This document shows positions 1 through 64,000 of a stretch of DNA of 64,000 bases, in pieces (the stretch's first letter is position 1; every line of letters starts with the position of its first letter). The DNA is taken from NCBI GenBank assembly GCA_965662895.1, contig CBFIJH010000005.1, positions 57,928-121,927 of the forward strand. The letters are read 5' to 3'. A program made the position numbers and the translations under genes. The notes below the pieces were generated by a model, which was not told the origin of the DNA, did not search any database, and worked only from the letters and a program-made list of their open reading frames with translations. Origin of the DNA: Candidatus Poseidoniaceae archaeon (lineage in GTDB: Archaea > Thermoplasmatota > Poseidoniia > Poseidoniales > Poseidoniaceae).

Positions 1-809
1 GTGGTTTGATGAAACCAAGTGCGGGTTCAGTCAGTCTGGCTGGAAAGAACATGACCCGATTGAAAGGCCAAGAATTGGTTGAACTTCGACAAAAGACCGT
101 ATCGTTCATTTTCCAAGAAGGAAACCTCCTTCCCGACTTGAACGCTCGGGACAACGTCGCTCAACCACTTCGCCATCAAGGCGTCCCCTCAAAGAAAGCA
201 CTCGCACAGGCTGATGCTATGTTGGAACGACTAGGAATGGCGCATCGGACACAAGCGCTTCCAGCTAAGCTCAGTGGTGGAGAGCAACAACGCGTTGCCA
301 TTGCTCGAGCACTCATCACTCGTCCTCGATTGATTCTTGCTGACGAGCCAACGGGTGCACTTGATCCTGTGACGAGCAGAGAAGTTCTTGCTTTGTTCAA
401 AGACTTGCACGAAAACGATGGCGTCTCGTTCCTGATTGTTACACACTCAAAAGAAGTCGCTTCTTTTGCAAACCGATCGCTTGAACTTCGAGATGGTCGC
501 TTTGTGGCCGAACATGGTGATTCCATCGACGTTGAAGATTTGAGCAAGGACCGTGAACTCATCATCGATGAGACAGGAACAGTAACACTGCCTCCAGATC
601 TTTTGGTCCGCCTTGGTGGAGCAGGACGATACACCGTCGGAAACGTGGCAAGCGGGTACCTTTCACTGCAAGGTGATTCGGTCGAAGCCATGGGCAAAAT
701 GGAACTTGCTCAGGTCTGTCCTGCCTGCAAGCATGACTATGTTGATAGCGATGAGCAAATGTGTCCATCCTGCGGCTCAAGTCGGCCCATGGTGGAAGTT
801 GAAGTATGA
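1..809 (+). CDS. ABC transporter ATP-binding protein, 5'-partial (MacB/LolD-like), with C-terminal zinc-ribbon extension
   Basis: ORF runs off the window start and no Walker A is visible. ABC signature LSGGEQQRVAIARAL, Walker B LILADEPTGALD, H-loop VTHS. Extra ~90-aa tail carrying CPACKH...CPSCGS (Cys4). Stop overlaps the next start (ATGA at 806-809). Confidence 0.8.
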   Translation, partial: GLMKPSAGSVSLAGKNMTRLKGQELVELRQKTVSFIFQEGNLLPDLNARDNVAQPLRHQGVPSKKALAQADAMLERLGMAHRTQALPAKLSGGEQQRVAIARALITRPRLILADEPTGALDPVTSREVLALFKDLHENDGVSFLIVTHSKEVASFANRSLELRDGRFVAEHGDSIDVEDLSKDRELIIDETGTVTLPPDLLVRLGGAGRYTVGNVASGYLSLQGDSVEAMGKMELAQVCPACKHDYVDSDEQMCPSCGSSRPMVEVEV

Positions 810-1093
810 AGCAACTCGTCTCATTTGTTAGTTATCTCGAGGGTTTCTCAGCCCTGTTTCTATTTGCAGTAGCGATGCCTGTCAAGTATATCGGTGGCGA
901 TCCATCACTGGTTTCACTCGTTGGCGCCATCCACGGAGGTCTTTTTGTTGCGTTCATTGGTTTGTTGTTCTTCGGTGTAGGACGTCAATGGAACCTGACT
1001 GCACTGATTCACGGATTCATCGCTGCCGTCGTTCCAGCAGGACCGTTTCTCTTTGATGGAATGCTCATCAGTGGAGAGTACGACCCCAAGTAA
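806..1093 (+). CDS. DUF3817-like small integral membrane protein
   Basis: 95 aa with 3 hydrophobic helices (LFLFAVAMPVKYIGG..., GGLFVAFIGLLFFGV, LIHGFIAAVVPAGPFLF). Start overlaps the ABC ATPase stop, suggesting translational coupling. Family assignment is from memory of DUF3817 architecture. Confidence 0.55.
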   Translation: MKQLVSFVSYLEGFSALFLFAVAMPVKYIGGDPSLVSLVGAIHGGLFVAFIGLLFFGVGRQWNLTALIHGFIAAVVPAGPFLFDGMLISGEYDPK

Positions 1094-1164
1094 TTTGATA
1101 TATAATCAGTTTTATTTAGTCAAGACTATAAGTAACGTGTTGTGTCGCTGGCTAACGTGATAAA

Positions 1165-1578
1165 ATGGACGCGAAAACTATCTTTCAACCGAAAATATGG
1201 TACATCATCTGTGGCGCTATAGCCCTCTTTGGTGGAATTGAAAACATGATGAACGCTGAAACTTGGGCTGAAAGCGCCTGGGGTAAGGACGGCGTAAACG
1301 ATCAAAGCAAAGCAATGGAGACCCTCTTCGGCCTCTTCATGTGTGGATTTGGGGTGATGGGTCTTGTTTGTGCCTTCGTGCTTGATGGTACAACTCAGGC
1401 CAAATTTGCGATGGCCAATGCAGGCGCAATCATGGCGTTCTTCCTCGCTATGTTTTTTGTTCTCCCAGAAACTGGCTACGAAATGCCAGGTGTTGCTTTC
1501 TTAGTACCACCATTCTTGTTCCTTGGTGGTCTTCTCGCTGCAGGATACTTGCACATGAACGACACGGAAATGGTTTGA
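1165..1578 (+). CDS. Small 4-TM membrane protein, MDAK-family paralog 1
   Basis: N-terminus MDAKTIFQPKIWY followed by hydrophobic helices. Stop TGA lies immediately before the next ATG at 1579. A TATA-like ttgatatataatc sits ~60 nt upstream. Confidence 0.6.
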   Translation: MDAKTIFQPKIWYIICGAIALFGGIENMMNAETWAESAWGKDGVNDQSKAMETLFGLFMCGFGVMGLVCAFVLDGTTQAKFAMANAGAIMAFFLAMFFVLPETGYEMPGVAFLVPPFLFLGGLLAAGYLHMNDTEMV

Positions 1579-1959
1579 ATGGATGCAAAGTCGATTCTTA
1601 ACACGAAAGTATGGCTAACAATCATTGGCGTTATGCATCTTCTCATGGGTGTCATTGTCAACTATATGGAAAATGGTAGTGAAGACAATCTTGCAGGATT
1701 TGGATTCTTTGCCATGATTAGTTTCTACCTACTTTATGTCGCATTTATGACCACAGGACAGGTACAAGCACGATTGGCAGTTATTTTCTGCGGACCAGTC
1801 GTTGTTTGGTTTATCGTTTGTATGGTTATGGATCTCAATCTCTTTGGGGCTCCGGTCGCATCTATGCCGGAAGCAGTTCTACCACTCGTTCTTTGGGGTA
1901 TGCCTGCTCTCTGCGGTATTCTCGATTGGAACATGGACGACACCGCAACTGAGGCATGA
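1579..1959 (+). CDS. Small membrane protein, MDAK-family paralog 2
   Basis: N-terminus MDAKSILNTKVWL. Same length class and same TM pattern as paralog 1. Confidence 0.6.
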   Translation: MDAKSILNTKVWLTIIGVMHLLMGVIVNYMENGSEDNLAGFGFFAMISFYLLYVAFMTTGQVQARLAVIFCGPVVVWFIVCMVMDLNLFGAPVASMPEAVLPLVLWGMPALCGILDWNMDDTATEA

Positions 1960-2432
1960 TGATGGATGCAAAGCGTATTTTTCAACCAAAAATATGGCTA
2001 CTCGTATTCGCTTTGGTCCATACTCTTGGGATGAGTGCTGATCTTCTACCGGTCCTAACGGATGACGAAGCTGCAGGTACACACTTAGGTAACACCGTCA
2101 ATGAATCGCTTGCCGATGATGAAAGTGCAATCGAGGCTTATCAAGGTGGCATGTCACAGGTGTATGGTATCGGATTGTCATGGACCATCATCATGGTTGG
2201 TGGTGCCTTCTGGACACGTGGGAAATCACAGGCCCAACTGAGCGTATTGTTCGGTGGTGGACTTTTTGTGACCGGCTTAACCTTGGGCATTATGGGTTCG
2301 ATGGTCGGTGACGGCTTCGACGCGTTTGCCTTTGTCATGACTACGCTCTTTGCGGCTCCGATCATCGCGAGTGGTGTTCTTCATCTTGAAGATGAGGCCG
2401 AAGAACCGTCCGCATCTCACGTTGATGCTTGA
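1956..2432 (+). CDS. Small membrane protein, MDAK-family paralog 3
   Basis: N-terminus MMMDAKRIFQPKIWL. ATGA overlap with the paralog 2 stop. Alternative starts at 1959 or 1962. Confidence 0.6.
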   Translation: MMMDAKRIFQPKIWLLVFALVHTLGMSADLLPVLTDDEAAGTHLGNTVNESLADDESAIEAYQGGMSQVYGIGLSWTIIMVGGAFWTRGKSQAQLSVLFGGGLFVTGLTLGIMGSMVGDGFDAFAFVMTTLFAAPIIASGVLHLEDEAEEPSASHVDA

Positions 2433-2449
2433 ACGAGTCTTGAACTCGA

Positions 2450-3706
2450 TCAACTGATTTTGAGTTCGAGAAAGCCAAATCCGCCGTTGTCGACCGCCAC
2501 CACGAGGTTGCCGTCTTTGTTGACACAGATGTCTTCACCGGCCCAATCTCCGCCTTCAGGTCCGTAGGTGGCTTCCCATTCCAACATACCTGTAGAATCA
2601 TACTTCAGCACGTAGACCCGCCATGCATCGGAACATTCCTCACCGTCGCATTTCGAGTAGCGCCAATATTCGTCACCCGTGCCCGCTACCACGACAACGC
2701 CACCATCCTCGAGCGCTTGCAAGCCCCAGACTTCGTCGTGAATGTATCGAGCATCAAAGCCTCGAGGGTTGCCGTTGGTAGCCTCCCAAAGCACCTCTCC
2801 TTGGGTATTCACTTTCACGGTATAGGTGTCCCAGTTTTCAGTTCCTGAAAGCGTGTGTCCGGAGAGATACATCAAGCCCTCAGAGGTCATGCCGAACGCA
2901 AAGTTGTGATCGGGCTCGCTGCCACCGTAGGTTTTGGCCCACTTCACTTCGCCCGTTATGTCTGCTCTCAGGAGGGCATAATCCTCAGCGCCTTCGGTTA
3001 GCCCGGACACGTACAGGTCTCCCTCATACATGGCAATACGATAAGCTTGAGCCATGTGGACTTGGAGTGATTTATCTGAAATTTGTTCGCCTGATGGTCC
3101 AAAGACCATCATGTGCCCTCGTCCTTCGGTGAAGAAGGTGTTCTCGTCGTCCTCCGCATTGGTGTAGCCAACAGCAACAAAGCCACTTGGAACCGCCACC
3201 AGGTGTTCAAGAGCATCGCTGCCTCCGTAATTGTAGGTCTTTAACCAAAAGCTCTCACCCGTGGTTTTGTTAAGTTTCATGATGCTACTGTCCTCGCCCA
3301 ACGCGCCGACAACAACGTAGCCGTCCGCAACCTCAATGGCGCTGTTGCCCAAATTGTGGCCTTTCGTACCGAATTCTTTCTTCCATTCAAGAACCCCTGT
3401 GGCATTCACCTTGACGACGAGAAGCTTTGCTCCGTTTGGGATGAAACCAGTCTCGCCGATTTGCAAGTAACCCCCGTCCTCACAAGCGAGAATGAAGTGG
3501 CCATGCGATTCTTCCTGCGAGCCACCGTAGGAAGTCATCCAACCAACCTCCGGTACGGTGCCGCTGTGTTCGTTTGAGGCGACAAGAAGGGGACCATCGC
3601 CTTCACCTTCTCCGAAGCATCCAGCGATTGAGGATATGAGCAGCACCAAACAGAATAAGGCAAAGCTACGATGATGCATGGATTTCATCCGTCTCTGCTC
3701 CTTCAT
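2450..3706 (-). CDS. Secreted lipoprotein with SBBP-type beta-propeller repeats
   Basis: Start moved to MKEQRRMKSMHHRSFALFCLVLLISSIAGC, a signal peptide plus lipobox Cys. At least 6 repeats of ~50 aa matching the YGGS...D.g..v....G.hYhhG.T pattern (e.g. TYNYGGSDALEHLVAVPSGFVAVGYT, KTYGGSEPDHNFAFGMTSEGLMYLSGHT). Confidence 0.65.
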   Translation of the reverse strand: MKEQRRMKSMHHRSFALFCLVLLISSIAGCFGEGEGDGPLLVASNEHSGTVPEVGWMTSYGGSQEESHGHFILACEDGGYLQIGETGFIPNGAKLLVVKVNATGVLEWKKEFGTKGHNLGNSAIEVADGYVVVGALGEDSSIMKLNKTTGESFWLKTYNYGGSDALEHLVAVPSGFVAVGYTNAEDDENTFFTEGRGHMMVFGPSGEQISDKSLQVHMAQAYRIAMYEGDLYVSGLTEGAEDYALLRADITGEVKWAKTYGGSEPDHNFAFGMTSEGLMYLSGHTLSGTENWDTYTVKVNTQGEVLWEATNGNPRGFDARYIHDEVWGLQALEDGGVVVVAGTGDEYWRYSKCDGEECSDAWRVYVLKYDSTGMLEWEATYGPEGGDWAGEDICVNKDGNLVVAVDNGGFGFLELKIS

Positions 3707-3777
3707 GAATCCATTGGGTCGAGGGTGTTCTTTGGGCGATGGAGAATCTCGCTCTGTTCGACTATGCGAATCATGAT

Positions 3778-4140
3778 TCAGGCAGCCTTGACTCCTTGCG
3801 GCCAGAGTACGAGGATGAGCGTCTTTCCACGCGTCTTTGGCGTGTGGGTTGATTCTGGGTCCATCCAAACAATGGATCCAGTTGGATAAGTCCCATCTTC
3901 ATCCCAGACTTCACCTTCAAGGACGACGTAGCATTCGCCACCAGGGTGGCTGTGAGGCATGAACGCATCCACTTCGACTTCAGATTGTGCTTCATAGAGA
4001 ACCAGAGATGTTTTCTCTTCACGCTTGAGTTTGCCCAAGCGTACACCGGTTCCAAAATCCTTCCAGGAGATGTTCTCTTTGAGCCAATCCTCGTCAATGT
4101 TGAAACTGAGCCAATCGGCCATGTCGTGTGTGAAGACCAT
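3778..4140 (-). CDS. Cupin-fold protein (ChrR-like cupin)
   Basis: Cupin metal motif HSHPGGECYVVLEGEV...G..V.......H. Start trimmed to MVFTHD. The longer upstream reading has no support. Confidence 0.5.
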   Translation of the reverse strand: MVFTHDMADWLSFNIDEDWLKENISWKDFGTGVRLGKLKREEKTSLVLYEAQSEVEVDAFMPHSHPGGECYVVLEGEVWDEDGTYPTGSIVWMDPESTHTPKTRGKTLILVLWPQGVKAA

Positions 4141-4193
4141 GTCCGTCCCAACGACAACGGTTTGATGAGGTGTTCGGTTTCGTGGTTTGCAAA

Positions 4194-4724
4194 CTATTGT
4201 GCCGTTTCCCACAAATCAAGAACTTCTTGCGGTTCTTCCAGCATACCGACCTTTGTCGCAGTGATGTAACCTTCAGCATTGACGAACATCACTGTGCCTG
4301 GAGAAGTGATGTCAAGTTCGAGCCCTGGTTCAACACCTTTCATGAACGCATAGGTTGTGAGTGTGACGCCTGTATCGCCAGATTCGTCATCGAAGGCGTT
4401 GGCTGATTCATGCCAATCTTGGAGTGTAATGCCGCTGGCGTTTTCAGCAGGATCTGTGGACATGACAAGTACAGGAAGTTCAGGAAGCGCTTCCCAAATT
4501 GTGAACATCGATGTGTGACATGGGTTGTTGCACCACTCTGCTGAGAACATGACAATATATGGAGAACCCGCCATCTTTGCTTTGTTGTAGGTTTCATTGT
4601 CGTCTGCAACACTTGAAAATTGAGGGAAGACCTTCAGTTCTTCAGTTTCTTCGGATGTACATCCAGCAAAGCCTGTTGAAATCAACAGCAGTACGACCAA
4701 AATGGTGAGGTTTGATTTCATCAT
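4194..4724 (-). CDS. Thioredoxin-fold lipoprotein (TlpA/redoxin-like)
   Basis: Start at MMKSNLTILVVLLLISTGFAGC (signal peptide plus lipobox). CxxC-like WCNNPC in the expected thioredoxin position. Confidence 0.65.
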   Translation of the reverse strand: MMKSNLTILVVLLLISTGFAGCTSEETEELKVFPQFSSVADDNETYNKAKMAGSPYIVMFSAEWCNNPCHTSMFTIWEALPELPVLVMSTDPAENASGITLQDWHESANAFDDESGDTGVTLTTYAFMKGVEPGLELDITSPGTVMFVNAEGYITATKVGMLEEPQEVLDLWETAQ

Positions 4725-4808
4725 GTATCCTTCTCCGTCCGGTGCTATTGAAATGTTTTCCCTATAGGTTTCGCAAAAACCCAAATACGGCAGGCCATAT
4801 CCTGAGGC

Positions 4809-5882
4809 ATGAAACATCGGGTGCTGCTGGTTGGTCTCGTTGTTTTCTGCCTGGTTCAACCCATGGCCCATGCTGAAGATTCGTCCTACGAATGTACCGC
4901 AGGCGACTCGACCGAAGACCGAGTTGGTTGCCTCGACTCGGATGGAGATGGTTGGTCCGATCCAGATTCAAACTGGAACGAATCGATGGGTGCCGATGCG
5001 TTTCCAAACAATGCTTCTGAGCATCGAGATCTTGACGGAGACGGTCTAGGTGATGGCATCGATTCAGACATGGACGGCGATGGCTCCAACGATGATGTAG
5101 ATTTGTGGCCAGAAGATGCAGGCATTTGGTCAGATTCCGACGGAGATGGATACGCAGATCAAGGCTTGCATTCACTTTCTGACAATTGTCCATTCATCTA
5201 TGGAAAGAGCAAGATTCGTCTTATTGGGTGCTCCGACATTGATGGAGATTTCATGCCGGATGAATACGATGATGATGCAGACGGTGATGGAATTCGAAAT
5301 GAAATGGAACGTGCAGCATCCTCGGGAACAATCCTCTACGACCCCTACAATGCAGAATCAACCCCTCTCGATACGGACCGAGATACACTTCCCGATGTCC
5401 TCGATGATGACAACGATAACGATGGCTGGCCGGATGATGTCGAACTCGATCGTGGTTCTGGTATCTATGATGCTGATTCAACTCCGTTCAACATGTACAT
5501 GGGGGTGGAGACAGGATTCTTTTATCGCGGCGGTTTGAATGCAGACTCATTCACGAGCGAATACGATCCTGAGAGTTTCGAAATCTCTCTGTCTGCACTA
5601 AGTGAAATTGTGTTTGAGGAATTGGTGATACCTCTTCTTCTTGTTCCGATTTATTTTGCTGTCTTTTTCGCTCGACGTGGTGAATTCCGAAATTGTCTGA
5701 AGAAAATTGAGTCCGCTTCGACATCCAATGAACTCATTGAACTTGAGAAAATTGTCAATTCGATGGTAAAGGAAAAGAGAATCAAGGTTTATCATGGGCT
5801 TGTTTTGAGAAATGCATTGGAAGAAAAGGAATCCGAGTTTGGCTCTGAACCTCAATATGAAGCCAAATCAGAGGAAGAATAA
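4809..5882 (+). CDS. Cell-surface protein with thrombospondin-type-3-like acidic Ca-binding repeats and a C-terminal TM anchor
   Basis: Signal peptide MKHRVLLVGLVVFCLVQPMAHA. Repeated DSDGDGWSD, DLDGDGLGD and DSDMDGDGSNDD units. Single C-terminal helix LVIPLLLVPIYFAVFFA followed by an ~80-aa charged cytoplasmic tail. SD-like GAGG sits upstream. Confidence 0.7.
   Translation: MKHRVLLVGLVVFCLVQPMAHAEDSSYECTAGDSTEDRVGCLDSDGDGWSDPDSNWNESMGADAFPNNASEHRDLDGDGLGDGIDSDMDGDGSNDDVDLWPEDAGIWSDSDGDGYADQGLHSLSDNCPFIYGKSKIRLIGCSDIDGDFMPDEYDDDADGDGIRNEMERAASSGTILYDPYNAESTPLDTDRDTLPDVLDDDNDNDGWPDDVELDRGSGIYDADSTPFNMYMGVETGFFYRGGLNADSFTSEYDPESFEISLSALSEIVFEELVIPLLLVPIYFAVFFARRGEFRNCLKKIESASTSNELIELEKIVNSMVKEKRIKVYHGLVLRNALEEKESEFGSEPQYEAKSEEE
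4920..5450 (+). repeat. Intragenic tandem acidic D-x-D-x-D-G repeats (TSP3-like)
   Basis: Recurrent gatggagatgg / gacggtgatgg codon blocks. These also spawn spurious ORFs in the other frames. Confidence 0.55.
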
Positions 5883-5886
5883 TCCT

Positions 5887-6246
5887 TCATATCCAAACAT
5901 CGTTGGATGCGGTGAGATTGCTTTCAGCATCTCCAGTGTTGACAACACCTCGAGGTTCAATCAGCATAATTTTGCATTCTGCTTTTGCATAAGGGCGATG
6001 TCGTACACCCTTTGGAACAACGTACATTTCACCAGCATTCAACTCCATTGTTTCGGACTCAAATTCAATGAACAATGTCCCTTCAATGACGTAAAAGAAT
6101 TCATCCGTATCCGAGTGATTGTGCCAGACAAAATCACCCTCAACCTTGGCAATCTTGATTTGATAATCGTTCAATTCGCTGATGATTTTTGGTGTCCAGA
6201 GTTCATTGAACAAAGCAAATTTTTCATCCAAATTAATCTTCTTCAT
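5887..6246 (-). CDS. Cupin domain protein
   Basis: 119 aa. Two cupin motifs: VWHNHSDTDEFFYVIEGTLFIE and GEMYVVPKGVRHRP. Confidence 0.7.
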   Translation of the reverse strand: MKKINLDEKFALFNELWTPKIISELNDYQIKIAKVEGDFVWHNHSDTDEFFYVIEGTLFIEFESETMELNAGEMYVVPKGVRHRPYAKAECKIMLIEPRGVVNTGDAESNLTASNDVWI

Positions 6247-6387
6247 GTCATTATCTCGTACACTATACTATTGAAAAACTTTCCAGACTCGATTCAGATT
6301 CGACTCTCTTACATTTCTTTTCTTTGAGCCAATATTCATCCAACGATGTGGATTAAGTTAGAATACTGGGTGTGAATTACCCTCTAT

Positions 6388-6732
6388 ATGGAACGCAGGC
6401 GTCGAGACCTCTCCGTGACCATCTACCGTATCCTCTTGTACCTCTCCAGAATGCGAGAACGCGATGCTGAATCAAAGCGCTTGATGCGTATTGAACGGGC
6501 AACAGGTATTGAACGTAAGGAGTTGAAAATCCACCTTGAGAAACTCGTTGATGCGGGCTACGTCAAACAAATTGACTCAGATAAGAAAGGACGGGGAGGT
6601 CACCCTATTGTTACCTATGACATTTTAGAATCCGGCCGAAGTTTACGTAGTGACATAGGCCGATGGATCGATTTAGGGATTCGAATGAAATACTATCCAG
6701 ACAATTTTTTCTATCTTCCGAGTGATGCCTGA
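6388..6732 (+). CDS. Winged helix-turn-helix transcriptional regulator
   Basis: 114 aa. Pattern IYRILLYLS...LMRIERATGIERKELKIHLEKLVDAGYV fits the wHTH recognition helix plus wing (MarR/ArsR/PadR-like). Divergent from the cupin gene. Confidence 0.55.
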   Translation: MERRRRDLSVTIYRILLYLSRMRERDAESKRLMRIERATGIERKELKIHLEKLVDAGYVKQIDSDKKGRGGHPIVTYDILESGRSLRSDIGRWIDLGIRMKYYPDNFFYLPSDA

Positions 6733-6770
6733 TAGCGGGTAATTTAACCCCCTAAGAAAACCCTCCTTTG

Positions 6771-6777
6771 TTTATAT
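6771..6777 (+). promoter_or_regulatory. Archaeal TATA box (TTTATAT) centred about -26 from the ATG at 6800; implies a leaderless transcript
   Basis: tttatat at 6771-6777 with ATG at 6800. This spacing is the classic archaeal leaderless arrangement. Not experimentally supported. Confidence 0.4.
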
Positions 6778-6799
6778 CCATTAGGGCTATCCCAAAATC

Positions 6800-7075
6800 A
6801 TGTCCGGAAAGAAAGCCGTAGACAAGGTCAGCAAAGGACTCGGTTCCTTAATCGATGAATTTGCTTCAGCCGTCAAAGAGATGGTGAACGCTGGAGAAGA
6901 AACCGTTGTTCATCTAGCAGTTGGCTCAAGCCGAGTCATCAAGGCTGCCATCGATGCGACAGGTGAAGTGACTAAGATCACCGTAGAAACCGCTGGCAAC
7001 GTTGTCGGTTCGGTGGCACAAGGTGTGAAGAACGTCGTCGGTTCAAACGGGCAAAAAAAAGGTGAAGAAGAATGA
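6800..7075 (+). CDS. Small soluble Gly/Val/Ala-rich protein (91 aa), first gene of a 3-gene micro-operon
   Basis: ORF-track entry. Stop overlaps the next ATG (ATGA at 7072-7075). Confidence 0.55.
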   Translation: MSGKKAVDKVSKGLGSLIDEFASAVKEMVNAGEETVVHLAVGSSRVIKAAIDATGEVTKITVETAGNVVGSVAQGVKNVVGSNGQKKGEEE

Positions 7076-7251
7076 TAGGAAGATTGTTTGCAGCTACAAT
7101 TGTTGCAGGAACTGTTGGACTAATGGCTGGCGTTGCATCAAGCACATTCCGCCATTATTATCGAAAGCATGCTGAGTTTGAGGACCTAAAGAACGATTCC
7201 ATCCAGGAAGTCGTTGTCGTCACTGAATTCGTTGAAGGGGTGGAAGAATGA
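7072..7251 (+). CDS. Small single-TM protein (59 aa), absent from the ORF track
   Basis: Own translation: MIGRLFAATIVAGTVGLMAGVASSTFRHYYRKHAEFEDLKNDSIQEVVVVTEFVEGVEE. ATGA overlaps at both ends (7072-7075 and 7248-7251). Confidence 0.45.
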   Translation: MIGRLFAATIVAGTVGLMAGVASSTFRHYYRKHAEFEDLKNDSIQEVVVVTEFVEGVEE

Positions 7252-7421
7252 TTCCAGTTATTGTTGGTGGACTTGCAGTTGTCTCAGCAACGCTCAATGT
7301 TATGGCTGGAGCAGCAGCAATGGGCTCAGGATACGGAATCGGTCGCAAGTATGGTCGAAAGGTCTGTGAAGCTCTCGATGGCCTCGATTCAAACATGAAG
7401 AACATCCTCAAGAATGAATGA
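7248..7421 (+). CDS. Small membrane protein (57 aa), absent from the ORF track
   Basis: Own translation: MIPVIVGGLAVVSATLNVMAGAAAMGSGYGIGRKYGRKVCEALDGLDSNMKNILKNE. Coupled to the previous ORF. The antisense 63-aa ORF at 7220-7411 is rejected in favour of this one. Confidence 0.45.
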   Translation: MIPVIVGGLAVVSATLNVMAGAAAMGSGYGIGRKYGRKVCEALDGLDSNMKNILKNE

Positions 7422-7462
7422 GTTTAGCGATTTATTCATGAATCGTAGGGGGATGGGCAATT

Positions 7463-8275
7463 GTGTCTGACCCACTCCAAATCCCTTCCTTTCCGCCAGA
7501 AGGACCTTGGGAAATGTACGTTCTCGTACTGATCTGGTTACCATTTCTGTTCAGAACATTGTTGCTTACCAGACCATTGTATCGAGTCATCAAGAAATTC
7601 GCTCCTCATGGAGGGTGGGCTATTCGGCAACTACGCGAATTACCGATCAAAGGACTCTCAATTCTGGTTCTCAATGAATCTCTAGCATTTATGCTACCAC
7701 CATTGACTGTTATCCTCTTCAGATTGAGGTTTGATCCAATCGGTTGGGATACTTGGGGAGAAGCAGGTTTCCTTGGATTTCTTCTTCTCTTGATTTTCTT
7801 CTCATTGTGGATTGTTTTTGATGCATTTAGAATTTTTCGGGTTCGAAGAATGCTGATATCTGTTGATCGATACGATGTTGACAAATTGAAGAAAATCGCA
7901 GACGTAGGGATCAAAACTCGAAGATTTTTCAGGCGATTCTCAAGGAAAGAAACTGAGGATGGAGATGAAACAACGGCAGTTGATGCTGCCTCTCGAGTTG
8001 GTAAACGAAGCGCAAAGGTGTGGGGACTTCGTGTACTGAAGATGCGGAAATTGAGCCCTGCTGGATTGCTTAGTTCAGTAGCTGTTGGGGCAGCAATCGA
8101 GGCTGCAAGGGCAGGAGCAGGAAAAGTGTCTGATATCATCGATGAAAAAATGCAGGAAGAATTTGACAAAGTGGCAAAAACAAGCACAAAGTCACTCCTG
8201 ATTCTCTTCTTGAGAGATTTAGCGATGGCAGTATCCCCTTTGTTACTGTTCGCCGTTCTACCAATCATCCTTTGA
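7463..8275 (+). CDS. Hypothetical polytopic membrane protein
   Basis: 270 aa with 4 N-terminal TM helices, a charged central region and a C-terminal helix. The antisense 304-aa ORF is low-complexity Ser/Arg-rich and rejected. Confidence 0.6.
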   Translation: MSDPLQIPSFPPEGPWEMYVLVLIWLPFLFRTLLLTRPLYRVIKKFAPHGGWAIRQLRELPIKGLSILVLNESLAFMLPPLTVILFRLRFDPIGWDTWGEAGFLGFLLLLIFFSLWIVFDAFRIFRVRRMLISVDRYDVDKLKKIADVGIKTRRFFRRFSRKETEDGDETTAVDAASRVGKRSAKVWGLRVLKMRKLSPAGLLSSVAVGAAIEAARAGAGKVSDIIDEKMQEEFDKVAKTSTKSLLILFLRDLAMAVSPLLLFAVLPIIL

Positions 8276-8323
8276 CCGATGCACAATAGAAAGAACTTAG
8301 GAATCAGCGTCGCTGTATGAGTC

Positions 8324-8866
8324 ATGTCCCAACTGACAACGGGTGACCTGGCACCTACGCTTTCCTTACCAGCGATCGATGGCTCAACTTTCAACATGGC
8401 CGAAATGAAAGGAAAACGTGTTATTCTGACGTTTTTTAGGTTCTCATCGTGCCCATTGTGCAACATGCGCATTCGCCGCATTATCCAACGATGGGATGAG
8501 TTCTCTGAGGATACCGTCATGGTCGCAGTTTTTGATGCGAAGATCGGGGAACTTCAGAAACGAATGCGAAAGCACAATGCTCCTTTTGTTGTGGTTGCTG
8601 ATGAGACGTATGAGCATTTTCAAAACAACGGTGTCAAAAAGTCGTTTTTCAAATTCTTGTGGGGAGCGATGCGTTCGCCATTGACACTGCTGCAAGCTAC
8701 ATTGAGAGGCTATGTTCCGCTGACTCTATCCATCTCCAAGTTATCAACCATTCCTGTTGACATTCTTATCGATGAAGAAGGCACCGTCGTTGAGGCTCAT
8801 TATTGCAAGGACACTGCAGACCATCTTCCACTTGAGAAAATGATTGCTTTTTCCAACGGTGCGTAG
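8324..8866 (+). CDS. Redoxin/AhpC-TSA-like thioredoxin-fold protein
   Basis: FFRFSSCPLCNM CxxC motif following the beta-strand VILTFF. Length 180 aa. Confidence 0.55.
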   Translation: MSQLTTGDLAPTLSLPAIDGSTFNMAEMKGKRVILTFFRFSSCPLCNMRIRRIIQRWDEFSEDTVMVAVFDAKIGELQKRMRKHNAPFVVVADETYEHFQNNGVKKSFFKFLWGAMRSPLTLLQATLRGYVPLTLSISKLSTIPVDILIDEEGTVVEAHYCKDTADHLPLEKMIAFSNGA

Positions 8867-8943
8867 AACCACATTCTTTAGATAATTGTTCGATTTAGTC
8901 TTGAGCAGCCACACCCGTGAAGTGAAGCAATTGGAGGGATTGA

Positions 8944-9906
8944 ATGAGAAATCGAGGGAAGATTCTTTTTGTTATTTTTTCTCTTTTTTCTGTTTCACTT
9001 TCCGGGTGCATTGAAACTTCAGGAGTCCCAAAAACGGAATCGCAAGGCGAATCATTGGCCGAAGTCGCAAATCCATGTCTGATACCGACTGAATCAAATC
9101 TCCAATCTATGATTGGAATTACCGTTGACGGAGAGGAACGACTCTTCAGATTGTCCGTCCCAAATTCAGATGCTGGGACCAAGCTCCCAATCATCATTGC
9201 ATTCCATGGCGGAGATGGGGCAAACGAAGACTTCCAGCAACAAAACGAATTCGACCAATTGGGTGAACAGGAGAAGTTCATCATGGCTTATGCTATTGCA
9301 GAAAGCGACCGAACTGCAGCAGAAGGCGAATGGTTCCTCAACACGGCGGCGACGTCGAGAGAAGACAACAACTTCGCAGAGGCCATCGTTGATGAATTGT
9401 CCAATGTCTTTTGTGTTGACCAAGACCGATTGTATGCCATTGGATATTCATTGGGATCGATGTTCACGTACGAAGTTGCTTGTCAACTCAATGACCGATT
9501 TGCAGCAGTTGCGTCGTTTGCGGGTACAATGCCAGTAAGCCCAGAATCATGCAGTTTGGCAGGTTCAATGGCAGTTCTTCACATCCACGGTAAACTTGAC
9601 TACATCATCGATTATGATGAGGATTGGGATTGGAAAGATGGTGAACATGAAGGGGTTGGAACCATGAGTAATGTACCCGGTATGATCGATTTCTGGGCTC
9701 AAAAGTCAAATTGTCAGGATGAGAGTACCCCTTCTCACCTCTTTGGTGGCGATGATGTCGAACACATTGTTCACTCCGATTGTCTCGGAAACGTACGTAT
9801 TGAACACTATGGAATGGAAGCGCACGAACATACATGGCCCAGTCAAGTGGATGGAACAGATACCTACCGACTGATGTGGAATTTCTTGAGCGATTTTACG
9901 AATTGA
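8944..9906 (+). CDS. Secreted alpha/beta-hydrolase lipoprotein (esterase/PHB-depolymerase family)
   Basis: Signal peptide plus lipobox (FSVSLSGC). Oxyanion-region IIIAFHGGDG, nucleophile elbow GYSLGS (GxSxG), and a later HIHG. SD GGAGGG lies 6 nt upstream. Confidence 0.7.
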   Translation: MRNRGKILFVIFSLFSVSLSGCIETSGVPKTESQGESLAEVANPCLIPTESNLQSMIGITVDGEERLFRLSVPNSDAGTKLPIIIAFHGGDGANEDFQQQNEFDQLGEQEKFIMAYAIAESDRTAAEGEWFLNTAATSREDNNFAEAIVDELSNVFCVDQDRLYAIGYSLGSMFTYEVACQLNDRFAAVASFAGTMPVSPESCSLAGSMAVLHIHGKLDYIIDYDEDWDWKDGEHEGVGTMSNVPGMIDFWAQKSNCQDESTPSHLFGGDDVEHIVHSDCLGNVRIEHYGMEAHEHTWPSQVDGTDTYRLMWNFLSDFTN

Positions 9907-10002
9907 TCTTGTTCTATATTCACCCAGTAGCGTCCGTATCGACCAACTAAATCCCCTTTGTATTCCCCCTCATGACAAGGGTAGCCTCTGAAAATTCCAT
10001 GA

Positions 10003-10245
10003 CTAGACTATGCTCAACCCTTCAAGGGTTAACCAAACGCCGAGAGTCAGGAAGAGAATGATCATGCTCGCGAAAAAGATTGGACCTTCGGAAGCAGAAA
10101 CCCATCGGCCGCCTTTGTTTGTCCAATTTTGTTTCCAAAACCCACCTTTGACGAATAGACCGTATGCAAGATATGCAAGAAGGACCAAACCCGAAATCAG
10201 AGGTTCTGAATGTATCTCCATGACTTCTATCCATCCCATTCCCAA
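10003..10245 (-). CDS. Possible small 2-TM membrane protein
   Basis: 80 aa with two hydrophobic helices flanking KGGFWKQNWTNKGGRW. Sits in an otherwise ~435-bp non-coding stretch. Start is uncertain (MGMGW or MEIHS). Confidence 0.3.
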   Translation of the reverse strand: MGMGWIEVMEIHSEPLISGLVLLAYLAYGLFVKGGFWKQNWTNKGGRWVSASEGPIFFASMIILFLTLGVWLTLEGLSIV

Positions 10246-10342
10246 AATAACTTTTGCCAGGAATTGAGCATCAATTCTGTTTGTTATATTGCATCACTGC
10301 ATTTGAACAACCCTATTTACAACAAATTGCGTTATCCATACC

Positions 10343-11206
10343 ATGCGTCGTCGGGGTATTCACGAGGTTTTTCTCGGTTCATCGACGGATGCCCTTTTGA
10401 GACGTCTAGCGGTTAATGCTGCAATTGTTGGGTTCTTGCTCCATCTCTTGTGTTGTGTACTTTACGATGTAGGCGTTCTCAAAGAATCTGGAATCGAGAC
10501 GTTCGTTGACTCGTATCTTGATGCCTTGTACACACCGTTTTCAATTATTCTTGCTTACGAAGTGTACGAACTCATTCGAGCGATTCCGGAATCGTTCTCG
10601 AACTCCATTGGTAAGCAATTTGAAGTCGTTACGCTTCTTGTTGTTCGCGACATCTTCAAGAATTTGGCGGATCTTGGCGCATCCGAAGATGTCTCCATCG
10701 ACGCTGATGTTGCCTTTATTGCAATGGAAGCTGTTGCCTTCGTTGTGCTCTTCGGAACGGCGTTGTATTTCCGTTCAACAACCGCAACTTCGAAAACTCC
10801 CCGGCTTCAAGACGACTCTGTTCAAACATTTGTTCAGCAAAAGAAGCATCTCGCATGTGCACTGGTCGCTGTGTATGTCCTCGTTGCTTTGTATTCCTTT
10901 ACGACATGGTTGACAGGTGTCATTGATGGTGAAGCAGGTTTGAGCAGGACGGTGTTCTTCTCGGATTTCTTCACGTGGCTGATCGTTTCAGACATCGTAA
11001 TTTTGTTGGTCTCGTATCGGCACATTACCGATTTTCCTCAACTTGCTCGCAATACTGGATTTATTCTTTCGACCGTGATTATACGTGTTGGAATTGGAAT
11101 CCCTGGCTTTACTGGAGCCATTCTGTTCATTCTTTCTGCAGCACTTGCATCTTGCGTTCTCCGATTAAGCTTCCACTCTTCTCCCTTCGTCGAGTCAGAA
11201 GAATAA
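10343..11206 (+). CDS. Hypothetical polytopic membrane protein
   Basis: 287 aa with ~6 predicted helices. No recognisable motif. Confidence 0.55.
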   Translation: MRRRGIHEVFLGSSTDALLRRLAVNAAIVGFLLHLLCCVLYDVGVLKESGIETFVDSYLDALYTPFSIILAYEVYELIRAIPESFSNSIGKQFEVVTLLVVRDIFKNLADLGASEDVSIDADVAFIAMEAVAFVVLFGTALYFRSTTATSKTPRLQDDSVQTFVQQKKHLACALVAVYVLVALYSFTTWLTGVIDGEAGLSRTVFFSDFFTWLIVSDIVILLVSYRHITDFPQLARNTGFILSTVIIRVGIGIPGFTGAILFILSAALASCVLRLSFHSSPFVESEE

Positions 11207-11280
11207 CTGCATTCATGAGAGCAACTCAAGTTTGCACTGACTTGGCAACATATCATATGTGTGAAATTTGAGGTCCTGTT

Positions 11281-14004
11281 ATGCTGAAGCAACGGACCGT
11301 TGTGTTAACACTCTTGTTGCTTCTTACCTTCGTTCCGTCCTATGCGACTGAAGGGACTGAAGATGAAATTGTTGAAAAGTTCGGTGTTGGATTCGATGAA
11401 GTAACCATTGCAGATTCCTCGGACTATCTCAACGATCCGCGAGATTTGGAATTCCATCCAGGTCGCGCCAATGAGTTGTGGATCGCCAATCGAGCGACAG
11501 ACAGCATTACCATCGTTGAAAACACGGGATTGTCGAATCAAACCTCTCAAAATCGAGCAGATTCAAACAGGAATCATTTCTTGGAAGAAGTGAGTGCGAT
11601 TTCCTTCGGCGCCTATCATCCTGAATTCGATTGGCAATGGGGTTCTGCCCAAGAAACTGGAAACACCTACTGCGGTCAAGCCCCTGCGAATTATTTCATG
11701 GGTCCGACTCTTTGGCCATCATCGTTGAATCATTTTGCTGTTGAGAACCAAAACAACGGCAATGGGCTCCTTGGTAGCCACATCGATATGAACCATGAAT
11801 CGCCATTCGGTGTTGGGATTGCACACGATTATGACAACGTTTACTGGTACAACGATGGCTACTACGGCGAACTGGTTCGATACGATTTCAAAGAAGATCA
11901 CGATACGGGCCAAGACGATCATTCCGATGCTGTCGTGCGTCGTTACACGGAAATTAGTCTCACACACTTCTACGGTATTCCAGGCCACATGGTGATGGAC
12001 AAATCGAATGGAATGCTTTACATCGCAGACGCTGGAGCAAACCGTGTTCTTTGGGTCAATACTGACGATACGACAACCACATCGACCAATATCATGGACG
12101 ATGCCTCGCGATTGGAACCGCTTGCAGAGTACTCAGAAATCACCGACGTTGAATGGGGGGTTCTTGCAACTGGACTCAACCTCCCATCAGGAATAGCACT
12201 CGCAGACGGCCAGCTCTTTGTCTCAGAGAACGGGAACGGCAAGATTGTCGCTTACGAACTGGCTTCCGATGGAAAGAGCGCTGTTGAACTTGACGAAATC
12301 CAGACGACTGCTACGTCCATCATGGGATTGGAAGTTGGACCAAATGGACATCTCTACTATGTTGATAATGGTCAAGATAAGGTCGTTCGAATCGACCCTT
12401 ACACCGATGAAGACGATGATGGTGTCGGCGATCAAGTCGACAATTGTCCGAGCATCGCAAATCCGTTGCAAGCCAACTTTGACAACGATTCAATGGGAGA
12501 TGTTTGCGATTCCGATGACGACAATGACTCGGTGCTGGATGTTGACGACCAATGCATCCTCGGCCAACTCGACTGGACGTCAACGATACTGAACGATCAT
12601 GATGGAGACGGATGTCTCGATGCGACGGAAGACTTGGATGATGACAACGATGGTGTTGCTGATCCCTCCGACCTATGCTCCACAGGTGACTTGGGATGGA
12701 CCTCATCACCCTCAACCGATTACGATGGGGATGGATGCCAGGATGCACTGGAGGATGTTGATGATGACAACGACAGAGTTTGCGATGCAAGTGATCTGAG
12801 CAGCTCTTGGGCTTGTACACCATCGACTGCGAACGTCGATCTCTGCCCTCAAAGCTCTCTCGGTTTCTTCTCAAACAATCAAAACGACGTTGATGGTGAC
12901 GGTTGTGAAGATGCCACTGAAGATACGGACGACGACAACGATGGTTTTGCTGATGACGTTGATGCTTGTCCATTGGATGCAGGAACAAGTTCGCTTGGTT
13001 TTGTTGTTGGTTGCAGCGATTACGATTCCGATGGGTACAGTGATTCCATCGATTTGTTCCCGACAGAGTCGACACAGTGGTTGGATTCAGATGGTGATGG
13101 ATACGGTGACAATCCAGATGGTTTCGAAGCAGACGCCTGCGCAAACGAATCAGGGCAGTCAACTGCGGATTCATTTGGATGTCCCGATGCGGACGGTGAC
13201 GGTTGGTCGAATCTCAACGATGCTTTCCCGAACGAAGTAACCCAACATTCTGATGAAGATGGTGATGGCTTTGGAGATGCCACGGACGGCTTTCAAGGGG
13301 ACGACTGTCTCGGTGTTCCTGGAACATCAACAAAGGACTTCTTTGGATGCTTGGACCCGGATGGTGACGGATGGTCGGATTTGAACGATGCCTTCCCTCA
13401 AGAACCAACACAACATACTGACGCTGATGGAGATGGTTACGGTGATAATGCAGAGGGAAATCTTCCAGATAGTTGCCCAGAACTGTACGGTCTTTCTTCC
13501 ATCGATCGGTATGGTTGTCCAGATAGCGATGGTGACGGGTGGGAGGATCGCTCCGATGCATACGTAAATGACGCTCGACTTTGGTCCGATAGAGATGGTG
13601 ATGGCTATGCCGGCCAACAAGGAACAAATCTTTCCGATGATTGTCCTGAGACGTATGGCACATCAATTCTTGATTTCCGAGGGTGCTTGGATTCTGATGG
13701 TGATGGCTGGTCCGATAAGACCGATGCGTATCCAAACGATGCGTCGAAGTATCTCGCTTCAGAAGAGGCACCAGAAGACAACGACTTCACGCTCCTAGGT
13801 CTTGGAATCGGAGTACTTGTTCTCGTGTTCCTCATGTTTGCTATCATGCGTAGGAAGACAACAGTAGAGCCAGAGTTTGGCTTCGCAGCCCCTCCAATTC
13901 CACAACCGCTTCCACGTGCACCGCCGCTTCCTCCAGAAGGCTTGCCAGCTGGTTGGACGATGGAGCAATGGATGGTCTATGGCGAGGATTATCAAAAACC
14001 GTAA
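11281..14004 (+). CDS. Large type-I cell-surface protein: NHL/SMP-30-like beta-propeller N-domain plus ~10 TSP3-like acidic Ca-binding repeats, a C-terminal TM anchor and a Pro-rich cytoplasmic tail
   Basis: Signal peptide MLKQRTVVLTLLLLLTFVPSYA. SD GAGGT 8 nt upstream. NHL-like blades: YIADAGANRVLWVN, LPSGIALADGQLFVSENGNGKIVAYEL, GPNGHLYYVDNGQDKVVRIDP. Repeats: C.D.DGDGWSD..DAFP.E.TQH.D.DGDGYGDN. TM helix LLGLGIGVLVLVFLMFAI followed by PPIPQPLPRAPPLPPEGLPAGW. Confidence 0.75.
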   Translation: MLKQRTVVLTLLLLLTFVPSYATEGTEDEIVEKFGVGFDEVTIADSSDYLNDPRDLEFHPGRANELWIANRATDSITIVENTGLSNQTSQNRADSNRNHFLEEVSAISFGAYHPEFDWQWGSAQETGNTYCGQAPANYFMGPTLWPSSLNHFAVENQNNGNGLLGSHIDMNHESPFGVGIAHDYDNVYWYNDGYYGELVRYDFKEDHDTGQDDHSDAVVRRYTEISLTHFYGIPGHMVMDKSNGMLYIADAGANRVLWVNTDDTTTTSTNIMDDASRLEPLAEYSEITDVEWGVLATGLNLPSGIALADGQLFVSENGNGKIVAYELASDGKSAVELDEIQTTATSIMGLEVGPNGHLYYVDNGQDKVVRIDPYTDEDDDGVGDQVDNCPSIANPLQANFDNDSMGDVCDSDDDNDSVLDVDDQCILGQLDWTSTILNDHDGDGCLDATEDLDDDNDGVADPSDLCSTGDLGWTSSPSTDYDGDGCQDALEDVDDDNDRVCDASDLSSSWACTPSTANVDLCPQSSLGFFSNNQNDVDGDGCEDATEDTDDDNDGFADDVDACPLDAGTSSLGFVVGCSDYDSDGYSDSIDLFPTESTQWLDSDGDGYGDNPDGFEADACANESGQSTADSFGCPDADGDGWSNLNDAFPNEVTQHSDEDGDGFGDATDGFQGDDCLGVPGTSTKDFFGCLDPDGDGWSDLNDAFPQEPTQHTDADGDGYGDNAEGNLPDSCPELYGLSSIDRYGCPDSDGDGWEDRSDAYVNDARLWSDRDGDGYAGQQGTNLSDDCPETYGTSILDFRGCLDSDGDGWSDKTDAYPNDASKYLASEEAPEDNDFTLLGLGIGVLVLVFLMFAIMRRKTTVEPEFGFAAPPIPQPLPRAPPLPPEGLPAGWTMEQWMVYGEDYQKP
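12418..13780 (+). repeat. Intragenic tandem TSP3-like repeats (~35-45-aa units)
   Basis: Repeated gatggtgatgg / gacggtgacgg blocks. These create long spurious His/Arg-rich antisense ORFs. Confidence 0.6.
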
Positions 14005-14034
14005 TTGCATCGAAACAAATCGATTATGACGATT

Positions 14035-14436
14035 CTAAACGTTCTCATTTTCCTGTGTAGGGGCTTGCACAACGACATAGGATTTGCTCTTTTTTGCAGA
14101 AATAATGGATTTAATCCCAACAACAAAGAACGCAATTGAAGAGAGCAAATGCAACAACATAATCCAAATGAGATCATTTCGAACGCCAATGATGTTTATT
14201 CCTACAGCGACCGTTCCTAATGCGGCAAATCCTCCAATGATGACAACAAATGGCCTAGTCACTGGGAAAATCACCAAAACAAAACCTATGATGTACAAAG
14301 GTGCGCAAATTAACGAAAATAATGTTGCTCCAAAGACTCCACAAGAGTCCGCATCTGCGCACATTGCACTTGCAGGTTGAGCTGTAAGCGTTAGAGCGCA
14401 CAGGCCACTGATAAGTAGCAAAGATAACTTCTTCAC
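14035..14436 (-). CDS. Hypothetical secreted/membrane protein (GTG start)
   Basis: Translating the printed sequence gives V-K-K-L-S-L-L-L-I-S-G-L-C-A-L-T-L-T-A-Q-P-A-S-A (a signal peptide) then a Cys-rich segment and 3 helices. The start codon is GTG, not ATG. Confidence 0.4.
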   Translation of the reverse strand: MKKLSLLLISGLCALTLTAQPASAMCADADSCGVFGATLFSLICAPLYIIGFVLVIFPVTRPFVVIIGGFAALGTVAVGINIIGVRNDLIWIMLLHLLSSIAFFVVGIKSIISAKKSKSYVVVQAPTQENENV

Positions 14437-14547
14437 GAATATTTTTTACAATCTTAGCAAATAAGTATATTCCCAAATTATTGAATTGGATGTCAAATAT
14501 GGCGGAACATTACAATCGCTAAAGTACTACAAGTTCCTAGTTTAATC

Positions 14548-14946
14548 ATGAGCAAGAAATTCTTCATCAAAATCGTAACTGACCCAGACGTTGATCTCCG
14601 CAAGTGTGTTGTTGGTGTTGCTTGCGCAGCCCAAGCCATCAACGATGGCCATGACGTTGCCGTCTTCTTTGCAGCAGACGGAGTAAAGATGATCCACACT
14701 GATTACATCAAGGGACTCAATGAACAAGGAAACTTTCCAGATGGAATGATTTACAATATGCTGAACGTTATCACAGAAGGAGCATCCAAGATTTACTGTT
14801 CAACAGGTTCTCAAGCAGCCAATGGTGTCACAAAACAGAACGCAGATGAAATCCTCCTTGAAGGCTACTCAGAGTGGATGACGTGGAGCGGGCCTCCCGG
14901 TGTAATTGAGCTCAGTGCTGCATCCGATGTCCAACTCGTCTACTAG
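14548..14946 (+). CDS. DsrE/DsrF-like (sulfur-relay fold) protein
   Basis: 132 aa. N-terminus FFIKIVTDPDVD...VGVACAAQAINDGHDVAVFFAADGV resembles DsrE/YchN-family openings. Conserved Cys at CSTG. Confidence 0.55.
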   Translation: MSKKFFIKIVTDPDVDLRKCVVGVACAAQAINDGHDVAVFFAADGVKMIHTDYIKGLNEQGNFPDGMIYNMLNVITEGASKIYCSTGSQAANGVTKQNADEILLEGYSEWMTWSGPPGVIELSAASDVQLVY

Positions 14947-15347
14947 TTTGAGTTCGACTTGATCGAGAGAATCTCCTCGGGAATTCTGTAGGTGTAAAGG
15001 AAATCTTTTCCAATGAGCGTTAGCGATTCGAGTGAATCATCGAATGCAACTTGGTGAAACGTTGAGCCAAGATTGTGTAGTGGCATGTTTGCTGCCATCT
15101 TTCCTTGCCTTGAGAGCGAAATTCCAGTAACAACATATGGTTCAATGGAGTTGAATAGCAAGATTTCCTCTGAAGTTTCGATTCGTCCCAATCCTTGAAA
15201 CATCCTGACAAAATATTCACTGATTTTGTCCCATTGTTCGATGGAGAAGTTCATGGTTAAACCATCATCCATCAACGTAAAGAGATTCTCTCTGTGTCGT
15301 AGCCTTGATGCACCACCGACGAGTGGGATGTCCATGGCCTCACTCAT
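14943..15347 (-). CDS. Hypothetical protein (uncertain)
   Basis: Fills the 380-bp gap between the DsrE-like gene and gpmA. Composition is normal and not low-complexity. No motif. Its 5' end would overlap the gpmA start inside a CCATGG palindrome. Alternative starts at 15335 or 15272. Confidence 0.3.
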   Translation of the reverse strand: MSEAMDIPLVGGASRLRHRENLFTLMDDGLTMNFSIEQWDKISEYFVRMFQGLGRIETSEEILLFNSIEPYVVTGISLSRQGKMAANMPLHNLGSTFHQVAFDDSLESLTLIGKDFLYTYRIPEEILSIKSNSN

Positions 15348-16038
15348 CTTGATGCGACACGGTCAGTCGATGTGGAATGCTGCGAACCTGTTTACGGGTT
15401 GGGTTGATGTTCCGTTGACGCAAGTTGGTATCGATGAGGCGTTGGCTGGTGGAAAGAAGTTGGCGGATGTGCAGATCGATGAGGTCCACACATCCACTTT
15501 GATTCGTGCACAAATGACGGCCATGTTGGCCTTGAGTCAACACAACAGTGGAAAGACGCCGGTTCTGCAATACGCCGATTCGGGTGAACAGATGAGCGGA
15601 AACGAGCAAAAAATGGTTGAATGGTCGCAAATGCATGAAGATGCAGATGCTTCCAACATTCTCCCTGTCTACGTTTCATGGCAGTTGAATGAACGTATGT
15701 ATGGTGACTTGCAAGGGATGAACAAACAAGCAACTCGGGACAAGTTCGGAGATGAACAAGTCAAGATTTGGCGTCGCTCGTACGACATTCCTCCTCCAAA
15801 CGGGGAGAGTCTTGAATTGACCGCTGCTCGAACAATTCCATACTTGGAATCCGTTCTCCTACCTGCTTACGAGCAAGGGAAGCATCTCTTTGTTGCAGCT
15901 CATGGAAACTCTCTTCGAAGCATCATCATGCATCTTGAAGGCTTGAGCAAAGAAGAAGTTCTTGAGTTGGAAGTGCCGACTGGGGTCCCGATGATGTACG
16001 AATTGCAGAATGATGTTTGGAACCGAACGATGGGGTGA
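15328..16038 (+). CDS. gpmA: 2,3-bisphosphoglycerate-dependent phosphoglycerate mutase
   Basis: LILMRHGQSMWN (catalytic RHG), FTGW, and HGNSLR near the C-terminus. Start at MSMASLIL, with an alternative ATG at 15334. The upstream in-frame extension is unsupported. Confidence 0.8.
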   Translation: MSMASLILMRHGQSMWNAANLFTGWVDVPLTQVGIDEALAGGKKLADVQIDEVHTSTLIRAQMTAMLALSQHNSGKTPVLQYADSGEQMSGNEQKMVEWSQMHEDADASNILPVYVSWQLNERMYGDLQGMNKQATRDKFGDEQVKIWRRSYDIPPPNGESLELTAARTIPYLESVLLPAYEQGKHLFVAAHGNSLRSIIMHLEGLSKEEVLELEVPTGVPMMYELQNDVWNRTMG

Positions 16039-16042
16039 TGCT

Positions 16043-18088
16043 ATGCTTCTCAATTGGCGCTTCGATGGTTTCCCAGGACGTGTTCTTTGGGTTGATCTGA
16101 CCAAAGGAACAGTTGAAGCCAGAGAGATTCCACACGATTGGTTGATTGAATCAATGGGCGGAAAGGGGCTTGCTACTCGCTTGCTTGTTGAATGGGATAC
16201 GACCGATTATGATGCAGCGATGCAACTCAACCACCACGTTCTCGATCGGGTTGACGTTGCCAGACATCCATCAAACCCACTCCTTTTCATGACGGGTCCA
16301 TATCAAGCAAGCACGGTTGGTTCGTCCGGTCGTGCTGTGGTTGTGACGCGTTCTCCACTCACCGATTTGTACATCGACACCTACATTGGTGGAAACATTG
16401 GACATGTCCTTCGTCAAGCGGGTTGGGATGGTCTCTTCATTACAGGCGCTTCAGAGCGTCTCTGTCGTCTTGAGATTGTGGATGGCCGTGCGGAATTGCA
16501 CGAGGCAAAGGAGTTGCAAGGATTGACCACCTGGCAGGTTGAACAAGCGCTCGATGGAAAGGGCGAATGCCTTTCCATCGGACCAGCGGGAGAAAACGGC
16601 GTTCGTATTGCAAGTCCACTTACTGCAGGTCGAAGAGCTGCGGGTCGAGGTGGAACTGGTGCAGCATTCGGTTTCAAGAATCTCAAAGCGGTCACTGTAA
16701 AATCCACAACAAAGGAATCCATCCGATTTGCGAGTGAAGCCAGTCTCAAGTCTGCGGTGAAAGTTCAACGTCAAGAAATGGGATTGCGACGTCGCTCAGG
16801 CGATCCATTCTATTCCTTTGGAACGAGCCGTGGACCAATCTATGCCTCTGCAAACGGCCGTATGCCAACGGCCAATTACAGTTCGACCAATGCCATGATA
16901 CCAGAGTTTTCGGAATTGAAAGTGGGTGGTGGAGAAGGAGGAGTTGTTCCTTCAACAGGGACTGCAGTGACCATGACCACCAAACTCGATGCACATGAAT
17001 TATCTGGCGAACATTGGCATGAATCCTTGCCTGATGCGAAGCAGTCCGCTTGTTGTGCTCCATGTCCAATTGCTTGTGAAGCAGCAGACCGGCCAACCAT
17101 TGATGGAGAGAAGATCCGCAAGCGTCCAATCCACCTAAATCGTGTGGATCGTCCAGAATACGAGACGCTTGCAATGCTTGGCTCGAATTTGGGATTGACC
17201 AGTTCTCTCGACGTTATGGATGGAAACGATGCTTGCAATCGCTTAGGAATTGATACCATCTCTGGTGGTGCAGCTCTTTCCATTGTGTGTGAATTGGTCG
17301 AGCATGGTTGGCTTCCAGAAAACTGGTCGGACCATTTCCATGCACCGTTTGATTTTGGTCGGTACAAGCAAGGCGATGTTGTTCCCTGGCAATTTGGTAT
17401 ACCTGAGTTACCACCTCTTGCTCTCGCAATGCTTGCGAACGCTCAACCTGAGTCGGATGAATTGTTTTCCGTTCTCGGTGCTGGAGCAGTAGCATTTTCC
17501 GAGTATGTTGAGCGAGTTACGGGGCATCCTGCCACCAAATTGACAGCACACTGCAAAGGCCTTGATCTTCCTGCATGGGATCCGCGTGGAAAACGAGGCA
17601 ACGCGATGGCCTACATGACAGCGAACGTTGGCGCATCGCACATGCGGGCTGGCTACAAAGAGCCAACCGGTTTACCGAACGCTTCTGCGGTTGACTTAAT
17701 GGAAGAATTGATACAAAGTCAAAACAGCATTGTTGTTCGAGATTCAATGATTCTATGTGCATTTGCGAAAGGGGCGACACCAGATGAAGTCATGCTGGAT
17801 GCATGGAATGCGATTACAGGCGATGACGCTTCTTGGGACGATTTGATGCAGAGGGCGAGCATACAATGGGACTTGGCACGTGCATGGAATGTCGAACATT
17901 GGAAACGAATTGGTGTGAAACCAATGGACGCCGACTTGCTTTCATGGCGATTGCGCAAGGAACCCATCCCTGCTGGTGTTGCGGTAGGCATGGTCTCGTT
18001 TGTTGACGATGACGATGAGAAGGCTTGCATGGAAAAATACTACGCATTAAGAGGATGGCAGAAAGATGGAACCCCACAAACGGTGTAA
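16043..18088 (+). CDS. aor: Aldehyde:ferredoxin oxidoreductase family (tungsten/molybdopterin) enzyme
   Basis: N-terminus GRVLWVDLTKGTVEAREIP matches the AOR opening. Cys cluster SACCAPCPIACE. Length ~680 aa. Start at MLLNW just after the gpmA stop. Confidence 0.8.
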   Translation: MLLNWRFDGFPGRVLWVDLTKGTVEAREIPHDWLIESMGGKGLATRLLVEWDTTDYDAAMQLNHHVLDRVDVARHPSNPLLFMTGPYQASTVGSSGRAVVVTRSPLTDLYIDTYIGGNIGHVLRQAGWDGLFITGASERLCRLEIVDGRAELHEAKELQGLTTWQVEQALDGKGECLSIGPAGENGVRIASPLTAGRRAAGRGGTGAAFGFKNLKAVTVKSTTKESIRFASEASLKSAVKVQRQEMGLRRRSGDPFYSFGTSRGPIYASANGRMPTANYSSTNAMIPEFSELKVGGGEGGVVPSTGTAVTMTTKLDAHELSGEHWHESLPDAKQSACCAPCPIACEAADRPTIDGEKIRKRPIHLNRVDRPEYETLAMLGSNLGLTSSLDVMDGNDACNRLGIDTISGGAALSIVCELVEHGWLPENWSDHFHAPFDFGRYKQGDVVPWQFGIPELPPLALAMLANAQPESDELFSVLGAGAVAFSEYVERVTGHPATKLTAHCKGLDLPAWDPRGKRGNAMAYMTANVGASHMRAGYKEPTGLPNASAVDLMEELIQSQNSIVVRDSMILCAFAKGATPDEVMLDAWNAITGDDASWDDLMQRASIQWDLARAWNVEHWKRIGVKPMDADLLSWRLRKEPIPAGVAVGMVSFVDDDDEKACMEKYYALRGWQKDGTPQTV

Positions 18089-18091
18089 TCC

Positions 18092-18568
18092 ATGCATCCA
18101 ACGTTGAAGAAAGCGCTCCTGTTGGGGCTTCTCATTGCCTCTCCATGGCTTTTGGTTCAAGCATGGATCTTTGTCGCTGCTCAAGATGAATCCATCTCAT
18201 CCATGGAAACCTGTCCCGAAGGAAGCGCAAATTGTGCTCATCTTGGGGGAAATGCTGATTATCGAATGGATGCCACTTCAACAATTATCGATCGATCGAT
18301 GGATGACATTCGGTCCGAATTATCCGATTATATCTCTGAATACGATTGCGAAATTCTTGTTGAGGATGTCTCGGATACATCCTATTATGTTCATTTTGTT
18401 GAACGTACTCCGTTTTGGCTTTTCCCAGATGATGTTTTGGTTTCCATTGAACAAATCGATGAAGATACGGTGGAAATTGAACTTCATTCTCAATCTCGAC
18501 TCGGAGTTGGAGATTTGGGTGTGAATCCAGAACGATTGGAAGACATTTACAATCAATTAACAGACTGA
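18092..18568 (+). CDS. DUF1499-like small secreted/membrane-anchored protein
   Basis: N-terminal hydrophobic helix, ~150 aa, FPDDV motif. Family call is from memory. Starts 3 nt after the AOR stop. Confidence 0.45.
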   Translation: MHPTLKKALLLGLLIASPWLLVQAWIFVAAQDESISSMETCPEGSANCAHLGGNADYRMDATSTIIDRSMDDIRSELSDYISEYDCEILVEDVSDTSYYVHFVERTPFWLFPDDVLVSIEQIDEDTVEIELHSQSRLGVGDLGVNPERLEDIYNQLTD

Positions 18569-19293
18569 ATCAAATCATCCCAGCCATATGGATAACCGCT
18601 CTCATCGATGAGCAGGACATTGACGCCCAATCCTGTTTTATGGAAGGCAATCAATTGAATGTCGTGGATGGAATGACCGGTTGGAGCAACGCCGAGAACA
18701 GGCAATTCTTTTCGTGAGAACCAAGATCGTGTTTTTGTGGGTGCTTTTTCTGTTCCAAGGCTACGACGCGTACCATCAACATCATCGAACCAAGGGAGTG
18801 GTCCTTCAGGTGTAAATCGCAAACCAAGAATCATGTCGACGCCTGTGGTTTCCTGTGCTGCATCTGTATCGGCTCCACTCGGGATGGCAGGCGCATTCGG
18901 GTGCGTGTGCAACCAGTGTGTAAATCGTCCTGCCCGAGAACCGCGTTGTCCTGAGAAGAGATCATCCGTCCATTCTTCTGGAAGGTGATGGACAGAATAC
19001 GAATCGCCACGATTGACCACGTGAGCTTCTTTGATGACGTATCCTTGACCTCCGAAGAGATTTGACACGTGTTCCTGCCCCTCAAACGCAGATTCGACTT
19101 CATCGATGTGTCTCCTCTTCGGGTCAACATCTAGGCCGACCAGAATTTCGTCTGGAAGCGATTGCAAAGCCCAAACGACGAGTTCGCGAAAAACTGGTCC
19201 AGGGAGGTGCAATTGTGCCGCATAGGAGTGCCGCATCGAATACGATTCAGCGTTGTACGAACGCATCGCATCAACCAACCACGCTTCGACCAC
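18553..19293 (-). CDS. JAMM/MPN+ (Mov34) family metalloprotease-domain protein
   Basis: JAMM motif HWLHTHPNAPAIPSGADTDA (H-x-H-x7-S-x2-D) with upstream PDEILVGLD (Glu of the E...HxH site). ~100-aa C-terminal extension. Confidence 0.65.
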   Translation of the reverse strand: MVEAWLVDAMRSYNAESYSMRHSYAAQLHLPGPVFRELVVWALQSLPDEILVGLDVDPKRRHIDEVESAFEGQEHVSNLFGGQGYVIKEAHVVNRGDSYSVHHLPEEWTDDLFSGQRGSRAGRFTHWLHTHPNAPAIPSGADTDAAQETTGVDMILGLRFTPEGPLPWFDDVDGTRRSLGTEKAPTKTRSWFSRKELPVLGVAPTGHSIHDIQLIAFHKTGLGVNVLLIDESGYPYGWDDLIQSVN

Positions 19294-19372
19294 AGACCTT
19301 CCAGTGCATCATCCTTCATCAAGGAGCGCCTTGAGGAGAACCTTTGAAAAATCTAGAGTGCAAGCGCTTTTC

Positions 19373-20101
19373 ATGGCGAAGAAAAAACGAGGTGGCTTTG
19401 GCCGATTCCTCGGTGCCCTCACTGGGACGCCATACGAACGTCTTCTCAAGCAGGTCGAGAAACTTGCGAACGAACATGCGGACGATGAGCGCAAACTTGG
19501 AAAGGCACTGAAAAAACTCGTCGACGTTGTAGGGACCGCCTATGAAGAAGAAGAGATTGATGAGGATGAACATGATCTTGTTCTCGAAGCGATTGAGGAA
19601 GTTGATCCCAAAGGGCGCTCATTTCCGAAATTTGCTGAAGAAGATGCATTTTATGCAAACGATGCACCGGATGCCCCCGAACTCAATCTCGGGAAACGAA
19701 AGAACTTGGATGATTTAATGACTGCATCTGGAAAAGAATTCACTGGTAGTTTTGGCCGGGACGAATTCGATGAATTCAAAGCGCGGATGACTGAAGAGTT
19801 CTATGCAGAATCGGATGAGGCGATTCAGGCAGGCGACCATCAAGCCACCATTCGTACAGAGAATCGAGTGTTTACGGATGAAGAAGACGAACTTCAAAAT
19901 GTAAAGGCGATGATTTCTCAAGAGTCTGGCCTTGTCGATCCAACCACGGTCGAGGAAGAAGAGGAAGATTCCTTTGAAGACGATGAAAATTATTCCATCG
20001 ACGAGGATGGAACAGAGTGGTTCCAAGATGATGATGGCTATTGGTGGTACCGTCCAGAAGGTGAGCCTGACTGGCTACCATGGGAAGAGGACGAGGACTG
20101 A
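19373..20101 (+). CDS. Highly acidic hypothetical protein with a Trp-rich C-terminus
   Basis: Start trimmed to MAKKKRGGFGRF. Extreme D/E content. Ends ...EWFQDDDGYWWYRPEGEPDWLPWEEDED. Confidence 0.55.
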   Translation: MAKKKRGGFGRFLGALTGTPYERLLKQVEKLANEHADDERKLGKALKKLVDVVGTAYEEEEIDEDEHDLVLEAIEEVDPKGRSFPKFAEEDAFYANDAPDAPELNLGKRKNLDDLMTASGKEFTGSFGRDEFDEFKARMTEEFYAESDEAIQAGDHQATIRTENRVFTDEEDELQNVKAMISQESGLVDPTTVEEEEEDSFEDDENYSIDEDGTEWFQDDDGYWWYRPEGEPDWLPWEEDED

Positions 20102-21973
20102 TTACGAAGGAATCGGTTGTTGATCCCACCAAGGTGGAGCCAAGAACCATGCCTCATGATTTGCAGGCCGGTCTATGAGTGGCAATCCAATAGTACCTCC
20201 TTCAATGGAGACGCCTCCGAGTGGATTTGTTGCACATGGACCTGGAAGATAATCCTCTCCGCTTTCTGTCAGTTCGATTCGTAACGAGTGACCTGCTGGG
20301 ACAACAACATCGAGTGGATTAAATTCCATCAACATCGTATACGACGAAAACGGTGCAACAGGGTTGGCTTCGTATCCCCCGTCTCTGTAACGGATGTCCA
20401 TGGTCGCATGTCCCAGTCGAAGATTCAGTGTATCATCGTAGAGTGTCGCAAAAATCTGGCCACCGTTGCATGCCTGTGTGGAAACGTCGAGGTGAAGCGT
20501 TGGTAGCCCGGACAGATGGAGCCCATCTTCGTACACTTGGCTCGTAAGGAGAACAGTTCCTCCAGAGCCACTGACAACCCCATCACCATTCCACTCCGTT
20601 CCGATTTCTTCCATTTGCCACGTCATGTCTTCAGGAGGCCATGTTTCTTCGACGTGCCATTGACCATCATGCGTTTGAATTTGCACCATCGGCTCGGGTT
20701 CATCACCAATGTCTTTCAGATAGTATTGGAACCAGCCATACAGTTCAACGGCCCAATCCATTCGACTCATGTTCGGATAAGCCTCTCCGCCATAGCCAGG
20801 ACCCAACTCACTGTGTCGATCGGGTTGATCTGGGTAATTATGAGCCCACTGTCCTGCGATGGCTCTTGCATTAATGCCTGCATCTCGCATCAATTGATAC
20901 GTTGGGAACGCATGATACGGATCAACGTTCCAGTCCTGAAGACCCCATACAAGGTAGACGCTTCCACGGTAATTTTCGAGAACATCTGGAAGATGTCGGC
21001 GTTCGTCCCAATAATCATTCCATTCAGCTCCTCCAAATTCAGCGAAGGCATAAGTTGACCATGGATTGAGTGGGCCAACAAGGTCATCAGAGCAGACACG
21101 CATGTCGTCGGTGGTCAAATCCGCCGTTGCAGCTTGGTAGGCAGCGTCGTAACCCATTGCACGGGCTTCAGATGAGCCGTTTCTGTAGAACATCTCTTGC
21201 ACGCCAATCGATCCTGAAATAGGGACGATGGTTTTCAGATGTTCACTTGGTTGTTGAGCGGCTTCCCAATTGGTCGTTCCAGCATAGGATTTCCCCATCA
21301 AGCCAACGTTTCCATTGGACCAATTTTGTTGTCCCAACCACTCAACAACCGCTTGGATTCCAACCTGTTCTCCAAGTCCTTTCACATCTTGACAATGGGT
21401 CGATTTCCCTGTACCAAATGTACTTGCTTGGGCAAGTGCATAACCATGCGGAACGAAGGTGTCGTAAACCCACTGTCCAACTCCACCGTCTGGAATGGTG
21501 TTTGGATTGGAATCTTCACCAATGCCTGGCATGCCCTCTCCCCCGAAGTCATAGTACGGATGGATGGTCATGATGACAGGTACTTTGACCCCTTCTTCAA
21601 CATCTGGCAACCAAAGTGCAACATGCATTTTCGCTTCATCCGGATAACCGATATCTTGCTCGGAAGCGGGTAAGTCCACTGTGATGAAATGTTCTGAATA
21701 AGGAAGGATGTCATAGGTCCCGTTTTCCGGGAGTTGTGCTCGCATCGTGTCCATTGGTAAATCCATCATGTGACGGTCGTGGAGTGGTGTTTCCCACCAA
21801 TTCTCACTATTTTGAACATTCTTTTCATCCGAAAGAGCCTCTCCAAAAGACATTGAGAGGAAAAGGAAAGCGATACAAAACGCAATTGTTGCAGAGAGGG
21901 AGATGTTGAGTTGCGTCTTGGCCAACGATGATGTTGACTCGATGACATCTGCATCGACAACGTCATCAGCCAT
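20102..21973 (-). CDS. S15-family Xaa-Pro dipeptidyl-peptidase / CocE-NonD hydrolase with an N-terminal membrane anchor
   Basis: Nucleophile elbow VGLMGKSYAGTTNW (GxSYxG). Length ~620 aa. N-terminal helix IAFCIAFLFLSMSF. Confidence 0.75.
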   Translation of the reverse strand: MADDVVDADVIESTSSLAKTQLNISLSATIAFCIAFLFLSMSFGEALSDEKNVQNSENWWETPLHDRHMMDLPMDTMRAQLPENGTYDILPYSEHFITVDLPASEQDIGYPDEAKMHVALWLPDVEEGVKVPVIMTIHPYYDFGGEGMPGIGEDSNPNTIPDGGVGQWVYDTFVPHGYALAQASTFGTGKSTHCQDVKGLGEQVGIQAVVEWLGQQNWSNGNVGLMGKSYAGTTNWEAAQQPSEHLKTIVPISGSIGVQEMFYRNGSSEARAMGYDAAYQAATADLTTDDMRVCSDDLVGPLNPWSTYAFAEFGGAEWNDYWDERRHLPDVLENYRGSVYLVWGLQDWNVDPYHAFPTYQLMRDAGINARAIAGQWAHNYPDQPDRHSELGPGYGGEAYPNMSRMDWAVELYGWFQYYLKDIGDEPEPMVQIQTHDGQWHVEETWPPEDMTWQMEEIGTEWNGDGVVSGSGGTVLLTSQVYEDGLHLSGLPTLHLDVSTQACNGGQIFATLYDDTLNLRLGHATMDIRYRDGGYEANPVAPFSSYTMLMEFNPLDVVVPAGHSLRIELTESGEDYLPGPCATNPLGGVSIEGGTIGLPLIDRPANHEAWFLAPPWWDQQPIPS

Positions 21974-22146
21974 ATTCGACCCAAGCCTTGGATGTTGAAG
22001 AGGGTGGCGATTCTGTGGAAGTCAAAAATTCAAAGATTCATTCGAATACCAGTGCCATCGAAATCGTACTACAATTGATTCTCGGAATGGAAACAGCGTC
22101 GCATTGAGCCCACAACGCTCAAAGAGTTCGGAGCAAAGGCAGAGAT

Positions 22147-23382
22147 ATGAGCACCCGTCGCCTCTTCGCTGCAGTACGGGACCTTGATCCACCCGGCGGC
22201 GGCGCAGAGCGTTCCTTGGCGGCTCTGCTGAACGGAATTGCTCGGCCGGGTCCAACACTTGAAACAGCACCGACATACGTACCACTGTCCCCTGCGAAGG
22301 ATGCACCAACCCATCCAGCATGGACGGTCAGTGCCTTTGCGAGTCACGATCGAGGCGAACCAATCGGCTTGCTCGAGCCCGAAGTGAACCATGCAACCAC
22401 AGATCTTCCAATTGAAGGGCTCTGGTCGAAGGTTGCTTGGGGATTGAGGGAACGAAGAGGTGAGTTGCGACGTCGTAAGTGGGCCCTCGATCGACACATC
22501 GCTCGACGTAGTGCTCAATTCGCCGGTCGTGTCGGTTCGTGGTTGGACAAACAGGAACATACAGGTGGTATTGGATTAACCCAACTTGACTGGGCCCCTG
22601 GAGCTGCAAAAGCGTTTACTGCCCGTGGGATGCCATACATCATGTTCGTTCGTGATGACACGGCATTCCGCCTTGAGGAACGCTTTCGCCCTGTACTGGA
22701 GGGCGCAGCTCTTGTTTGTGCCGCTGGAGAAGGCCTCCTCGCTGACATACGCTCTCGCTTTGCTATTCAAAAAGGTCACAGCGTTCCTCTGCCAATTGAT
22801 TTTGAAGGGCGCTTTGGAAGCATGGACGATGTGAATGCTTTGCGGCTGGCTGAGCAGGCAAAGCGACCCGATACAGCTCCGCCCACGATCGGTGTAATTG
22901 TCGTAACTCCAGAAAAGGGTTTGCGAATCTATCAACGCCTCTTACCGAGGTTGCTTGAGCGATGGCCAGAAGCAGTAGTCCACATTGCTGGTGGAAGTGC
23001 TTATCCGCAACAACTCGTACGTCACTCGAACGCACGCGTGCTGGGTCATGTCGATGCAGCGACATTCTTCGCAGGCATCGATGTTCACCTTATTCTGTTT
23101 GAAACGACCGGTTCATGGGGCCGAGTTATAGGAGAAGCAGGCTTGTTCGGTGTGCCAACTGTAACGTCCGATGTTGGCTCACAAAAGGAAGCCTTGGGTG
23201 AGGGAGGCATTCTGGTGGACGATGGTCATGATACGGATGCAGTCATCGACGCCTTGAAGGCGGTTTATGACGATCGTGAGCGATACGGTGCATTGGCTCG
23301 AAAACACACCCAAATGGTAGATCATCGACGCTCTGTTGCGGCTTTCCGTAGCGGCCTCGAAGATTTGTTGAACGACCGATAA
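22147..23382 (+). CDS. Glycosyltransferase, GT4-like (GT-B fold)
   Basis: N-terminal PPGGGAERSLAALLNGIARPG (GT4 motif). C-terminal FETTGSWGRVIGEAGLFGVPTVTSDVGSQKE (E-x7-E region). Arg/Ala-rich non-acidic composition. The 5' half is 58-66% GC in hand-counted samples. Confidence 0.65.
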   Translation: MSTRRLFAAVRDLDPPGGGAERSLAALLNGIARPGPTLETAPTYVPLSPAKDAPTHPAWTVSAFASHDRGEPIGLLEPEVNHATTDLPIEGLWSKVAWGLRERRGELRRRKWALDRHIARRSAQFAGRVGSWLDKQEHTGGIGLTQLDWAPGAAKAFTARGMPYIMFVRDDTAFRLEERFRPVLEGAALVCAAGEGLLADIRSRFAIQKGHSVPLPIDFEGRFGSMDDVNALRLAEQAKRPDTAPPTIGVIVVTPEKGLRIYQRLLPRLLERWPEAVVHIAGGSAYPQQLVRHSNARVLGHVDAATFFAGIDVHLILFETTGSWGRVIGEAGLFGVPTVTSDVGSQKEALGEGGILVDDGHDTDAVIDALKAVYDDRERYGALARKHTQMVDHRRSVAAFRSGLEDLLNDR

Positions 23383-23439
23383 CACGTCAGTTGGTGCTTG
23401 TTGTAATACCTGCGTCAGAGAACTCTACCTGACCAACCT

Positions 23440-24195
23440 TCATCTTGTGAGTTTGTCCTTCATTCCCCAATAGAGTCGTTTTGCTGACTGTTTGACTTTT
23501 CTTCTAACCGAAATGTGCTCTTTTTGGAACAGGTAGGTCGGTGTTGCGGCGTAGTTAACACGATCCGTCGTGTACCCAAATTTGGACACAGCATCTCTGA
23601 ACAATCTGAATTCATTTTTTGTAGCCAATTCAGCAAAAATCACGGGTGACTGATTCTCAAGTATGTGCTTCGCACCTTGAATAATGGGAAGCTCGAATCC
23701 CTCAACATCTATCTTGATCAAAGCAATGTTGTCGACACCCTGCATAATGTGGTCAAGGGTGTCCACCTCTCTTTGGGAGCCTTCTACATTCACGATTTTT
23801 GTCATACCTGCATTGAGATGGTTGGTATCGGAGAGGTCAACAAACCCTTTTCTGTCCAGAATGCCAATTTCCCCAAGGATGTAGCTGTCCTCTGAGCAGT
23901 TGAGTTCCATGTTTTCCTTCAAGATTGCAAAAATCGATTCATCGATTTCAAAACTGTACACTTTTGTTGAGTTGCAAAAGCGATTGAAAAAAATAGAATG
24001 GTTGCCAATATTGGCCCCAATATCAACGTAGACACCCTCCAAACCCAATGAGCGAGCTTTTTCAAGCAACTTCTCTTCGTAGAATGTTTCCTCAGTTACG
24101 ATTCGGTCAAAGATTGAATCGTCAGCGTGGTAACCTTTCATGGTGATTTGCTGATTGGAATACACAAATTCCGTCACCACCCGGTCCTGACCCAT
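23440..24195 (-). CDS. FkbM-family SAM-dependent methyltransferase
   Basis: VDIGANIGNHSIFF (SAM motif I) and the FkbM signature LIKIDVEGFELPII. AT-richer than its surroundings (38-46% GC in samples). Confidence 0.75.
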   Translation of the reverse strand: MGQDRVVTEFVYSNQQITMKGYHADDSIFDRIVTEETFYEEKLLEKARSLGLEGVYVDIGANIGNHSIFFNRFCNSTKVYSFEIDESIFAILKENMELNCSEDSYILGEIGILDRKGFVDLSDTNHLNAGMTKIVNVEGSQREVDTLDHIMQGVDNIALIKIDVEGFELPIIQGAKHILENQSPVIFAELATKNEFRLFRDAVSKFGYTTDRVNYAATPTYLFQKEHISVRRKVKQSAKRLYWGMKDKLTR

Positions 24196-24219
24196 GGAAG
24201 GGCTACCAACTCGGTGCCT

Positions 24220-25419
24220 TTAATTCTCTTTCAAGGGTGCGTTGGATGAGAGGACAGTCTCGTAAACCTCCAGCAATCGGTTCCGAATTGCATCTTTGCT
24301 GTACCTCGCTTCAACGCCATCTCGCATTATTTGAGTGTCCCATTCCATGTCAATCATGCTGCCCATCGCCTCTGCCAAGCCATCCACATCGTCGACGTCG
24401 ACGAGCAGACCATCCTCCTTCCGGACGATGTCGTTTGGGCCGCCACAGCGGGTGGCGACGACAGGTCGACCTGTGGAAAGTGCTTCGATTAACACGATGC
24501 CAAATGTTTCGTATCGGCTTGGGTGAACAAAGGCATCGATTTCTTGAAAGAATTCACACGCTTTTTCCCTTGGTACTGTGCCAACAAACTCGACTCTGTC
24601 GTCCATTCCATATGCAGAGGCTAACGCCTGCAGCTGTTTCCGAAGTGGGCCGTCACCAGCCAGCAGAAGTTTTGCGTTTGTGACTTGTTTGAAAGCTTGC
24701 AGCAAGGTTTTGTGGCCTTTGTCATTCACTAGGTTAGCCATGTATCCAAACGTGAATGTAGCGTTTTTTGGTTGAGGTGTGTAAGGGAATTTTTCTACAT
24801 CGATCATGTTCGGTATTGTGGTGAATTTTGATGCCTGGATGCCCAGAACTTGTTCCAAATCGTTGGCCAATGTACTACTGACTGACAAGAGCCGGTTGGC
24901 TGATTTCAATGCTGACTTTGCAGTAATTTGTTCCCGCGGCCCAACAATGTTTCTTCCGAAAATGCTTGAGTGGACGGTCACAATGTACGGGATTTTTTCT
25001 CTCTCAGCGATGGCTTTCGCTAGAATAGCTCCCCACATTGTTGCTTTGGCATGAATGATGTCCGGGGGGCCGTGCACTGCTCTGTAGGCGTCGTACATCT
25101 TCAGTGCCAACTTCTCATGAGAACGGACAAATGAACGGTATACCGAGGGAATATTGTGAAGTGGACCCGGTTGGAACAACCGTTTGCTGGCTCGTACCAC
25201 GGTCAAGTTGTTTTCCACAGTCGTTGTGATTGACCGACTCGGCCCTTTGAGCCATGTTGCAGAGGGAAGGTGATGAAATATTGCATGAAGAACCCCGACT
25301 TTGTGGCCGACTTCTGCGAACATTTCGGCCTGTTCTCTGAAAAAGGTGCCTGAAAGAGGTGCATCTGGGCTTGGGTACCAAGAGGGAATAAAGAGGATAT
25401 GGTGTTTCGTCAATTGCAT
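24220..25419 (-). CDS. Glycosyltransferase family 4 (GT1 superfamily)
   Basis: RYETFGIVLIEALSTGRPVVATRCGGPNDIV (E-x7-E). Start trimmed to MQLTKHHILFIPSWYP. Confidence 0.8.
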   Translation of the reverse strand: MQLTKHHILFIPSWYPSPDAPLSGTFFREQAEMFAEVGHKVGVLHAIFHHLPSATWLKGPSRSITTTVENNLTVVRASKRLFQPGPLHNIPSVYRSFVRSHEKLALKMYDAYRAVHGPPDIIHAKATMWGAILAKAIAEREKIPYIVTVHSSIFGRNIVGPREQITAKSALKSANRLLSVSSTLANDLEQVLGIQASKFTTIPNMIDVEKFPYTPQPKNATFTFGYMANLVNDKGHKTLLQAFKQVTNAKLLLAGDGPLRKQLQALASAYGMDDRVEFVGTVPREKACEFFQEIDAFVHPSRYETFGIVLIEALSTGRPVVATRCGGPNDIVRKEDGLLVDVDDVDGLAEAMGSMIDMEWDTQIMRDGVEARYSKDAIRNRLLEVYETVLSSNAPLKEN

Positions 25420-25642
25420 CACCACTCCTTCGCGAACCACTGGCGGTGAGCCGGTCTGAGGACACACATGCAAACCAACAATCTTGTTGGTTATGAGTCA
25501 ATTCATGTGTGCTTAAACCTTTCCAAGTACTGGATTTCGTGCCGAATTCAGCCTGCTGGACACGACGTTAAATCACTCGCTTTCAGTCCTATCAGCCGAT
25601 TCATGGGATTGGTTATTTAATGATGGAGCCGGTGTTCTCACT

Positions 25643-26242
25643 ATGACAGAAAGTCCTGAAGGGGGTTCATTTTTCAAAAAGTGGGTCATGAGGCAATACT
25701 GGAGAATGCAACAATCTCAAGCTGTCGTCAGTTTGTTGTTGTGGGGGACAACCATCACCCTACTTGTTTGGCCTCTAATCAAATGGAGATTCACTGCAGA
25801 ATGCGCTTCAGGTCTTTGTATTTCTGACGAGTTTTTTGGCATATCCAGTACGTATTTTGCACTTGCTGGCATCTTTTTCACAGTCATGTTCGGCGTTCTC
25901 ACAATTGGATTTCTTTACGATCAAGTGTTCTCTCTTTGGACCGAGTATCGAAATGTCGATATGGAGCGCAACCCATTTGCAACCTATGCGCTTGCTCCAA
26001 TTTGGGTCATGACGATTGCATTACAAGCCGAGGTTTTGAAGCGCACTTCACCCGATGATGAAGCAATGGTCAAACAAGCTAATTGGTGCCTCAAATGGTG
26101 CGAGGCGTACACAGAAGGTGAGATGTTTGCTCGTGCTGTTCAACGCTGGGACGAAGATTTAGGAGAAACGCCAACATTTTGGTTTACAAGCGATGAGGCG
26201 ATGGAGCGAGCCCGGCAGACTTCCTTCGAAGATGAATCTTGA
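25643..26242 (+). CDS. Hypothetical membrane protein
   Basis: 199 aa. 3-4 helices followed by an acidic tail. Confidence 0.5.
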   Translation: MTESPEGGSFFKKWVMRQYWRMQQSQAVVSLLLWGTTITLLVWPLIKWRFTAECASGLCISDEFFGISSTYFALAGIFFTVMFGVLTIGFLYDQVFSLWTEYRNVDMERNPFATYALAPIWVMTIALQAEVLKRTSPDDEAMVKQANWCLKWCEAYTEGEMFARAVQRWDEDLGETPTFWFTSDEAMERARQTSFEDES

Positions 26243-26349
26243 TTGAGTTCGCACAAGAAACATCCAACATCGGACATGTTTGCTCCACAATTATCTTTGA
26301 ATGAAAGTGGTTGTAGCTTACAATCAAATTGCTCTTTAACCGCTAGGTT

Positions 26350-27357
26350 GTGCCTCCAAACATGCCCAGCGTTCTTGTCACAGGCGGGTCGGGAATGCTT
26401 GGCCAACACCTCGTTCCGATGCTTATAGAGCATGGACATGATGTCCGTGCTCCAACCAGTCAAGAACTTGATCTTACGGATGCTGAAGCAACAATGGATT
26501 TTTTCAAAGACAAGCAAATCAGCATTGTAATCCATTGCGCAGCCTATGTTGCAGGTATTGCATCAAGTCAAACCATCAAACATCATTCTCTGGATCAAAA
26601 CATATCCATGGGTTTGAATCTCATACGTGCCTGTGTTCGAAATGGCATTTCAGATCTCATCAATGTCGGGAGTGCCACTGTCTACCCAAATGAAGCACCT
26701 CAACCTCTCTCCGAATCCTCAATTGGAAACGGCCCGCTCGAAGGCCCGATTGAAGGTTATGCCTTATCGAAATACGTCGTTTATCGAGCGTGTGCAATGG
26801 CCAATGAACAGCATGATGTTTCCTTCAAGACGATTCTACCTTGCAATCTGTTTGGTCCTTACGATAATTTTTCCTTGGAAACTGGGCACATGCTCCCAGC
26901 CATCTTGCATAGAATGCATCAGGCAAAACAGAGCAAGCAAGCATCTGTTACAATATGGGGTGATGGAACGGCCAAGCGAGAATTCCTTTACGCCCCAGAT
27001 TTCGCGGATTTCCTTTGTTTTGCTCTTGACAACTTCGATGCACTACCAGATGTGATGAACGTAGGCTCGGGTCTTGAGATAAGTGTCAATGAAATGCATA
27101 AACACATGGCTGATGTCATTGAGTTCACGGGCGATTTTCTCCACGATTTCGACAAACCGGTTGGCCGTCTTCGCAGATGTTTGGACTTGAAGCATCAACG
27201 GGCCTTGGGATGGGCTCCAAAGACGCCGTTTAAACAAGCCTTGGAATCAACCTACAATTATCTCCTTGATCGCTTTCATGAAAGTCCTATCTGGAGAAAA
27301 GATGCTACATCCTATTCGCAAAGTTGTTGGAGCCGAAGTAATTCGTCAAATGATTGA
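26350..27357 (+). CDS. NAD-dependent epimerase/reductase, GDP-L-fucose synthase-like
   Basis: Rossmann motif VLVTGGSGMLGQHL. The HDVRAPTSQELDLTD spacing resembles GMER/Fcl. Y...K expected downstream of YALSKY. Confidence 0.7.
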   Translation: MPPNMPSVLVTGGSGMLGQHLVPMLIEHGHDVRAPTSQELDLTDAEATMDFFKDKQISIVIHCAAYVAGIASSQTIKHHSLDQNISMGLNLIRACVRNGISDLINVGSATVYPNEAPQPLSESSIGNGPLEGPIEGYALSKYVVYRACAMANEQHDVSFKTILPCNLFGPYDNFSLETGHMLPAILHRMHQAKQSKQASVTIWGDGTAKREFLYAPDFADFLCFALDNFDALPDVMNVGSGLEISVNEMHKHMADVIEFTGDFLHDFDKPVGRLRRCLDLKHQRALGWAPKTPFKQALESTYNYLLDRFHESPIWRKDATSYSQSCWSRSNSSND

Positions 27358-27382
27358 TGAATGGGCGCATCGTGGTTTGTCC

Positions 27383-28351
27383 ATGGGCAAGGCATCCAGG
27401 CAAAGGATTGTTTTGTCGCTCTTGCTCGTATTTCTTCTCCTACCATTTTCTGTGACTGGGGAAGATGAATCCACTTGGCAAAGCAATGGTATTGATCCTT
27501 CAAATTGGAGCGACGGCCCTCTCGTTGAAGACACGCCGATGCAATATTCCTATTTTGGAGACCCAGTGTTTGCCATCGATGTTACCTACATACCGGGCCA
27601 CCTCCAAGACGAGGTATCCGGAACAATCATCATCGAACTGTTTCCACAATGGGCGCCAATAACGGTCGAGAACATGATTCAACACATCGAAGATGACCTT
27701 TACGATGGAATCTTTTTTCATCGAGTCATCAATGATTTCGTAACACAATCCGGCGATCCTGAATGCAAAACAAATGGTGCCTACATTCCAGGCTTGCCTG
27801 CTCAATGCGGTAGTGGAGGAACTGGGGAAACCATTCCGCTTGAGCACAACGAAAATCTCAGCCATGTCGATGGCGCAATTGGGATGGCTCGTGGAAATGA
27901 GGAGGATTCGGCAGATTCGCAATGGTACATTGCTGAAACGGAAGCACACGGGCTTGATCCCGAAAACCGTGACGATGGAGGCTATGCTACCTTTGGAATT
28001 GTCCGTGATGGAATGAGTCATGTGCGAGCGATAGCAGAAATTCCGACATCGGACGACCCATCTGGTACGGACTTGGACAATCCATTCTCTACAGCAGGAA
28101 GACCCCTCTACGAGACAAAAATCAATAGCATAGAAATGATTGGTATTGCCGACCCTGAAGGTCAACTTTCGGGGGAAATCTCGAGTGGAGAAGCCGATTC
28201 TGGCAACGGAACAACCATTCTCTTCGTCGTGCTGTTCGTCGTCCTTGCTCTCGGTATTGCTTACATTGTTGTCCAGAACAACGTGAAACAAGATGCTCCG
28301 GTTTACGATGCTGAATTGATTGACGAAAATGAAACGTCCAATACGACGTGA
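27383..28351 (+). CDS. Cyclophilin-type peptidyl-prolyl isomerase, extracytoplasmic and membrane-anchored
   Basis: Start at MGKASRQRIVLSLLLVFLLLPFSVTG (signal peptide). Cyclophilin core FHRVINDFVTQSGDP...GAIGMARG. C-terminal helix TILFVVLFVVLALGIAYIV. Confidence 0.75.
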   Translation: MGKASRQRIVLSLLLVFLLLPFSVTGEDESTWQSNGIDPSNWSDGPLVEDTPMQYSYFGDPVFAIDVTYIPGHLQDEVSGTIIIELFPQWAPITVENMIQHIEDDLYDGIFFHRVINDFVTQSGDPECKTNGAYIPGLPAQCGSGGTGETIPLEHNENLSHVDGAIGMARGNEEDSADSQWYIAETEAHGLDPENRDDGGYATFGIVRDGMSHVRAIAEIPTSDDPSGTDLDNPFSTAGRPLYETKINSIEMIGIADPEGQLSGEISSGEADSGNGTTILFVVLFVVLALGIAYIVVQNNVKQDAPVYDAELIDENETSNTT

Positions 28352-29409
28352 CGAATTCGAGGTGCGTACCACTTTACTTTCTCAATGTGGTAATCCATCA
28401 CGTGCCAGTTTCTGCCAGCTTCTTTCGCATATTGCAGACATTGCTGCATCGTCGCTTCACACCATGCTTCGATTCGCTCCTCCTCAACGTTCATGTGAAT
28501 GTGAAGCGTACCACCTTCTGCTTTGAGTGCACAAACTGCAGGCTCCCAAGTTGCTTGCGAACTTGGCAAGTAACCAAGAAGAACACGATCGGCTGAACCC
28601 TCCAATTGCCTAAGGGTAATTTGGTTGTCTTGTGGATAGATGGTAAGTTTTGATTCTACGTCATTCGCTTTTGCTGCCCATTTGAGGGCCTTGATGCTAT
28701 GAGGGTTGATCTCACAAGCATGAATGTGCTTAACATTGGCATGAACGAGAAGCTGCATGGTGTAATATCCAATTCCTGCATAGGCATCGATGATGACTTC
28801 TCCCTTTGCATCAATCGATGCCATGCGGTGACGTTCCGTCACATTGCCTGAGGAATACATCACCTTTGTAGCATCGAAGCCATAGATTAGGCCGTTATCC
28901 TTGACTTCGACCCAAGCATCGTCGCCGTACAATAATTCGACTTGAGATGAACGCATTTGATCATCTGCAATAGGTTGTTGGCGACCGATTCTCCGGGCCT
29001 TAAGTGCATCAGCAATACGTTCAAAGAAATCCTTATTTCGGTGTATGATTCCATCCCAATTCTTTCCTTGAAAAGCATCTTTTGGGAACAAGATAAGGTC
29101 ATCCAGCCGCTCCCATCTTCTGGGGATGGATTGCATCAATTCCTCGTTTGAATTCAGCATTGGAAGGATTGCACTCAACAATCGGTTGTGTGGGTCGATT
29201 GGTGGTGGTGCTTCAACAACTTCAATTCGTTGAAATCGATGTTCAAAATCGAAGCGTGTCGATTCAACACCTTCTCGAATTGGCAACGCTAATTCTTTAC
29301 CGACACGCTGAGGTGTATAGGTTCGGTCAAGAATTTCGAGGTCAATCAAGACCTGTCGAGCCACCTCTCCTTTGGCAAGCGGTACGAGAAGACACGGTTG
29401 CACTGGCAT
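28303..29409 (-). CDS. tRNA (guanine37-N1)-methyltransferase Trm5 / TYW2-like (Met-10+ family)
   Basis: SAM motif DAYAGIGYYTMQL. NPHS in place of the catalytic NPP-type loop. ~340 aa, matching archaeal or eukaryal Trm5 rather than bacterial TrmD. Confidence 0.7.
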   Translation of the reverse strand: MPVQPCLLVPLAKGEVARQVLIDLEILDRTYTPQRVGKELALPIREGVESTRFDFEHRFQRIEVVEAPPPIDPHNRLLSAILPMLNSNEELMQSIPRRWERLDDLILFPKDAFQGKNWDGIIHRNKDFFERIADALKARRIGRQQPIADDQMRSSQVELLYGDDAWVEVKDNGLIYGFDATKVMYSSGNVTERHRMASIDAKGEVIIDAYAGIGYYTMQLLVHANVKHIHACEINPHSIKALKWAAKANDVESKLTIYPQDNQITLRQLEGSADRVLLGYLPSSQATWEPAVCALKAEGGTLHIHMNVEEERIEAWCEATMQQCLQYAKEAGRNWHVMDYHIEKVKWYAPRIRHVVLDVSFSSINSAS

Positions 29410-29471
29410 GATGACGCCTACATGCCTCCCAAGGGGAAGTCCTTTGAAGGTCTTCGGTCTGTTGCAACATC

Positions 29472-32400
29472 ATGGAAGAACGGCCAGTATGGAAAGGGCG
29501 ATTTTTGGCACTGTGTTTCACCGTGTTTTTTGCAACCCCCATACTTGCACCGTTTGCCTCTGCAGACGGTATGACAACCTGTGATGGCGTACCCGGTTTC
29601 AGTGATTGCGATGATTATGATTCAAACGATGATGGAACACCCTTTCAACAAGATTGGATTCGTGGAACGTACGATTTCGATTTGCAAGATACTTCAACAA
29701 TCCAAATGACATTGAGTTGGGCGGTGCGTGAATTCGATCGCAGCAAAGTCGGTCTCGATGATTCGACGACGAGTACTGCTCTCGCAAATGATGGATTGGA
29801 TGAGGATGATGGGATTCCAGCTGATATGATTCGAACCTACTTCGCCTACGAACCCAGCCCAGGAGCTGGTACCGTTGGTGACCAAATGTTGGACGACGTT
29901 CAAGATACAATCAGCGAACTCCTCTCGAGTGGATTCGGAACCGTTACAGCAATCAACACACAATACGATGGAATTTATTCCGAGGGAGGAAACACCGAGA
30001 TTTGTACGACCGATGCAAACGAAGACTCGGTCTACGATTCTGGCTCGGGCGTTACGGAGAACAACGTCTTCGACCCGCCCATTTGCTTCTCGACCATTGC
30101 CGAGATTCAGTTATCAACAAGCACATTCAATTTACTTGAAAATACGGACCTTGAACTTGAACGTGCGTATCAAGGCCTGCTTATTATGGGTTCAGAATTG
30201 ACAACGCAATTCAACGTCTTTGCAGAACCCGGTCACGTCTCAACCTTCTCGATTCATCCTCCGAATTATGCCACGGTCGTCGGTGTCGATGGAAACGGTT
30301 CCATCGTTCCTAATCCTTGTACAGTGGCGACCTGCGCAGGTCAGTGGACAGTGGAAAATCTGAACGCAGGTACAGATGCGTCTCGTGCCGAACAAACGGT
30401 CAGTTTGACCATGGGATATCGAAACACCTCGACAACGTCCATTGTCGAACTCGATCCGAACAAAGAGGCCGTATCGCTCCATCTCAAGGTGGATTTATTT
30501 GACGAACAAGAGGTTCAAATCGACTTCGTTGCAGGTATCAACTATCTTGATACGACAACAATGGACAATTGGGGCATTTCTCTCGTAGAATTATCCGAAT
30601 TAGCAACCATTCCTCAAATTACCTCCGATGGAATTCGTTTAGCGTATGAAAACGGAATCGCTCCTCTCGACGATTTCACCGATCAATTCCCAGTTGCATC
30701 GATTGGCGATGCGTTTTCAGCATCTATCCCAGGATCGCCTGACATTCAGATGGGACAATTATCATGGGTAAGTGATTCAGTCGCTGAGGGAATTGATGGG
30801 CCGGCTGGAGGATTGAATTACAGTCATTCCGTTGGCTGTTCTGAAACTGTGACACCACCGAACACAATCTCCTACTGTATCGAAGGACCCAGTGCTATGG
30901 GTTACGACCATCCAATCTATCTCCGTTCAACGAGCAACACGTTTGATCTTGGGTTGCTGGACCTCATTCAAGAGAATATACCGGATTCTGAATTCGAACT
31001 GGATGGTAAAACATACAACACGAAGGATTATTTTGAACTTATTACGAACGAAGACCTTCGAAGGCTGATGGATGCTGGTTTGTCGATTGAAACGGTCCTT
31101 GATACAGATTTCCTCGAAACCATGATTCCGTCTGATCTTCCACCGTCAAAAATTACACTTGAACTGATTCTACCGAGTTGGATTGTAACCGCCGATGGTT
31201 CTGACCGCATCATCCTTGAACACTCAGCATCAGGTGAAACCAGGAATGAAATCTCAATTGCAGGACCTTCTCCTTACACCTATAATCATCCAATCCTCAA
31301 TGAAGACGGTGAAACCATTTGTTTGCAAACGCAGAAGACCTGTGTTTCAACATCCCTATCCATTGATTTCGAGACCTTCGACATCAACGAATGGACGAAA
31401 TCTGTTTCCATTGAGTTTGGCCTTGAAGCCACTGCAGTTGTTCACCGAATCGCTGTTCCACAGGGGTATTACGACGTGAATGACACAACTGTCCGCATGG
31501 AGGTCATTCCAAGCGATTTAATCCGGTTGATTGGGGATATTATGAGTCGTGATGAGGAAAAAGCAATCTCCATCGAACGATGCCTTGAGTCAAACATAAA
31601 AAATTCCAATGCCTGTCCTGAGGAAAGTAGGCTTCAATTCAATCTTACATCCGATGGTTTGATGCAATTTGGAACCGATGCTGGAGAACTTCTCACACAC
31701 CAGATTCACACGCAGGTTGAAAAACTAGAAACGAGTGACGAAGGGCCTGAATTCTCGGAGGTTGACATCAGTGATTTTGTCATTGAAACGAGCCTTGCAG
31801 GACTTGGAAGTCCAGGACAAACCGTTTCTGATGAAGTGGGCCTAAGCGTGAGTCTCAAGATTCCAAAAGTTCGATTTACACTGGCTGTATCGAGCCCATG
31901 GGGCGATTTACTGAGTGGCGATCCTGACGCAATAACGCTCTCACTTCTTACCGAGGACATCAGTGGTGCTTTCCGTTCACCACTGCTTCAACCCATGGTC
32001 ATGATGGTCGATGAAATGTCGTCGATGATGACAGCAAGCCTTGTTTCATCAGAGGGAATTACATTCCCGCCGCTCGAGCAGGAAGCATTGATTGTTGAAA
32101 CAGGTTCTTGGGATACGACAATTCACGAAGATACGGAATTTGATTTGACTGGACCGGTCAGTTTCACGTTACCAAAAGGCATCATCGTCAAAGAGGGAAC
32201 ATCTACGCAAGGAAACATGATCATCACCGAAGATGATGAAGGGCGTCAAGTCATTACGTACACAATTCCGCCGGACGGTCTCGATGATGAAGTAACACTT
32301 CGGCTTCAAGTAACGTGGATGTATCTGCTTGGTCAATTTTGGGCTTATCCGGCTGTTGTTGTTATTCTGCTCATCCTTCTGATACGGCGTCGCCGCAAGA

Positions 32401-32579
32401 AGAAAAAGAAAAAGCGAGCTGCTAGAGAAGCAAAGAATTCACTGTACAAGGCCCAGAAGATGGGCTTATCGGAGTCCGACTTCGCTCAAATGGCTGGATC
32501 GGTTGACCGTCAAGTCGGAGGATACGATGAGGGAATCAATCCATTTGAAGCGATGCAACGTGAACCGCCTCAACCTTAG
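29472..32579 (+). CDS. Large secreted cell-surface protein (1035 aa) with a C-terminal TM anchor and polybasic tail
   Basis: Signal peptide ...FATPILAPFASADG. No recognisable repeat family. C-terminal helix YPAVVVILLILLI followed by RRRRKKKKKKR. Confidence 0.65.
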   Translation: MEERPVWKGRFLALCFTVFFATPILAPFASADGMTTCDGVPGFSDCDDYDSNDDGTPFQQDWIRGTYDFDLQDTSTIQMTLSWAVREFDRSKVGLDDSTTSTALANDGLDEDDGIPADMIRTYFAYEPSPGAGTVGDQMLDDVQDTISELLSSGFGTVTAINTQYDGIYSEGGNTEICTTDANEDSVYDSGSGVTENNVFDPPICFSTIAEIQLSTSTFNLLENTDLELERAYQGLLIMGSELTTQFNVFAEPGHVSTFSIHPPNYATVVGVDGNGSIVPNPCTVATCAGQWTVENLNAGTDASRAEQTVSLTMGYRNTSTTSIVELDPNKEAVSLHLKVDLFDEQEVQIDFVAGINYLDTTTMDNWGISLVELSELATIPQITSDGIRLAYENGIAPLDDFTDQFPVASIGDAFSASIPGSPDIQMGQLSWVSDSVAEGIDGPAGGLNYSHSVGCSETVTPPNTISYCIEGPSAMGYDHPIYLRSTSNTFDLGLLDLIQENIPDSEFELDGKTYNTKDYFELITNEDLRRLMDAGLSIETVLDTDFLETMIPSDLPPSKITLELILPSWIVTADGSDRIILEHSASGETRNEISIAGPSPYTYNHPILNEDGETICLQTQKTCVSTSLSIDFETFDINEWTKSVSIEFGLEATAVVHRIAVPQGYYDVNDTTVRMEVIPSDLIRLIGDIMSRDEEKAISIERCLESNIKNSNACPEESRLQFNLTSDGLMQFGTDAGELLTHQIHTQVEKLETSDEGPEFSEVDISDFVIETSLAGLGSPGQTVSDEVGLSVSLKIPKVRFTLAVSSPWGDLLSGDPDAITLSLLTEDISGAFRSPLLQPMVMMVDEMSSMMTASLVSSEGITFPPLEQEALIVETGSWDTTIHEDTEFDLTGPVSFTLPKGIIVKEGTSTQGNMIITEDDEGRQVITYTIPPDGLDDEVTLRLQVTWMYLLGQFWAYPAVVVILLILLIRRRRKKKKKKRAAREAKNSLYKAQKMGLSESDFAQMAGSVDRQVGGYDEGINPFEAMQREPPQP

Positions 32580-34303
32580 CGATGCAACGATTCGTGAATT
32601 CGCTCTGCGAGGGAAGGACCAATTCCAGGTACCGTTTTCAAATCCTCAATGCTGGCATTGTTGATTCCTTGGCGACCACCGAAATGGCGCAGGAGCGACT
32701 GCAGCTTCTTCGCACCCAAACCGAGAACGTTTTCGAGAGGGTCACCTAGTCGACTCTTTTTTCGACGTTTTCGATGGAAGGTGTTGACAAACCTGTGTGC
32801 TTCATCGCGAGCATGAACAAAGACTCGTCCACGACGGTCAAGGATAATCGGGTCTTTTTCTTCCTGATGCAGGGTTTCTTCTCGTTTTGCTAAAGCAGCC
32901 AACATAAATCGGTCTTGAACACCGTGCTCGTCCAACATCGAACGTATTGTACTCAAATGCGTTTCACCACCATCGAGCAAGAGTAAATCCGGCCATTCCT
33001 CTTGTCGTTTGAGCCACCGTTCTACGACTTCTCGCATCATTCGCAAATCATCCATCGCATCCCCCTTGACGATGTAGGTCCGATACTCCTTCTTTGCTGG
33101 ACGGCCGTTGCGGAGAACAACGCTTGCTCCAACTCGCTCATCACCTTGCAATTGTGCCATATCGAAGCAAACGACGTGATTCATTTGCTCAACATTGAGC
33201 AACATTGCAGCATCATCAGCAGCACGTTGTTCGAGCGATCCGCTTGATTTGTTGGCGAGTCGAGTTACCTGAATCTTTGCGTTCTGGTCGGCAAGAGTTC
33301 GGAGCGTGACCATCTCTCCACGCATAGGTGTTCGAACTTCGACGGTTGAACCTCTTCGTTCATCCAACCACTGCTGTATTCCATCGAGAAGTGGTGTCGG
33401 TGTCAACAACAAACGTGGAGGCCTTCGGTGGATGTAGTGCTCGCTAATGAATCGGCTTACGGTTTCACCAATGTCACCACGGTGAACAAATGGCCACACT
33501 TCCTGACCTTTGACGACACCTTCATCTGCGTGCAAGACGACAAGTGCAGCCAGATCTCCCTGTTCTGCAAATCCGATGGCATCACAATCACGATACAACT
33601 TGCTTGAAACGACGTGCTGGCCTATTGTCGTTCGAATCGATCGTATGAGATCACGGAAATATGCTGCCCGTTCGAACTGCATGTTCTGGGCGCAAGCATC
33701 CATTTTTTCACCAAGTTCTTCCAAGAATTCCGTCGCCTCACCATCAAGTATTTTTTTGACGGCTCGGACTTGTTCAGCATAACCTTCACCATTGATGCAT
33801 GGTCCTGTGCATAGGCCAATATGCATGGCCAAACAACCCTGTGGAAGCAGTTCCTTGCAATCCCGTATTCCGAAATGTCGACGCAACAATTGCATGACTT
33901 GTTTTGCAGCACCTGCGTTGGGGAATGGTCCCCATCGGTGTGCTTTTTTTGGCGGATGACGTGTGTACATAATCCGGGGAAATTCTTCGTTGGTTAGGAC
34001 AAGGTAGGGATAGGATTTGTCGTCCTTGAGCATTGAGTTGAACCGCGGTTTGTGTTCTCGGATGAGTTGACGTTCGAGAATGAGTGCTTCTTGCGGTGTT
34101 GTTGTAACAATGCACTCAACATCATCGGCCCGAGCAACGAGTTCTGGTATCATTTGACGGTCGGGATTTGTTGCAAAATACGACCGGATTCGTTCATTGA
34201 GCCTCGTTGCTTTACCAATGTAGAGGACACGCCCTTCCTCTGTTTTGAAAAGATACACGCCTGGAGAAGCAGGCAAATCGATGGATGAAGCATCAACCGC
34301 CAT
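32576..34303 (-). CDS. uvrC: Excinuclease ABC subunit C
   Basis: GIY-YIG PGVYLFKTEEGRVLYIGKATRLNERIRSYF, central UvrC region, C-terminal HhH VPGIGPSLAERI. Start trimmed to MAVDASSIDLP. Confidence 0.85.
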   Translation of the reverse strand: MAVDASSIDLPASPGVYLFKTEEGRVLYIGKATRLNERIRSYFATNPDRQMIPELVARADDVECIVTTTPQEALILERQLIREHKPRFNSMLKDDKSYPYLVLTNEEFPRIMYTRHPPKKAHRWGPFPNAGAAKQVMQLLRRHFGIRDCKELLPQGCLAMHIGLCTGPCINGEGYAEQVRAVKKILDGEATEFLEELGEKMDACAQNMQFERAAYFRDLIRSIRTTIGQHVVSSKLYRDCDAIGFAEQGDLAALVVLHADEGVVKGQEVWPFVHRGDIGETVSRFISEHYIHRRPPRLLLTPTPLLDGIQQWLDERRGSTVEVRTPMRGEMVTLRTLADQNAKIQVTRLANKSSGSLEQRAADDAAMLLNVEQMNHVVCFDMAQLQGDERVGASVVLRNGRPAKKEYRTYIVKGDAMDDLRMMREVVERWLKRQEEWPDLLLLDGGETHLSTIRSMLDEHGVQDRFMLAALAKREETLHQEEKDPIILDRRGRVFVHARDEAHRFVNTFHRKRRKKSRLGDPLENVLGLGAKKLQSLLRHFGGRQGINNASIEDLKTVPGIGPSLAERIHESLHR

Positions 34304-34407
34304 ATCGAATCCTTGCATCCATAGGTCAAAAAAACCTGCATGAATTCTGTCAATCAACAGAAGGACAACATCAAATGCGATGTTGCCAAGGTAGGGTATG
34401 AGTTCCG

Positions 34408-36591
34408 ATGCTGACACCAGCCATGTTGCGGATTTTGCGTTGGTTGGATGACCACCCAACCACGCTCGAATCGGCTTGGGACGTCCCACGAACCATCTCA
34501 TTGGAAGGCATCGCCGACGGAATTGGTGTTGTTCGTTCTGCCCTTTTTCAGCCAATGAGCGTACTGGAAGATAACGAATTCCTAAAAACCAGACAAGCCC
34601 ATGTACTTGGATCAGGGCGCAGAAAACGGAAAGTTGTCCACATTACTGAAAAGGGACGCCAACAACTTCGAGAACAGGTGGAAAACCTCCCCGAGCGACG
34701 TTCAAGAGAATCGTTGAAGTTGAAAGGACAGATTCCTGAATGTACGAATTTGCACGGGCGTCAGTCTGAACTGGAATTGATGAAAAAATCCCTGGAGCAG
34801 AAAAGACCGATTCATCTACGAGGGATGCCGGGAATTGGCAAATCGACGCTCGCTCGTACCATGGTTCAGGAATTGGCTGAACGAGGAACAGAAATCCACT
34901 GGGCGGTTCTCGACGCCTACTGCGACGTGCATGAGGCGATGCAACGAATGGAGGTCGATTCACCAAGAATTCTTGAGGTTGAACATTATGCTAACATATT
35001 CGAAACCGAGAACGTTGTTCTGGTGTTTGATGATGTGCATACCATTTCTTCAAGACACAAATCATCCTTCCTCAGCTTCTTTCAAACACTCCTGAACAAC
35101 AACATCGCCTTCATGTTGATTGGAAGAGATCGAGAAACATTCTCAATCGAAGCAACCGTTGTTGATTTGGGACCGTTGGACCAATCCGATGCAATTGAAT
35201 TACTGGACCCTGAACTCGGCGAGAACAGAGCGTCAATTGTTGAAACATTGGGTGGTCACCCGCTTGCGATTTTGCTCTACAATGTCTCGACTCCACTTCC
35301 AGAGACGGATCAAGACGTTCGAGCCTACGTTGAACAGGTTGTGCTTGAACATGCCTCAACAGAGGTCCATGATGCAATGCAACCCTTCCTTGTCTTGCCA
35401 TTTCCAATCCCTGCAATGCGGATGCCCGAACCTGACCACGTTCCATTGCTCGATGAACACACGCTGTTGCGTTGGGGCGCACAGAATTCGGCAATGGAGA
35501 TGCAACATCTCATTCGCAACGTTTGTCGTTCTTCTCTTGAAGAATCTGATATTGATGCTCTCCATCAGTCTGCTATTTCACACTGGGAGAACGACGACGA
35601 CGCACTTGCGAAGATTCTTGAATTGCATCATCGGATTCAGAGAGGTGAAACGAATGTTTCAGTGCATTTGTCGCAACGCGCAAATGAATTGATGAATGCC
35701 CATTCGGGTGCTTTCGCAACTCTTTTGGATGAAGCTTTGGTCAATGAAAATGTGAACCTCGAATTGATTGAACTTGCCGCACAACATGCATTAAATCGGG
35801 CTGAACTTAACACTGCTAAAGAATACATCAAGGAGTTTGATGACCCTCGACTCGCCAACATCCGATTTCAGATTGCCCAGTATGAGGGAAAGAACGACGT
35901 CGTTCAACACTTGGAATCTTTGACCGATGGAATCGATGATCCGAATCAAAAATTACGTGTTCAACTTTCTGTTCTCTCTCGCAGCATTGATGACCTTACA
36001 CCACAGGCGACCGAGGATGACCATCGCCGCATCCATGGACTGCTCGAACGCGTCGATCTTCCTGACAAAGAAGGCGAACGCCAACGCATTTTGACCACAA
36101 TTGTCGTCATGCGACATGCGCTTGCCCTTGAACAGAGAGATTTCAATGCTGCAAATTTTCTTCTCGATCAATTGAAGAATATTGCGTTAACAGACGATCC
36201 TCTTCTTCACTATCTTTCAACAAAAACGGAACTGAAAATGTTGGAAAAAGGCTCTGCAGATGCTGCATTTACCTTGAAGAATGCAGAGCGTATCGCAACA
36301 CAGTTGAAACATCCGCTGTACAACGTTTCACTTTTCTTACTGCTTTGCGAACATCTTGTTGAAACGCAACCCCAGCGTGCTCAACTTCTCCATGAACAAA
36401 TCGATATCCAGGCCATTGAAACAATGACCGCACCATCAGCACGTCGAATCGTTGCGAAATGGTGGGAGGTGAAGTCGATGGTTGACGAGAAAGGTCGAAT
36501 TCTTGCACTGCGGGAAGCCATTCTTCGTTATCGTTCAGTAGGATGCCCAAACCGTGCTCGAAGGTTATCCAAGCGCTTGCACAGCCTGTGA
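34408..36591 (+). CDS. wHTH-STAND-type P-loop NTPase regulator (N-terminal winged helix, AAA_16-like ATPase, C-terminal helical/TPR-like)
   Basis: N-terminal ~100-aa wHTH, Walker A LRGMPGIGKSTLART, Walker B VVLVFDDVH, then ~400 aa of helical repeats. Divergent from uvrC. Confidence 0.65.
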   Translation: MLTPAMLRILRWLDDHPTTLESAWDVPRTISLEGIADGIGVVRSALFQPMSVLEDNEFLKTRQAHVLGSGRRKRKVVHITEKGRQQLREQVENLPERRSRESLKLKGQIPECTNLHGRQSELELMKKSLEQKRPIHLRGMPGIGKSTLARTMVQELAERGTEIHWAVLDAYCDVHEAMQRMEVDSPRILEVEHYANIFETENVVLVFDDVHTISSRHKSSFLSFFQTLLNNNIAFMLIGRDRETFSIEATVVDLGPLDQSDAIELLDPELGENRASIVETLGGHPLAILLYNVSTPLPETDQDVRAYVEQVVLEHASTEVHDAMQPFLVLPFPIPAMRMPEPDHVPLLDEHTLLRWGAQNSAMEMQHLIRNVCRSSLEESDIDALHQSAISHWENDDDALAKILELHHRIQRGETNVSVHLSQRANELMNAHSGAFATLLDEALVNENVNLELIELAAQHALNRAELNTAKEYIKEFDDPRLANIRFQIAQYEGKNDVVQHLESLTDGIDDPNQKLRVQLSVLSRSIDDLTPQATEDDHRRIHGLLERVDLPDKEGERQRILTTIVVMRHALALEQRDFNAANFLLDQLKNIALTDDPLLHYLSTKTELKMLEKGSADAAFTLKNAERIATQLKHPLYNVSLFLLLCEHLVETQPQRAQLLHEQIDIQAIETMTAPSARRIVAKWWEVKSMVDEKGRILALREAILRYRSVGCPNRARRLSKRLHSL

Positions 36592-36592
36592 A

Positions 36593-36826
36593 TTACAATT
36601 CAGCACCAATCATGGTTTTGGTTTCTTGAATACCACTGATCGGACGAATTTCTTCGACAATGCAGCGTGTTAGCGTGAACTCGTCGTCGGCTTGTACTCG
36701 TGCGAGCAAATCGAATTCTCCAAACAGCATCCATTTGTCTGTGACATGCTCGATTCCATCAAGGGCATCTCGCACGTCTTTTTCTTGTCCCGGGGAGGTG
36801 GTTATCAAAACGAATCCTATCGGCAT
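36593..36826 (-). CDS. Stand-alone Lrp/AsnC C-terminal (RAM) domain protein
   Basis: 77 aa. VLITTSPGQEKDVRDAL...GEFDLLARVQADD...ISGIQETKTMIGAEL fits RAM-domain ligand-binding topology with no HTH. Confidence 0.7.
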   Translation of the reverse strand: MPIGFVLITTSPGQEKDVRDALDGIEHVTDKWMLFGEFDLLARVQADDEFTLTRCIVEEIRPISGIQETKTMIGAEL

Positions 36827-36835
36827 CTTTTCACC

Positions 36836-37069
36836 TCAGTATTCCACCGCAATTAGCGTTCGCGTGTCCCGAATTCCTTCAATGGTTCTGAACTCTTTCA
36901 TGAGCAGTGCGGTGAGATTTTTTGCTGTGTTGCTGCTCACATGAGCGAGAAGATCGTACTCTCCATACAAGGCGTGGACTTCTTTGACATCAGCATGGGA
37001 GGTTATAGCGAGATAGACATCACGCTCATGGGACGGTTCGGTCTTGACAAGGATGAATGCTTCTGGCAC
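36836..37069 (-). CDS. Stand-alone Lrp/AsnC C-terminal (RAM) domain protein, tandem paralog
   Basis: 77 aa. ILVKTEPSHERDVYLAI...GEYDLLAHVSSNT...IEGIRDTRTLIAVEY. Confidence 0.7.
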   Translation of the reverse strand: MPEAFILVKTEPSHERDVYLAITSHADVKEVHALYGEYDLLAHVSSNTAKNLTALLMKEFRTIEGIRDTRTLIAVEY

Positions 37070-37167
37070 AATGTCCGCTTGAGCAGAAGGGTCTTATCGC
37101 TTTGGTTTCGTTTTTCGGTGAACATGCAAAGGGTGCTTTCAAATGGTATCGCTTTGGATTATACAAT

Positions 37168-40100
37168 ATGGAGAGGCAAAAGCGGTTCTTTGCCCTTGGT
37201 TTGTTGCTGCTTCTCCTGATGATGTCCATGGCGCCCATGGTTCAATCCTTTCACGATTCGCAGGGGAAGCCAACTGCGGTTTCAGGACGCGCTACGACCA
37301 CATGGTCCGGTACGGTGACATTGACGAGCGATTATTTTGTGAACGTTCAAGATGAACTGCTGATTACGTCGTGCACAAGTGTTGTTCTGTCTCCAGGGAT
37401 CCGAATTTACATCGATGGACGTTTGACCGTTCAGGGAACTCCTACGTGTCCGATTGTTCTGTCAAGTTCTTCGTCCACAGGCGATCATGAAGGAATACAA
37501 TTCAATTCCTCGTCGTTTGGTCGTGGTAGTACAGTGAACCACCTTCACATTGAGGATGCGATTTATGGGATTACCATGTATGGCTCAAATCCGATTTTGA
37601 ACAATGTGACCATCTTCAATCCGGACCGTGTTGGCATCGATATGTTTGGAAGCTCAAGCCCAGTCATTCGAGACTTGCATGTGGAACAGGCTGGTCGCTC
37701 CGTTGGGTTCCAGAATGATTGGCGTTACGGCATTGGATTGTCCGTTGGCGACGGATCAACACCGATTGTTCAAGGAGCATATTTCACCGACCACCAATTG
37801 CGAGGTCTCAACTTGTGGGGCGCATCTGGAGGTATTTATCGGGACATTGTCATGGACAACATATCGGGCTCCGTTCTTGGAGAGGTGGCGGGAGTATGGG
37901 TCGAAGACAGCGTTCCACTGTTCGAAAATTTAACCATCGATAAAAGCGACACGGGCATCATCGTTCGACACATTGACGATTCGGGGTATACGCGTGGTGT
38001 TTTTAGGGACGTCGACATATCGAACAGTATGTTTCGTGGCGTTTATTTGGACAAAAACAACCACACGAATTACACCAATTACGAAACAGCAGATTTCACC
38101 AATCTTACGGTCAGAGGAACTGGTTCATCTGGGGCAACGTCCCCCGGAATTGCGCTTGCAGCTATCGACATTAACGCAACAGGCGCATGGCTTGAGAATG
38201 TCCTTGTAGATGACGCATCGTCTGTCGGCATCCGAATGTTCTTTGTTGATTCAACGACCACACTCCGAAATGTGACCATACGTGACGCTGGTGAAGTTGG
38301 ACAAGGTGCACATTCAGCGGGATTAAGCATCCAAACCTCTTACTTTGCTGCACATGTTGAAGATCTTGAAATCAGTGGCTCCCCCGGGCCAGGTGTTCAT
38401 TCGTCCAGTGGTGGCTCTCTTCAGGGGTCCGACTGGAATCTTCACAACAACTCAGAACATGGCTTGTTCATCGATTCTGCAACTGTTGTTGTTGACGGAA
38501 TCTCGACGATGAAAAATGGATATTCGGGCGTTCATGTGTTTGACTCGCGTTATGTGAGCATTTCAAATCTAACCTCTGTCAACGATGGTGATCTTGGTTC
38601 GGACGCTATGGAACAAGCGGGTCTTTCGTACCAAAAATCCAACGATTTAGAAACAAACTCAGGAGATGTTGTTTGTAGGAATTGTCACGTTGAATCCTCG
38701 CAAGGCCATGGTGTCTACGTTCGTGATTCCGTTGACCTTTGGCTGCACAACCTTTCGATATCGGACATCGACCCAACACTTCCAGCAATGTACGTCGATA
38801 ACGGAGGCTTGACGCTTGGCACACAAGGTGGACGCATCAATCTCTTCAATTCACAGATCGAGCATGAATCAACAACGCAACATGCCTTGTACATTCAACA
38901 AGCAGCGGGTCATATCGATGGACTATCATTGATTGGAAATCACAGTGGAATCTATTGGGATGCAAACCATAACGGGAATTTCCCATCGACATTAAGCAAT
39001 ACTGAATTTGTAGGCAGTGAATGTCTCAAACTTGTGAATCATCCCGACCTTGGAGGTTATGGAAATACGATCGGTTCGGATTGTGAAGGACGGATATGGG
39101 TCGAAAATTCCGATGTGAATTTCTCCAATTTGGTTGATGTAAGTGGTACACACATTTTGGACCTTGATGCAGCATCAACCATGCATTTGCATCAACCCAG
39201 TAACATTGATCTCACGATTGCAAACATTCCATCAGGCGCATCCATCGACGTTGCTTGGGATGTTACCGTGTGGGTTGTAAACAATCTCTCCAACGGCATT
39301 CCAAATGCCTATGCCAACGTGAGTTTCACACAATTTGAACCATCTGTGTCGGAGTTTACCAACGATATTGGTGTTGTACAATTGATCGATTTCATTGGAC
39401 AACGTTGGACGAATTCTGGTGCATCGGCCATGAATGATGTTGCTGTTGAATGCGGTTATGATAGCGAGAGCAACACTACGACGGTAAGTTTGGATGGTGA
39501 CAAAGTGATGTATTGTGTTCTCGAATTGGACAACCAACCCCCATTTTTGAACTGGACTTCACCGATGGACGGGGATGTGTTCCCTTCACAGGGACAGGTT
39601 TTGTTTGATGCTCAAGAGTCCTGGGATTTGGACGACGATCCTCTCACACTCACGTGGACTTCCTCCCTTGATGGCGTCATCTCATCAACACAAAGCACGG
39701 CCCCGTTTACGGTCAACGATGGCGTATCTGGGATTACGCTTAGTGATGGTATTCATGATATAACGCTGGACGTTTGTGACAATGCTGGACATTGTGTATC
39801 AGAAACACGTACAATCGAATTAACGAATCTCGCTCCGGAACTCAACGTGTCCTTTGAACCGGGCCTGACCCAGTGGAATGAACTCATTATGCCTCAAACG
39901 GGAACGGTCACCATCAATACGACAGGGACATTTGACCCTGAAGGTGATGATTTTGCTTGTACAATTTCCTTTGGAGGGTACAACCGACAAGGTACTGGAT
40001 GGGGCAATCAATATGTCTGTCCAGAGTTGTTGACGTACACCTTTGATCATTATTCGGACGACCCACCAGCATCGTTCTTCTTGAACGTCGTTGCATTTGA

Positions 40101-41877
40101 TGAAGTAGGGAATTCAGATACCTACACCGTTGAAGTCAAGTTGTACAATGAGATGCCAACCGCTGCTTTCACGCTCGAACGTAATGGAACAGCGAGTGAG
40201 GATGTGATTTTCTTCAATGGAAGCAGTTCAGCAGACCCAGAAAACAATCCAATTTCGTTTGAATGGTGGTCCAATGTGGATGGAACGCTCATGGTTGGTC
40301 AAGGTATTGAGAACATTTCTTGGTACGGACATCTCTCTCGTGGTGTTCATCAAATTGAGTTGCGAATCACCGACGATCGTATGGATCATGGAGGTCAAAT
40401 GTCGGTTGTCTCTCAATTGATTACCGTCGACAATTCTGCACCACGAGCTGTCATTGAAGAATTGGCTCTGTTCGATGACCTTGACTCGTCCGTTTTGATT
40501 CCGTTCAGTGCAAATGGTAGTGGCGATTTCGATTCAGGATGTTTTACATTCCCAAGTGAGGGGACCTGGCACTGTGCAGAGAACGAGCCTGCAGCTGGCT
40601 CCGAATTCCTGCAAATCGATTGGTCGAGCGACATCGATGGACGATTGACACCAGAAGATGAGGATTGGTTGACCTTTGAAACGCGTCTCTCCGCAGGCAC
40701 GCACCAGATTACACTCACGCTCAGCGATGGCATCAATCCCAACGTTTCCGTTTCGACAACACTTGAGGTTGCTGAATCAGCCCCTGTCTTGGTGTTGGAT
40801 TCTCCGGTAAATGGTAGCCAATTCGCCTCGAGTGATTTGATTGTTATCGATGCACGAAACAGCGTTGATTACGATGAGGATGACTTTACACTCACCTTGC
40901 GAAGTTACGAGGATTCATCTTCGACGTATCTCCCCATTCTGTCCGGTGTTTCAACATCGGTTGTTCATGAAATTCAACTCGATGCTGGATTAAGAGATTT
41001 GCAAATCGAATTACTGGATGCGACTGGAAAATCTCGCGTTGAATCGCTCGAACTACTCATTCTCCCCAGCGACCCAGAGGCCGTGATTGTATCGCCTGCT
41101 AATCTTGAATCGTTCGATCCAGGAGTAACCATCGTCTTCGAAGGTTCCTCCAGTGATGCTGATCAAGATCTCATTGTTCGAGAATGGCGATTGCACCAAC
41201 CAGGAGTCCAAACAAGCATTCTGAGTACCCAGTCAACATTCTCCCAGGTCTTTGTTCCCGGTTCGCATCATGTTTCGTTGTACGTTCAAGATGCCCGTGG
41301 AGCTTCCTCGGAGCAGCACATCAACTTCACAGTGCGATCAAGCCTTCCTGAATTGGTTCAGACCAGTTTGGAACTGTCACAGACCGAGTTCATCTCAGAC
41401 GAGCAAGTTACACTCGATGTAGCGGTCCAGCTGATTGATGCGGATGGAACAACCAACGATGTGCGCGCCGATATCGTCCACAACATTCAGACGTGGACAT
41501 TCAATCTCAGCGATGATGATGGCGATGGAATTTGGACTGGCTCGATTGAATTCCAGCCTTCGGGTGCAGGACAACCAAGTTTCAAGGTCATTGCAACCGA
41601 TGGAGAAGGCGATTCTGCCAGTGTTGATGTTCTTTACACGCCGCTGAAAGTTGTTGACGCCGAGGGTGAAGGATTTATGTCAACGGGTGTCCTTCTCGGT
41701 GCAGTTTCGATTGTTGTTCTCGTGGCCCTGCTTATCACGCTCCAGCGTCGAAGGCAAGCAGCAGAGGAAATGAAAATCATTGATTCATGGGGCGTCTTTG
41801 GTGATGGAGCAGTCGAGGATGATGCATCTGAACAAGAAGTGAATGAGGACGAAAAGTTGGATTGGGAGAACGTCTGA
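37168..41877 (+). CDS. Giant type-I surface protein: parallel beta-helix (PbH1) domain plus ~6 PKD/Ig-like domains and a C-terminal TM anchor
   Basis: Start at MERQKRFFALGLLLLLLMMSMAPMVQS (signal peptide). PbH1-like repeats NPILNNVTIFNPDRVGIDMFGSS, GIGLSVGDGSTPIVQGAYF. PKD-like modules marked by LTWTSSLDGV, FEWWSNVDGT, IDWSSDIDGR. TM helix GVLLGAVSIVVLVALLI followed by an acidic tail. Confidence 0.75.
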   Translation: MERQKRFFALGLLLLLLMMSMAPMVQSFHDSQGKPTAVSGRATTTWSGTVTLTSDYFVNVQDELLITSCTSVVLSPGIRIYIDGRLTVQGTPTCPIVLSSSSSTGDHEGIQFNSSSFGRGSTVNHLHIEDAIYGITMYGSNPILNNVTIFNPDRVGIDMFGSSSPVIRDLHVEQAGRSVGFQNDWRYGIGLSVGDGSTPIVQGAYFTDHQLRGLNLWGASGGIYRDIVMDNISGSVLGEVAGVWVEDSVPLFENLTIDKSDTGIIVRHIDDSGYTRGVFRDVDISNSMFRGVYLDKNNHTNYTNYETADFTNLTVRGTGSSGATSPGIALAAIDINATGAWLENVLVDDASSVGIRMFFVDSTTTLRNVTIRDAGEVGQGAHSAGLSIQTSYFAAHVEDLEISGSPGPGVHSSSGGSLQGSDWNLHNNSEHGLFIDSATVVVDGISTMKNGYSGVHVFDSRYVSISNLTSVNDGDLGSDAMEQAGLSYQKSNDLETNSGDVVCRNCHVESSQGHGVYVRDSVDLWLHNLSISDIDPTLPAMYVDNGGLTLGTQGGRINLFNSQIEHESTTQHALYIQQAAGHIDGLSLIGNHSGIYWDANHNGNFPSTLSNTEFVGSECLKLVNHPDLGGYGNTIGSDCEGRIWVENSDVNFSNLVDVSGTHILDLDAASTMHLHQPSNIDLTIANIPSGASIDVAWDVTVWVVNNLSNGIPNAYANVSFTQFEPSVSEFTNDIGVVQLIDFIGQRWTNSGASAMNDVAVECGYDSESNTTTVSLDGDKVMYCVLELDNQPPFLNWTSPMDGDVFPSQGQVLFDAQESWDLDDDPLTLTWTSSLDGVISSTQSTAPFTVNDGVSGITLSDGIHDITLDVCDNAGHCVSETRTIELTNLAPELNVSFEPGLTQWNELIMPQTGTVTINTTGTFDPEGDDFACTISFGGYNRQGTGWGNQYVCPELLTYTFDHYSDDPPASFFLNVVAFDEVGNSDTYTVEVKLYNEMPTAAFTLERNGTASEDVIFFNGSSSADPENNPISFEWWSNVDGTLMVGQGIENISWYGHLSRGVHQIELRITDDRMDHGGQMSVVSQLITVDNSAPRAVIEELALFDDLDSSVLIPFSANGSGDFDSGCFTFPSEGTWHCAENEPAAGSEFLQIDWSSDIDGRLTPEDEDWLTFETRLSAGTHQITLTLSDGINPNVSVSTTLEVAESAPVLVLDSPVNGSQFASSDLIVIDARNSVDYDEDDFTLTLRSYEDSSSTYLPILSGVSTSVVHEIQLDAGLRDLQIELLDATGKSRVESLELLILPSDPEAVIVSPANLESFDPGVTIVFEGSSSDADQDLIVREWRLHQPGVQTSILSTQSTFSQVFVPGSHHVSLYVQDARGASSEQHINFTVRSSLPELVQTSLELSQTEFISDEQVTLDVAVQLIDADGTTNDVRADIVHNIQTWTFNLSDDDGDGIWTGSIEFQPSGAGQPSFKVIATDGEGDSASVDVLYTPLKVVDAEGEGFMSTGVLLGAVSIVVLVALLITLQRRRQAAEEMKIIDSWGVFGDGAVEDDASEQEVNEDEKLDWENV

Positions 41878-41900
41878 GGCCACTTTATTTTGTAGGCCAT

Positions 41901-41916
41901 AGTATAATATATAACA
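41901..41916 (+). promoter_or_regulatory. TATA-like element (tagtataatatataac) about -25 from the ATG at 41934
   Basis: AT-rich box in the 56-bp gap between two large genes, with the right spacing for a leaderless archaeal promoter. Confidence 0.35.
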
Positions 41917-41933
41917 GAACTCCAGTGCGACGC

Positions 41934-44195
41934 ATGAGAAAAGCACTCACGCTCATCCTCGTTGGACTAATGATAGGAACAACCTTGCCAGCAAGCGTTG
42001 CAGCCGAAGAGACAGAACCGATTGCATTTGGTATTGAATACAACTATTCGAATCTTAACACAGATATTGCTTCGATGATTGGTGTCGATCTTCAGGAAGT
42101 CTTCCAGGAAGTGATGGCTGCTGGTGATGATGTGGGAATCGATTTGCTCATTGGTAGTGTAACATCCGGTTCGACAACCATCGTTTTTGAACAGTATGAC
42201 GGCCCGATGAAGACGCTTACAGTCGATGGAACGCAGACAGACTTTTCCACAAAAGTAACCGAACTTACCGTGCGTCACGGACTCCTTGATGACTTTGCAG
42301 TTCACTCGGAGTGGAGCGATTCCTACGGAGGAATCGACCTGACAATTGGTTATGATTCCGAGCAACTCTTCAATGCAGATGTCGTCTACACAGAGTACTT
42401 TGATTCTGAAATGGGTCTTCATGGAATGGATATGGAGATGGACGTTGAAGCGGAAATTGAATACGCCTTTGGAATAAACGGAGAACTCTCTGGCGATGGC
42501 GAAACCATGCCGTTCGACATCGAACTCAAACTTGGTACATCTTTTGAAATCAACAACGGTTTGCTCGAAGTCCGCATGGATGAAGCATCTCCTTTGTACA
42601 CAGAGATGGTAAACCTGCAACCGGGTCAAACATTGACGTGGAATTGTGGAACAGACGAAAGATATGTTGAATCCGAATTCGACGATGTTGATGTTGGGGA
42701 TTTATGCTCTGAGCGCAACATCCACTACGAGACAGAGACATCAGTTCTCCTCGAATTGACCGGAATTCCAACGGAAGAATTTGGTCTTCCGGAAGGAGAT
42801 TTTGATTTTACTGTTTCAGACACTGTTACCGACATGTATGATGGTGATGTTGAACTTTTCTTCATGGGTGGAGGAATGGAATTGCTTGATGAACCTACAC
42901 AAATGATTACCATTGACGATGGAAGCATGATCGAAGTTCACCAAGCCTATGCTTCACCTACTCCACTTGCGTTCCCTGCAATGTGGGCAATGATGTGGGC
43001 AAACTCTGTTGTTGGTAGCGGAGATTATCCTGGTATTGTCGATGCGTTGTTGGGCAATGAGGACATTGACGACGCATTTGGCGGATGGTTTGATGAGATG
43101 CTTGAATCTGCAGAAGAAGATGATGATGACTACTTCGTCTGTGCGAACCTCAATGAAATTCCTCGTCAATATGTCGAAGATGGATTCGATGATTGCGGCG
43201 ACAACTCAGATGAAGAATTCGTGTGCGATGATGGAGGTGTTATCCCCGGAGGCTGGGTCAATGATGGATGGGAGGATTGTTCAAATGGTGAGGATGAAAC
43301 CAATGTTCAACAAGAATTTGTATATGTTAATGTTTTCATGAACGGAGCAAGCGAATCAGAAATGAACTTCGATTACGAAGTGCAGGGCATGGAATATGAT
43401 GAGAATTACGAGATTTCTTGGACAGTCACGGATGATGAAGGAACCACATCCGATGCAGGTTCCGCTGCTATTACAGACGGTTCCTACAGTGCATACGAAA
43501 GTGCTAATGCAGAAATCAATGGGTTTGGTGAATACTGCGTTGATATTGTCGTTACTCAAATGAGCGATGATGAAATTGTTGGAACACAGCAGGAATGTGA
43601 ATCGGTCTCGCAGGATATCGAGCCGAGCGATCGTTTGATGACCATTGCTGAGGCACTCGCAGAATCGACCCTAGACAACACACTCGAGTCATTCGGTCAG
43701 AATCTTGAGAACCGTTTGTCGAACTTTGAGGACGATTTCGATGTCGCTTACGAAGATGGTATGGCTTATGCGCTGTATGATGCTAACGACGATCGCTTTG
43801 TTGGTTTCCAGCTGGTCGCATCACCTGGTGGGACACAGTGGTACACGCTCATTGGACCTGAGAGTTCTGCGTACGGTACGCCACAACGCGGCCTGAGCAT
43901 CACATACTTCACTGGAGTCGATGCAACACAAGAAGCGGCCGAGATTGAGGACCAAACGGATTTGTCAGACCTTGTTGATGTGACACAGCACAACACCGAT
44001 GAGGTTGAGGCAGTCAACACGGGTGTCGACCCTGCTACACTCCCTGACAACACAAACGATGACGTTGATAATACGAGTGAAGCAACAGAAGATGATGTAT
44101 CGGATCTCCTTCCGTTCCTCTCGCCGATTACAACTCTTGCAATGATTGCGCTTGCAGGAATGTTTGTATCAATCCGTTACAAGGATGAAGAATGA
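41934..44195 (+). CDS. Large acidic type-I surface protein with two LDL-receptor-class-A-like Ca-cage modules
   Basis: Signal peptide MRKALTLILVGLMIGTTLPASVAA. FVCANLNEIPRQYVEDGFDDCGDNSDEE and FVCDDGGVIPGGWVNDGWEDCSNGEDE match the D-G-x-x-D-C-x-D-x-S-D-E end of LDLa. C-terminal helix TTLAMIALAGMFVSI. Confidence 0.65.
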   Translation: MRKALTLILVGLMIGTTLPASVAAEETEPIAFGIEYNYSNLNTDIASMIGVDLQEVFQEVMAAGDDVGIDLLIGSVTSGSTTIVFEQYDGPMKTLTVDGTQTDFSTKVTELTVRHGLLDDFAVHSEWSDSYGGIDLTIGYDSEQLFNADVVYTEYFDSEMGLHGMDMEMDVEAEIEYAFGINGELSGDGETMPFDIELKLGTSFEINNGLLEVRMDEASPLYTEMVNLQPGQTLTWNCGTDERYVESEFDDVDVGDLCSERNIHYETETSVLLELTGIPTEEFGLPEGDFDFTVSDTVTDMYDGDVELFFMGGGMELLDEPTQMITIDDGSMIEVHQAYASPTPLAFPAMWAMMWANSVVGSGDYPGIVDALLGNEDIDDAFGGWFDEMLESAEEDDDDYFVCANLNEIPRQYVEDGFDDCGDNSDEEFVCDDGGVIPGGWVNDGWEDCSNGEDETNVQQEFVYVNVFMNGASESEMNFDYEVQGMEYDENYEISWTVTDDEGTTSDAGSAAITDGSYSAYESANAEINGFGEYCVDIVVTQMSDDEIVGTQQECESVSQDIEPSDRLMTIAEALAESTLDNTLESFGQNLENRLSNFEDDFDVAYEDGMAYALYDANDDRFVGFQLVASPGGTQWYTLIGPESSAYGTPQRGLSITYFTGVDATQEAAEIEDQTDLSDLVDVTQHNTDEVEAVNTGVDPATLPDNTNDDVDNTSEATEDDVSDLLPFLSPITTLAMIALAGMFVSIRYKDEE

Positions 44196-45130
44196 GCGAA
44201 GGCGAAGGGTTTCAACCCGTTGCTAGATGGCGAATTGTCGCCAGTCTTCTTCTGATCGCTCAACTTGTGGTTTTACTCGCTTTCAAATCGGCCCTCGAGG
44301 AAGAATCCTGGTTTGTTGGAAGCGTCCAAGCAACGGTCGAAGAAGGGCCACTGCAACTTGAGGGCGTATCCGTCAACTTGTCCATCGATATGCAGAATGA
44401 GCAAGACGACCTTAGCATCGAGTTTTTTGGTCCACTTCGATTGAGTCATTGGCAAAATGAACGCGATGACCGTGCAGCACTATCCGAACAAGAAGCTGAA
44501 GCGTATGATGAAAATCTGAACGAAACGTTTGACGCTCCATCACCAGATTCAATCAAATCAACAACGTTCGCACTCATCCATGTTGGAATCGGATTTTCGG
44601 TTTTTTTGATGATGGTTCTTTGCTTCGATTTAAGGAAACAAGCAAGTCAGTCATGGATTACATATTCTCGTCGCTTCGTTTCGTTTGTATCCTTTGTGAA
44701 TACATTGGCGATTCTGCTGCTCATTCTTCTGGTTCTACCTGGCGGTTGGTTAGCATCGGTTGCAGGGAATCCTCAACAATTTAGCAACAGTGATGAAAAT
44801 GATGCATTTCTTGCCCATGCTGATTTCTCGCAAGAATTCAGCATTGGGCTGGATGGTTTTTCCTTGGAATTTGAAGCGAGTGGATACGATATCGGTATGG
44901 TTCGTCCTGCAAATCGAAGTGCAGTTGAAGCCCAACCCCCACTTCCTGATACGCCTGATGCAGAATCCTTCATCTTGATTTCAGGTGAAATGCGTGCTGA
45001 TACGCCTTCTTATGTTACTGAAATGATGTATTACTGTTTCATTTTATGGGTAGTTTTACCGCTTGCTCTCCTCATTCAACAACGAACAGCAATCGATGCA
45101 CGACTTGCACCGATCAATTTGAATGGTTGA
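44192..45130 (+). CDS. Hypothetical membrane protein co-transcribed with the preceding surface protein
   Basis: ATGA overlap at 44192-44195. N-terminal helix, an acidic ectodomain-like stretch, and 3 further helices. Confidence 0.55.
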   Translation: MSEGEGFQPVARWRIVASLLLIAQLVVLLAFKSALEEESWFVGSVQATVEEGPLQLEGVSVNLSIDMQNEQDDLSIEFFGPLRLSHWQNERDDRAALSEQEAEAYDENLNETFDAPSPDSIKSTTFALIHVGIGFSVFLMMVLCFDLRKQASQSWITYSRRFVSFVSFVNTLAILLLILLVLPGGWLASVAGNPQQFSNSDENDAFLAHADFSQEFSIGLDGFSLEFEASGYDIGMVRPANRSAVEAQPPLPDTPDAESFILISGEMRADTPSYVTEMMYYCFILWVVLPLALLIQQRTAIDARLAPINLNG

Positions 45131-45901
45131 TCACTGTTCTGGTAACGTACCGTTCAAACTGTCAGGATTGTCCTCAAGTGGACCCCATTCTGTCTTGGTT
45201 CGATGGAGGCCAAATCGCTTTGCATAGAGGAATCTAAGGTTCTTCCAGCCATCACCCCACGTGTGGATTTCAGCATCTCCAACGCGTTCTCGGTATGGGA
45301 CGGAAATTTCGATGGCTTTCTTACGACCAAGATGCTTGCGTGCAAGGATCTTGATCTCTTCTGAAAGTGGCATTCCATCGTTGGTTGGGCGCATCTTTGG
45401 ATTCTCAAAAATCGACTTGCGGAACACCCACATCCCCGATTGCGAATCCTTAATTCCATAACCGAAGAGGAGTCGAGCATTGAATGAGAGAGCCCAATTT
45501 CCAAATCCGTGGAGACCAGACATGGATCCGTCTTCTGCCATGCTCAGGCGATCACACGTGATGAAATCGAGGTCATCATCCAAAAGTCGCTTGACCAATT
45601 CAGGAATCAATTCTGCAGGATAGGTACAGTCTGCATCCATTGTGACAATGATGTCGTTCGATGCAACAACGAAACCCGTACGGTATGCCCGGCCGTAACC
45701 CTTCCGTGGTTCAAGGTGAACGCGAACATCTTTTTCAAGGGCGATTTCTCGAGTACGATCGGTCGATGAACCATCGACAATCATGATTTCGAGGGATTCG
45801 CACCATCCGCGCGGAATTGCATCAACGGTCGCACCAAGTGCTTCCTCTTCATTTCGAGTGGGAAGAAGAACCGTCACAGATACTGGTAGTACCTCGTCCA
45901 T
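45131..45901 (-). CDS. GT2-family glycosyltransferase (dolichyl-phosphate hexose synthase-like) with a C-terminal membrane helix
   Basis: VLLPTRNEEEAL, MIVDGSSTDRT, MDADCTYPAE (DxD). Start at MDEVLPVSV. Confidence 0.75.
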   Translation of the reverse strand: MDEVLPVSVTVLLPTRNEEEALGATVDAIPRGWCESLEIMIVDGSSTDRTREIALEKDVRVHLEPRKGYGRAYRTGFVVASNDIIVTMDADCTYPAELIPELVKRLLDDDLDFITCDRLSMAEDGSMSGLHGFGNWALSFNARLLFGYGIKDSQSGMWVFRKSIFENPKMRPTNDGMPLSEEIKILARKHLGRKKAIEISVPYRERVGDAEIHTWGDGWKNLRFLYAKRFGLHRTKTEWGPLEDNPDSLNGTLPEQ

Positions 45902-45954
45902 GTTGTGACGATAGGCAATGAGCGTTTCAATGCATTGCCTCAACGGTCAAACGA

Positions 45955-46947
45955 TTACGACCATCGAGCACGTAGGCGACGGAGTGAAAGTTTCACAGCA
46001 AGACGAATCTTTCTCCATTTTGACAAGGAAGGACGCTTGCTAAACACGTCGCCTGAGCGGCGCACGATCTCGTGGAAAATAGCATCATAGGCTTCACACA
46101 TCAGTTGTGGTTGCAATTGGGATTTTGAATCAAGATATTCAAACAAATGCTGTGCTGATTCTTGGTGTCGTCGAACGATTTCGATGTATTCTTGAACAAA
46201 AGACTTCCACCGATGGTTGGTTCCAAATTCAGTATTCCCGAGCTCTGAAATATCGATATTGTATTCGCCTAATGCATTGATTGGAAGGTAAATTCGACCG
46301 CTTCGATAATCTTCAGAAACGTCACGAAGGATGTTGATGAGTTGCAATTGGATGCCCATATCGATGGCGTGAATTCTCCCTCCGGCATCCTCACATCCAT
46401 AAATTTCGATGAGAACCAAACCTACTGCAGAAGCCACCTTGTAACAGTATGCACGGACCTCGTCCCAAGTTTTGTGACGAACTTCGAACAGATCGTCTTC
46501 CATTCCTTCGATAATGGTTTCAAAATCAGAAAGTCGAACAGGGAAATGCTTGAACACTTCGTTGATGGCGATGAAAATGGCTTCATCTTGCGTTGCTGAT
46601 TCATCACCTGCGAACAATCGTGTGAGTCGCTCCTTGGCATCAACAAGGGCCATCAATCGGTATCGGTGCTCCTCAGGAGGGTTGTTCATTGCCGTTTGGT
46701 GGATGCTCTGGAGAAGTCCGTCTCGCTCATCCACGAGTTTGTTGAGGGCTTCGGATTCTCGAACAACTGGTCGAGAGTCTCCATCAGCAATATCATCGAG
46801 GTAACGGCACAGTGCGTAGACCGCATGAACTGCACGACGTTTCTTGAAGGGCAGTGCTGAGAAACTAGCAAAAAATGTGGATGACGCACGACGACAAATT
46901 TCTTCACATTCAAGAAAAGCCTCTTCAATGGAAGTTGTTTTGTTCAT
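45955..46947 (-). CDS. crtB: Phytoene/squalene synthase family (phytoene synthase)
   Basis: Asp-rich motifs YALCRYLDDIADG and ILRDVSEDYRSGRIYLP. YCYKVASAVG. Confidence 0.8.
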   Translation of the reverse strand: MNKTTSIEEAFLECEEICRRASSTFFASFSALPFKKRRAVHAVYALCRYLDDIADGDSRPVVRESEALNKLVDERDGLLQSIHQTAMNNPPEEHRYRLMALVDAKERLTRLFAGDESATQDEAIFIAINEVFKHFPVRLSDFETIIEGMEDDLFEVRHKTWDEVRAYCYKVASAVGLVLIEIYGCEDAGGRIHAIDMGIQLQLINILRDVSEDYRSGRIYLPINALGEYNIDISELGNTEFGTNHRWKSFVQEYIEIVRRHQESAQHLFEYLDSKSQLQPQLMCEAYDAIFHEIVRRSGDVFSKRPSLSKWRKIRLAVKLSLRRLRARWS

Positions 46948-46969
46948 TTTTTCACCTCAATTCTATTGT

Positions 46970-47425
46970 TTATGAATGCGTGTTGTTTTCCTTGTTCATC
47001 TGCATTGTAATGAAATGGATGGCGAGTCCTACTGGCATGAGCATAACGCCGAACAAAATTGCCACTTGCGCAGCAGTTTTGTTGATTTCTGTTTCAACAC
47101 TTCGCTTCCAAATCCATCGCGTGACGATGATGTCACCAATCACAAAGTGCGTCCATGCAAGAACAGCACCATCGTCTGTGCCAAGGACTTCAGCAAGGCC
47201 CGAAACGAAACCGCTCAGGGTACCGTCCCCGATCATATCGCTGAGAGCACCGAGATTCATTGCAAGAACGATCAGATAAGCAATCAACGGTCCAAGGACA
47301 AACCATGGTCCATCCATCCATTTTTTCGTTCGTTCAGCATATGGTTGAAGGAGCATAAGCATCCAGAACGGACCAACCCACATCGATGCTGCGAAGAAGG
47401 CGACCAGAAGCATTGTTTCAACCAT
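46970..47425 (-). CDS. DUF4281/ABA4-like 4-TM membrane protein
   Basis: 151 aa. FAASMWVGPFWMLMLLQPYAERTKKWM resembles the DUF4281 opening. Family call is from memory. Sits between crtB and crtI. Confidence 0.45.
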   Translation of the reverse strand: MVETMLLVAFFAASMWVGPFWMLMLLQPYAERTKKWMDGPWFVLGPLIAYLIVLAMNLGALSDMIGDGTLSGFVSGLAEVLGTDDGAVLAWTHFVIGDIIVTRWIWKRSVETEINKTAAQVAILFGVMLMPVGLAIHFITMQMNKENNTHS

Positions 47426-47988
47426 TAAATCACCTTCTCATATGCTTGTTCGATTTCGTCAATCGAGTTCTCGGTCGGATAATAGGTGTCACTTTCCCAC
47501 TGGATGACGCCGTTTTGGTCGATGAGGAACAACGCAGGTGTTCCAGGAAGACCATAGTATTCAAAAATGGATTGACTCAAATCGGCTTGATCTTCGATTC
47601 GTTGGATTGAATCATCGTCTGTTGGCAAAACAATCGGCCATGGAGTGTAGTGGTCGCTTTCCGTGAAACCAAATTCTTCAGCGACGTCCTCTTTGGTTTC
47701 AAATCGGAGGTACCGTTCAACAGAAACGATTTGCAAAGGTGGCTCCTGATTCATCCAATCGTTGTGATGTTCTCGCAAATCATCGGTCCAATCTTTGCAG
47801 CCAGTACATCCTACTCCGATGAAGAGCACGAGGACGGGCCCCTCGCTCAAGTTTTCTTTCATCGAATACATTGGTCCACCGTCTTCCTCCCGGTCGAGGG
47901 TTTCGACAGTAAAGACACGTCCGTCCTCAGGGGTCGGTTCAATGCAGCCTGCCAGGAGCAAAATGAGCACAAGGGCAACGAAACGCAC
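47425..47988 (-). CDS. Thioredoxin-fold lipoprotein (TlpA/ResA-like thiol-disulfide oxidoreductase)
   Basis: MRFVALVLILLLAGC (lipobox) and a CxxC GCTGC after the strand VLVLFIG. Stop overlaps the DUF4281 start by 1 nt. Confidence 0.65.
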   Translation of the reverse strand: MRFVALVLILLLAGCIEPTPEDGRVFTVETLDREEDGGPMYSMKENLSEGPVLVLFIGVGCTGCKDWTDDLREHHNDWMNQEPPLQIVSVERYLRFETKEDVAEEFGFTESDHYTPWPIVLPTDDDSIQRIEDQADLSQSIFEYYGLPGTPALFLIDQNGVIQWESDTYYPTENSIDEIEQAYEKVI

Positions 47989-47997
47989 GTTGCTCCC

Positions 47998-49605
47998 TCA
48001 AGCGTTGGTCGGCGTTCCTGCTTCTTTCGCAGTTGTCACCTTTCGTTGAGCTTTCCGTCCACGAGGCGAGCGGCGAATGCCTTCGAACCAAGTATCGACG
48101 CCGTTCCAATCCGGGTCAATTCCGAGGTCATCCAACACGAGTTTGCTGCTGATTCGAGCGCTCTCAAAGATGGTCGGTAGTCCACTGCCGGGATGTGTAC
48201 CTCCACCGACAATGTAGAGGTTGTTTGCTTCTTCAAACCGGTTGTGCGGGCGTCGCCAGAGCATTTGTTTGAGGTCGTGTGTGAGGTTAAACACTGCACC
48301 GCGATAGATGTCAGATGCACCCCAGTCATCGGGTGTGATTACGGTCTCTGAAACGATGTGATCGCCAATATCATCGTACCCAAGTTTTGCCAGTTGTTTG
48401 ACAACAATTTCTCTGAAATCTGCTTTGATGTCATCCCAAACGATGCTCTCGTGCTGGTTTGGTACAGGTACGAGAACGTAAATCGTCGAGTGTCCCTCAG
48501 GAGCGAGCGAGTCATCGGTTATTGACGCATTTTGAACGTAGACGGATGGGTCGTCCCATGTCAAACGATGATTGGTGATATCTTTGAGATTCTTTTCGTA
48601 CTCTGAGGATGCATAGATTTGATGATGTGGTAAATCGTATTGCTTGTCAACACCCAAGTAGAGCATAAAGGTTGAACAAGAATATCCTTTCTTTTCCAGT
48701 TTCTTATCGGACCATTTCTTGCGCTTCTCATTGGGGACGAGTGTTGTCATTGCATGAGCAAAATCTGCGTTGACAACCACTCTGTCGGCCATTATTTCAG
48801 CGCCGTCAATCCGGACGCCTTTGACGGTTTTACCTTCATAGATGAGGGACTCAACCGGAGTGCTGAGTCGAATATTGACGCCCATTTCTTCCGCAATTTC
48901 AGCCATTCGAGCAGTGATGCTTCCTAGGCCTCCTTTGGCGTGGAAAATGCCGTGCTCGTACTCAAGGAAGGCGAGAATCGTAAACAGCGAAGGGGCATGG
49001 AACGGGCTCATTCCCAGGTACTTGGTTTGGAACGACATTGCGAGTCGAATGCGTTCATCATCGAAATGCTTACTGAGATCTCCAGCAACGCTGGCCCAAG
49101 GCTTGAGGACAGAAGCCACCCGCATGGCTCGTCTCGAAAGAATGTCCAACGGACTTCGCCATGGAGTTTGCAAACACTTCTTGCTGAGGTCAAGCTTTCT
49201 TCGGTTTTGTTTGACGTACTTTTTGAATCCTTCAGCGTTTTTGTCACCGGCAAGCTCTCGAATACGTTCTGTCATTTCTTCGAGGTTGCTTGTCGCATCG
49301 ATGTGGCCTCCAGCGCCAAAGACAAGCCTGTACATCGGGTCCAATGGCATCAAACCGAGTTCCTTGTGTGCGTCTCGACCAATTGCTTGGAAGATCTCTT
49401 CGATAACTTCTGGATAGTGGAAGAAGGTTGGTCCACGGTCGAACGTGTATCCGTCCTTTGTGTACAATCTGGTGCGTCCACCGACGGCATCGGCTTTCTC
49501 GAGTACGGTCACGTTGACACCTGAATGGGCGAGGAGAAGTGCAGAAGCAAGACCGCCCGGTCCTGACCCTACGATGATTGCGGTTGGTTTATTCTGAGTA
49601 CTCAT
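47998..49605 (-). CDS. crtI: Phytoene desaturase family FAD-dependent oxidoreductase (CrtI/CrtD-like)
   Basis: N-terminal dinucleotide fold IIVGSGPGGLASALLLAHSGVNVTVLEKADAVGGR. ~500-aa CrtI-like core plus a basic C-terminal extension. Confidence 0.8.
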   Translation of the reverse strand: MSTQNKPTAIIVGSGPGGLASALLLAHSGVNVTVLEKADAVGGRTRLYTKDGYTFDRGPTFFHYPEVIEEIFQAIGRDAHKELGLMPLDPMYRLVFGAGGHIDATSNLEEMTERIRELAGDKNAEGFKKYVKQNRRKLDLSKKCLQTPWRSPLDILSRRAMRVASVLKPWASVAGDLSKHFDDERIRLAMSFQTKYLGMSPFHAPSLFTILAFLEYEHGIFHAKGGLGSITARMAEIAEEMGVNIRLSTPVESLIYEGKTVKGVRIDGAEIMADRVVVNADFAHAMTTLVPNEKRKKWSDKKLEKKGYSCSTFMLYLGVDKQYDLPHHQIYASSEYEKNLKDITNHRLTWDDPSVYVQNASITDDSLAPEGHSTIYVLVPVPNQHESIVWDDIKADFREIVVKQLAKLGYDDIGDHIVSETVITPDDWGASDIYRGAVFNLTHDLKQMLWRRPHNRFEEANNLYIVGGGTHPGSGLPTIFESARISSKLVLDDLGIDPDWNGVDTWFEGIRRSPRGRKAQRKVTTAKEAGTPTNA

Positions 49606-49650
49606 GAATCCACCAGTGAGAAACGGCTTATAAATCGACGTTTTGAACCA

Positions 49651-50940
49651 CTAGTCGGCTGGCTGTATCTCGCCTTCCCAGAACGTTTTCGTGATGGTTT
49701 TTTGCGTCCTGGAATCTTTTGAATACGGTAGTTCGACGATCGAAGCAAATTCATCGAGATAAGGCCCCATTGATGAGATAAGATCGATGTCTGGATGCCC
49801 ACGAAGAACCATTCCATCCATGTACATCAACGAACGGATGATTGGGAAGGCTTCCTCACCAAAGCGACAGCCAGCCAGGACAGCGATGCGCACCGTTTTC
49901 ATCATCTGCTGTGTGAGACTAACCTCGCTGACGGATTTGCCGACAAATCCATCATAGATTTCGTGCATTTCACGCATGTATCGCGCCTTCGCCTCACCAG
50001 TTGGAGGTGTGTCTGCCATGGTCAACATTGCTTCAAACGCACCCTCAAGTTCTCCCTTCGCAAGATAGTAGAAGAAGCCGAACAGCGCTGAACGTACACT
50101 TTCTGGAGCGTGAGAAATTGCACCAGTATCAATAAAGGTGAATTGCCCGTTTTCATCGACCATCGCATTTCCTGGGTGAAGGTCGCCGTGGAATGTCCCG
50201 ATACCAAACATGAAAGCACCGTGGATGCGAAACAACTGCAACAAGTCGTCCCAGGATAGATTTCCTTTCGAAAGTCTAGATTCGAGAGTAGGGGCTTTGA
50301 TGTGTTCCATGACCAAAACGTGTTGATTTGAGAGTTCTGGCCAAACTTTTGGAAAGTTCAACAAGGGCATGGGGAATTGGTGTTCGACCTCTTTGGCTTT
50401 CGATTGAAGCAACTCAGCACCTTGAATTTCGTTTCGCAAGTCAAGCTCTCGAAGTGTGTAATCCTCAACGTGCTGAAGCAAACCGACTGGATTGCCCACT
50501 TTTCGAAGTCGAGGATTCAAAAACAGTCCAATTCTAAGCCATCGGCGCATTCGAGCGACATCTTTGCGGAACGATTTCTCAAAATCCGCCTTGATGATCT
50601 TCACCACCACTTGACTTCCGTCTTTGAGGACACCACGGTGTACCTGTCCGATGCTTGCTGCTGCAAAGGGTTCTTCTTCGAAGGACTCAAAGGCATCAAG
50701 GAATCCGGCAGGAGCTCGACTTCGAATCAGCGACATCGAATCCTCCTTCGGAATCGAATTTGCTCTCTGATACAGCGATTGAAGTTGTCTGCACTTTTCT
50801 TCAGACAGTAGATCGGGACGGAGTGCGAAGATTTGAGTGAGTTTAACAGCAAGCAACCCCATCTTCTGTATTTTATCGAGGTCGGCAGGGCCGTCCTTCG
50901 TAATCATGCGAATAAAACGAACGAATGTCAGGAGGCGCAT
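49651..50940 (-). CDS. ABC1/UbiB-family atypical protein kinase
   Basis: FEEEPFAAASIGQVHRG, VVVKI (Lys), HGDLHPGNAMVD (catalytic loop), FIDTG. Confidence 0.8.
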   Translation of the reverse strand: MRLLTFVRFIRMITKDGPADLDKIQKMGLLAVKLTQIFALRPDLLSEEKCRQLQSLYQRANSIPKEDSMSLIRSRAPAGFLDAFESFEEEPFAAASIGQVHRGVLKDGSQVVVKIIKADFEKSFRKDVARMRRWLRIGLFLNPRLRKVGNPVGLLQHVEDYTLRELDLRNEIQGAELLQSKAKEVEHQFPMPLLNFPKVWPELSNQHVLVMEHIKAPTLESRLSKGNLSWDDLLQLFRIHGAFMFGIGTFHGDLHPGNAMVDENGQFTFIDTGAISHAPESVRSALFGFFYYLAKGELEGAFEAMLTMADTPPTGEAKARYMREMHEIYDGFVGKSVSEVSLTQQMMKTVRIAVLAGCRFGEEAFPIIRSLMYMDGMVLRGHPDIDLISSMGPYLDEFASIVELPYSKDSRTQKTITKTFWEGEIQPAD

Positions 50941-50965
50941 AGTAAAAAAATCTCCTTTTCATTTA

Positions 50966-51787
50966 TCAATCGGCGTTTTTTTTCAGGAGTGCTTTGATAG
51001 GATTTGCAAAGAGAGCAGGTGTTGTTTTCACCCATTCATCAAATCCTTCACGTTGTTGCAAATCAACTTCCGACATCTTGACACCGCTTACATAACGAAG
51101 GAGAAGTGTGAGGATAAGGGGACCAATGAGTACTGGAAGAGCGTCAAAACCCGAAACGATGACAGCAAAACCGCCAATCGACCACCACAAGATTGCTTCT
51201 CCCAAATGGTTCGGGTGACGAGTGACTGAGAACATTCCATCCGTTTTGAGGTGACCTGGGCCGTGCATAGCACGATATTTTTTCAACTCCATGTCTGCTT
51301 TGTGTTCCAAGGATAAGCCAAGCAGGAAACCGAAAAGACAAGCCAAGGACAATGCAGTAGAAGTCACGGTCCACTCAATGGATTCCGATTGTTCTGGAAT
51401 GAGGGCGAAAATTGGAAGCGCAACCACAAGGAGGAAAACCGCTTGAAGCATGAATACCTGAAGGAAACTGATCCACCACCAATTGTTCCCAGCAACCTCG
51501 CGCATGCGAACATAGCGTGGATCTTCCCCACGATTCTTTGTTCGATAATGCAATACAACTGCAAGACGCAGTCCCCACAGGGTGACACATGCGAGGCAGA
51601 GTAGTGCAGCAAGATTCGTGGCATCGGTGAAGAGAAATCGAGTCCAAGCGATGAGGACAAAACCCATTCCCCATAAGACGTCCATAACCGTAACATTGCC
51701 GGTTGATAGCGTCTTAATCCATGCAATTGTGACGTATGCGAGGACAACAAGAACGGTCAGCAAATTCAATCCAATGTCCACCATCAT
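50966..51787 (-). CDS. DUF1295 / steroid-5-alpha-reductase-like membrane protein
   Basis: ~8 helices. C-terminal SVTRHPNHLGEAILWW is typical of the ICMT/DUF1295 superfamily. Start overlaps the trmB-like stop. Confidence 0.7.
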   Translation of the reverse strand: MMVDIGLNLLTVLVVLAYVTIAWIKTLSTGNVTVMDVLWGMGFVLIAWTRFLFTDATNLAALLCLACVTLWGLRLAVVLHYRTKNRGEDPRYVRMREVAGNNWWWISFLQVFMLQAVFLLVVALPIFALIPEQSESIEWTVTSTALSLACLFGFLLGLSLEHKADMELKKYRAMHGPGHLKTDGMFSVTRHPNHLGEAILWWSIGGFAVIVSGFDALPVLIGPLILTLLLRYVSGVKMSEVDLQQREGFDEWVKTTPALFANPIKALLKKNAD

Positions 51788-53181
51788 GCAGACGGTTCCG
51801 CTGGTTGTTCTTCATTGTTCATGATGATATGGTAGCGCCAGAGGTCTTCTGGCTCACCGGTTCCATCGTATCTTCGGACGTTGACGTTTCCATCTTTCGG
51901 GAATCGAGTCATCAAGGCTCCTTCGATGATACCATCATCAAGTTCCCACATGGGTAGTACGTCTGGATCTTCGCTTGGAGGATGGTCGAGTCCAACCTGC
52001 ACATGGAAGACCGGATCGATACCGTATTCAAGCCGACCAAGTCCAGCAAATTCCCACCAATCCATCATTTCATCGAGGAATTCGACGTGATTTTCGATTG
52101 AACGGAGTGAGAAAGCCAACTCGTGTCCGACACGATTTCCGACTTGACGCAACATTCGAGCCAAGTCAATACCGAGGATTTTCAAATTTGATAATCTGCC
52201 CTTCGTAAGCTCCTGCCGTGCTTGGTTGACTTCCGTTCCAGCTGCGAGGAAGGCATCTGGGTCGAATGGTGTGTCGTGTTCGGGAAGGTCGTCAACGCCG
52301 AGGGCACCGACTAGGGAATCGAGGAAGGAACCCTCGCCGATTGTCAGTCGAAGTGGGTCATGGATTCTCCCTTTCGAAAATCGGGCTTCTGCGACTTCAA
52401 ACTGTACTGCGTCTTCCCAGATTGTATCGATTAGATTCTCTTGTGCTTTAGCGAAAGGTTCGCTTTCGATGACGAGTGCAGCGTCTTCTTTTCCACGTCC
52501 AACTGGATTTTCTTCGATGTTGAGGAACTGAACAACGTGTGTACAATCCTGGAGGAATCCTTGGGAATCAAGGTCATCTGAATGTTTGATTTCAATTGAA
52601 TCATGAAGTTTCTGGAAGAAACGTGTTGTTCGGCGATCAAGTTGGGCAATGACCTGGACCACAACACCCTTTTCAGCAACTGAATTGATGGTTTCTAGGG
52701 CTTCACTTCTGCAGAGGTGAAGAATACCGTACCGTCCGAGGAGTAGGACGAGCCGTTCTTCAGCATCCTCTGCCATTCGCTCAAGCCTGCGGTAAATGTG
52801 GCTTCGTTCTTTGAGAACTGCGAATCGTGGTTCATCACGCTGGCGGCGGTTCGCCTCGTAGGAAGCATTTGCTTCCGTGATGCCTTTGGAGAGCTCATTG
52901 AATCCTTCTTCGAGGTTATCCAGTTGCCTGCGGCGCATCTCAATAATGTGCTGCAACGCTTCATCAACACGCAAGCTTGAAAACAACATCGGCCGGTCAG
53001 CAGTTGCTGTAACGATACCCATTTCTTGGAGCCTTGAGAGGCTGTTGTACGCATCCAGTCGCGTTGTTTGCAATTCCTTTGCGAGTTCGCTTGCACGCAT
53101 GTTTGGATTGTTGCCAAGCACCATGATTGAGCGTACTTCTCGTTCAGTGAGACCAGCTTCGTTCAGAAGGCTGTCCCACAT
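51784..53181 (-). CDS. TrmB-family transcriptional regulator with a large C-terminal sensor domain
   Basis: Start at MWDSLLNEAGLTEREVRSIMVLGNNPNMRASELAKELQTTRLDAYNSLSRLQEMGIV (TrmB wHTH). ~380-aa C-terminal region. Confidence 0.65.
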   Translation of the reverse strand: MWDSLLNEAGLTEREVRSIMVLGNNPNMRASELAKELQTTRLDAYNSLSRLQEMGIVTATADRPMLFSSLRVDEALQHIIEMRRRQLDNLEEGFNELSKGITEANASYEANRRQRDEPRFAVLKERSHIYRRLERMAEDAEERLVLLLGRYGILHLCRSEALETINSVAEKGVVVQVIAQLDRRTTRFFQKLHDSIEIKHSDDLDSQGFLQDCTHVVQFLNIEENPVGRGKEDAALVIESEPFAKAQENLIDTIWEDAVQFEVAEARFSKGRIHDPLRLTIGEGSFLDSLVGALGVDDLPEHDTPFDPDAFLAAGTEVNQARQELTKGRLSNLKILGIDLARMLRQVGNRVGHELAFSLRSIENHVEFLDEMMDWWEFAGLGRLEYGIDPVFHVQVGLDHPPSEDPDVLPMWELDDGIIEGALMTRFPKDGNVNVRRYDGTGEPEDLWRYHIIMNNEEQPAEPSA

Positions 53182-53711
53182 TAGTCGGATCCCCCAGTGA
53201 CGGATGAGAGGCTCTTGAGGATTCGAGCAACGTGTCGGCGTGGACGGAACAACCAATCGTATACATGGTGGATTCGATTGTCAGGCCCAATCAAGAAACT
53301 GGATTTGGCAGGAAACATTCCGAGATGGACTGGAACCAGGAATTTGTCTGCGACTTCCCTTTCCGGATCGGCAAGAAGTGGAAACGGAAGTCCACCAATT
53401 TCTTTCTTGAACTTGGCATGCGATTCGCTTGTTCCTTCCCCAATTCCAACGACTTTGCATCCTGCTGAGACGAACAAATCGTGTTGTTCCTTGAAGGTGA
53501 GACAGCCTCGCTTGCACGTCGGTGACCCATCCTTCGCATAGAAGAACAAAATTCGCCATGAATCATTCAGCGATTTGCTGTCAAAAACGTTGCCTACGTC
53601 ATCAGTAAGCGTGAATTCAGGTGCGAGTTCTCCAATCAAATCTTTGCTCACTCGCTTCGCCTCATTGTGGGTGAGGCGCTCTGCTGTCAATATGACTTCC
53701 CCCATGTGCAT
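53181..53711 (-). CDS. bcp: Peroxiredoxin, Bcp-type (AhpC/TSA)
   Basis: APEFTLTDDVGNV, FFYAKDGSPTCKRGC (P-x3-T-x2-C peroxidatic Cys). Start at MHMGEV; the track begins upstream at a TTG codon. Stop and the trmB-like start share a TAATG. The start coordinate may be off by 1 nt: the printed sequence and the track frame disagree by one base in this region. Confidence 0.65.
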   Translation of the reverse strand: MHMGEVILTAERLTHNEAKRVSKDLIGELAPEFTLTDDVGNVFDSKSLNDSWRILFFYAKDGSPTCKRGCLTFKEQHDLFVSAGCKVVGIGEGTSESHAKFKKEIGGLPFPLLADPEREVADKFLVPVHLGMFPAKSSFLIGPDNRIHHVYDWLFRPRRHVARILKSLSSVTGGSD

Positions 53712-53716
53712 CACCC

Positions 53717-54328
53717 TCAGATTGGCAGAATGTGACGCATTCGCAACGCTTTTGTTCGCAGATAATTTTTGTTTTCTGAGCAAAATCCTGCTTTGTGAGA
53801 TACACGGTCGACAACCGATATGCCGTGCTGTTCGAGTTGCTCGACCTTGTCCGGGTTGTTGGTCATGAGACGAACGCTGTCATATCCTATATCAGTGAGG
53901 ATGTGGGCTGCGATTGTGTAGTCACGGCCATCGGCGGGTAAATTGAGCGCAAGATTAGCATCGAGTGTGTCAAGCCCACGGTCTTGTAGGTTGTAGGCCT
54001 GCATCTTTGCAAATAGTCCAATGCCGCGACCTTCCTGGCGGAGGTAAAGAACGATGCCACGTCCTTCTTTTTGGATGGTCTTTAATGCACGTTGCAACTG
54101 TGGTCCACAATCGCATCGAAGACTTCCAAGAGCGTCTCCAGTTAGGCATTCTGAGTGGATGCGGACAAGAGGGGGGGTTTGATCGTTCATGTCGCCGTGA
54201 TAGATGGCTGCGTGTTCGGAGCCATCTTTCGGGTCGATGTATGATCGTATGCGGAACTCACCATACTTCGTGGGGAGTTTTGCGTCAGCAGGAACTGCCG
54301 TAAACTTCTGGTTAGGATTTACCTTCAT
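53717..54328 (-). CDS. ribA: GTP cyclohydrolase II
   Basis: RIHSECLTGDALGSLRCDCGPQL (zinc Cys triad), LRQEGRGIGL, HGISVV. Confidence 0.85.
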   Translation of the reverse strand: MKVNPNQKFTAVPADAKLPTKYGEFRIRSYIDPKDGSEHAAIYHGDMNDQTPPLVRIHSECLTGDALGSLRCDCGPQLQRALKTIQKEGRGIVLYLRQEGRGIGLFAKMQAYNLQDRGLDTLDANLALNLPADGRDYTIAAHILTDIGYDSVRLMTNNPDKVEQLEQHGISVVDRVSHKAGFCSENKNYLRTKALRMRHILPI

Positions 54329-54417
54329 GTTTTACTTCAACGACGTTGTAGGTATAAAGGACTGTTTCTGAACAAGCCTGTTTGTGCTAATTTGTTAAAC
54401 GGTCCTTCAAATACCTG

Positions 54418-54933
54418 TTGTGGATTATTCGGATTATGACTGGCGACTTCGATGTAGGCGTGGCTGCTGCGGTCACCAACGATTCCGGCATCCTACTGGT
54501 CAAAGAATCCAAGGGCCCCTACGCCGGGTTCTGGGGCTTGCCAAAAGGATACGTCGAGCCGAACGAATCGATCGAATCAGCCGTACTACGGGAACTCAAA
54601 GAGGAAACGCACCTCGACGGGAAAATCTCAGGATTCCTTGGCTTAAGAACGACCAAGACAAACAAAGGCGTTGGTTTGTTTCTCTGCTACAAAATCGAAC
54701 CAACGAGCACGGAAATCCGACCACAACAGGATGAGATATCCGATGTGAAGTTTTTCAATCTTGAATCCTTTGACCAACTCGAATGGGTTTCTGCAGCAAT
54801 GCGAGGGTTTGCTGAAGTAGCACTCAAAGACACATCGCTCCCCCTTGTCGACCTGAGCCATGAATCAAAGCGCCCGTATCATCTCGTATTCAGCGATGGG
54901 CGTGCAACACTTTTGGATGAGGTGATTCAATGA
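54418..54933 (+). CDS. NUDIX hydrolase
   Basis: Nudix box GLPKGYVEPNESIESAVLRELKEETHL. Confidence 0.7.
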   Translation: MWIIRIMTGDFDVGVAAAVTNDSGILLVKESKGPYAGFWGLPKGYVEPNESIESAVLRELKEETHLDGKISGFLGLRTTKTNKGVGLFLCYKIEPTSTEIRPQQDEISDVKFFNLESFDQLEWVSAAMRGFAEVALKDTSLPLVDLSHESKRPYHLVFSDGRATLLDEVIQ

Positions 54934-56420
54934 TTGACGTTCGTCGGATTGATGCCAATGATAAGCCTCTCAATCCCGAAGGGACCCATATTGTCTATTG
55001 GATGACCAGTGCACGACGGGCACGATGGAATCATGCCCTCGATCACGCCATCGAACTTGCCAATGAACACAATGTTCCACTCCTAGTCGTCGAATGTCTG
55101 GCGCTTGGGCACCGATGGGCAAACGATCGCATACACACCTTCGTTTTGCAGGGAATGATTGACAACAGAAAGCTGTTCGAATCGAGTGCTGTAACGTATG
55201 TCCCTTACGTCGAGACCAAGAAAGCCCAAGCCGGAGGTCTACTGCAATCCTTCTCCGAAGATGCAGTCGCCGTCGTCATCGACTATTTCCCGACCTACAT
55301 GCCCCGCGATGTTGCCCAGCGAGCCAAGGATTTAGCCAAATGCTCGGTCCAATGCATCGACAGCAACGGAATCGTTCCTCTGGCGGCTCCTCAACGCTCT
55401 TTCTCAACGGCACATTCCTTCCGCCGATACATCCACAAGAATGTCCTCAACTACATCGCAAGTCCGCCACACTCCGAACCTCTCAAGCACCTGAAGGATG
55501 TACCTAACGGTACGAACATCGTTAAGGAATGCTTTGAGCGCGTCGATGTTCCCTTAACACCGCTCGAGTTTATTTGGAGAGTTTCAGAAGCCTCACGAGA
55601 AGGACGAGAAGCCCTCGCTGTATTGGACATCGATCACGAAGTTCCACCAGTCGACGAACGACGTGGAGGCTCGGTTACAGCTCGTACAGAACTCAAGAAA
55701 TTCATCGAGCAGAAACTTGAATCGTATCACGTTGATCGTAATCACCCGGAGCGTTCTGGAGGAAGTGGCTTGTCTCCATGGCTCCACTATGGTCACATTT
55801 CGACGTTCGAAATCATCCATGAAGTGCTCGATTCACAGGGTTGGAATCCAATGAAAATCACACCACCGCACAACGGTCGTCGGGCCGGTTGGTGGGGTAT
55901 GAGCGAAGGTGCTGAAGCCTTTTTGGACCAGGTCATCACATGGAGAGAACTTGGATTTGTTTACTGTCATGAACATCCGGATCACACCGCTTACGGCACG
56001 CTTCCAGAATGGGCCAAAGCCACGCTTGAGGAACACGAGAATGACGAACGGCCCTACATCTACACCTTCGAGCAGTTGGAACGTGGTGAAACGCATGACC
56101 CGTTGTGGAATGCAGCACAAATTCAACTTCGCAAAGATGGAATCATTCACAACTACCTCCGAATGCTATGGGGTAAGAAGGTGTTGGAATGGTGTCCCGA
56201 TCCGGAAACTGCATGCAAGTGGTTGATTCGTCTCAATGATCGCTGGGCCCTCGACGGACGAGATCCGAACTCCTACACTGGCATCTTCTGGATTTTCGGT
56301 CGCTTCGACCGAGGATGGTTCGAACGCTCCGTCTTTGGAAAGGTACGGTACATGACATCCGCATCAACCCAACGTAAGTTCAAAACTGAGGATTATATAC
56401 GAAAATACGCGGATTCTTAA
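54930..56420 (+). CDS. phr: Class II CPD photolyase (cryptochrome/photolyase family)
   Basis: C-terminal FAD region YTGIFWIFGRFDRGWFERSVFGKVRYM matches the class II signature (the G.HDR.W.ER.hFGK.RYM type). ATGA overlap with nudix. Confidence 0.8.
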   Translation: MIDVRRIDANDKPLNPEGTHIVYWMTSARRARWNHALDHAIELANEHNVPLLVVECLALGHRWANDRIHTFVLQGMIDNRKLFESSAVTYVPYVETKKAQAGGLLQSFSEDAVAVVIDYFPTYMPRDVAQRAKDLAKCSVQCIDSNGIVPLAAPQRSFSTAHSFRRYIHKNVLNYIASPPHSEPLKHLKDVPNGTNIVKECFERVDVPLTPLEFIWRVSEASREGREALAVLDIDHEVPPVDERRGGSVTARTELKKFIEQKLESYHVDRNHPERSGGSGLSPWLHYGHISTFEIIHEVLDSQGWNPMKITPPHNGRRAGWWGMSEGAEAFLDQVITWRELGFVYCHEHPDHTAYGTLPEWAKATLEEHENDERPYIYTFEQLERGETHDPLWNAAQIQLRKDGIIHNYLRMLWGKKVLEWCPDPETACKWLIRLNDRWALDGRDPNSYTGIFWIFGRFDRGWFERSVFGKVRYMTSASTQRKFKTEDYIRKYADS

Positions 56421-56429
56421 CATTAGGAG

Positions 56430-57827
56430 ATGCGTATGCCGATTTTTGAACACACCGCAACCTTTCCATTTTCTCGTCAAACCGTCTGGGATTGGCATGC
56501 TCGACCCGGAGCTGTTCGCCGCATCATGCCGGATTGGGAAGGAATCCGTCCTGTTGAAGTCGGTGGAATTACCGATGGAGCCATCACCGAATTTCGAATG
56601 AAAATTGGTATTGTGCCACAACGATGGGTGGCAAAACATCACGGTTACATGGAAGGCGAACAATTCTGTGATGATATGGTGAAGGGTCCTTTCGGGCGCT
56701 GGAATCATGTCCACAAATTCGTTGAGAACAACGAAAATGAAATGCAAATTCACGACCGTATCGATTGGAAATTACCGTTTCATTTCTTTACCCGAATTGG
56801 TGCTCCAATCATGGTCATGCCCCGTGTCAATCAAATGTTCAAGCATCGTTCGCGACGCATTCTTGCGGATTTAAATCGCCAACAGATGTTCAAAGATGCA
56901 CCACGAAAAAGAATTCTCATTACTGGCTCGACAGGTCTCATTGGAACACAACTAGGGGCATTTCTTGAGACCGACGGTCATGATGTCCATCGACTCTTGC
57001 GGCCGAGTACACGACTCCACGCCGATCAGGATTCAACAAAGGTTGTCAAATGGAACGATCGAACCGGAGAAGTTACGCAAGGTTCGCTTGAAGACTTCGA
57101 CGTCGTGATTCACCTTGCCGGTGCTGGAATTGGGGAGAAACGCTGGAGTAAGAAACGAAAGAAACTCATTTCTGAAAGTCGCGAAATCCCAACACGTCAT
57201 CTTTCCAATGCTTTGGCGGAACTAAAATCACCTCCATCGCTGTTCATTTGTGCTTCCGCAGTTGGGTTTTACGACAATCGAGGCGATGAAGACCTTGACG
57301 AAAACAGTAGCATCGGCGAAGGCTTCCTCGCTCGGATTTGTAAGAAGTGGGAAGATGCCACTGAACCTGCTGTGAATGCTGGCATCCGGACAATTTTGAT
57401 GCGAACTGGGATCGTTACCACGGCGGCAGGTGGTATGCTTCAACAGATTCTCTTGCCTGCAAAATTCGGCGCTTTGGGTCCCATAGGTGGCGGTCGCCAA
57501 TGGCAATCATGGATTTCTTTGGACGACCAAATCTATGCAATTCATTTCCTTATGAACCATGAAACTGCAAGTGGAGTTATCAATCTCACTGCTCCAAACC
57601 CGGTCACACAGAAACAATTTGCAAAGACACTTGGGAAGGTTTTACGACGTCCAGCATTTGCTCCAGCACCTGGATTTGTCATGAAAATTCTCTTTGGTGA
57701 GATGGGGAAATCGCTTATTCTGGATGGGCAAAAAGTCCATCCGAAGCGACTGTTGAATTTGGGATACAAATTTGAACATGAAACGCTCGAACCAGCGCTT
57801 CGTGATGCTTTAGGACGGTTCAATTAA
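56430..57827 (+). CDS. SRPBCC (polyketide-cyclase-like) domain fused to a TIGR01777/YfcH-type NAD-dependent epimerase (DUF1731)
   Basis: N-terminal ~150-aa SRPBCC fold, then ILITGSTGLIGTQLGAFL (Rossmann) and a C-terminal DUF1731-like tail. This architecture is familiar from bacteria. Confidence 0.8.
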   Translation: MRMPIFEHTATFPFSRQTVWDWHARPGAVRRIMPDWEGIRPVEVGGITDGAITEFRMKIGIVPQRWVAKHHGYMEGEQFCDDMVKGPFGRWNHVHKFVENNENEMQIHDRIDWKLPFHFFTRIGAPIMVMPRVNQMFKHRSRRILADLNRQQMFKDAPRKRILITGSTGLIGTQLGAFLETDGHDVHRLLRPSTRLHADQDSTKVVKWNDRTGEVTQGSLEDFDVVIHLAGAGIGEKRWSKKRKKLISESREIPTRHLSNALAELKSPPSLFICASAVGFYDNRGDEDLDENSSIGEGFLARICKKWEDATEPAVNAGIRTILMRTGIVTTAAGGMLQQILLPAKFGALGPIGGGRQWQSWISLDDQIYAIHFLMNHETASGVINLTAPNPVTQKQFAKTLGKVLRRPAFAPAPGFVMKILFGEMGKSLILDGQKVHPKRLLNLGYKFEHETLEPALRDALGRFN

Positions 57828-57852
57828 TCGTCGCTTTGTTCATAACCGGTAC

Positions 57853-60399
57853 ATGTCATGGGCGAACATGCTCGGGCGCAGCATTGCGATTGGCATTTTT
57901 GCCTTGCTCCTGCTCTCGATTGTACCATCCGTCCAAGCAGATGACAGTCAGGCATCATCAAATTTGCTCACTGACGGCGTGTCATCAAACGGTTACGTTT
58001 GCGATCCAGACGGTTGTTCCCCGAACGATGGGACCGACTGGTGGCGGATTGATGCGTACAAGGGCGATATTGTGAGCATCACATTTTCTGGCTCGATGAG
58101 CAATGCTGCATGGTGGTGTCCTGGCGACGGTTGGGAAGGTGATTTTTCGATGCACGATGAGAGTGGCAGTCAAATTGCTTCCATGGGTCGCAGCGATGAC
58201 AATCCTTCCGGAACGCTTTCGAAAACCATGTCACAACCTGGCTCAGTTTACGTGAAAATCAAAGCGAAGAACTCATGGTGCAATGATGGATTTGATTACA
58301 CGTTGCTCGCCTCCATCGATAAGACCGATCGAGACACAGATGAGGATGGCTTTGTTGACGCTGATGATGATTGCGATATCATCGTCGGGACATCCACCAA
58401 CGATCGAAAAGGCTGCATTGATTCTGATTCTGATGGATGGTCCGACACAGATTCGGGATGGGATGTTCAAAACGGTGCGGATGCGTTTGAATCCGATCCG
58501 ACACAATGGAGAGACCGTGATTTTGATGGGTATGGTGACAACATACTCGGAAATCAACCCGATCACTGTCCCGATAGCCGTGGTTACTCAACATCCGATC
58601 GGTACGGCTGCATTGATTCAGATGGTGACTCATACTCGGATGCGGACCCGGGAGGGTTGGACGGTTTGGAACCTTGGTTTGCCCATCCCGATGGCTTTGC
58701 TGATGCGTTCCCGTTCGAATCGACGCAATGGCACGATACAGACGGTGATGGCTACGGCGACAATTGGGAGGATCCCATGTGGAATGAATCCCACACGGAT
58801 TGGGGGATAGGCCAGTGGCTTGAAATTGCCAATCAACCGGATGCCTGTCCATTCATTACGGGTACTTCCTTCGCAGATCGATACGGTTGTCCCGATGCGG
58901 ATGGTGACGCTTGGTCAGATCCAGGTGAAAATTGGACCTCCGTTGAAGGCGCAGATGCGTTCCCGCTCGAACCAACGCAATGGCGTGACAGAGATTTTGA
59001 CGGGTATGGTGACAATCAGTCCGAAGGTGCACGACTCATCGATGATTTCCCAGACAACCCAACCCAATTCAGAGATTCGGATTTTGACGGATGGGGTGAC
59101 AATCAAACGTATGGAGCTACCCAAATCGATGACTTCCCTATGGTTCCGAGTCAGTATCGTGATTCGGATGGTGATGGCTACGGTGACAACATCAGCGGTT
59201 TCGAGGGTGACGTCTGCGTGAACTCAAATGCTGAAGAAGTCGAGAGTGGATGGATTTCAAGGTTTGACCGTTTGGGCTGTCGTGACGTTGACAGCGATGG
59301 TTATTCTGATCCAAGCGATGATTGGATTTCTCACCCACAAGGATTTGCCGACGCTTTCCCAAATGACGCTTCTCAGTGGTTCGACACCGACAATGATGGG
59401 TTTGGTGATAATACGGAGTATTTCGATGGACTTGCTTGGCGCCTCGCTTACAGAGGAGATGGCTGTCGAACAACCTACGGGCTCTCAACTTTCGACCGAT
59501 GGGGTTGTCCTGATTCGGATGAGGATGGGTGGTCCGATCCAACTCCGTACTGGCTTGCGAGTCCGGGTGGTATGGGTGATGCGTGGCCTGAAGATTCTAC
59601 GCAATGGCACGATCGAGATGGAGACGGTCGAGGAGACAATCCTTCCGGAACGAAAGCGGATGTGTGTCCTTCTGAGCCAGGAACCTCGGTCGGACCGAGT
59701 TCCGGTGGTGATAGATGGGGATGTCCGGACACCGATGGTGATGGATGGTCGAATCTTGGAGATGCTTTCATCCATGAGCCAACGCAATGGCGGGATACGG
59801 ATGGAGACGGATACGGGGATGAAGTTGATGGCAATGAACCAGATGCTTGCCCCACGATACGCGGGACCTCGATTCTCGACCGGTTTGGTTGTCGTGACAC
59901 CGACGGAGATGGTTGGTCTGACCCAACCGATGATTGGGATGCACACCCCTACGGCCGAGCGGATGCTTTTCCAACCGAAGCGTTGCAATGGAAAGACACG
60001 GATGCAGATGGATTCGGTGATGTTCCACTTGGTGCTCTTCGGGATGACTGTCCAGAAGACTTCGGTACCTCTGTGCGCGATCTGCAAGGATGCGAAGACA
60101 ACAACGGTGATGGTTGGTCGAACGAATACGGTGAGTGGAATGCTGCACTTGCCATCATGGGTGAAGATCCGGCTGCATCTTGGCTGACGTATCTCATCGT
60201 TGGAATTTCCTTCATTCTTGGCGCATCGGCGGCTCTTGTTGTTCGAACCATGCGTACAGAAGATGAGAAGATGCTGACGGAAGACTTGCTGGACATAGGG
60301 GGAATCGTGCAACAGTCATCTCCTGAACCAAATCCAACGCAACTTCCAGATTTGGCCATACCTCTACCACCGCCTCCGGGAGGTGACCATGATGCGTAA
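57853..60399 (+). CDS. Large type-I surface protein: PPC-like N-domain plus ~15 TSP3-like Ca-binding repeats, a C-terminal TM anchor and a Pro-rich tail
   Basis: Signal peptide MSWANMLGRSIAIGIFALLLLSIVPSVQA. Repeats DSDGDGWSD..DAFP.E.TQW.D.D.DGYGDN. Helix LTYLIVGISFILGASAALVV followed by PEPNPTQLPDLAIPLPPPPGG. Confidence 0.75.
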   Translation: MSWANMLGRSIAIGIFALLLLSIVPSVQADDSQASSNLLTDGVSSNGYVCDPDGCSPNDGTDWWRIDAYKGDIVSITFSGSMSNAAWWCPGDGWEGDFSMHDESGSQIASMGRSDDNPSGTLSKTMSQPGSVYVKIKAKNSWCNDGFDYTLLASIDKTDRDTDEDGFVDADDDCDIIVGTSTNDRKGCIDSDSDGWSDTDSGWDVQNGADAFESDPTQWRDRDFDGYGDNILGNQPDHCPDSRGYSTSDRYGCIDSDGDSYSDADPGGLDGLEPWFAHPDGFADAFPFESTQWHDTDGDGYGDNWEDPMWNESHTDWGIGQWLEIANQPDACPFITGTSFADRYGCPDADGDAWSDPGENWTSVEGADAFPLEPTQWRDRDFDGYGDNQSEGARLIDDFPDNPTQFRDSDFDGWGDNQTYGATQIDDFPMVPSQYRDSDGDGYGDNISGFEGDVCVNSNAEEVESGWISRFDRLGCRDVDSDGYSDPSDDWISHPQGFADAFPNDASQWFDTDNDGFGDNTEYFDGLAWRLAYRGDGCRTTYGLSTFDRWGCPDSDEDGWSDPTPYWLASPGGMGDAWPEDSTQWHDRDGDGRGDNPSGTKADVCPSEPGTSVGPSSGGDRWGCPDTDGDGWSNLGDAFIHEPTQWRDTDGDGYGDEVDGNEPDACPTIRGTSILDRFGCRDTDGDGWSDPTDDWDAHPYGRADAFPTEALQWKDTDADGFGDVPLGALRDDCPEDFGTSVRDLQGCEDNNGDGWSNEYGEWNAALAIMGEDPAASWLTYLIVGISFILGASAALVVRTMRTEDEKMLTEDLLDIGGIVQQSSPEPNPTQLPDLAIPLPPPPGGDHDA
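58330..60103 (+). repeat. Intragenic tandem TSP3-like repeats
   Basis: Repeated gatggtgatgg / gacggtgatgg blocks. Multiple long spurious ORFs in the other frames. Confidence 0.6.
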
Positions 60400-61678
60400 G
60401 ATTCCGTTCTTCCTCGTGTTGCTGTTCCTTTTCCCTGCCGCAAGTACAATGAATGTCAGCGCTGAGGCTGACGCTGGTCTCGAAGAGTTGGGCATTGCAA
60501 TGGTTGCCCTCCGAAACGACACGCTCGACTTGAATCAAGATGGTGATGTTGATGCAGTTCGTGTGGTTGTTATCCTCAATTCCACAATGGAGTCGATTTA
60601 CATCGATGTCCGATTGATTGCAACGCACAACGATCGAGAAGTTATCGAGTCATCAACCATTGAAGTGATCGGTCAGACCAATGCAAGTCTGACGTACGAT
60701 GCATGGTCGCGAGGTGAACATGAGCTCTTGTTGGGTTTCTATGATATGAACGGGGCAGAAATTTCGATGATTGAACTACCGACCTATGAAATGGTTCCAG
60801 CATTGCAGACGCCGATGCTCTCTCTCCAATTGAATGGGAACATGAATTTGCAAACAGGTTCAAGTTGCGAGATTACTCGAATGTTTGCAGATGAAACCGG
60901 CCCACGATATGGTGCCATTGGAACATTGACCTTCACTGGTGCCCCCTTCATCGTTCTCGATAATGCTACCAACATCGATTGCTCAAGTTGGCCCGCTGGC
61001 GAATATTTGCTCCGTGAAACTTATCGAAACGAACTTGGTCAAACTGCTGAAACATCGCTCAATCTGACCATCGAAAATCGACCCGCACCCGCCTTCGATT
61101 TGGTCGTTACGGGCGATGGATTGACAACCGACAGGTCGTGTTTGGTCGCACTGCAACCCGTCGATTCGAATGAAGATTTTGAACAGTACACCAAGGAATG
61201 GGATGTCTCAACCACGTCGATGACTGGTGATGGAGCCGTCTACGACTGTTCGAGTCTACCTGCTGGTGTTCATCTCATTGTTCTCAAAGTCACCAACCTA
61301 GAAAACATCGCAAGTACGCAAGCTGTCAACATCGTCCGATTGCCCGCTGATGAACTGACTGCTGAAGAACAGGAAACACTCCCCAGTCAATCGTTTGGTG
61401 AGGATACGGCAACCGAACAAGTTGGTTGGTACACCATTGGCGTACTCGGATTACTTGTTGCGATCGCCGTTTTTGTACTTCTGGTTCGAATTCGTGAGGA
61501 TGATGACCTTCTCTCTTTGCCTGAGCTTGGACCGGCTCCGCAGATTCTGAACGATGGATCACCCGACCCTGAAGGATTGCCTACGGTCGTTGATGATGAT
61601 GGGCAATTATGGCGAAAGCATCCAGACGGTTCACTTGATTGGTGGGATACAACCTACAACATTTGGCAGAAGTGGTGA
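60383..61678 (+). CDS. Secreted type-I membrane-anchored protein with Ig-like beta-rich ectodomain (hypothetical)
   Basis: Signal peptide MTMMRKIPFFLVLLFLFPAASTMNVSA. C-terminal helix WYTIGVLGLLVAIAVFVLLV. Tail LPELGPAPQ...PDPEGLP...WWDTTYNIWQKW. Overlaps the upstream gene by 17 nt. Confidence 0.6.
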   Translation: MTMMRKIPFFLVLLFLFPAASTMNVSAEADAGLEELGIAMVALRNDTLDLNQDGDVDAVRVVVILNSTMESIYIDVRLIATHNDREVIESSTIEVIGQTNASLTYDAWSRGEHELLLGFYDMNGAEISMIELPTYEMVPALQTPMLSLQLNGNMNLQTGSSCEITRMFADETGPRYGAIGTLTFTGAPFIVLDNATNIDCSSWPAGEYLLRETYRNELGQTAETSLNLTIENRPAPAFDLVVTGDGLTTDRSCLVALQPVDSNEDFEQYTKEWDVSTTSMTGDGAVYDCSSLPAGVHLIVLKVTNLENIASTQAVNIVRLPADELTAEEQETLPSQSFGEDTATEQVGWYTIGVLGLLVAIAVFVLLVRIREDDDLLSLPELGPAPQILNDGSPDPEGLPTVVDDDGQLWRKHPDGSLDWWDTTYNIWQKW

Positions 61679-62556
61679 TTGAATTGGCAACGTGGTTGAC
61701 GTATGTTCTTCTCTCCTTTGTTGTTCTTCTCGTTCTGCTTGTCTTGAATGGTGTTTGGATTTGGTGGACTCGAATCCGACCACGACAGCCAAAATTGAAT
61801 GCAAACTGGGCTTCGGATTGTGAACTCACAACAAGTGCAGTGTTCCATGAATCGCAAATCACGTTCCGCAATGTCCGAGATTTTCACTGGAGGACAACAA
61901 AAGATCGTGATGAGAAATGGGCCGATGAGGTCACAGTCGATTCAACAAAGGTGAAACACATCTGGTTTGTGGTCGACCAATTCCACTCGTTTCGTGGTTT
62001 ATCGCACACATATCTAACGTTCGAATTTTTGGACGGGACGTGTCTTTCATTCTCCTTTGAAACTCGCCGTGAGCGCGGGAAGCGTTACCATCCTTGGACA
62101 GGGCTTTGGCGTTCCTATGAGTTGTACTTACTCGTTGGTTTTGAGCGAGATGTGACCCAGTTGCGCACGCACGGGCGTGACAACATCGTATCGATGTATC
62201 GTGTGATTACGCCGCCTGACAAAGATCGACAAATGATTGTTCAAATGGCTCATAGATTGAATCAACTTGCTGAACGCGCAGAATTTTATCATACGCTTTT
62301 CAAAACCTGCAATACTTCAATTGTGAGGGCAGTGAACACGGTCACGCCTGGTCGAATTCCGTTTTTATGGCGTAATTTCCTTCCGGGGTATACGCCAAAA
62401 GCTGCTCTCAAACTCAATTTGGTTGAAGACTGGGGTGGGCTTGAAGCCACGATGGAACGTTCTCGAATCGATCAACATGCCAAAGATTGGGACGGTGTGA
62501 GCGATTACAGTGCGTTCATTCGCTCCGCACTACCTCCATCACCTTTGGACGAGTAA
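61675..62556 (+). CDS. DUF4105-like membrane-anchored protein (GTG start)
   Basis: N-terminal helix LTYVLLSFVVLLVLLVLNGVWIWW. YHTLFKTCNTSIV resembles the DUF4105 motif (from memory). GTGA overlap with the upstream stop. Track start at 61639 is the alternative. Confidence 0.45.
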   Translation: MIELATWLTYVLLSFVVLLVLLVLNGVWIWWTRIRPRQPKLNANWASDCELTTSAVFHESQITFRNVRDFHWRTTKDRDEKWADEVTVDSTKVKHIWFVVDQFHSFRGLSHTYLTFEFLDGTCLSFSFETRRERGKRYHPWTGLWRSYELYLLVGFERDVTQLRTHGRDNIVSMYRVITPPDKDRQMIVQMAHRLNQLAERAEFYHTLFKTCNTSIVRAVNTVTPGRIPFLWRNFLPGYTPKAALKLNLVEDWGGLEATMERSRIDQHAKDWDGVSDYSAFIRSALPPSPLDE

Positions 62557-63162
62557 CAACAAGTCACCGTCTTTTGCTGATACGGTGATACTTGACTCAA
62601 TTGCCGTATTCGAAACACCTCGAGTTCCAGTGACGAGGGTCGCATCCTCAAGCGAATATTGACAACCAATCAGACACACACCCGTTACTTTTCCAAATGG
62701 AATCAAACTCACAAGACAGCCTGGTTGAACGGCTATTTGTTCTGGATGAGCGGAAACTCGTCGTGCCACCCATCCGTTGAGGAGGATGGTAGCAGAACTT
62801 TTGTGCTCAAACAATGAGGAATAAGCTGCAAGGTGGTGATCGTATCGTCCGATCTCAACACCCACAATGCTTACTTCCGCTGTCGAGTCATGCTGTTCAA
62901 TCCAACGCAAGCCCTTTGAGATGTCGCTGCGTTCTTGATTGGAATCGTGAATGATTTGTGCACCTTTGTTCCGGCAATGCGCCAAGGTTTCTGGTGCAAT
63001 GCTGTCCATGTCGCCAACAACGACATCCGGCACTATACCACGTTCGAGGAGGCGGTTTGAGGCTCCATCAAGTGCGATAAGAGTGGAATAATTGGGAAGC
63101 TCTCTCTCAAGATTGAATGATTCGGGCCACGCACCGTTGGCGATGATGAGTACCCGTGCCAT
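62539..63162 (-). CDS. Thiamine pyrophosphokinase
   Basis: VLIIANGAW...LIALDGASN...VVVGDMDSI matches the TPK catalytic-domain motifs. ~205 aa. Confidence 0.75.
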   Translation of the reverse strand: MARVLIIANGAWPESFNLERELPNYSTLIALDGASNRLLERGIVPDVVVGDMDSIAPETLAHCRNKGAQIIHDSNQERSDISKGLRWIEQHDSTAEVSIVGVEIGRYDHHLAAYSSLFEHKSSATILLNGWVARRVSAHPEQIAVQPGCLVSLIPFGKVTGVCLIGCQYSLEDATLVTGTRGVSNTAIESSITVSAKDGDLLLLVQR

Positions 63163-63270
63163 GTTCCGTCCATTGAAGACTGATTCTTGACATCATGGGT
63201 CATATTGAATCAACAAATTGCAACGCAAAGTCTGACAATGGTTTAGAACGTTGAGTGTTCTAAGGATTTC

Positions 63271-64000
63271 ATGCGCGAGGAGCGGACGCTTTTCAAATCG
63301 GTTTTGTCAACCGGACTTGTTCTGCTCATGCTGGTGCAATTGATGGGGCCAATTGCATCGCAATCGTTGTCAAGCGGACCTGTTTTGCTTGAAGAATTAG
63401 AAGCGAATTACACGCTCCCCAACGATCTTCAACATGGCCACGACTTTGCTGGTAGGACCATTGATGCCGAAGGAATATCCGACTTGCTCGTTCGCCAAGA
63501 TTCCTCAATCGACATGTGGATGAGCGAAGTACTCGTTACTGGCAATTCCGGCGAGCGAAGTACGCCAAGTGTCTACTTGGCAGAGAACGGATCAAAGTAC
63601 ATTTGTTGGATGAACGCACAAGGTGAGGTGCACATGGGCGTCTACACATCAAGTGGCGTATTTTCAGATTCAATCATCGATAACGTTCCTACCACACATG
63701 GAATTATCGGTTGTTCAGTGGTTGTCGATGAAGCGTATCGCCCACTCGCCATCTATGCAGATGGAGCCAATTTGTCCATGGCAAGACTTGCTTTTGAAGG
63801 ACAAATTTACAGTTCAGACACGTGGCTCAAACGCACCATTATTGAAAACCTCCACCCTCAATCAATGACGGTTCGAGTCACCGATCAAGGTACTGAATTT
63901 GCAGTCGTCAGAACGACATCCGGTGAGTTGTGGCAGGTGAACAACAGCGGCCTACGCTGGTATCATTCTCTCCTTGATGCAGGTCCAGTCGGTGAGGAAT
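63271..64000 (+). CDS. Secreted hypothetical protein, 3'-partial (runs off window end)
   Basis: Own translation, no stop through 64000: MREERTLFKSVLSTGLVLLMLVQLMGPIASQS... (signal peptide). SD-like AAGGA 5-9 nt upstream. Not in the ORF track because it has no in-window stop. Confidence 0.5.
   Translation, partial: MREERTLFKSVLSTGLVLLMLVQLMGPIASQSLSSGPVLLEELEANYTLPNDLQHGHDFAGRTIDAEGISDLLVRQDSSIDMWMSEVLVTGNSGERSTPSVYLAENGSKYICWMNAQGEVHMGVYTSSGVFSDSIIDNVPTTHGIIGCSVVVDEAYRPLAIYADGANLSMARLAFEGQIYSSDTWLKRTIIENLHPQSMTVRVTDQGTEFAVVRTTSGELWQVNNSGLRWYHSLLDAGPVGEE

Follow-up and report, generated by a model that had tools for sequence, protein, structure and literature searches.

Tandem genes for an undescribed family of four-helix membrane proteins in a Poseidoniaceae archaeon, next to an FtsX-type ABC unit and probably not part of it

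The window, a stretch of 64,000 nucleotides from a contig of a Candidatus Poseidoniaceae archaeon, begins within a gene for an ABC ATPase of the MacB/LolD/FtsE type. The window holds the 3′ part of this gene (1–809), which starts further upstream and encodes a C-terminal CxxC...CxxC zinc ribbon. It is followed by a gene for a small membrane protein of the DUF3817 family (806–1093), by an AT-rich spacer of 71 nt read from the sequence (1094–1164), and by three genes for small proteins with four transmembrane (TM) helices, which we call MDAK after the residues with which they open. MDAK1 (1165–1578; 137 aa) belongs to the "leader" subfamily (B), MDAK2 (1579–1959; 126 aa) to the short-loop subfamily (A), and MDAK3 (1962–2432; 156 aa, or 158 aa if read from 1956) to the "tail" subfamily (D). 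All these features lie on the forward strand. The N-termini of the three proteins are MDAKTIFQPKIW (MDAK1), MDAKSILNTKVW (MDAK2), and MDAKRIFQPKIW (MDAK3). Their description draws on the comparison of substitution rates (dN/dS) for all three genes, on AlphaFold2 (AF2) models for MDAK1 and MDAK2, on orthologs for MDAK1 and MDAK3, and on BLASTP against MDAK1 for MDAK2 and MDAK3.

The ATG of the DUF3817 gene lies within the ATGA that carries the stop codon of the ATPase gene, so that the overlap reported in a previous sequence-only reading of this DNA was correct (806 against 809). The same reading had described three neighbouring genes for small four-TM paralogs with MDAK openings and contiguous or overlapping junctions, and the open reading frames are as it described them. 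The stop of MDAK1 (1576–1578) abuts the start of MDAK2 at 1579, with both genes in one frame, and the stop of MDAK2 (1957–1959) overlaps two in-frame ATGs of MDAK3, at 1956 and 1959. The MDAK-type start of MDAK3, at 1962, is preceded by a GAGG seven nt upstream and agrees with the orthologs P0103 and P0110, which begin with MDAK. The proposal of a single translationally coupled array stands for the three tightly packed MDAK genes; it fails for the block as a whole, which is interrupted by the spacer after DUF3817.

The three MDAK proteins share 24–31% identity in pairwise BLASTP comparisons, with E values of 5e-7 (MDAK1–MDAK2), 4e-9 (MDAK1–MDAK3), and 3e-6 for the remaining pair, and a single family profile matches all of them. 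Their paralogy is beyond chance. The orthologs of MDAK1 are 60–92% identical to it, and the available source names point to Poseidoniales. Databases call such proteins merely "hypothetical protein" or "uncharacterized membrane protein", as might be expected if the reading frames were chance or decaying ones and not functional genes. We give this explanation practically no weight. Against close orthologs, at dS of ~0.5–0.7, the dN/dS is 0.11–0.135 for MDAK1, 0.036 for MDAK2, and 0.066–0.075 for MDAK3, an overall range of 0.04–0.13; relatives are present in 58 species-level loci, with homologs kept across domains of life; and the AF2 models are confident. All three are real genes under purifying selection, and the data on selection and conservation refute the idea of chance or decaying reading frames.

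The claim that these proteins belong to no described family was upheld by both profile and fold searches. Scans of Pfam, NCBIfam, and PHROGs, made with single sequences and with 44 members of the family, returned only noise below the thresholds. A profile search of the PDB sequences with the MDAK family gave no significant match, and Foldseek with an MDAK model gave none at E ≤ 0.001, its structural matches being generic four-helix bundles. The best single library value for an MDAK protein of the window, to AmiS_UreI (E 0.0018), is below threshold, and no family of Pfam, NCBIfam, or PHROGs matched more than three of the 44 members. MDAK is an undescribed family of four-TM membrane proteins of ~125–160 aa with no entry in the curated libraries searched.

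Several candidate identities were rejected. Erg28 matched 2 of the 44 members, with a best E of 6.5e-4, and was judged not reproducible. The permease families ABC2_membrane_3 and ABC2_membrane_5 gave values far below the cut-offs (E 0.02–0.26) in at most 3 of the 44. Small multidrug resistance (SMR) proteins, single or paired, were discarded for the lack of a match to the Multi_Drug_Res profile and because the paralogs all have the N-terminus inside instead of opposite orientations; CrcB/Fluc proteins were discarded for the lack of a CRCB profile match and because the topology is parallel. No MDAK member matches the BphX-like family (PF06139), and hhalign of the MDAK family against neighbouring BphX-like genes gave a probability of 0.1%. 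Kinship with the neighbouring small membrane genes was likewise dismissed, with hhalign probabilities of at most 1.3% against BphX-like proteins, DUF3817, a 356-aa protein upstream in Marine Group III (MGIII), and a 233-aa inserted reading frame.

The family is small, with 101 clusters at 50% identity among 1.84 billion proteins. In the archaea of Marine Groups II and III it forms tandem arrays of one to four copies, and this tandem arrangement is conserved. The order of the genes (leader type, then short-loop, then an optional acidic-loop type) is kept across MGIIa, MGIIb, and MGIII. Subfamily A, to which MDAK2 belongs, is the most widespread (47 loci), and a single MDAK gene, mostly of the leader type, is found in 16 of the 58 species loci, some of them on contigs that end early. 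The content of the array varies at short range: the D gene (MDAK3) is missing from several close relatives, which have B and A only, and other close relatives have B and D only. Outside the archaea, homologs occur singly in several marine bacteria, and one distant homolog is probably eukaryotic. No viral relatives were found in IMG/VR.

The identity of the upstream genes is clear. The DUF3817 reading frame exceeds the cut-offs of both its families (PF12823, E 1.8e-17, 64.3 bits against 27; TIGR03954, E 8.8e-19, 68.1 bits against 33.25), and the gene has a dN/dS of 0.067. The part of the ATPase present in the window matches ABC_tran of Pfam (E 1.9e-20, 74 bits; 123 bits for the full protein) and Zn_ribbon_3 (E 1.3e-5). 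Its best NCBIfam scores, to LolD, FtsE, and MacB (158, 156, and 154 bits), are below the equivalog cut-offs (308, 265, and 966) and, because the 5′ part of the query is missing, indicate similarity at the level of the family only. A locus from the same species (L001, with 5 mismatches in 6,000 nt) has the full-length ATPase gene, encoding 326 aa. There, a permease with an FtsX domain (E 2.4e-13) and pentapeptide repeats ends 3 nt before the ATPase start, which places just beyond the 5′ edge of the window the permease that the sequence-only reading had thought missing. With an ABC_tran domain and an FtsX permease gene alongside, the ATPase classes as FtsX-type (type VII). The complete unit consists of a TetR gene, an ATPase, a 1,205-aa permease of FtsX/pentapeptide/FtsX architecture (in L008), a second ATPase, and DUF3817. 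The frames of the ATPase and DUF3817 are contiguous or overlapping in every locus that has both, and DUF3817 probably closes the ABC unit, as its start overlaps the ATPase stop. The ATPase and DUF3817 together form the tail end of an FtsX-type ABC unit that is complete and highly conserved.

This unit, as distinct from the MDAK genes, can be compared with the type VII systems MacB, FtsEX, and LolCDE. The likeness lies in the ATPase, which is closest to LolD, FtsE, and MacB, and in the adjacent FtsX permease gene. The archaeal unit differs from these systems in having a pair of unlike ATPases, of which one carries a zinc ribbon, and a single permease whose pentapeptide repeats lie between two FtsX domains, with DUF3817 at the end. 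The papers found that name DUF3817 mention it in passing only. One paper lists an ftsX-like permease, which may or may not be the permease of this unit, among the most transcribed genes of MGIIa (PMC9723583).

The association of MDAK genes with this unit is limited to certain lineages and is not the constant companionship raised in the sequence-only reading. Synteny could be assessed in 53 informative species loci out of the 58. DUF3817 is directly upstream of the MDAK genes in 20 of them, lies within 3 kb in 5 more, where an opposite-strand cupin gene stands between, and is not adjacent in the other 28, which include loci named Thalassarchaeaceae and MGIII. Of these 28, 15 can be followed upstream for 4 kb or more without an ABC or DUF3817 gene being met, 10 offer less than 4 kb upstream, and in 3 the MDAK genes come after a Rieske gene. 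The genes next to MDAK in these loci are, among others, a Rieske oxygenase, spt5 with rpl1/rpl10, purH, a histone deacetylase-type gene, and a beta-CASP RNase, and in some lineages the MDAK genes are within the housekeeping cluster that runs from spt5 to rpl1/rpl10. Neither an FtsX-type ABC unit nor DUF3817 was found near the bacterial and eukaryote-like homologs examined. The ATPase found near the MGIII arrays was discarded as unrelated because it is of the DrrA/ABC-2 type and on the opposite strand.

These data bear on the possibility that MDAK and DUF3817 are accessory membrane subunits of the upstream FtsX-type ABC system, where they might anchor or modulate the extracytoplasmic pentapeptide-repeat domain. 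In its favour, the MDAK genes are on the same strand and directly after ATPase–DUF3817 in the 20 loci, with 5 more within 3 kb; the spacer has a constant length; and the linkage persists where MDAK has diverged to 25–35% identity (~30–35% in L042, L043, L048, and L049). The linkage beside such diverged paralogs could reflect a real functional connection rather than collinearity. However, the wider neighbourhood is also conserved (Cupin_7 is downstream in most of these loci and a Rieske gene is present in many), so that plain collinearity within the Poseidoniaceae explains the association. The intervening cupin gene, the 28 loci in which DUF3817 is not adjacent, and the bacterial homologs that lack such neighbours also argue against it. 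Furthermore, at the syntenic position in the Poseidoniaceae the ATPase is far more conserved (78–98% identity) than the first MDAK paralog (25–89%, with switches of subfamily), and the subfamilies and copy number of MDAK vary among close relatives. We regard an accessory role as quite improbable, and nothing was found to support the earlier suggestion of a substrate-binding module. The MDAK genes are beside the ABC transporter and are probably not part of its unit.

The spacer itself points the same way. It measures 62–76 nt between DUF3817 and the first MDAK gene in 20/20 species loci with this arrangement, and the genes never overlap, which suggests that MDAK is a separate transcription unit. 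In the window (1094–1164), runs of T directly follow the DUF3817 stop, a TATA-like box (ACTATAAG) lies ~33–40 nt before the MDAK1 ATG, and a GTGAT Shine-Dalgarno-like element lies 4 nt before it. ATTATAT-like boxes and GTGAT are similarly placed before the first paralog in loci where the upstream genes are unrelated. Picked out by eye, these boxes form a putative promoter.

The AF2 model of MDAK1 (pLDDT 90.6, pTM 0.81) has four TM helices and a short loop helix, and that of MDAK2 is of similar quality (pLDDT 89.5, pTM 0.82). The topology is N-in/C-in: 43 of the 44 members are N-in, including the three of the window, and the family mean of Lys plus Arg is 4.8 inside versus 0.6 outside. The proteins differ mainly on the outer side, extracellular loop 1 being the most variable part of the family; MDAK1 has a conserved extracellular AExWAESAWG loop and MDAK3 a long acidic loop 1. 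Conserved residues are at both membrane interfaces: K10/W12, E52, a G-x-x-Q/R-A-K/R turn between TM2 and TM3, G104-Y105, and the S-G-x-L-H that ends TM4. The helices are rich in small residues and have charges only at their ends. MDAK2 has a His in the middle of TM1, and no conserved charged or polar residues were found in the TM cores of the 44-member set.

Four-TM proteins of ~120–150 aa that act as dimers or oligomers include Fluc/CrcB, SMR pairs, and MS4A- or Orai-like channels. The MDAK paralogs might similarly assemble into oligomers that act as a small channel, or as a secondary transporter, for some ion or small solute that matters in surface seawater. Their size, four TMs, and tandem, tightly coupled genes recall paired SMR and CrcB genes, a stand-alone gene across unrelated marine planktonic lineages suits a self-sufficient function, and the mid-TM1 His recurs in 18 of the 44 members. 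Yet the TM cores lack conserved charged or polar residues, Pfam shows nothing above noise for SMR, CrcB, or any other transporter family, structural searches yield generic resemblances, and the paralogs share one topology, unlike the antiparallel pairs of SMR and Fluc. We consider a channel unlikely.

The variability of the arrays admits another explanation: polymorphic protective or "immunity-like" membrane proteins, acting against a membrane-targeting toxin or virus or as partners of CPBP/Rce1-type intramembrane proteases, with a fast turnover of copy number and subfamilies. Close relatives do differ in copy number (1–4) and subfamily content at a locus that is itself conserved, extracellular loop 1 varies more than any other region, and an Rce1-like/CPBP gene adjoins a homolog in two unrelated bacterial lineages. 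This CPBP/Rce1 link is a weak lead, as the archaeal arrays all lack a CPBP gene in their vicinity, and so do four further contexts that are bacterial or eukaryote-like. Strong purifying selection (dN/dS 0.04–0.13), the lack of relatives in IMG/VR and of PHROGs matches, and the position of some MDAK genes inside the spt5 to rpl1/rpl10 housekeeping cluster argue against such a role, and no genes for toxins, secretion, or mobile elements were noticed around the arrays. It seems very improbable to us.

We tentatively favour, with slightly less than an even chance, a reading of 1165–2432 as an independent three-gene unit for a hetero-oligomeric, tetraspan-like scaffold or adaptor that is not part of the ABC system. 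The array would be driven by its own promoter in the 71-nt spacer, and the tight coupling of the genes would yield roughly equal amounts of the three subunits. These would pack side by side, in parallel, into a hetero-oligomeric membrane complex. The complex would be a non-enzymatic scaffold or adaptor that displays variable loops on the outside and a conserved face towards the cytoplasm, and would serve the ABC system neither as a transporter subunit nor as a module for substrate binding. Hetero-oligomers are suggested by the order of the subfamilies, which MGIIa, MGIIb, and MGIII all keep with genes that abut or overlap, and by the shared orientation of the paralogs, whose small-residue-rich TMs have charges at helix ends only. 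The lack of matches in Pfam, NCBIfam, PHROGs, and PDB sequences suggests that MDAK proteins are neither enzymes nor known transporters; the argument for a scaffold from the absence of catalytic or pore-lining residues is weak. Relatives with B and A only or B and D only, together with the single-gene loci, imply that no fixed heterotrimer is required, and since the homologs in bacteria are encoded singly, a monomer or a homo-oligomer may suffice. Natural fusions were discarded as a sign of a complex: the apparent one in L044 is a run of X left by a gap in the assembly, and P0154 and P0172 both resemble frameshifts.

A bolder reading, which we think has a low probability, takes one of two forms. 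MDAK may be a new cross-domain family of prokaryotic tetraspan-like membrane organisers, with single copies in marine bacteria and possibly protists and an expansion into ordered hetero-oligomeric arrays in MGII/III; or the proteins may have been recruited in the Poseidoniaceae as hitherto unknown accessory subunits of a mechanotransmission ABC machine of the FtsX type that is highly expressed.

Among uncultured microbes, Marine Group II archaea belong to the most abundant of the surface ocean, and a large share of their membrane proteins is unannotated. The present analysis defines among these proteins a compact, well-folded, and strongly conserved membrane family, with its subfamilies, topology, motifs, and cross-domain distribution, and dispels the misleading association with an "orphan" ABC ATPase. 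The novelty is real but modest, as is the practical value, since no known open question can be tested directly from the MDAK finding alone; the neighbouring, very conserved ABC unit may be a more tractable system.

Among known proteins, the tetraspanins CD9 and Tspan15, the MS4A proteins Fc-epsilon-RI beta and CD20, claudins, and sarcospan have at most 14% sequence identity with MDAK. Tetraspanins have a large Cys-rich EC2 loop and a CCG motif, whereas MDAK proteins have neither, and because four-helix bundles that are soluble or de novo score just as well, the resemblance to eukaryotic tetraspans is generic. The SMR pairs EbrAB and YkkCD and the CrcB/Fluc pairs are proteins of ~105–130 aa with four TMs that are encoded by tandem, tightly coupled genes and form hetero-oligomers. 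MDAK proteins resemble them in the four TMs and the tandem, tightly coupled paralogous genes, and differ in having no conserved membrane-embedded Glu, one shared topology, and no Pfam match. BphX-like/DUF4345-type four-TM proteins are alike in size and number of TMs, without profile–profile homology. A BphX-like gene (a weak match, E 0.05) directly follows the MDAK arrays that are located downstream of a Rieske oxygenase.

At its 5' end, the forward strand of the window carries the 3' part of an ABC ATPase gene, whose reading frame comes in from upstream of the window and stops at 807–809. It is followed by a gene for a 95-aa DUF3817 protein (806–1093) with its start inside the ATGA containing the ATPase stop, an AT-rich spacer of 71 nt (1094–1164), and three small genes, here called after their N-terminal motif: MDAK1 (1165–1578, opening MDAKTIFQPKIW), MDAK2 (1579–1959, opening MDAKSILNTKVW) and MDAK3 (1956/1962–2432, opening MDAKRIFQPKIW). 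The ORF list and the raw sequence both confirm this layout, which a sequence-only reading had described. MDAK1 and MDAK2 (1165–1959) abut in a common reading frame with one TGA (1576–1578) between them; its read-through would yield a fused eight-TM protein of compatible topology. Natural fusions were not found, apparent cases being an assembly gap or frameshifts. MDAK3 starts 2 nt past the MDAK2 stop, unless translation begins at an upstream ATG, in which case it overlaps that stop; a start at 1962 is favoured because of a GAGG at 1951–1954 and because orthologs begin with MDAK.

The three genes are true paralogs, as had been proposed: pairwise BLASTP identities are 24–31% (E 5e-7 to 4e-9), a single profile picks up all three proteins, and comparisons with close orthologs give dN/dS of 0.04–0.13 at dS of ~0.5–0.7. 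When 1.84 billion representative proteins were searched exhaustively with a profile, only 101 clusters were recovered at E <= 0.001. MDAK is a real, conserved and undescribed four-TM family, tandemly expanded in Marine Group II and III (MGII/III) archaea, and there is next to no chance that it is an artefact.

AF2 models of MDAK1 (pLDDT 90.6, pTM 0.81) and MDAK2 (pLDDT 89.5, pTM 0.82) are confident; in each, four long helices follow a short turn at the N-terminus. The positive-inside count (K+R 4.8 inside vs 0.6 outside) places both termini inside in 43 of 44 members, and the three paralogs share one orientation. The conserved alignment positions fall at the membrane interfaces (K10, W12; A35, W39, G40; E52; G75, Q/R78, A79, K/R80; G104, Y105; S126, G127, L129, H130). 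A His in mid-TM1 (18/44 members) is present at residue 20 of MDAK2 (~1636–1638) and of MDAK3 (~2019–2021), is absent from MDAK1 and has no evident role; a second His stands at the end of TM4 in 25/44. The proteins had no match above noise in Pfam, NCBIfam, PHROGs or PDB sequences, and Foldseek returned nothing at E <= 0.001. The family is new to the curated libraries searched; its fold is generic and there is no clue to its function. That it forms a small channel or transporter is unlikely: the TM cores are rich in small residues and hold no conserved charged residue, and the profile match and opposite topology that define paired SMR are both missing, as are those that define CrcB. Two other candidates, DUF3817 and BphX-like neighbour genes, were rejected as relatives, not being homologous.

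Among GTDB species representatives, 57 of the 58 matching loci point to MGII (Poseidoniaceae, Thalassarchaeaceae) or MGIII, in agreement with the source names of homologs; the lone exception is a contig binned as Rhodobiaceae bacterium. The family extends beyond archaea: full-length distant members carry the source names of marine Myxococcales/Deltaproteobacteria, Ilumatobacteraceae/Acidimicrobiaceae, Actinomycetota, Rubrivirga MAGs and one dinoflagellate transcript, and one more distant member adjoins a eukaryote-type aspartyl protease gene on a gene-poor contig. No relatives were found in IMG/VR. These distant homologs, in bacterial and eukaryote-like contexts, are single genes with unrelated neighbours. 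An Rce1-like/CPBP intramembrane protease gene adjoins the homolog in two unrelated bacterial lineages, on one Acidimicrobiia-like contig and in one Deltaproteobacteria/Myxococcales MAG (L069 4854–6429; L072 5109–6423), and is absent from four other bacterial or eukaryote-like contexts and from the vicinity of the archaeal arrays. It is very improbable that MDAK proteins are polymorphic protective proteins linked to such proteases.

Clustering at 45% identity sorted the proteins into three groups of lettered subfamilies: "leader" types (B, C, F, G and J; MDAK1 is B), whose extracellular loop conserves AExxAxxxWG; type A (MDAK2; 47 loci), in which the loop is short; and "tail" types (D, E, H; MDAK3 is D), with a long acidic loop. 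Species loci carry one copy (16 loci), two (30), three (9) or four (3), in the orders B-A-D (the window and L032), B-A, B-D, B alone, C-A, G-A-F-H and F-I-A-E. Array order is kept, and composition differs even between close relatives.

The sequence-only reading had noted that no FtsX-type permease adjoins the ATPase within the window. The ATPase is nevertheless no orphan, since in L001, a Logan contig from this species (5 mismatches to the window in 6,000 nt), a protein of at least 771 aa carrying an FtsX domain as well as pentapeptide repeats stops 3 nt 5' of the ATPase start, and longer contigs carry the whole unit. It comprises a TetR-type regulator, a first ABC ATPase (248 aa), a 1,205-aa permease whose pentapeptide repeats lie between two FtsX domains, a second ABC ATPase (326 aa) ending in a zinc ribbon, and DUF3817. 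This very conserved five-gene unit is seen at L008 1622–7936 and L012 4282–9933, and window positions 1–1093 are its tail. The window ATPase, closest to LolD, FtsE and MacB, ends in the CxxC...CxxC ribbon; the 95-aa protein clearly belongs to DUF3817 (PF12823, 64 bits, cut-off 27; also TIGR03954) and looks like the final gene of the unit. The most transcribed MGIIa genes include an ftsX-like permease, not necessarily that of this unit (PMC9723583).

We sorted the 58 species-level loci by the content upstream of the first MDAK gene. DUF3817 lies directly upstream in 20, and in five more the ABC/DUF3817 genes are within 3 kb with an opposite-strand Cupin_7 gene intervening. Three have a Rieske oxygenase directly upstream, 15 lack ABC/DUF3817 over 4 kb or more upstream, ten have no adjacent DUF3817 with less than 4 kb present, and five contigs were too short to classify. 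Other upstream neighbours are an spt5/NGN gene (with rpl1–rpl10 downstream), purH, a histone-deacetylase-type gene and a beta-CASP RNase. Wherever the unit adjoins the array, a spacer of 62–76 nt separates them and they never overlap. At the syntenic position the ATPase is 78–98% identical (Poseidoniaceae), against 25%–89% for the first MDAK gene, which belongs to differing subfamilies. Syntenic loci keep the Cupin_7 gene, and often a Rieske gene, downstream; as the wider neighbourhood is collinear, the adjacency carries no special weight. The family and the ABC unit are genetically separable, and a role as accessory subunits of the ABC machine is decidedly unlikely. The sequence-only observation stands, and its interpretation is supported in part. 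By eye, an ATTATAT-like box ~35–45 nt upstream and a GTGAT just 5' of the first MDAK start recur in loci with quite different upstream genes, which suggests that the array may have its own promoter.

The best explanation, which we hold at a little under even confidence, is that MDAK is an independent tetraspan-like module. Its paralogs would assemble in parallel into a hetero-oligomer, and the complex might serve as a non-enzymatic scaffold or adaptor.

In some Poseidoniaceae (L054 8949–13637; also L055, L066, L067) an MDAK pair sits in a housekeeping neighbourhood, between the spt5/NGN-domain gene and rpl1–rpl10. The leader-type and A-type genes of L054 are separated by an ORF (10441–11139) for a 233-aa multi-pass membrane protein whose central loop is acidic; it has no Pfam match and no detectable homology to MDAK proteins. 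A gap of similar size (~0.7 kb) occurs in L046, L052, L053, L056 and L067. In another lineage (L005 8868–11619; also L030, L044, L045), a Rieske/ring-hydroxylating oxygenase alpha-subunit gene precedes the array, and downstream of the array lies a gene for a four-TM protein of 127 aa that is weakly BphX-like (E 0.05) and not homologous to MDAK.

The remainder of the window is consistent with a Poseidoniales chromosome and encodes, among others, an aldehyde:ferredoxin oxidoreductase, an S15 peptidase, glycosyltransferases and UvrC. Neither tRNA genes nor Rfam families (gathering score) were found across 1–64000 (64 kb), and four large ORFs match nothing in Pfam at E <= 1e-5: 11281–14004 (907 aa), 29472–32579 (1,035 aa), 54930–56420 (496 aa) and 57853–60399 (848 aa). 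A 357-aa protein (4809–5882, forward strand) without significant Pfam match has a hydrophobic segment near its C-terminus and is rich in DxDxDG-type Asp repeats, which look like calcium-binding, thrombospondin-type-3-like repeats. Two large forward-strand ORFs (37057–44195), adjacent and overlapping slightly, probably specify cell-surface proteins: one product (1,606 aa) has beta-helix and PKD domains, and the other (777 aa) matches LDL-receptor class A.

What the first reader, a model, noticed from the sequence alone, without database searches (positions are those of the whole stretch)
6760..7421. Leaderless micro-operon of three proteins under 100 aa; two genes missed by the ORF track
A TTTATAT box sits ~26 nt upstream of the ATG at 6800. 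This is followed by a 91-aa Gly/Val/Ala-rich soluble protein, a 59-aa single-TM protein and a 57-aa membrane protein. The three are joined by two ATGA stop/start overlaps (7072-7075 and 7248-7251). The two small genes fall below the 60-aa cutoff of the supplied track. The track instead reports an antisense ORF there. Coupled tiny membrane proteins downstream of a wHTH regulator are candidates for an uncharacterised stress or envelope module.
Basis: seen in the sequence. Interest (0 to 1): 0.55.

Follow-up and report, generated by a model that had tools for sequence, protein, structure and literature searches.

The report
Conserved small-protein operon of Poseidoniaceae
The three tiny genes are real and conserved, and they belong to a five-gene module (regulator, repeat protein, two mini membrane proteins, one larger membrane protein) found only in Marine Group IIa archaea; its function is unknown.

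Summary
ORFs 6800-7075 (g1, 91 aa), 7072-7251 (g2, 59 aa) and 7248-7421 (g3, 57 aa) are joined by two ATGA overlaps, and TTTATAT lies at -29..-23 of the first ATG.

The window is from a Candidatus Poseidoniaceae (Marine Group IIa) archaeon. In 42 related genome loci the order wHTH-g1-g2-g3-g4 is kept (g4 = 270-aa membrane protein, 7463-8275). g2 and g3 are intact in every locus that covers them. dN/dS is 0.08, 0.25 and 0.29 for g1, g2 and g3. The antisense 63-aa ORF collects stops in distant loci.

wHTH and g1 have TATA-like boxes at about -29 and no Shine-Dalgarno (SD) motif, which is the common geometry in this genome. g2 and g3 have SD-like motifs and no TATA. A GGT-N4-7-WACC inverted repeat lies upstream of g1 (42/42 loci) and of wHTH (26/42), a likely operator.

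g1 is an almost invariant protein with an 11-residue amphipathic repeat. g2 and g3 are single-pass membrane proteins with conserved motifs.

None of g1-g4 reaches a curated cut-off in Pfam or NCBIfam or gives a convincing PHROGs, PADLOC, PDB or fold match. Public pipelines already call all of them "hypothetical protein".

The function is inferred only: a regulated membrane-associated complex. This is a solid orphan module of moderate interest.

The parts
6358..6365 (+). TATA-like box (TTAGAATA) of the wHTH gene, at -30..-23 of its ATG
   Evidence: Scores 6/8 against the TATA consensus. A TATA-like box starts at -32..-27 in 35/39 distinct wHTH upstream regions, and 0/39 have an SD-like motif.
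6369..6381 (.). Inverted-repeat element GGTGTGAATTACC (GGT-N4-7-WACC) between the TATA box and the ATG of wHTH; putative auto-operator
   Evidence: Present at -20..-17 in 26/42 loci; 0.03 expected per region by chance. Protein binding is inferred, not shown.
6388..6732 (+). wHTH gene, 114 aa: small winged-helix-like regulator with a conserved C-terminal extension (RSDIGRWIDLGIRMKYYPDNFFYLPSD)
   Evidence: Weak hits to MarR_2, HTH_34, TrmB and HTH_5, all below cut-off, and to Lrs14, MreA and ORF80 in NCBIfam. Present in all 42 loci; intact 114-aa ORF in 41, with L042 frameshifted. Median dN/dS 0.03.
6735..6752 (.). Conserved element GCGGGTAATTTAACCCCC (contains GGT-N5-AACC) directly after the wHTH stop, at -65..-48 of the g1 ATG; putative operator or upstream activating site
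   Evidence: The GGT-N4-7-WACC motif starts at -63/-62 in 42/42 loci; 0.05 expected. In the distant locus L043 it is a perfect palindrome, GGGGGTTA-T-TAACCCCC.
6771..6777 (+). TATA box TTTATAT of the g1 operon, at -29..-23 of the ATG
   Evidence: Only occurrence in the 64-kb window. A TATA-like box sits at this fixed position in 41/41 distinct upstream regions. -29 is the modal TATA position for long ORFs in this window: 10/44 against 1.1 expected.
6800..7075 (+). g1: 91-aa soluble protein made of about seven 11-residue repeats (xVVKxxVxxxG) with amphipathic character; residues 11-72 are almost invariant across the family
   Evidence: 312 homologues, all from Poseidoniales-type sources. Invariant core. 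Median dN/dS 0.08, with 4-fold sites near saturation. Lag-11 self-similarity z = 4.2; hydrophobic moment peaks at 98 degrees. No TM segment.
7060..7065 (+). SD-like AGGTGA inside the last codons of g1, 6 nt before the g2 ATG
   Evidence: SD-like 4-mer at -17..-4 of g2 in 32/34 distinct upstream regions; TATA-like box in only 3/34.
7072..7251 (+). g2: 59-aa single-pass membrane protein. N-terminal TM, conserved juxtamembrane motif S-[TA]-F-[RK]-H-Y-Y-x-K, acidic tail
   Evidence: Intact ORF of 57-64 aa in all 35 loci that cover it. Median dN/dS 0.25. The segment after the TM has charge +3, so the tail is predicted cytoplasmic. The exact sequence is in public databases as hypothetical protein.
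7237..7243 (+). SD-like GGGGTGG (GAGGTGG in most relatives) inside the last codons of g2, 4 nt before the g3 ATG
   Evidence: SD-like motif in 29/32 distinct upstream regions. It explains the conserved V-E-E end of g2.
7248..7421 (+). g3: 57-aa single-pass membrane protein. M-I-P start, Gly/Ala-rich TM, motif G-Y-G-x-G-R-K-Y-G-R-K-x-C-x-x-x-D with an invariant Cys
   Evidence: Intact ORF of 57-62 aa in all 34 loci that cover it; ATGA overlap with g2 in nearly all. Median dN/dS 0.29. A profile search finds 352 proteins of 56-64 aa (best 120 listed), none with a Pfam domain; every named hit is Poseidoniales or Euryarchaeota.
7448..7457 (+). Conserved GGGGGATGGG (GGAG-N-ATGG in relatives) in the g3-g4 spacer; contains an out-of-frame ATG exactly 10 nt before the g4 start
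   Evidence: Alignment of the spacers of 26 loci. Its role is unknown; it may be a ribosome-binding region.
7463..8275 (+). g4: 270-aa polytopic membrane protein with a GTG start. TM segments about 17-38, 67-86, 97-127 and 244-270, and a helical cytoplasmic middle part
7220..7411 (-). Antisense 63-aa ORF reported by the ORF track; not a gene
   Evidence: The corresponding antisense frame carries 1-4 stop codons in most of the more distant loci, while the sense ORF stays intact. No family hit.

Best explanation
This is a five-gene module specific to Candidatus Poseidoniaceae (Marine Group IIa archaea).

Gene organisation (shown in silico):
- A small winged-helix regulator (6388-6732) has its own leaderless promoter.
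- 67 nt downstream, a strong TATA promoter drives an operon.
- Its first gene, g1, is translated leaderless.
- g2 and g3 are translated from SD-like sites by termination-reinitiation coupling at the ATGA overlaps.
- g4 follows after a 41-nt spacer without an oligo-T stretch.

Regulation (inferred): a GGT-N4-7-WACC inverted repeat lies between the TATA box and the ATG of the regulator gene, and again upstream of the g1 TATA box. The regulator probably binds both sites, repressing itself and controlling the operon.

Products:
- g1 is a cytoplasmic, nearly invariant protein with an 11-residue amphipathic repeat.
- g2 and g3 are single-pass membrane proteins, predicted N-out/C-in, with conserved cytoplasmic juxtamembrane motifs.
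- g4 is a polytopic membrane protein with a helical cytoplasmic domain.

Function (inferred, weakest step): the four products form one membrane complex. g1 is the peripheral component, recruited to or coating the cytoplasmic membrane face, and g2, g3 and g4 anchor it. That would make it a regulated membrane-maintenance or structural module. Its layout resembles Psp/Lia or Asp23-AmaP systems, but it is not homologous to them.
For: Genes are real:
- ORFs are intact in all loci that cover them.
- dN/dS is 0.03 to 0.29 for the five genes.
- 4-fold sites in g1 are near saturation while the protein stays invariant.
- The exact sequences are present in public gene calls.

The five genes form one module:
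- The order wHTH-g1-g2-g3-g4 occurs in essentially all of the 42 loci, and also in a more distant lineage, L043.
- The flanking genes (cupin, peroxiredoxin) are shared only with the closest relatives. Nucleotide similarity to L001 begins at 6349, at the wHTH promoter.

Transcription and translation signals:
- TATA-like box at about -29 with no SD motif for wHTH (35/39 and 0/39) and for g1 (41/41 and 1/41).
- SD-like motif with no TATA box for g2 (32/34 and 3/34) and g3 (29/32 and 5/32).
- -29 is the modal TATA position in this window.
- No oligo-T run lies between 6711 and 7815.

Operator: the motif occurs in 42/42 g1 upstream regions and 26/42 wHTH upstream regions, against 0.03-0.05 expected. 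The sequences of the two sites change together in L043.

Protein features:
- 11-residue periodicity with z = 4.2 and a hydrophobic moment peak at 98 degrees.
- TM segments and charge distribution consistent with the positive-inside rule.
Against: - There is no transcript, TSS or protein evidence. Leaderless status and co-transcription rest on motif geometry only.
- No physical interaction was tested.
- g1 stays invariant while g2, g3 and g4 diverge to 33-50% identity. That fits self-assembly or binding to a lipid or another conserved partner at least as well as binding to g2-g4.
- The AF2 model of g1 has low confidence (pLDDT 50.8) and predicts strands for residues 60-72. The all-helical amphipathic reading is therefore not secure.
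- g4 has a TATA-like box in 11/26 spacers, including this window, and may have its own promoter.
- The operator motif is missing upstream of wHTH in 16/42 loci.
- Nothing links the module to stress.
Confidence: 0.5

Rival explanations
1. g1 works on its own as a self-assembling or lipid-surface-coating protein. It would be an 11-residue-repeat amphipathic helix like alpha-synuclein or perilipin-4, or a hydrophilin of the LEA type. g2-g4 would be a separate membrane function that only shares the promoter.
For: - 11-residue periodicity and a small-residue hydrophobic face.
- Low AF2 confidence, typical of conditionally folded proteins.
- Extreme conservation of g1 next to fast-evolving g2, g3 and g4.
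- Weakly hydrophobic 11-mer helices are known to coat lipid droplets (PMC5889406, PMC8064757; abstracts listed).
Against: - Gene order and the tight g1/g2 junction (-4 to +5 nt) are kept in nearly all loci, which argues for functional linkage.
- There is no sequence membership in the Synuclein, LEA_4 or Perilipin families.
Confidence: 0.25
2. The cluster is a remnant of a virus or mobile element, for example a lysis or holin-like cassette or a tail-related gene set with its own repressor.
For: - JGI labels some g1 homologues "phage-related protein".
- The best PDB profile hit is a phage tape measure protein, E 0.0056.
- The flanks are variable. A serine recombinase and an HsdS-like gene lie next to the cluster in L037.
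- Small single-TM proteins with charged tails resemble holins.
Against: - No g1 relative was found on IMG/VR viral contigs.
- PHROGs gives only weak hits (E 0.014-0.085) and PADLOC gives none for g1-g4.
- No structural or replication genes lie nearby.
- There is one copy per contig. The two contigs of MAG NAT68 are 98% identical strain variants.
- Divergence of the five genes tracks across clades as expected for vertical descent, and all are under purifying selection.
- The tape measure match covers only a 65-residue helical repeat stretch of an 1154-aa protein.
Confidence: 0.07
3. g2 and g3 are not genes. The small ORFs are chance frames, and the antisense 63-aa ORF or a non-coding RNA is the real feature.
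For: Both ORFs are under 60 aa. An antisense ORF of 63 aa exists at 7220-7411.
Against: - The sense ORFs are intact with conserved motifs in 34-35 loci.
- dN/dS is 0.25-0.29.
- The antisense frame has 1-4 stops in most distant loci.
- No Rfam match reaches a gathering score; the only listing is a 15-bit 5.8S match at E 0.54.
- A profile of g3 retrieves 352 proteins of the same length.
Confidence: 0.02

Closest known systems
Phage-shock-protein system (E. coli pspF / pspABCD) and the related LiaIH module
   Same: The layout is the same: an adjacent dedicated regulator, then a soluble helical protein, then two very small single-pass membrane proteins, then a further membrane-associated protein. 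The idea that a peripheral helical protein is recruited to the membrane by small bitopic partners is also shared. This comparison rests on established knowledge of Psp, not on a test made here.
   Different: - No sequence relation: Pfam and NCBIfam list no PspA, PspB or PspC model for g1-g3.
- g1 is 91 aa, against about 220 aa for PspA, and shows no ESCRT-III-like model.
- The regulator is a small wHTH, not a sigma-54 enhancer-binding protein.
- The organism is an archaeon with leaderless transcription.
11-residue-repeat amphipathic helices (alpha-synuclein; perilipin 11-mer and 33-mer repeats; LEA group 3; chlorosome CsmC)
   Same: - 11-residue periodicity with a hydrophobic moment peak near 98 degrees, that is an 11/3 helix.
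- Composition rich in V, T, G, A, K and E, with only one aromatic residue.
- Low-confidence structure prediction.
- Weakly hydrophobic helices of this kind bind membranes or lipid droplets (PMC5889406, PMC8064757).
   Different: - No homology: BLASTP against alpha-synuclein gives E 0.14.
- CsmC scores 12.4 bits against a cut-off of 26.3.
- No LEA_4, Perilipin or Synuclein Pfam hit.
- g1 has only about seven repeats.
- g1 is encoded with membrane partners.
- Membrane or lipid binding is untested.
Asp23 / AmaP / DUF2273 operon of Firmicutes
   Same: An abundant small soluble protein is encoded together with small membrane proteins that anchor it to the membrane. This comparison is from established knowledge and was not tested here.
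   Different: No Asp23 (DUF322) or AmaP family hit. The domain of life and the regulator are different.
Phage tape measure proteins (e.g. 80alpha gp57, PDB 6v8i)
   Same: This is the best sequence-profile match in the PDB: E 0.0056 over residues 6-70 of g1 against residues 975-1039 of the chain. Both are helical repeat sequences with small residues. The match explains the JGI label "phage-related protein".
   Different: - The match is 65 residues of an 1154-aa protein, with a borderline E-value.
- There is no viral context.
- No tape-measure PHROG hit; g1's only PHROG hit is phrog_25510, of unknown function, at E 0.044.
- g1 is a 91-aa stand-alone protein conserved in cellular genomes.

Membership tests
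Archaeal leaderless transcript | TATA box about 25-30 nt upstream of the start codon, so that the TSS falls at or within a few nt of the ATG; no SD motif | tested here: met
   TTTATAT at -29..-23. The position is kept in 41/41 distinct upstream regions, and 1/41 has an SD-like motif. This is the same geometry as the modal class of genes in the window.
Archaeal leaderless transcript | Mapped 5' end at the start codon | not testable with these tools
   No transcript data are available. It needs dRNA-seq or Cappable-seq on MGIIa-rich samples.
Translationally coupled operon | Stop/start overlap or a gap of a few nt, with an internal ribosome-binding motif, conserved in relatives | tested here: met
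   The g2/g3 ATGA overlap is kept in nearly all loci. The g1/g2 junction is -4 or +2..+5 nt in all but L030 and L031, where an extra ORF widens it to 385 nt. SD-like motifs occur in 32/34 (g2) and 29/32 (g3) upstream regions.
MarR / winged-helix regulators (for the 114-aa ORF) | Score above the Pfam gathering threshold for a wHTH family | tested here: inconclusive
   MarR_2 scores 20.7 bits against a cut-off of 27. HTH_34, TrmB and HTH_5 are also below cut-off. Lrs14, MreA and ORF80 hits are weak. There is no solved close relative. Several independent wHTH models hit the same residues (about 7-70), so the fold assignment is likely but the family is not defined.
PspA/IM30 (Psp system) | PspA_IM30 domain in the soluble protein; PspB and PspC families for the small TM proteins | tested here: not met
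   No such Pfam or NCBIfam hit at E up to 1 for g1, g2 or g3, nor for any of 19-26 family members scanned.
Synuclein / LEA_4 / Perilipin 11-mer repeat families | 11-residue amphipathic periodicity | tested here: met
   Lag-11 BLOSUM self-score z = 4.2, with lags 22 and 33 also positive. The hydrophobic moment is highest at 98.2 degrees.
Synuclein / LEA_4 / Perilipin 11-mer repeat families | Sequence membership (Pfam model or significant pairwise similarity) | tested here: not met
   No Pfam hit. BLASTP against human alpha-synuclein gives E 0.14. An HMM search of 1.84 billion representatives finds only g1's own family, plus two NHL-repeat proteins (P0267, P0268) judged spurious.
Chlorosome envelope protein CsmC (PF11098) | Score above the gathering threshold | tested here: not met
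   12.4 bits against a cut-off of 26.3, E 0.17.
Phage tape measure protein / phage-related protein | Long (several hundred aa or more) helical protein in a tail gene cluster; viral context | tested here: not met
   There is only a 65-residue borderline match. g1 is 91 aa. No tape-measure PHROG hit. No relatives on IMG/VR contigs. No tail genes nearby.
Holins / lysis cassette | Membership in a holin family, with an adjacent endolysin | tested here: not met
   No holin hit in PHROGs or Pfam for g2 or g3. No lysin gene in the cluster.
Known anti-phage defence systems | Match to a PADLOC model | tested here: not met
   No hits for g1-g4. The regulator gives only weak wHTH-type hits (Csa3, E 0.0085).

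The most novel reading that the evidence does not exclude
g1 is an abundant archaeal counterpart, by convergence, of eukaryotic 11-mer amphipathic coat proteins of the synuclein or perilipin type. g2, g3 and g4 tether it to the membrane, and a dedicated wHTH regulator switches it on. It would coat or remodel the cytoplasmic membrane face, or a lipid surface. That would make the module a previously unrecognised, lineage-specific membrane-maintenance system in one of the most abundant archaeal groups of the surface ocean.
Probability: 0.12. Interest if true: 0.7.

Novelty: new variant of a known kind. Interest (0 to 1): 0.4.

Why it matters
Marine Group II archaea are abundant in surface oceans, remain uncultivated, and are known almost only from metagenome annotation. 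This module is retained across Poseidoniaceae. Its first protein is nearly invariant over residues 11-72, while the neighbouring genes drop to about 50% identity. It also has the only perfect TTTATAT box in 64 kb. None of g1-g4 belongs to a described family.

The module gives a compact test case of about 2 kb for three things in this lineage:
- archaeal small-protein biology;
- the combination of leaderless and coupled translation;
- a simple regulator-operator pair.

If g1 proves to be a membrane- or lipid-binding 11-mer repeat protein, it would be a prokaryotic analogue of synuclein- or perilipin-type helices. If not, it remains a well-defined conserved hypothetical operon.

Tried and rejected
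- **Family searches.** Pfam, NCBIfam, PHROGs and PADLOC scans of all five proteins, and Pfam scans of 19-26 family members each, gave nothing above cut-off for g1-g4.
- **Remote homology of g1.** A profile search against 1.84 billion representatives found only g1's own family, plus two NHL-repeat proteins that I judge spurious. A PDB profile search gave only a borderline tape measure match.
- **Structure of g1.** The AF2 model has pLDDT 50.8, too poor for a fold search.
- **g1 against the cytoplasmic region of g4.** hhalign gives probability 0.1%, so the idea that g4 carries a g1-like domain is rejected.
- **g1 against alpha-synuclein.** BLASTP gives E 0.14, so homology is rejected and only the physico-chemical analogy is kept.
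- **Codon bias as the cause of g1's low synonymous divergence.** ENC is 51.6, which is average. Rejected.
- **RNA element.** No Rfam match reaches a gathering score in 6200-8400.
- **Longer 6-nt inverted repeats flanking the g1 promoter** (GATAGC/GCTATC, CCCTAA/TTAGGG). They are near chance level and not conserved in other clades by inspection. Dropped.
- **Repeat or multi-copy element as the cause of contig breaks.** The two NAT68 contigs are 98% identical strain variants over their whole length. Rejected.
- **Viral origin.** No relative on IMG/VR contigs.
- **Literature.** No paper combines Poseidoniales with leaderless transcription. The Sapelo Island MGII metatranscriptome paper and its supplements did not let me identify this gene.
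Full report
**1. The observation**

- Three ATG-initiated ORFs lie on the + strand: 6800-7075 (g1, 91 aa), 7072-7251 (g2, 59 aa) and 7248-7421 (g3, 57 aa).
- They are linked by ATGA overlaps at 7072-7075 and 7248-7251.
- TTTATAT lies at 6771-6777, that is -29..-23 of the first ATG. It is the only copy of that heptamer on either strand of the 64-kb window.
- g1 is 42% Gly+Val+Ala, has one aromatic residue and has no hydrophobic segment.
- g2 and g3 each have one N-terminal TM-like segment, followed by a positively charged stretch: FRHYYRKHA (+3) in g2 and RKYGRKV (+4) in g3. This predicts N-out/C-in topology.
- The antisense ORF exists at 7220-7411 (-), 63 aa.
- The upstream 114-aa ORF (6388-6732) hits several winged-helix models at the same residues, all below the curated cut-offs.

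**2. Origin and conservation**

g1 has 312 database homologues. The named ones are Candidatus Poseidonia, Poseidoniaceae or Poseidoniales, or older "Euryarchaeota archaeon" labels. The window therefore comes from a Marine Group IIa archaeon.

A scan of one genome per GTDB species returned 42 loci. tblastn of the window proteins against them shows the order wHTH-g1-g2-g3-g4 in essentially all loci long enough to show it. g4 is the 270-aa membrane protein at 7463-8275.

Identity to the window proteins:

| Protein | Identity |
|---|---|
| g1 | 77-100% |
| wHTH | 65-96% |
| g4 | 48-90% |
| g2 | 35-93% |
| g3 | 33-75% |

The flanks are not conserved. The cupin upstream appears in two loci and the peroxiredoxin downstream in the five closest. 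Nucleotide similarity to L001 begins at 6349, at the wHTH promoter.

A more distant lineage (L043, g1 102 aa) has the same order with one extra 52-aa TM ORF. The conserved unit is therefore five genes, not three.

**3. Are g2 and g3 genes?**

Yes.
- Every locus that covers them has intact ORFs of 57-64 aa (g2) and 57-62 aa (g3).
- The g2/g3 junction is an ATGA overlap in nearly all loci. The g1/g2 junction is -4 or +2..+5 nt.
- The alignments show conserved motifs:
  - g2: TM, then S-[TA]-F-[RK]-H-Y-Y-x-K ... [IV]-Q-E-V.
  - g3: M-I-P, a Gly/Ala-rich TM, then G-Y-G-x-G-R-K-Y-G-R-K-x-C-x-x-x-D with an invariant Cys.
- Median pairwise dN/dS is 0.03 for wHTH, 0.08 for g1, 0.25 for g2, 0.29 for g3 and 0.06 for g4.
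- The antisense frame of the 63-aa ORF carries 1-4 stops in most distant loci.
- A profile of g3 retrieves 352 proteins of 56-64 aa.

The exact window sequences of all five proteins are already in public collections as "hypothetical protein". JGI occasionally labels g1 "phage-related protein" or "ribosomal protein S5". "Missed by the ORF track" is thus only the 60-aa cut-off.

**4. Expression signals**

| Gene | TATA-like box starting at -32..-27 | SD-like 4-mer at -17..-4 |
|---|---|---|
| wHTH | 35/39 | 0/39 |
| g1 | 41/41 | 1/41 |
| g2 | 3/34 | 32/34 |
| g3 | 5/32 | 29/32 |
| g4 | 11/26 | 11/26 |

Counts are over distinct upstream regions of the related loci.

- The SD-like motifs of g2 and g3 (AGGTGA, and GAGGTGG in most relatives) lie in the last codons of the preceding gene.
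- In the window as a whole, TATA-like 8-mers peak at -29 from the first in-frame ATG of long ORFs: 10 of 44 against 1.1 expected. Leaderless geometry is therefore the norm for this organism, and g1 simply has a very good example of it.
- g4 is ambiguous, as the table shows. It always starts with GTG and is preceded by a conserved GGAG-N-ATGG.
- No run of five or more T lies between 6711 and 7815 on the + strand, so nothing resembling an archaeal terminator separates g1 from g4.
- Actual 5' ends are not known.

**5. A shared cis-element**

The wHTH-g1 spacer is 67-70 nt long in every locus with an intact wHTH ORF, and its first part is conserved: GCGGGTAATTTAACCCCC in the window.
- The pattern GGT-N4-7-WACC starts at -63/-62 of the g1 ATG in 42/42 loci.
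- It starts at -20..-17 of the wHTH ATG in 26/42 loci.
- The background expectation is 0.03-0.05 per region.
- In L043 both sites take the form TAGGGGG...CCCCCTA, so the two sites change together.

By position, the site in the wHTH promoter lies between the TATA box and the start, the usual place for a repressor site. The site upstream of g1 lies before the TATA box, the usual place for an activator site. That the regulator binds these sites is an inference.

**6. The proteins**

*g1*
- It consists of about seven 11-residue units: SAVKEMVNAGE / ETVVHLAVGSS / RVIKAAIDATG / EVTKITVETAG / NVVGSVAQGVK / NVVGSNGQKKG.
- Self-similarity at lag 11 has z = 4.2, and the hydrophobic moment peaks at 98 degrees. 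This is the signature of an 11/3 amphipathic helix or a hendecad coiled coil.
- Residues 11-72 are almost invariant in 26 diverse homologues. Third positions of invariant 4-fold codons still carry 1.53 bits of entropy, so the constraint acts on the protein.
- AF2 gives a low-confidence model (pLDDT 50.8), helical at the N-terminus and partly strand at 60-72.
- A profile search of 1.84 billion representative proteins finds only g1's own family, plus two NHL-repeat proteins that I judge spurious.
- The best PDB match is a 65-residue stretch of a phage tape measure protein, E 0.0056. This probably explains the JGI label.
- No relative lies on IMG/VR viral contigs.

*g4*
- It has about four or five TM segments and a helical cytoplasmic middle part.
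- Its 224 homologues have no Pfam domain.

*Other searches*
- hhalign finds no relation between g1 and g4.
- PHROGs gives only weak hits (E 0.014-0.085) and PADLOC gives none for g1-g4.

**7. How it most likely works**

Shown in silico:
- five real, co-inherited genes;
- two promoters with leaderless geometry;
- SD-dependent, overlapped starts for g2 and g3;
- a shared inverted repeat in both promoters.

Inferred:
- The wHTH protein binds the repeat, autoregulates, and controls the operon.
- Coupling sets the stoichiometry of g1, g2 and g3.
- The four products act together at the cytoplasmic face of the membrane, with g1 as the peripheral amphipathic component and g2, g3 and g4 as its membrane partners.

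The layout recalls pspF/pspABCD, LiaIH or Asp23-AmaP, and g1 recalls synuclein- or perilipin-type 11-mer helices (PMC5889406, PMC8064757). Every membership test for these families failed, so these are analogies only.

The main rival is that g1 self-assembles or binds lipid on its own. This would fit its invariance next to fast-evolving g2-g4. Viral origin and the "not genes" reading are contradicted by the data above.

**8. Novelty and verdict**

The genes are already in databases as hypothetical proteins, and their organisation follows ordinary archaeal rules. Newly established here:
- they form a five-gene module restricted to Poseidoniaceae;
- the module has a candidate operator;
- its first product is an unusually conserved 11-residue-repeat protein;
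- none of g1-g4 has a detectable relative outside the lineage.

The function remains unknown. The "stress or envelope" label is a reasonable guess without direct support. Interest is moderate (0.4).

Noticed in passing
window 7448-7465 (and the g3-g4 spacers of L001-L038): g4 starts with GTG in every locus examined. An out-of-frame ATG sits exactly 10 nt upstream, inside a conserved GGAG-N-ATGG motif. It opens a mini-ORF of 2-6 codons that ends at or over the GTG. This may be a reinitiation device or part of the ribosome-binding site.
   Followed up: partly
L037 3409-3552 and L038 244-387, directly upstream of the wHTH promoter: A fragment of about 54 codons resembles the 5' end of another clade's g4 (MAASPLQLPAFPPAGPWEAYV...). 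It ends at the wHTH TATA box. In L037 it lies next to a serine recombinase (2355-3290, -) and an HsdS-like specificity gene (1111-2358). This looks like the scar of a recombination or island insertion at the left border of the module.
   Followed up: partly
L031 2689-3081; L030 (same position); L021 1221-2852; L031 3499-5132; L043 1323-1481: The module has lineage-specific additions. L030 and L031 have a 385-nt insertion between g1 and g2, read in L031 as an extra 130-aa ORF. L021 and L031 have two divergent g4-like paralogues (287-288 aa and 253-256 aa) instead of one g4. L043 has an extra 52-aa TM ORF between g3 and the g4-like gene.
   Followed up: partly
window 6800-7075 versus 6388-6732 and 7248-8275, compared with L001-L038: Between close relatives the synonymous difference in g1 (pS 0.1-0.35) is mostly 2-4 times lower than in wHTH, g3 and g4 of the same genome pairs (0.55-0.8). 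g1 has no codon bias (ENC 51.6), and its 4-fold sites are near saturation family-wide. Possible causes are recombination between strains or an RNA-level constraint. Unexplained.
   Followed up: partly
L002-L042 contig ends: Many MAG contigs stop within about 0.5 kb upstream of wHTH, inside g1, or shortly after g4. This fits assembly breaks where a highly conserved segment meets strain-variable flanks. The two contigs of MAG NAT68 (L001, L002) are 98% identical over 5.6 kb, so they are strain variants and not a repeat.
   Followed up: partly
window, all long ORFs: TATA-like 8-mers peak sharply at -29 from the first in-frame ATG: 10 of 44 long ORFs against 1.1 expected. This indicates that leaderless mRNAs are common in this Poseidoniaceae genome. 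I found no paper that combines Poseidoniales with leaderless transcription.
   Followed up: partly
window 4809-5882 (+): A 357-aa protein with an N-terminal signal-like segment, many Asp-rich DxDxDG repeats (thrombospondin type 3-like calcium-binding motifs) and a C-terminal TM segment. It has no significant Pfam hit.
   Followed up: no
window 6705-6710: The only T6 run near the module lies inside the last codons of wHTH (AAT TTT TTC, encoding the conserved N-F-F), 22 nt before its stop. If it acted as an archaeal terminator signal it would do so before the end of the coding sequence.
   Followed up: no
window 6388 versus 6451: Public gene calls for the regulator split between 114 aa and 93 aa, the latter starting at the internal Met (MRERD...). 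The conserved TATA-like box at about -30 of the 114-aa start, and conservation of residues 1-21, favour the longer form.
   Followed up: partly

Follow-up and report, generated by a model that had tools for sequence, protein, structure and literature searches.

Do the C-terminal tails of the surface proteins encoded here carry a common signal that is read from inside the cell? The question is raised by positions 13780-14004 of the window, by which we mean the whole 64-kb stretch of DNA that was analyzed: this genome segment, which comes from an archaeon of the Poseidoniaceae (Marine Group II), codes for the membrane anchor and the 51-aa tail of a 907-aa type-I surface protein. An initial annotation had described the tails of this protein and of three other surface proteins as long and patterned, and had proposed that a single PEGLP- or PEGEP-like motif combined with Trp residues acts in all of them, and in a soluble acidic protein, as recognition site for one common cytoplasmic partner. 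In the surface ocean, few archaea are as abundant as the Poseidoniales (Marine Group II), which have never been cultured and whose large surface proteins are thought to serve particle attachment and polymer degradation. A near-invariant tag shared by such proteins implies a cell biology that acts on the surface proteome from the inside, be it by sorting, anchoring, clustering or turnover.

The 907-aa protein has a signal-like N-terminus and an ectodomain composed of an NHL-type propeller and acidic, thrombospondin-type-3-like Ca-binding repeats, to which its matches to Pfam (NHL, TSP_3) and NCBIfam (MtsC-like TSP3) models are confined. Public gene calls predict an identical 907-aa product on public contigs, and the 242-aa product of the soluble protein gene is likewise the same. 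The hydropathy of the anchor (Table 1) peaks at a Kyte-Doolittle value of 2.86 at residues 838-856. The tail strings quoted in the initial annotation were all found in the sequence at the five genes concerned, and each of the quoted surface proteins of the window starts with a signal-like segment and has a single TM helix near the C-terminus, with basic residues clustered past it. Judging from hydropathy and the positive-inside rule, the tails of the surface proteins are probably cytoplasmic. Two further proteins with tails are encoded in the window, one of 1035 aa (29472-32579) and one of 777 aa (41862-44195). An Rfam scan of positions 13000-15000 found no RNA element.

Table 1. Genes, membrane anchors and C-terminal elements in the 64-kb window (TM, transmembrane helix).
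Feature	Position	Strand	Evidence or remark
907-aa type-I surface protein, carrier of module A	11281..14004	+	ORF, translation
907-aa protein: single C-terminal TM helix LLGLGIGVLVLVFLMFAIM, then stop-transfer cluster RRK	13792..13857	+	Hydropathy
907-aa protein: short Pro-rich spacer TTVEPEFGFAAPPIPQPLPRA	13858..13920	+	Counterpart of the 34-147-aa variable Pro/Ala/Gln-rich spacers of other carriers
Module A copy PPLPPEGLPAGWTMEQWMVYGEDYQKP, C-terminal 27 aa of the 907-aa protein	13921..14001	+	Poseidoniales-wide tag
Soluble acidic 242-aa protein gene	19373..20101	+	Without TM helix; N-terminus MAKKKRGGFGRFLGALTGTPYERLLKQV conserved
Module B copy 2 YSIDEDGTEWFQDDDGYWWYRPEGEPDWLPWEEDED, 242-aa protein	19991..20098	+	Orthologue C-termini
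1570-aa beta-helix/PKD surface protein gene	37165-41877		Longest ORF (1606 aa) from 37057; TM 41686-41742
1570/1606-aa tail: juxtamembrane motif EMKIIDSWGVFGDG	41767..41808	+	14 orthologues
Module C, KLDWENV-COOH, end of the 1570-aa protein	41854..41874	+	After variable acidic spacer
848-aa surface protein gene	57853-60399		TM about 60187-60243
848-aa tail: proline core LPDLAIPLPPPP	60343..60378	+	Orthologue tails
431-aa type-I membrane protein gene	60383..61678	+	TM 61436-61492
431-aa tail: conserved linear stretch LGPxPxILxDGxPDxEGLP	61508-61579	+	Orthologue comparison
Module B copy 1 PTVVDDDGQLWRKHPDGSLDWWDTTYNIWQKW, extreme C-terminus of the 431-aa protein's tail	61580..61675	+	Trp-rich beta-meander

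The PEGLP of the 907-aa protein lies within a module of 27 aa, here called module A, that is nearly invariant across Poseidoniales. It was recognized from a homology search with the tail only, which yielded nine short database fragments with an identical module core and diverging upstream tails. These fragments were unsuited to counting, and copies were counted by a DNA-pattern scan over 596 Gb of species-representative genomes. Among the matches listed, 117 of 120 belonged to Poseidoniales-type MAGs of both MGIIa and MGIIb (100 assemblies), whereas the remaining three were bacterial, lacked the flanks of module A and are chance matches; according to our own calculation, about 17 matches were expected by chance in the whole collection. 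The 117 Poseidoniales loci among the matches listed hold 118 copies of the module, and at least 17 of the assemblies contain two or more loci. Their consensus is [GA]PP[LVI]PxxG[LI]PxGWTMEQWxxYGxx[WY]L, after which 4-7 residues and the stop codon follow. The near-invariant flanks lay outside the search pattern and are shared by most of the 118 copies, both upstream (P-10 in 108, P-9 in 103, L-8 in 94, P-7 in 117, G-4 in 117, L-3 in 113 and P-2 in 117) and downstream (Y+9 in 117, G+10 in 118, [WY]+13 in 115 and L+14 in 97). The window contains a single copy, which has Q instead of the usual L at the final consensus position and Pro directly before the stop codon. A stop codon is reached by 117 copies, of which 103 end 9-14 aa past GWTMEQW and 12 run on for 39-50 aa past the motif; one subfamily has the C-terminus LLDDLDL/F. 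At the invariant P, L, G, T, E, Q and Y positions, the copies use the full set of synonymous codons, so that synonymous sites are saturated, and nucleotide identity is 0.79 at codon positions 1 and 2 vs. 0.40 at position 3, indicating that the peptide and not the DNA is under selection. An AF2 model built from nine sequences predicts with moderate confidence (pLDDT 71) an extended Pro segment followed by a C-terminal helix. Module A had no match in Pfam, NCBIfam or the searched literature, where queries for GWTMEQW, Poseidoniales cytoplasmic tails, archaeosortase and surface proteins returned nothing relevant.

Within its carriers, module A always comes after a TM helix, basic residues in a cluster and a Pro/Ala-rich spacer that varies. 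The TM helix lies 34-147 aa upstream (median 77) in 112 of the 118 copies, and the other six are on N-terminally cut sequences. With 51 aa past the TM helix, the 907-aa protein compares to 53-177 aa in 112 other carriers. Lys and Arg amount to 2.3 per 10 aa past the TM helix vs. 0.27 before it, and the spacers are composed of 13.6% Pro and 12.2% Ala and are free of Cys. An N-terminal hydrophobic segment was present in 53 of 55 full-length carriers, and 47 of the 55 have exactly one later TM helix. The ectodomains form at least 11 clusters that differ in their Pfam content, among them a subtilase, adhesin-like proteins with PKD/CARDB and TSP3 domains and an arylsulfotransferase-like propeller.

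The recurrence of the PEGLP-like strings exceeds chance: PEG[LMIVE]P is found three times in the six reading frames of the window, each time in one of the quoted C-terminal regions, and within-tail shuffling, repeated 100,000 times, never yielded three tails with PEG[LE]P or two with PEGLP. The string xEGLP is retained in the 907-aa family and in the 431-aa family alike. However, the explanation by one motif and one common partner for all five proteins did not survive the comparison of orthologues. Most orthologues of the 242-aa protein have REEGQDD in place of PEGEP, which marks the PEGEP as a lineage-specific accident, and the tails of the 848-aa and 1570-aa proteins are devoid of the motif. 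What comes after the conserved PEGLP in the 431-aa family is another module, Trp-rich and predicted to be folded (module B). Because the sequences following GLP are unrelated, a predicted helix in module A and a predicted β-meander in module B, and the HMMs of the two modules do not cross-match, a single shared motif is not supported and appears highly unlikely; instead, the five proteins contain at least three unrelated modules.

Module B forms the end of both the 431-aa membrane protein and the soluble 242-aa protein, and the two copies align via invariant D, G, W, G, WW and W residues; the copy of the 431-aa protein scored 45 bits against our local HMM. The module comprises about 33 aa with spaced Trp residues and a DG turn, and many copies end with W-x-P. 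For the copy of the 242-aa protein, AF2 predicted a Trp-rich β-meander of four short antiparallel strands (pLDDT 87.6). We found module B in 88 database clusters, mostly in the tails of giant FG-GAP or CBM96 proteins, and with few exceptions among the 88 matches it occurs just once, at the very C-terminus. Among orthologues of the 431-aa protein (55-97% identity), conservation is higher in the tail than in the ectodomain and module B is kept in all, and 56 distinct C-termini of 242-aa orthologues conform to YS[IV]DE[DN]G[VT]EWFEDEDGYWW[YF]RxxGxxDWQxY. The proposal of the initial annotation that the membrane tails share cytoplasmic recognition signals with the soluble acidic protein thus holds for the occurrence of module B on both, but what they share is predicted to be a folded domain and not a linear motif. 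The 242-aa protein matched no Pfam or NCBIfam family, and nothing meaningful came out of a profile search against the PDB. Fold searches with the module B model returned single propeller blades as best matches, with non-significant scores. Known single blades of this kind are the NHL blades of PknD and those of the designed Pizza proteins. In propellers, 4-10 blades in tandem form a closed ring, whereas module B occurs nearly always as a single C-terminal copy. The length of about 33 aa, the spaced Trp residues, the DG turn and the W-x-P ends are also reminiscent of WW domains, and the PPLP cores of module A and of the 848-aa tail of their class II ligands, which can serve as a lead only. WW identity (PF00397) was rejected for module B: the tails had no Pfam WW match at E<=10, the PDB profile search gave only chance matches to TRPV2 (E about 5), and the AF2 model has four strands with propeller blades as best structural matches instead of the three-stranded WW sheet. 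Module A in turn presumably resembles the 'LPAGWEMAKT...' of YAP, yet its reading as a truncated WW strand pair was not supported, as AF2 predicts a helix there and not a hairpin.

The third class of C-terminal element, module C, is found at the very end of 14 orthologues of the 1570-aa protein as [KVT]LDW[DE][NA]V, preceded by a spacer that varies. In the same 14 orthologues (68-87% identity), the juxtamembrane motif is kept as EMK[ILM]ID[ST]W[GDN][VT]FG[DN]G. The 848-aa tail contains no Trp motif, and only LPDLAIPLPP / LENLPPLP / LSDLPPIP is retained in the three orthologue tails that were examined besides that of the window, which weakly suggests a conserved LPP[LI]P / IPLPP core. Scans of the tails and of the whole proteins against Pfam (E<=10) and NCBIfam (E<=1) gave no match within the tails.

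Could these patterns merely reflect the composition of low-complexity tails? The tails are indeed rich in Pro, Ala or acidic residues, and such behaviour is seen in the PEGEP of the 242-aa protein and in the larger part of the 848-aa tail. For modules A, B and C, compositional chance is nevertheless ruled out by their retention across orthologues of 55-97% identity and on unrelated carriers, by the saturated synonymous sites and by the failure of shuffled tails to ever reproduce the motif sharing. With very high confidence, we regard all three modules as genuine features of the C-termini that are conserved; the tails are long and patterned, as the initial annotation described them, and they are under selection.

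With a probability of roughly 50%, we favor the reading that module A is a tethered docking peptide, to which a common factor, either cytoplasmic or membrane-peripheral, binds. The 907-aa protein would be exported by the Sec pathway and anchored C-terminally, leaving a tail that ends in an order-wide tag. Within this tag, the polyproline-type PPLPxxGLPxGW would lead into a short, aromatic, amphipathic helix (TMEQWxxYGxxWL) that ends a few residues before the C-terminus, and the tag would be held on a flexible spacer whose length and sequence vary. A factor common to Poseidoniales may then bind the module and sort, position, cluster or turn over the surface proteins, and modules B and C may follow the same logic with different tags on the other tails of the window. 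The combination of an extended Pro segment and a helix with a Pro/Ala-rich, Cys-free spacer is the typical anatomy of a tethered peptide, and both a conserved peptide at the extreme C-terminus and a variable low-complexity linker are present. Against the docking peptide speaks that none of the neighbouring genes is universal among the carriers, the commonest non-carrier cluster being present at 24 of 117 loci, and that the AF2 model of module A reached only moderate confidence. Moreover, a run of seven invariant consecutive residues would equally fit the substrate of a catalytic site or a function in the nascent chain.

Recognition by a catalytic site would make module A a sorting or processing signal, at which a membrane-associated enzyme similar to sortase, archaeosortase or rhombosortase cleaves or re-anchors the protein; this can be regarded as a special case of docking in which the tag is removed. 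The strictly C-terminal position, the many unrelated ectodomains, the restriction to one lineage and the several copies per genome would all be expected of such a signal. We nevertheless consider it unlikely, because the carriers have no recurrent neighbour that could encode such an enzyme and because the order of elements is reversed: tripartite signals consist of motif, TM helix and basic cluster, whereas in module A carriers the TM helix is followed by the basic cluster, the long spacer and finally the motif. The exclusion of PGF-CTERM by the initial annotation was confirmed, since the sequence before the TM helix of the 907-aa protein reads ...EDNDFT-LLGLGIG... without a PGF tripeptide, 51 aa and not a short basic end follow the helix, and neither PGF-CTERM nor any other CTERM family was among the NCBIfam matches at E<=1. 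Alternatively, module A might act without a partner, as an aromatic helix that lies in the cytoplasmic membrane interface or associates with itself, the tail looping back and thereby clustering proteins or sensing curvature. The Trp/Tyr-rich pattern WxxxxWxxYxxxW, which is helical in the prediction, and a hydrophobic moment of the consensus of 0.34, within the top 3.6% of shuffles, are in line with such a function. Yet this moment is modest, mean hydrophobicity is only about -0.09, and the copy of the window has a moment of 0.21 that 32% of shuffles reach. Near-invariant T, E and Q residues and the PPLPxxGLP segment are unexpected in a lipid-binding helix, and folding back onto the membrane would not call for a spacer as long as 147 aa, all of which leaves a partner-free function with little probability in our view. 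A role in the nascent chain would imply that module A pauses or arrests translation, delaying termination until the translocon has handled the ectodomain and the TM helix. The module and its trailing residues span about 30-35 aa, which is close to the length of the ribosomal exit tunnel, PPxP is present, the copy of the window ends in Pro, and the module occurs only on exported membrane proteins. To our knowledge, however, arrest peptides such as SecM, MifM, VemP and TnaC reside in dedicated small regulatory ORFs, whereas module A terminates dozens of structural proteins. The 12 copies that continue for 39-50 aa past the motif, together with the same layout of modules B and C without a Pro stretch, render nascent-chain arrest extremely improbable.

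Extending the docking-peptide reading of module A to all modules leads to a Poseidoniales cytoplasmic 'tail code' with at least three classes of tags, in which module B would be either a reader of PPLP-type segments or the building block of a propeller-like ring. As a reader, module B might recognize the PPLP-type segment found in module A and in tails like that of the 848-aa protein; alternatively, single blades contributed by several tails and by the soluble 242-aa protein might assemble into the ring. Either way, the outcome would be a sub-membrane scaffold linking adhesins, integrin-like FG-GAP giants and exo-enzymes, and hence an archaeal analogue of adaptor/receptor-tail systems that is not derived from eukaryotes. 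Such a far-reaching scheme is speculative and, taken as a whole, quite unlikely. With the tags themselves, the surface proteome of any MGII genome can be catalogued simply by sequence; they also provide bait peptides for the discovery of partners without cultivation, and clear candidates for new Pfam or NCBIfam models.

Among known systems, the C-terminal sorting signals PGF-CTERM, LPXTG, PEP-CTERM and GlyGly-CTERM resemble module A in being lineage-restricted, present on many surface proteins and represented by several copies per genome. In these signals, the motif lies outside the cell ahead of the TM helix and the protein ends with basic residues; the layout of TM helix, spacer and C-terminal tag thus turns round the order seen in every prokaryotic C-terminal sorting signal described. 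Type-I proteins of eukaryotes carry sorting and adaptor motifs in their tails, such as NPxY in integrins, YxxPhi or acidic dileucine motifs. With module A and the other tags they have in common that short cytoplasmic motifs occur on type-I proteins, including integrin-alpha-like FG-GAP proteins, and the LLDDLDL/F end of one module A subfamily may be added here. This likeness is purely architectural, and we know of no adaptor, clathrin-like or cytoskeletal partner in Poseidoniales. The measured anatomy of module A is matched by tethered docking peptides, namely NWETF, the E. coli chemoreceptor pentapeptide by which CheR and CheB are recruited, the C-terminal peptide of FtsZ and the C-terminal tip of SSB, in all of which a conserved and often aromatic C-terminal peptide is held by a flexible, variable linker on the cytoplasmic side. 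Each of these peptides belongs to one protein family and has known partners, whereas module A, with 27 aa, is shared by at least 11 unrelated families.

The initial annotation proposed that the C-terminal tails of four surface proteins (907, 848, 431 and 1570 aa) and of a soluble acidic 242-aa protein share one PEGLP/PEGEP plus Trp motif. All five tails occur in the window as quoted, and PEG[LMIVE]P was found three times across the six frames, each time inside a quoted region. None of 100,000 within-tail shuffles reproduced the sharing of the PEG motif among the tails, indicating that something in them is non-random. While this recurrence beyond composition was confirmed, orthologue comparisons showed that the five tails do not possess one common motif, and the single-motif model is largely refuted. 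Most orthologues of the 242-aa protein, for example, have EEGQD or EPGQD where it has PEGEP. The conserved C-terminal tags are termed module A (907-aa protein), module B (431- and 242-aa proteins) and module C (1570-aa protein) in the following.

Homologue names assign the window to Candidatus Poseidoniaceae, Marine Group IIa. The 907-aa protein, which public gene calls give identically, combines in its ectodomain an NHL-type propeller with acidic, thrombospondin-type-3-like repeats. Its TM helix is followed by an RRK cluster and a final 48 residues, TTVEPEFGFAAPPIPQPLPRAPPLPPEGLPAGWTMEQWMVYGEDYQKP. A search with this tail alone returned nine fragments with dissimilar upstream regions, all ending in PPLPPEGLPxGWTMEQWxxYGxxYL. 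A scan of 596 Gb, in which each prokaryotic species was represented by a single genome, with the back-translated heptapeptide GWTMEQW identified at least 120 loci, at a chance expectation of about 17 in the whole collection (17 fixed bases and two purine positions, 1.19e12 positions). Among the matches listed, 117 of 120 came from Poseidoniales-type MAGs (Poseidoniaceae, Thalassarchaeaceae and the original MG-II assembly CM001443.1), representing at least 100 assemblies, at least 17 of them with two or more loci; the three bacterial matches were internal and lacked the module A flanks. The 118 archaeal copies listed follow the consensus [GA]PP[LVI]PxxG[LI]PxGWTMEQWxxYGxx[WY]L, with positions outside the search pattern almost invariant as well. 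The exact-pattern count is too low, because adjacent paralogues contain the near variants GWT[EALK]EQW, GWSMEQW and GWTMDQW. Tandem carriers, with two tagged genes per 8-kb locus, are frequent; in most cases the exact pattern misses the second of them, whose heptapeptide is a variant.

Features and loci of the tagged proteins and their neighbours
Feature	Position or loci	Strand	Detail
907-codon gene	11281-14004	+	3' end, 13780-14004
Signal-like N-terminus, 907-aa protein			MLKQRTVVLTLLLLLTFVPSYAT
Single C-terminal TM helix, 907-aa protein	13792-13848	+	LLGLGIGVLVLVFLMFAIM
246-aa protein	18553-19293	-	upstream of 242-aa gene
242-aa protein	19373-20101		module B
N-terminus, 242-aa protein	19373-19460		MAKKK(R)GGFGRFLGA[IL]TGTPYERLLKQV
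Cyclophilin-type peptidyl-prolyl isomerase	27266-28351	+	
1035-aa type-I protein	29472-32579	+	64-aa tail, ~32385-32576, ends ...GYDEGINPFEAMQREPPQP
727-aa protein	34408-36591	+	
1570-aa protein	37165-41877	+	module C
848-aa protein	57853-60399	+	
431-aa protein	60383-61678	+	module B
Conserved gene order	57853-63162; L125-L129		relatives down to 56% identity
Tandem module A carriers	L020, L044, L083, L113, L119, L120		
Carriers of LLDDLDL/F extension	L020, L041, L044, L048, L074, L081, L083, L113, L114, L119		~1200-1350 aa
ANSMYGG spacer motif	e.g. L004, L006, L016-L018, L034, L038, L046, L078, L103		LPxxDxx-ANSMYGGxxE[IL]FQQP

All synonymous codons are in use for the invariant residues of module A, and codon positions 1 and 2 show a nucleotide identity of 0.79 versus 0.40 for position 3. 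It is therefore the peptide that is under selection, rather than an element in the DNA or RNA, and recent gene conversion does not account for the pattern. An Rfam scan of 13000-15000 detected no RNA family. The stop codon lies 9-14 residues past the heptapeptide in 103 of 117 stop-reaching copies among the matches listed. A subfamily of at least ten members continues for 43 residues, typically to LLDDLDL/F. This extension constitutes a second tag stacked behind module A, (S/N)xLLDDLDL/F-COOH, and resembles acidic-dileucine or clathrin-box strings of eukaryotes.

In 112 of the 118 listed copies, a TM helix precedes module A by 34-147 residues (median 77); the remaining six are cut off by the end of their contig. 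Lys and Arg average 2.3 in the ten residues after this helix versus 0.27 before it. A hydrophobic segment lies at the N-terminus of 53 of the 55 full-length carriers, and 47 of the 55 have exactly one further TM. By the positive-inside rule, carriers are thus probably type-I proteins with a cytoplasmic tag. Their spacers are rich in Pro, Ala and Gln and devoid of Cys. Of 112 tails, 26, which belong to two ectodomain clusters, carry the ANSMYGG motif between TM and module A; YEDNLSATYGAVAAAP and EELIPxGSALxSGxxxERRAAALxTSxSGEV are further family-specific motifs of the spacer. The ectodomains form at least 11 clusters, including S8 subtilase, PKD/CARDB, TSP3 and arylsulfotransferase-like propeller types and several without a Pfam domain.

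Module B was delimited in two families. In the 431-aa family, the tail LGPxPxILxDGxPDxEG[LM]PTxxDDxGxLWRxxPDGxxDWWDxxxxIWxxW-COOH is more conserved than the ectodomain (orthologues down to 55% identity). The 242-aa family is conserved over its full length and ends in YS[IV]DE[DN]G[VT]EWFEDEDGYWW[YF]RxxGxxDWQxY; both C-termini can be aligned via invariant D, G, W, G, WW and W. A module B profile gave 88 matches at E<=0.001 among 1.84 billion representative proteins, nearly all at the extreme C-terminus. The long proteins among them are of type I, with an FG-GAP or CBM96 ectodomain, a TM helix and an acidic spacer before the module, and the only soluble carrier is the 242-aa family. The N-terminus of this family, basic and hydrophobic, is nearly invariant and might target the membrane or bind a partner. 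The divergent 246-aa neighbour weakly matches Prok-JAB (JAMM/MPN metalloprotease-like) through HTHPN...SGADTD, at 23.1 bits, just below the Pfam cutoff of 25. HMMs of modules A and B gave no cross-matches in about 1 Mb of Poseidoniales DNA.

Module C is a third tag with the layout of modules A and B: 14 orthologues of the 1570-aa protein (68-87% identity) keep EMK[ILM]ID[ST]WGVFG[DN]G next to the membrane and end in [KVT]LDW[DE][NA]V-COOH, with a variable acidic spacer in between. The 848-aa tail is poorly conserved, and in the few orthologues compared only the core LPDLAIPLPP, LPPLP or LPPIP persists. The 848-aa gene, whose stop is overlapped by the 431-aa start, opens a conserved order continuing with the 431-aa protein, an Lnb_N-domain protein, thiamine pyrophosphokinase (opposite strand) and an FG-GAP giant of >2000 aa; at other loci, FG-GAP giants carry module B. 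The 1035-aa protein has an unusually long basic run past its TM, RRRRKKKKKKR. The cyclophilin-type isomerase, with a signal-like N-terminus, a C-terminal TM anchor and a short, untagged 25-aa tail, is apparently displayed outside the cell. The 727-aa protein, encoded among surface-protein genes, combines a winged-helix-like N-terminus with a STAND/AAA_16-type NTPase region and is possibly a signal-transducing regulator.

Module A is near-invariant, sits at the extreme C-terminus on a flexible, presumably cytoplasmic spacer of variable length and is attached to unrelated ectodomains. On these four features, the favoured reading is that one shared factor, cytoplasmic or peripheral to the membrane, recognises the tag; it might sort, position, cluster or turn over surface proteins. 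No partner was found; beside the carriers no non-carrier gene was recurrent, the commonest cluster occurring in 24 of the 117 loci listed. Besides the largely refuted single-motif model, three rival explanations remain. Module A may be a sorting signal that is cleaved and has a new, 'inverted' architecture; the modules lie outside the described C-terminal sorting-signal families, because neither the defining element order nor the PGF motif is present, and the initial annotation was right that these are not PGF-CTERM signals. Module A may also be a partner-free interfacial or self-associating helix. In the AF2 model (shallow alignment, pLDDT 71), the Pro segment is extended and MEQWMVYGEDYQ after it forms a helix; the helix of the consensus has moderate amphipathicity (µH 0.34, top 3.6% of shuffles) and is not hydrophobic (mean H -0.09). 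Lastly, module A may be a nascent-chain pausing element. More speculatively, module B might be a reader of PPLP-type segments, or several tails might each contribute a blade to a ring-shaped oligomer, and a stronger reading of the Poseidoniales tags as a 'tail code' has a low probability.

Modules A-C had no match in Pfam (2025 copy), NCBIfam release 20, PDB sequences or the searchable literature. Broadly, they can be grouped with two known kinds of element: tags at the C-terminus of surface proteins in prokaryotes, and docking peptides on a tether. In its anatomy module A matches the latter, whose textbook examples include NWETF of chemoreceptors, the C-terminal peptide of FtsZ and the tip of SSB.
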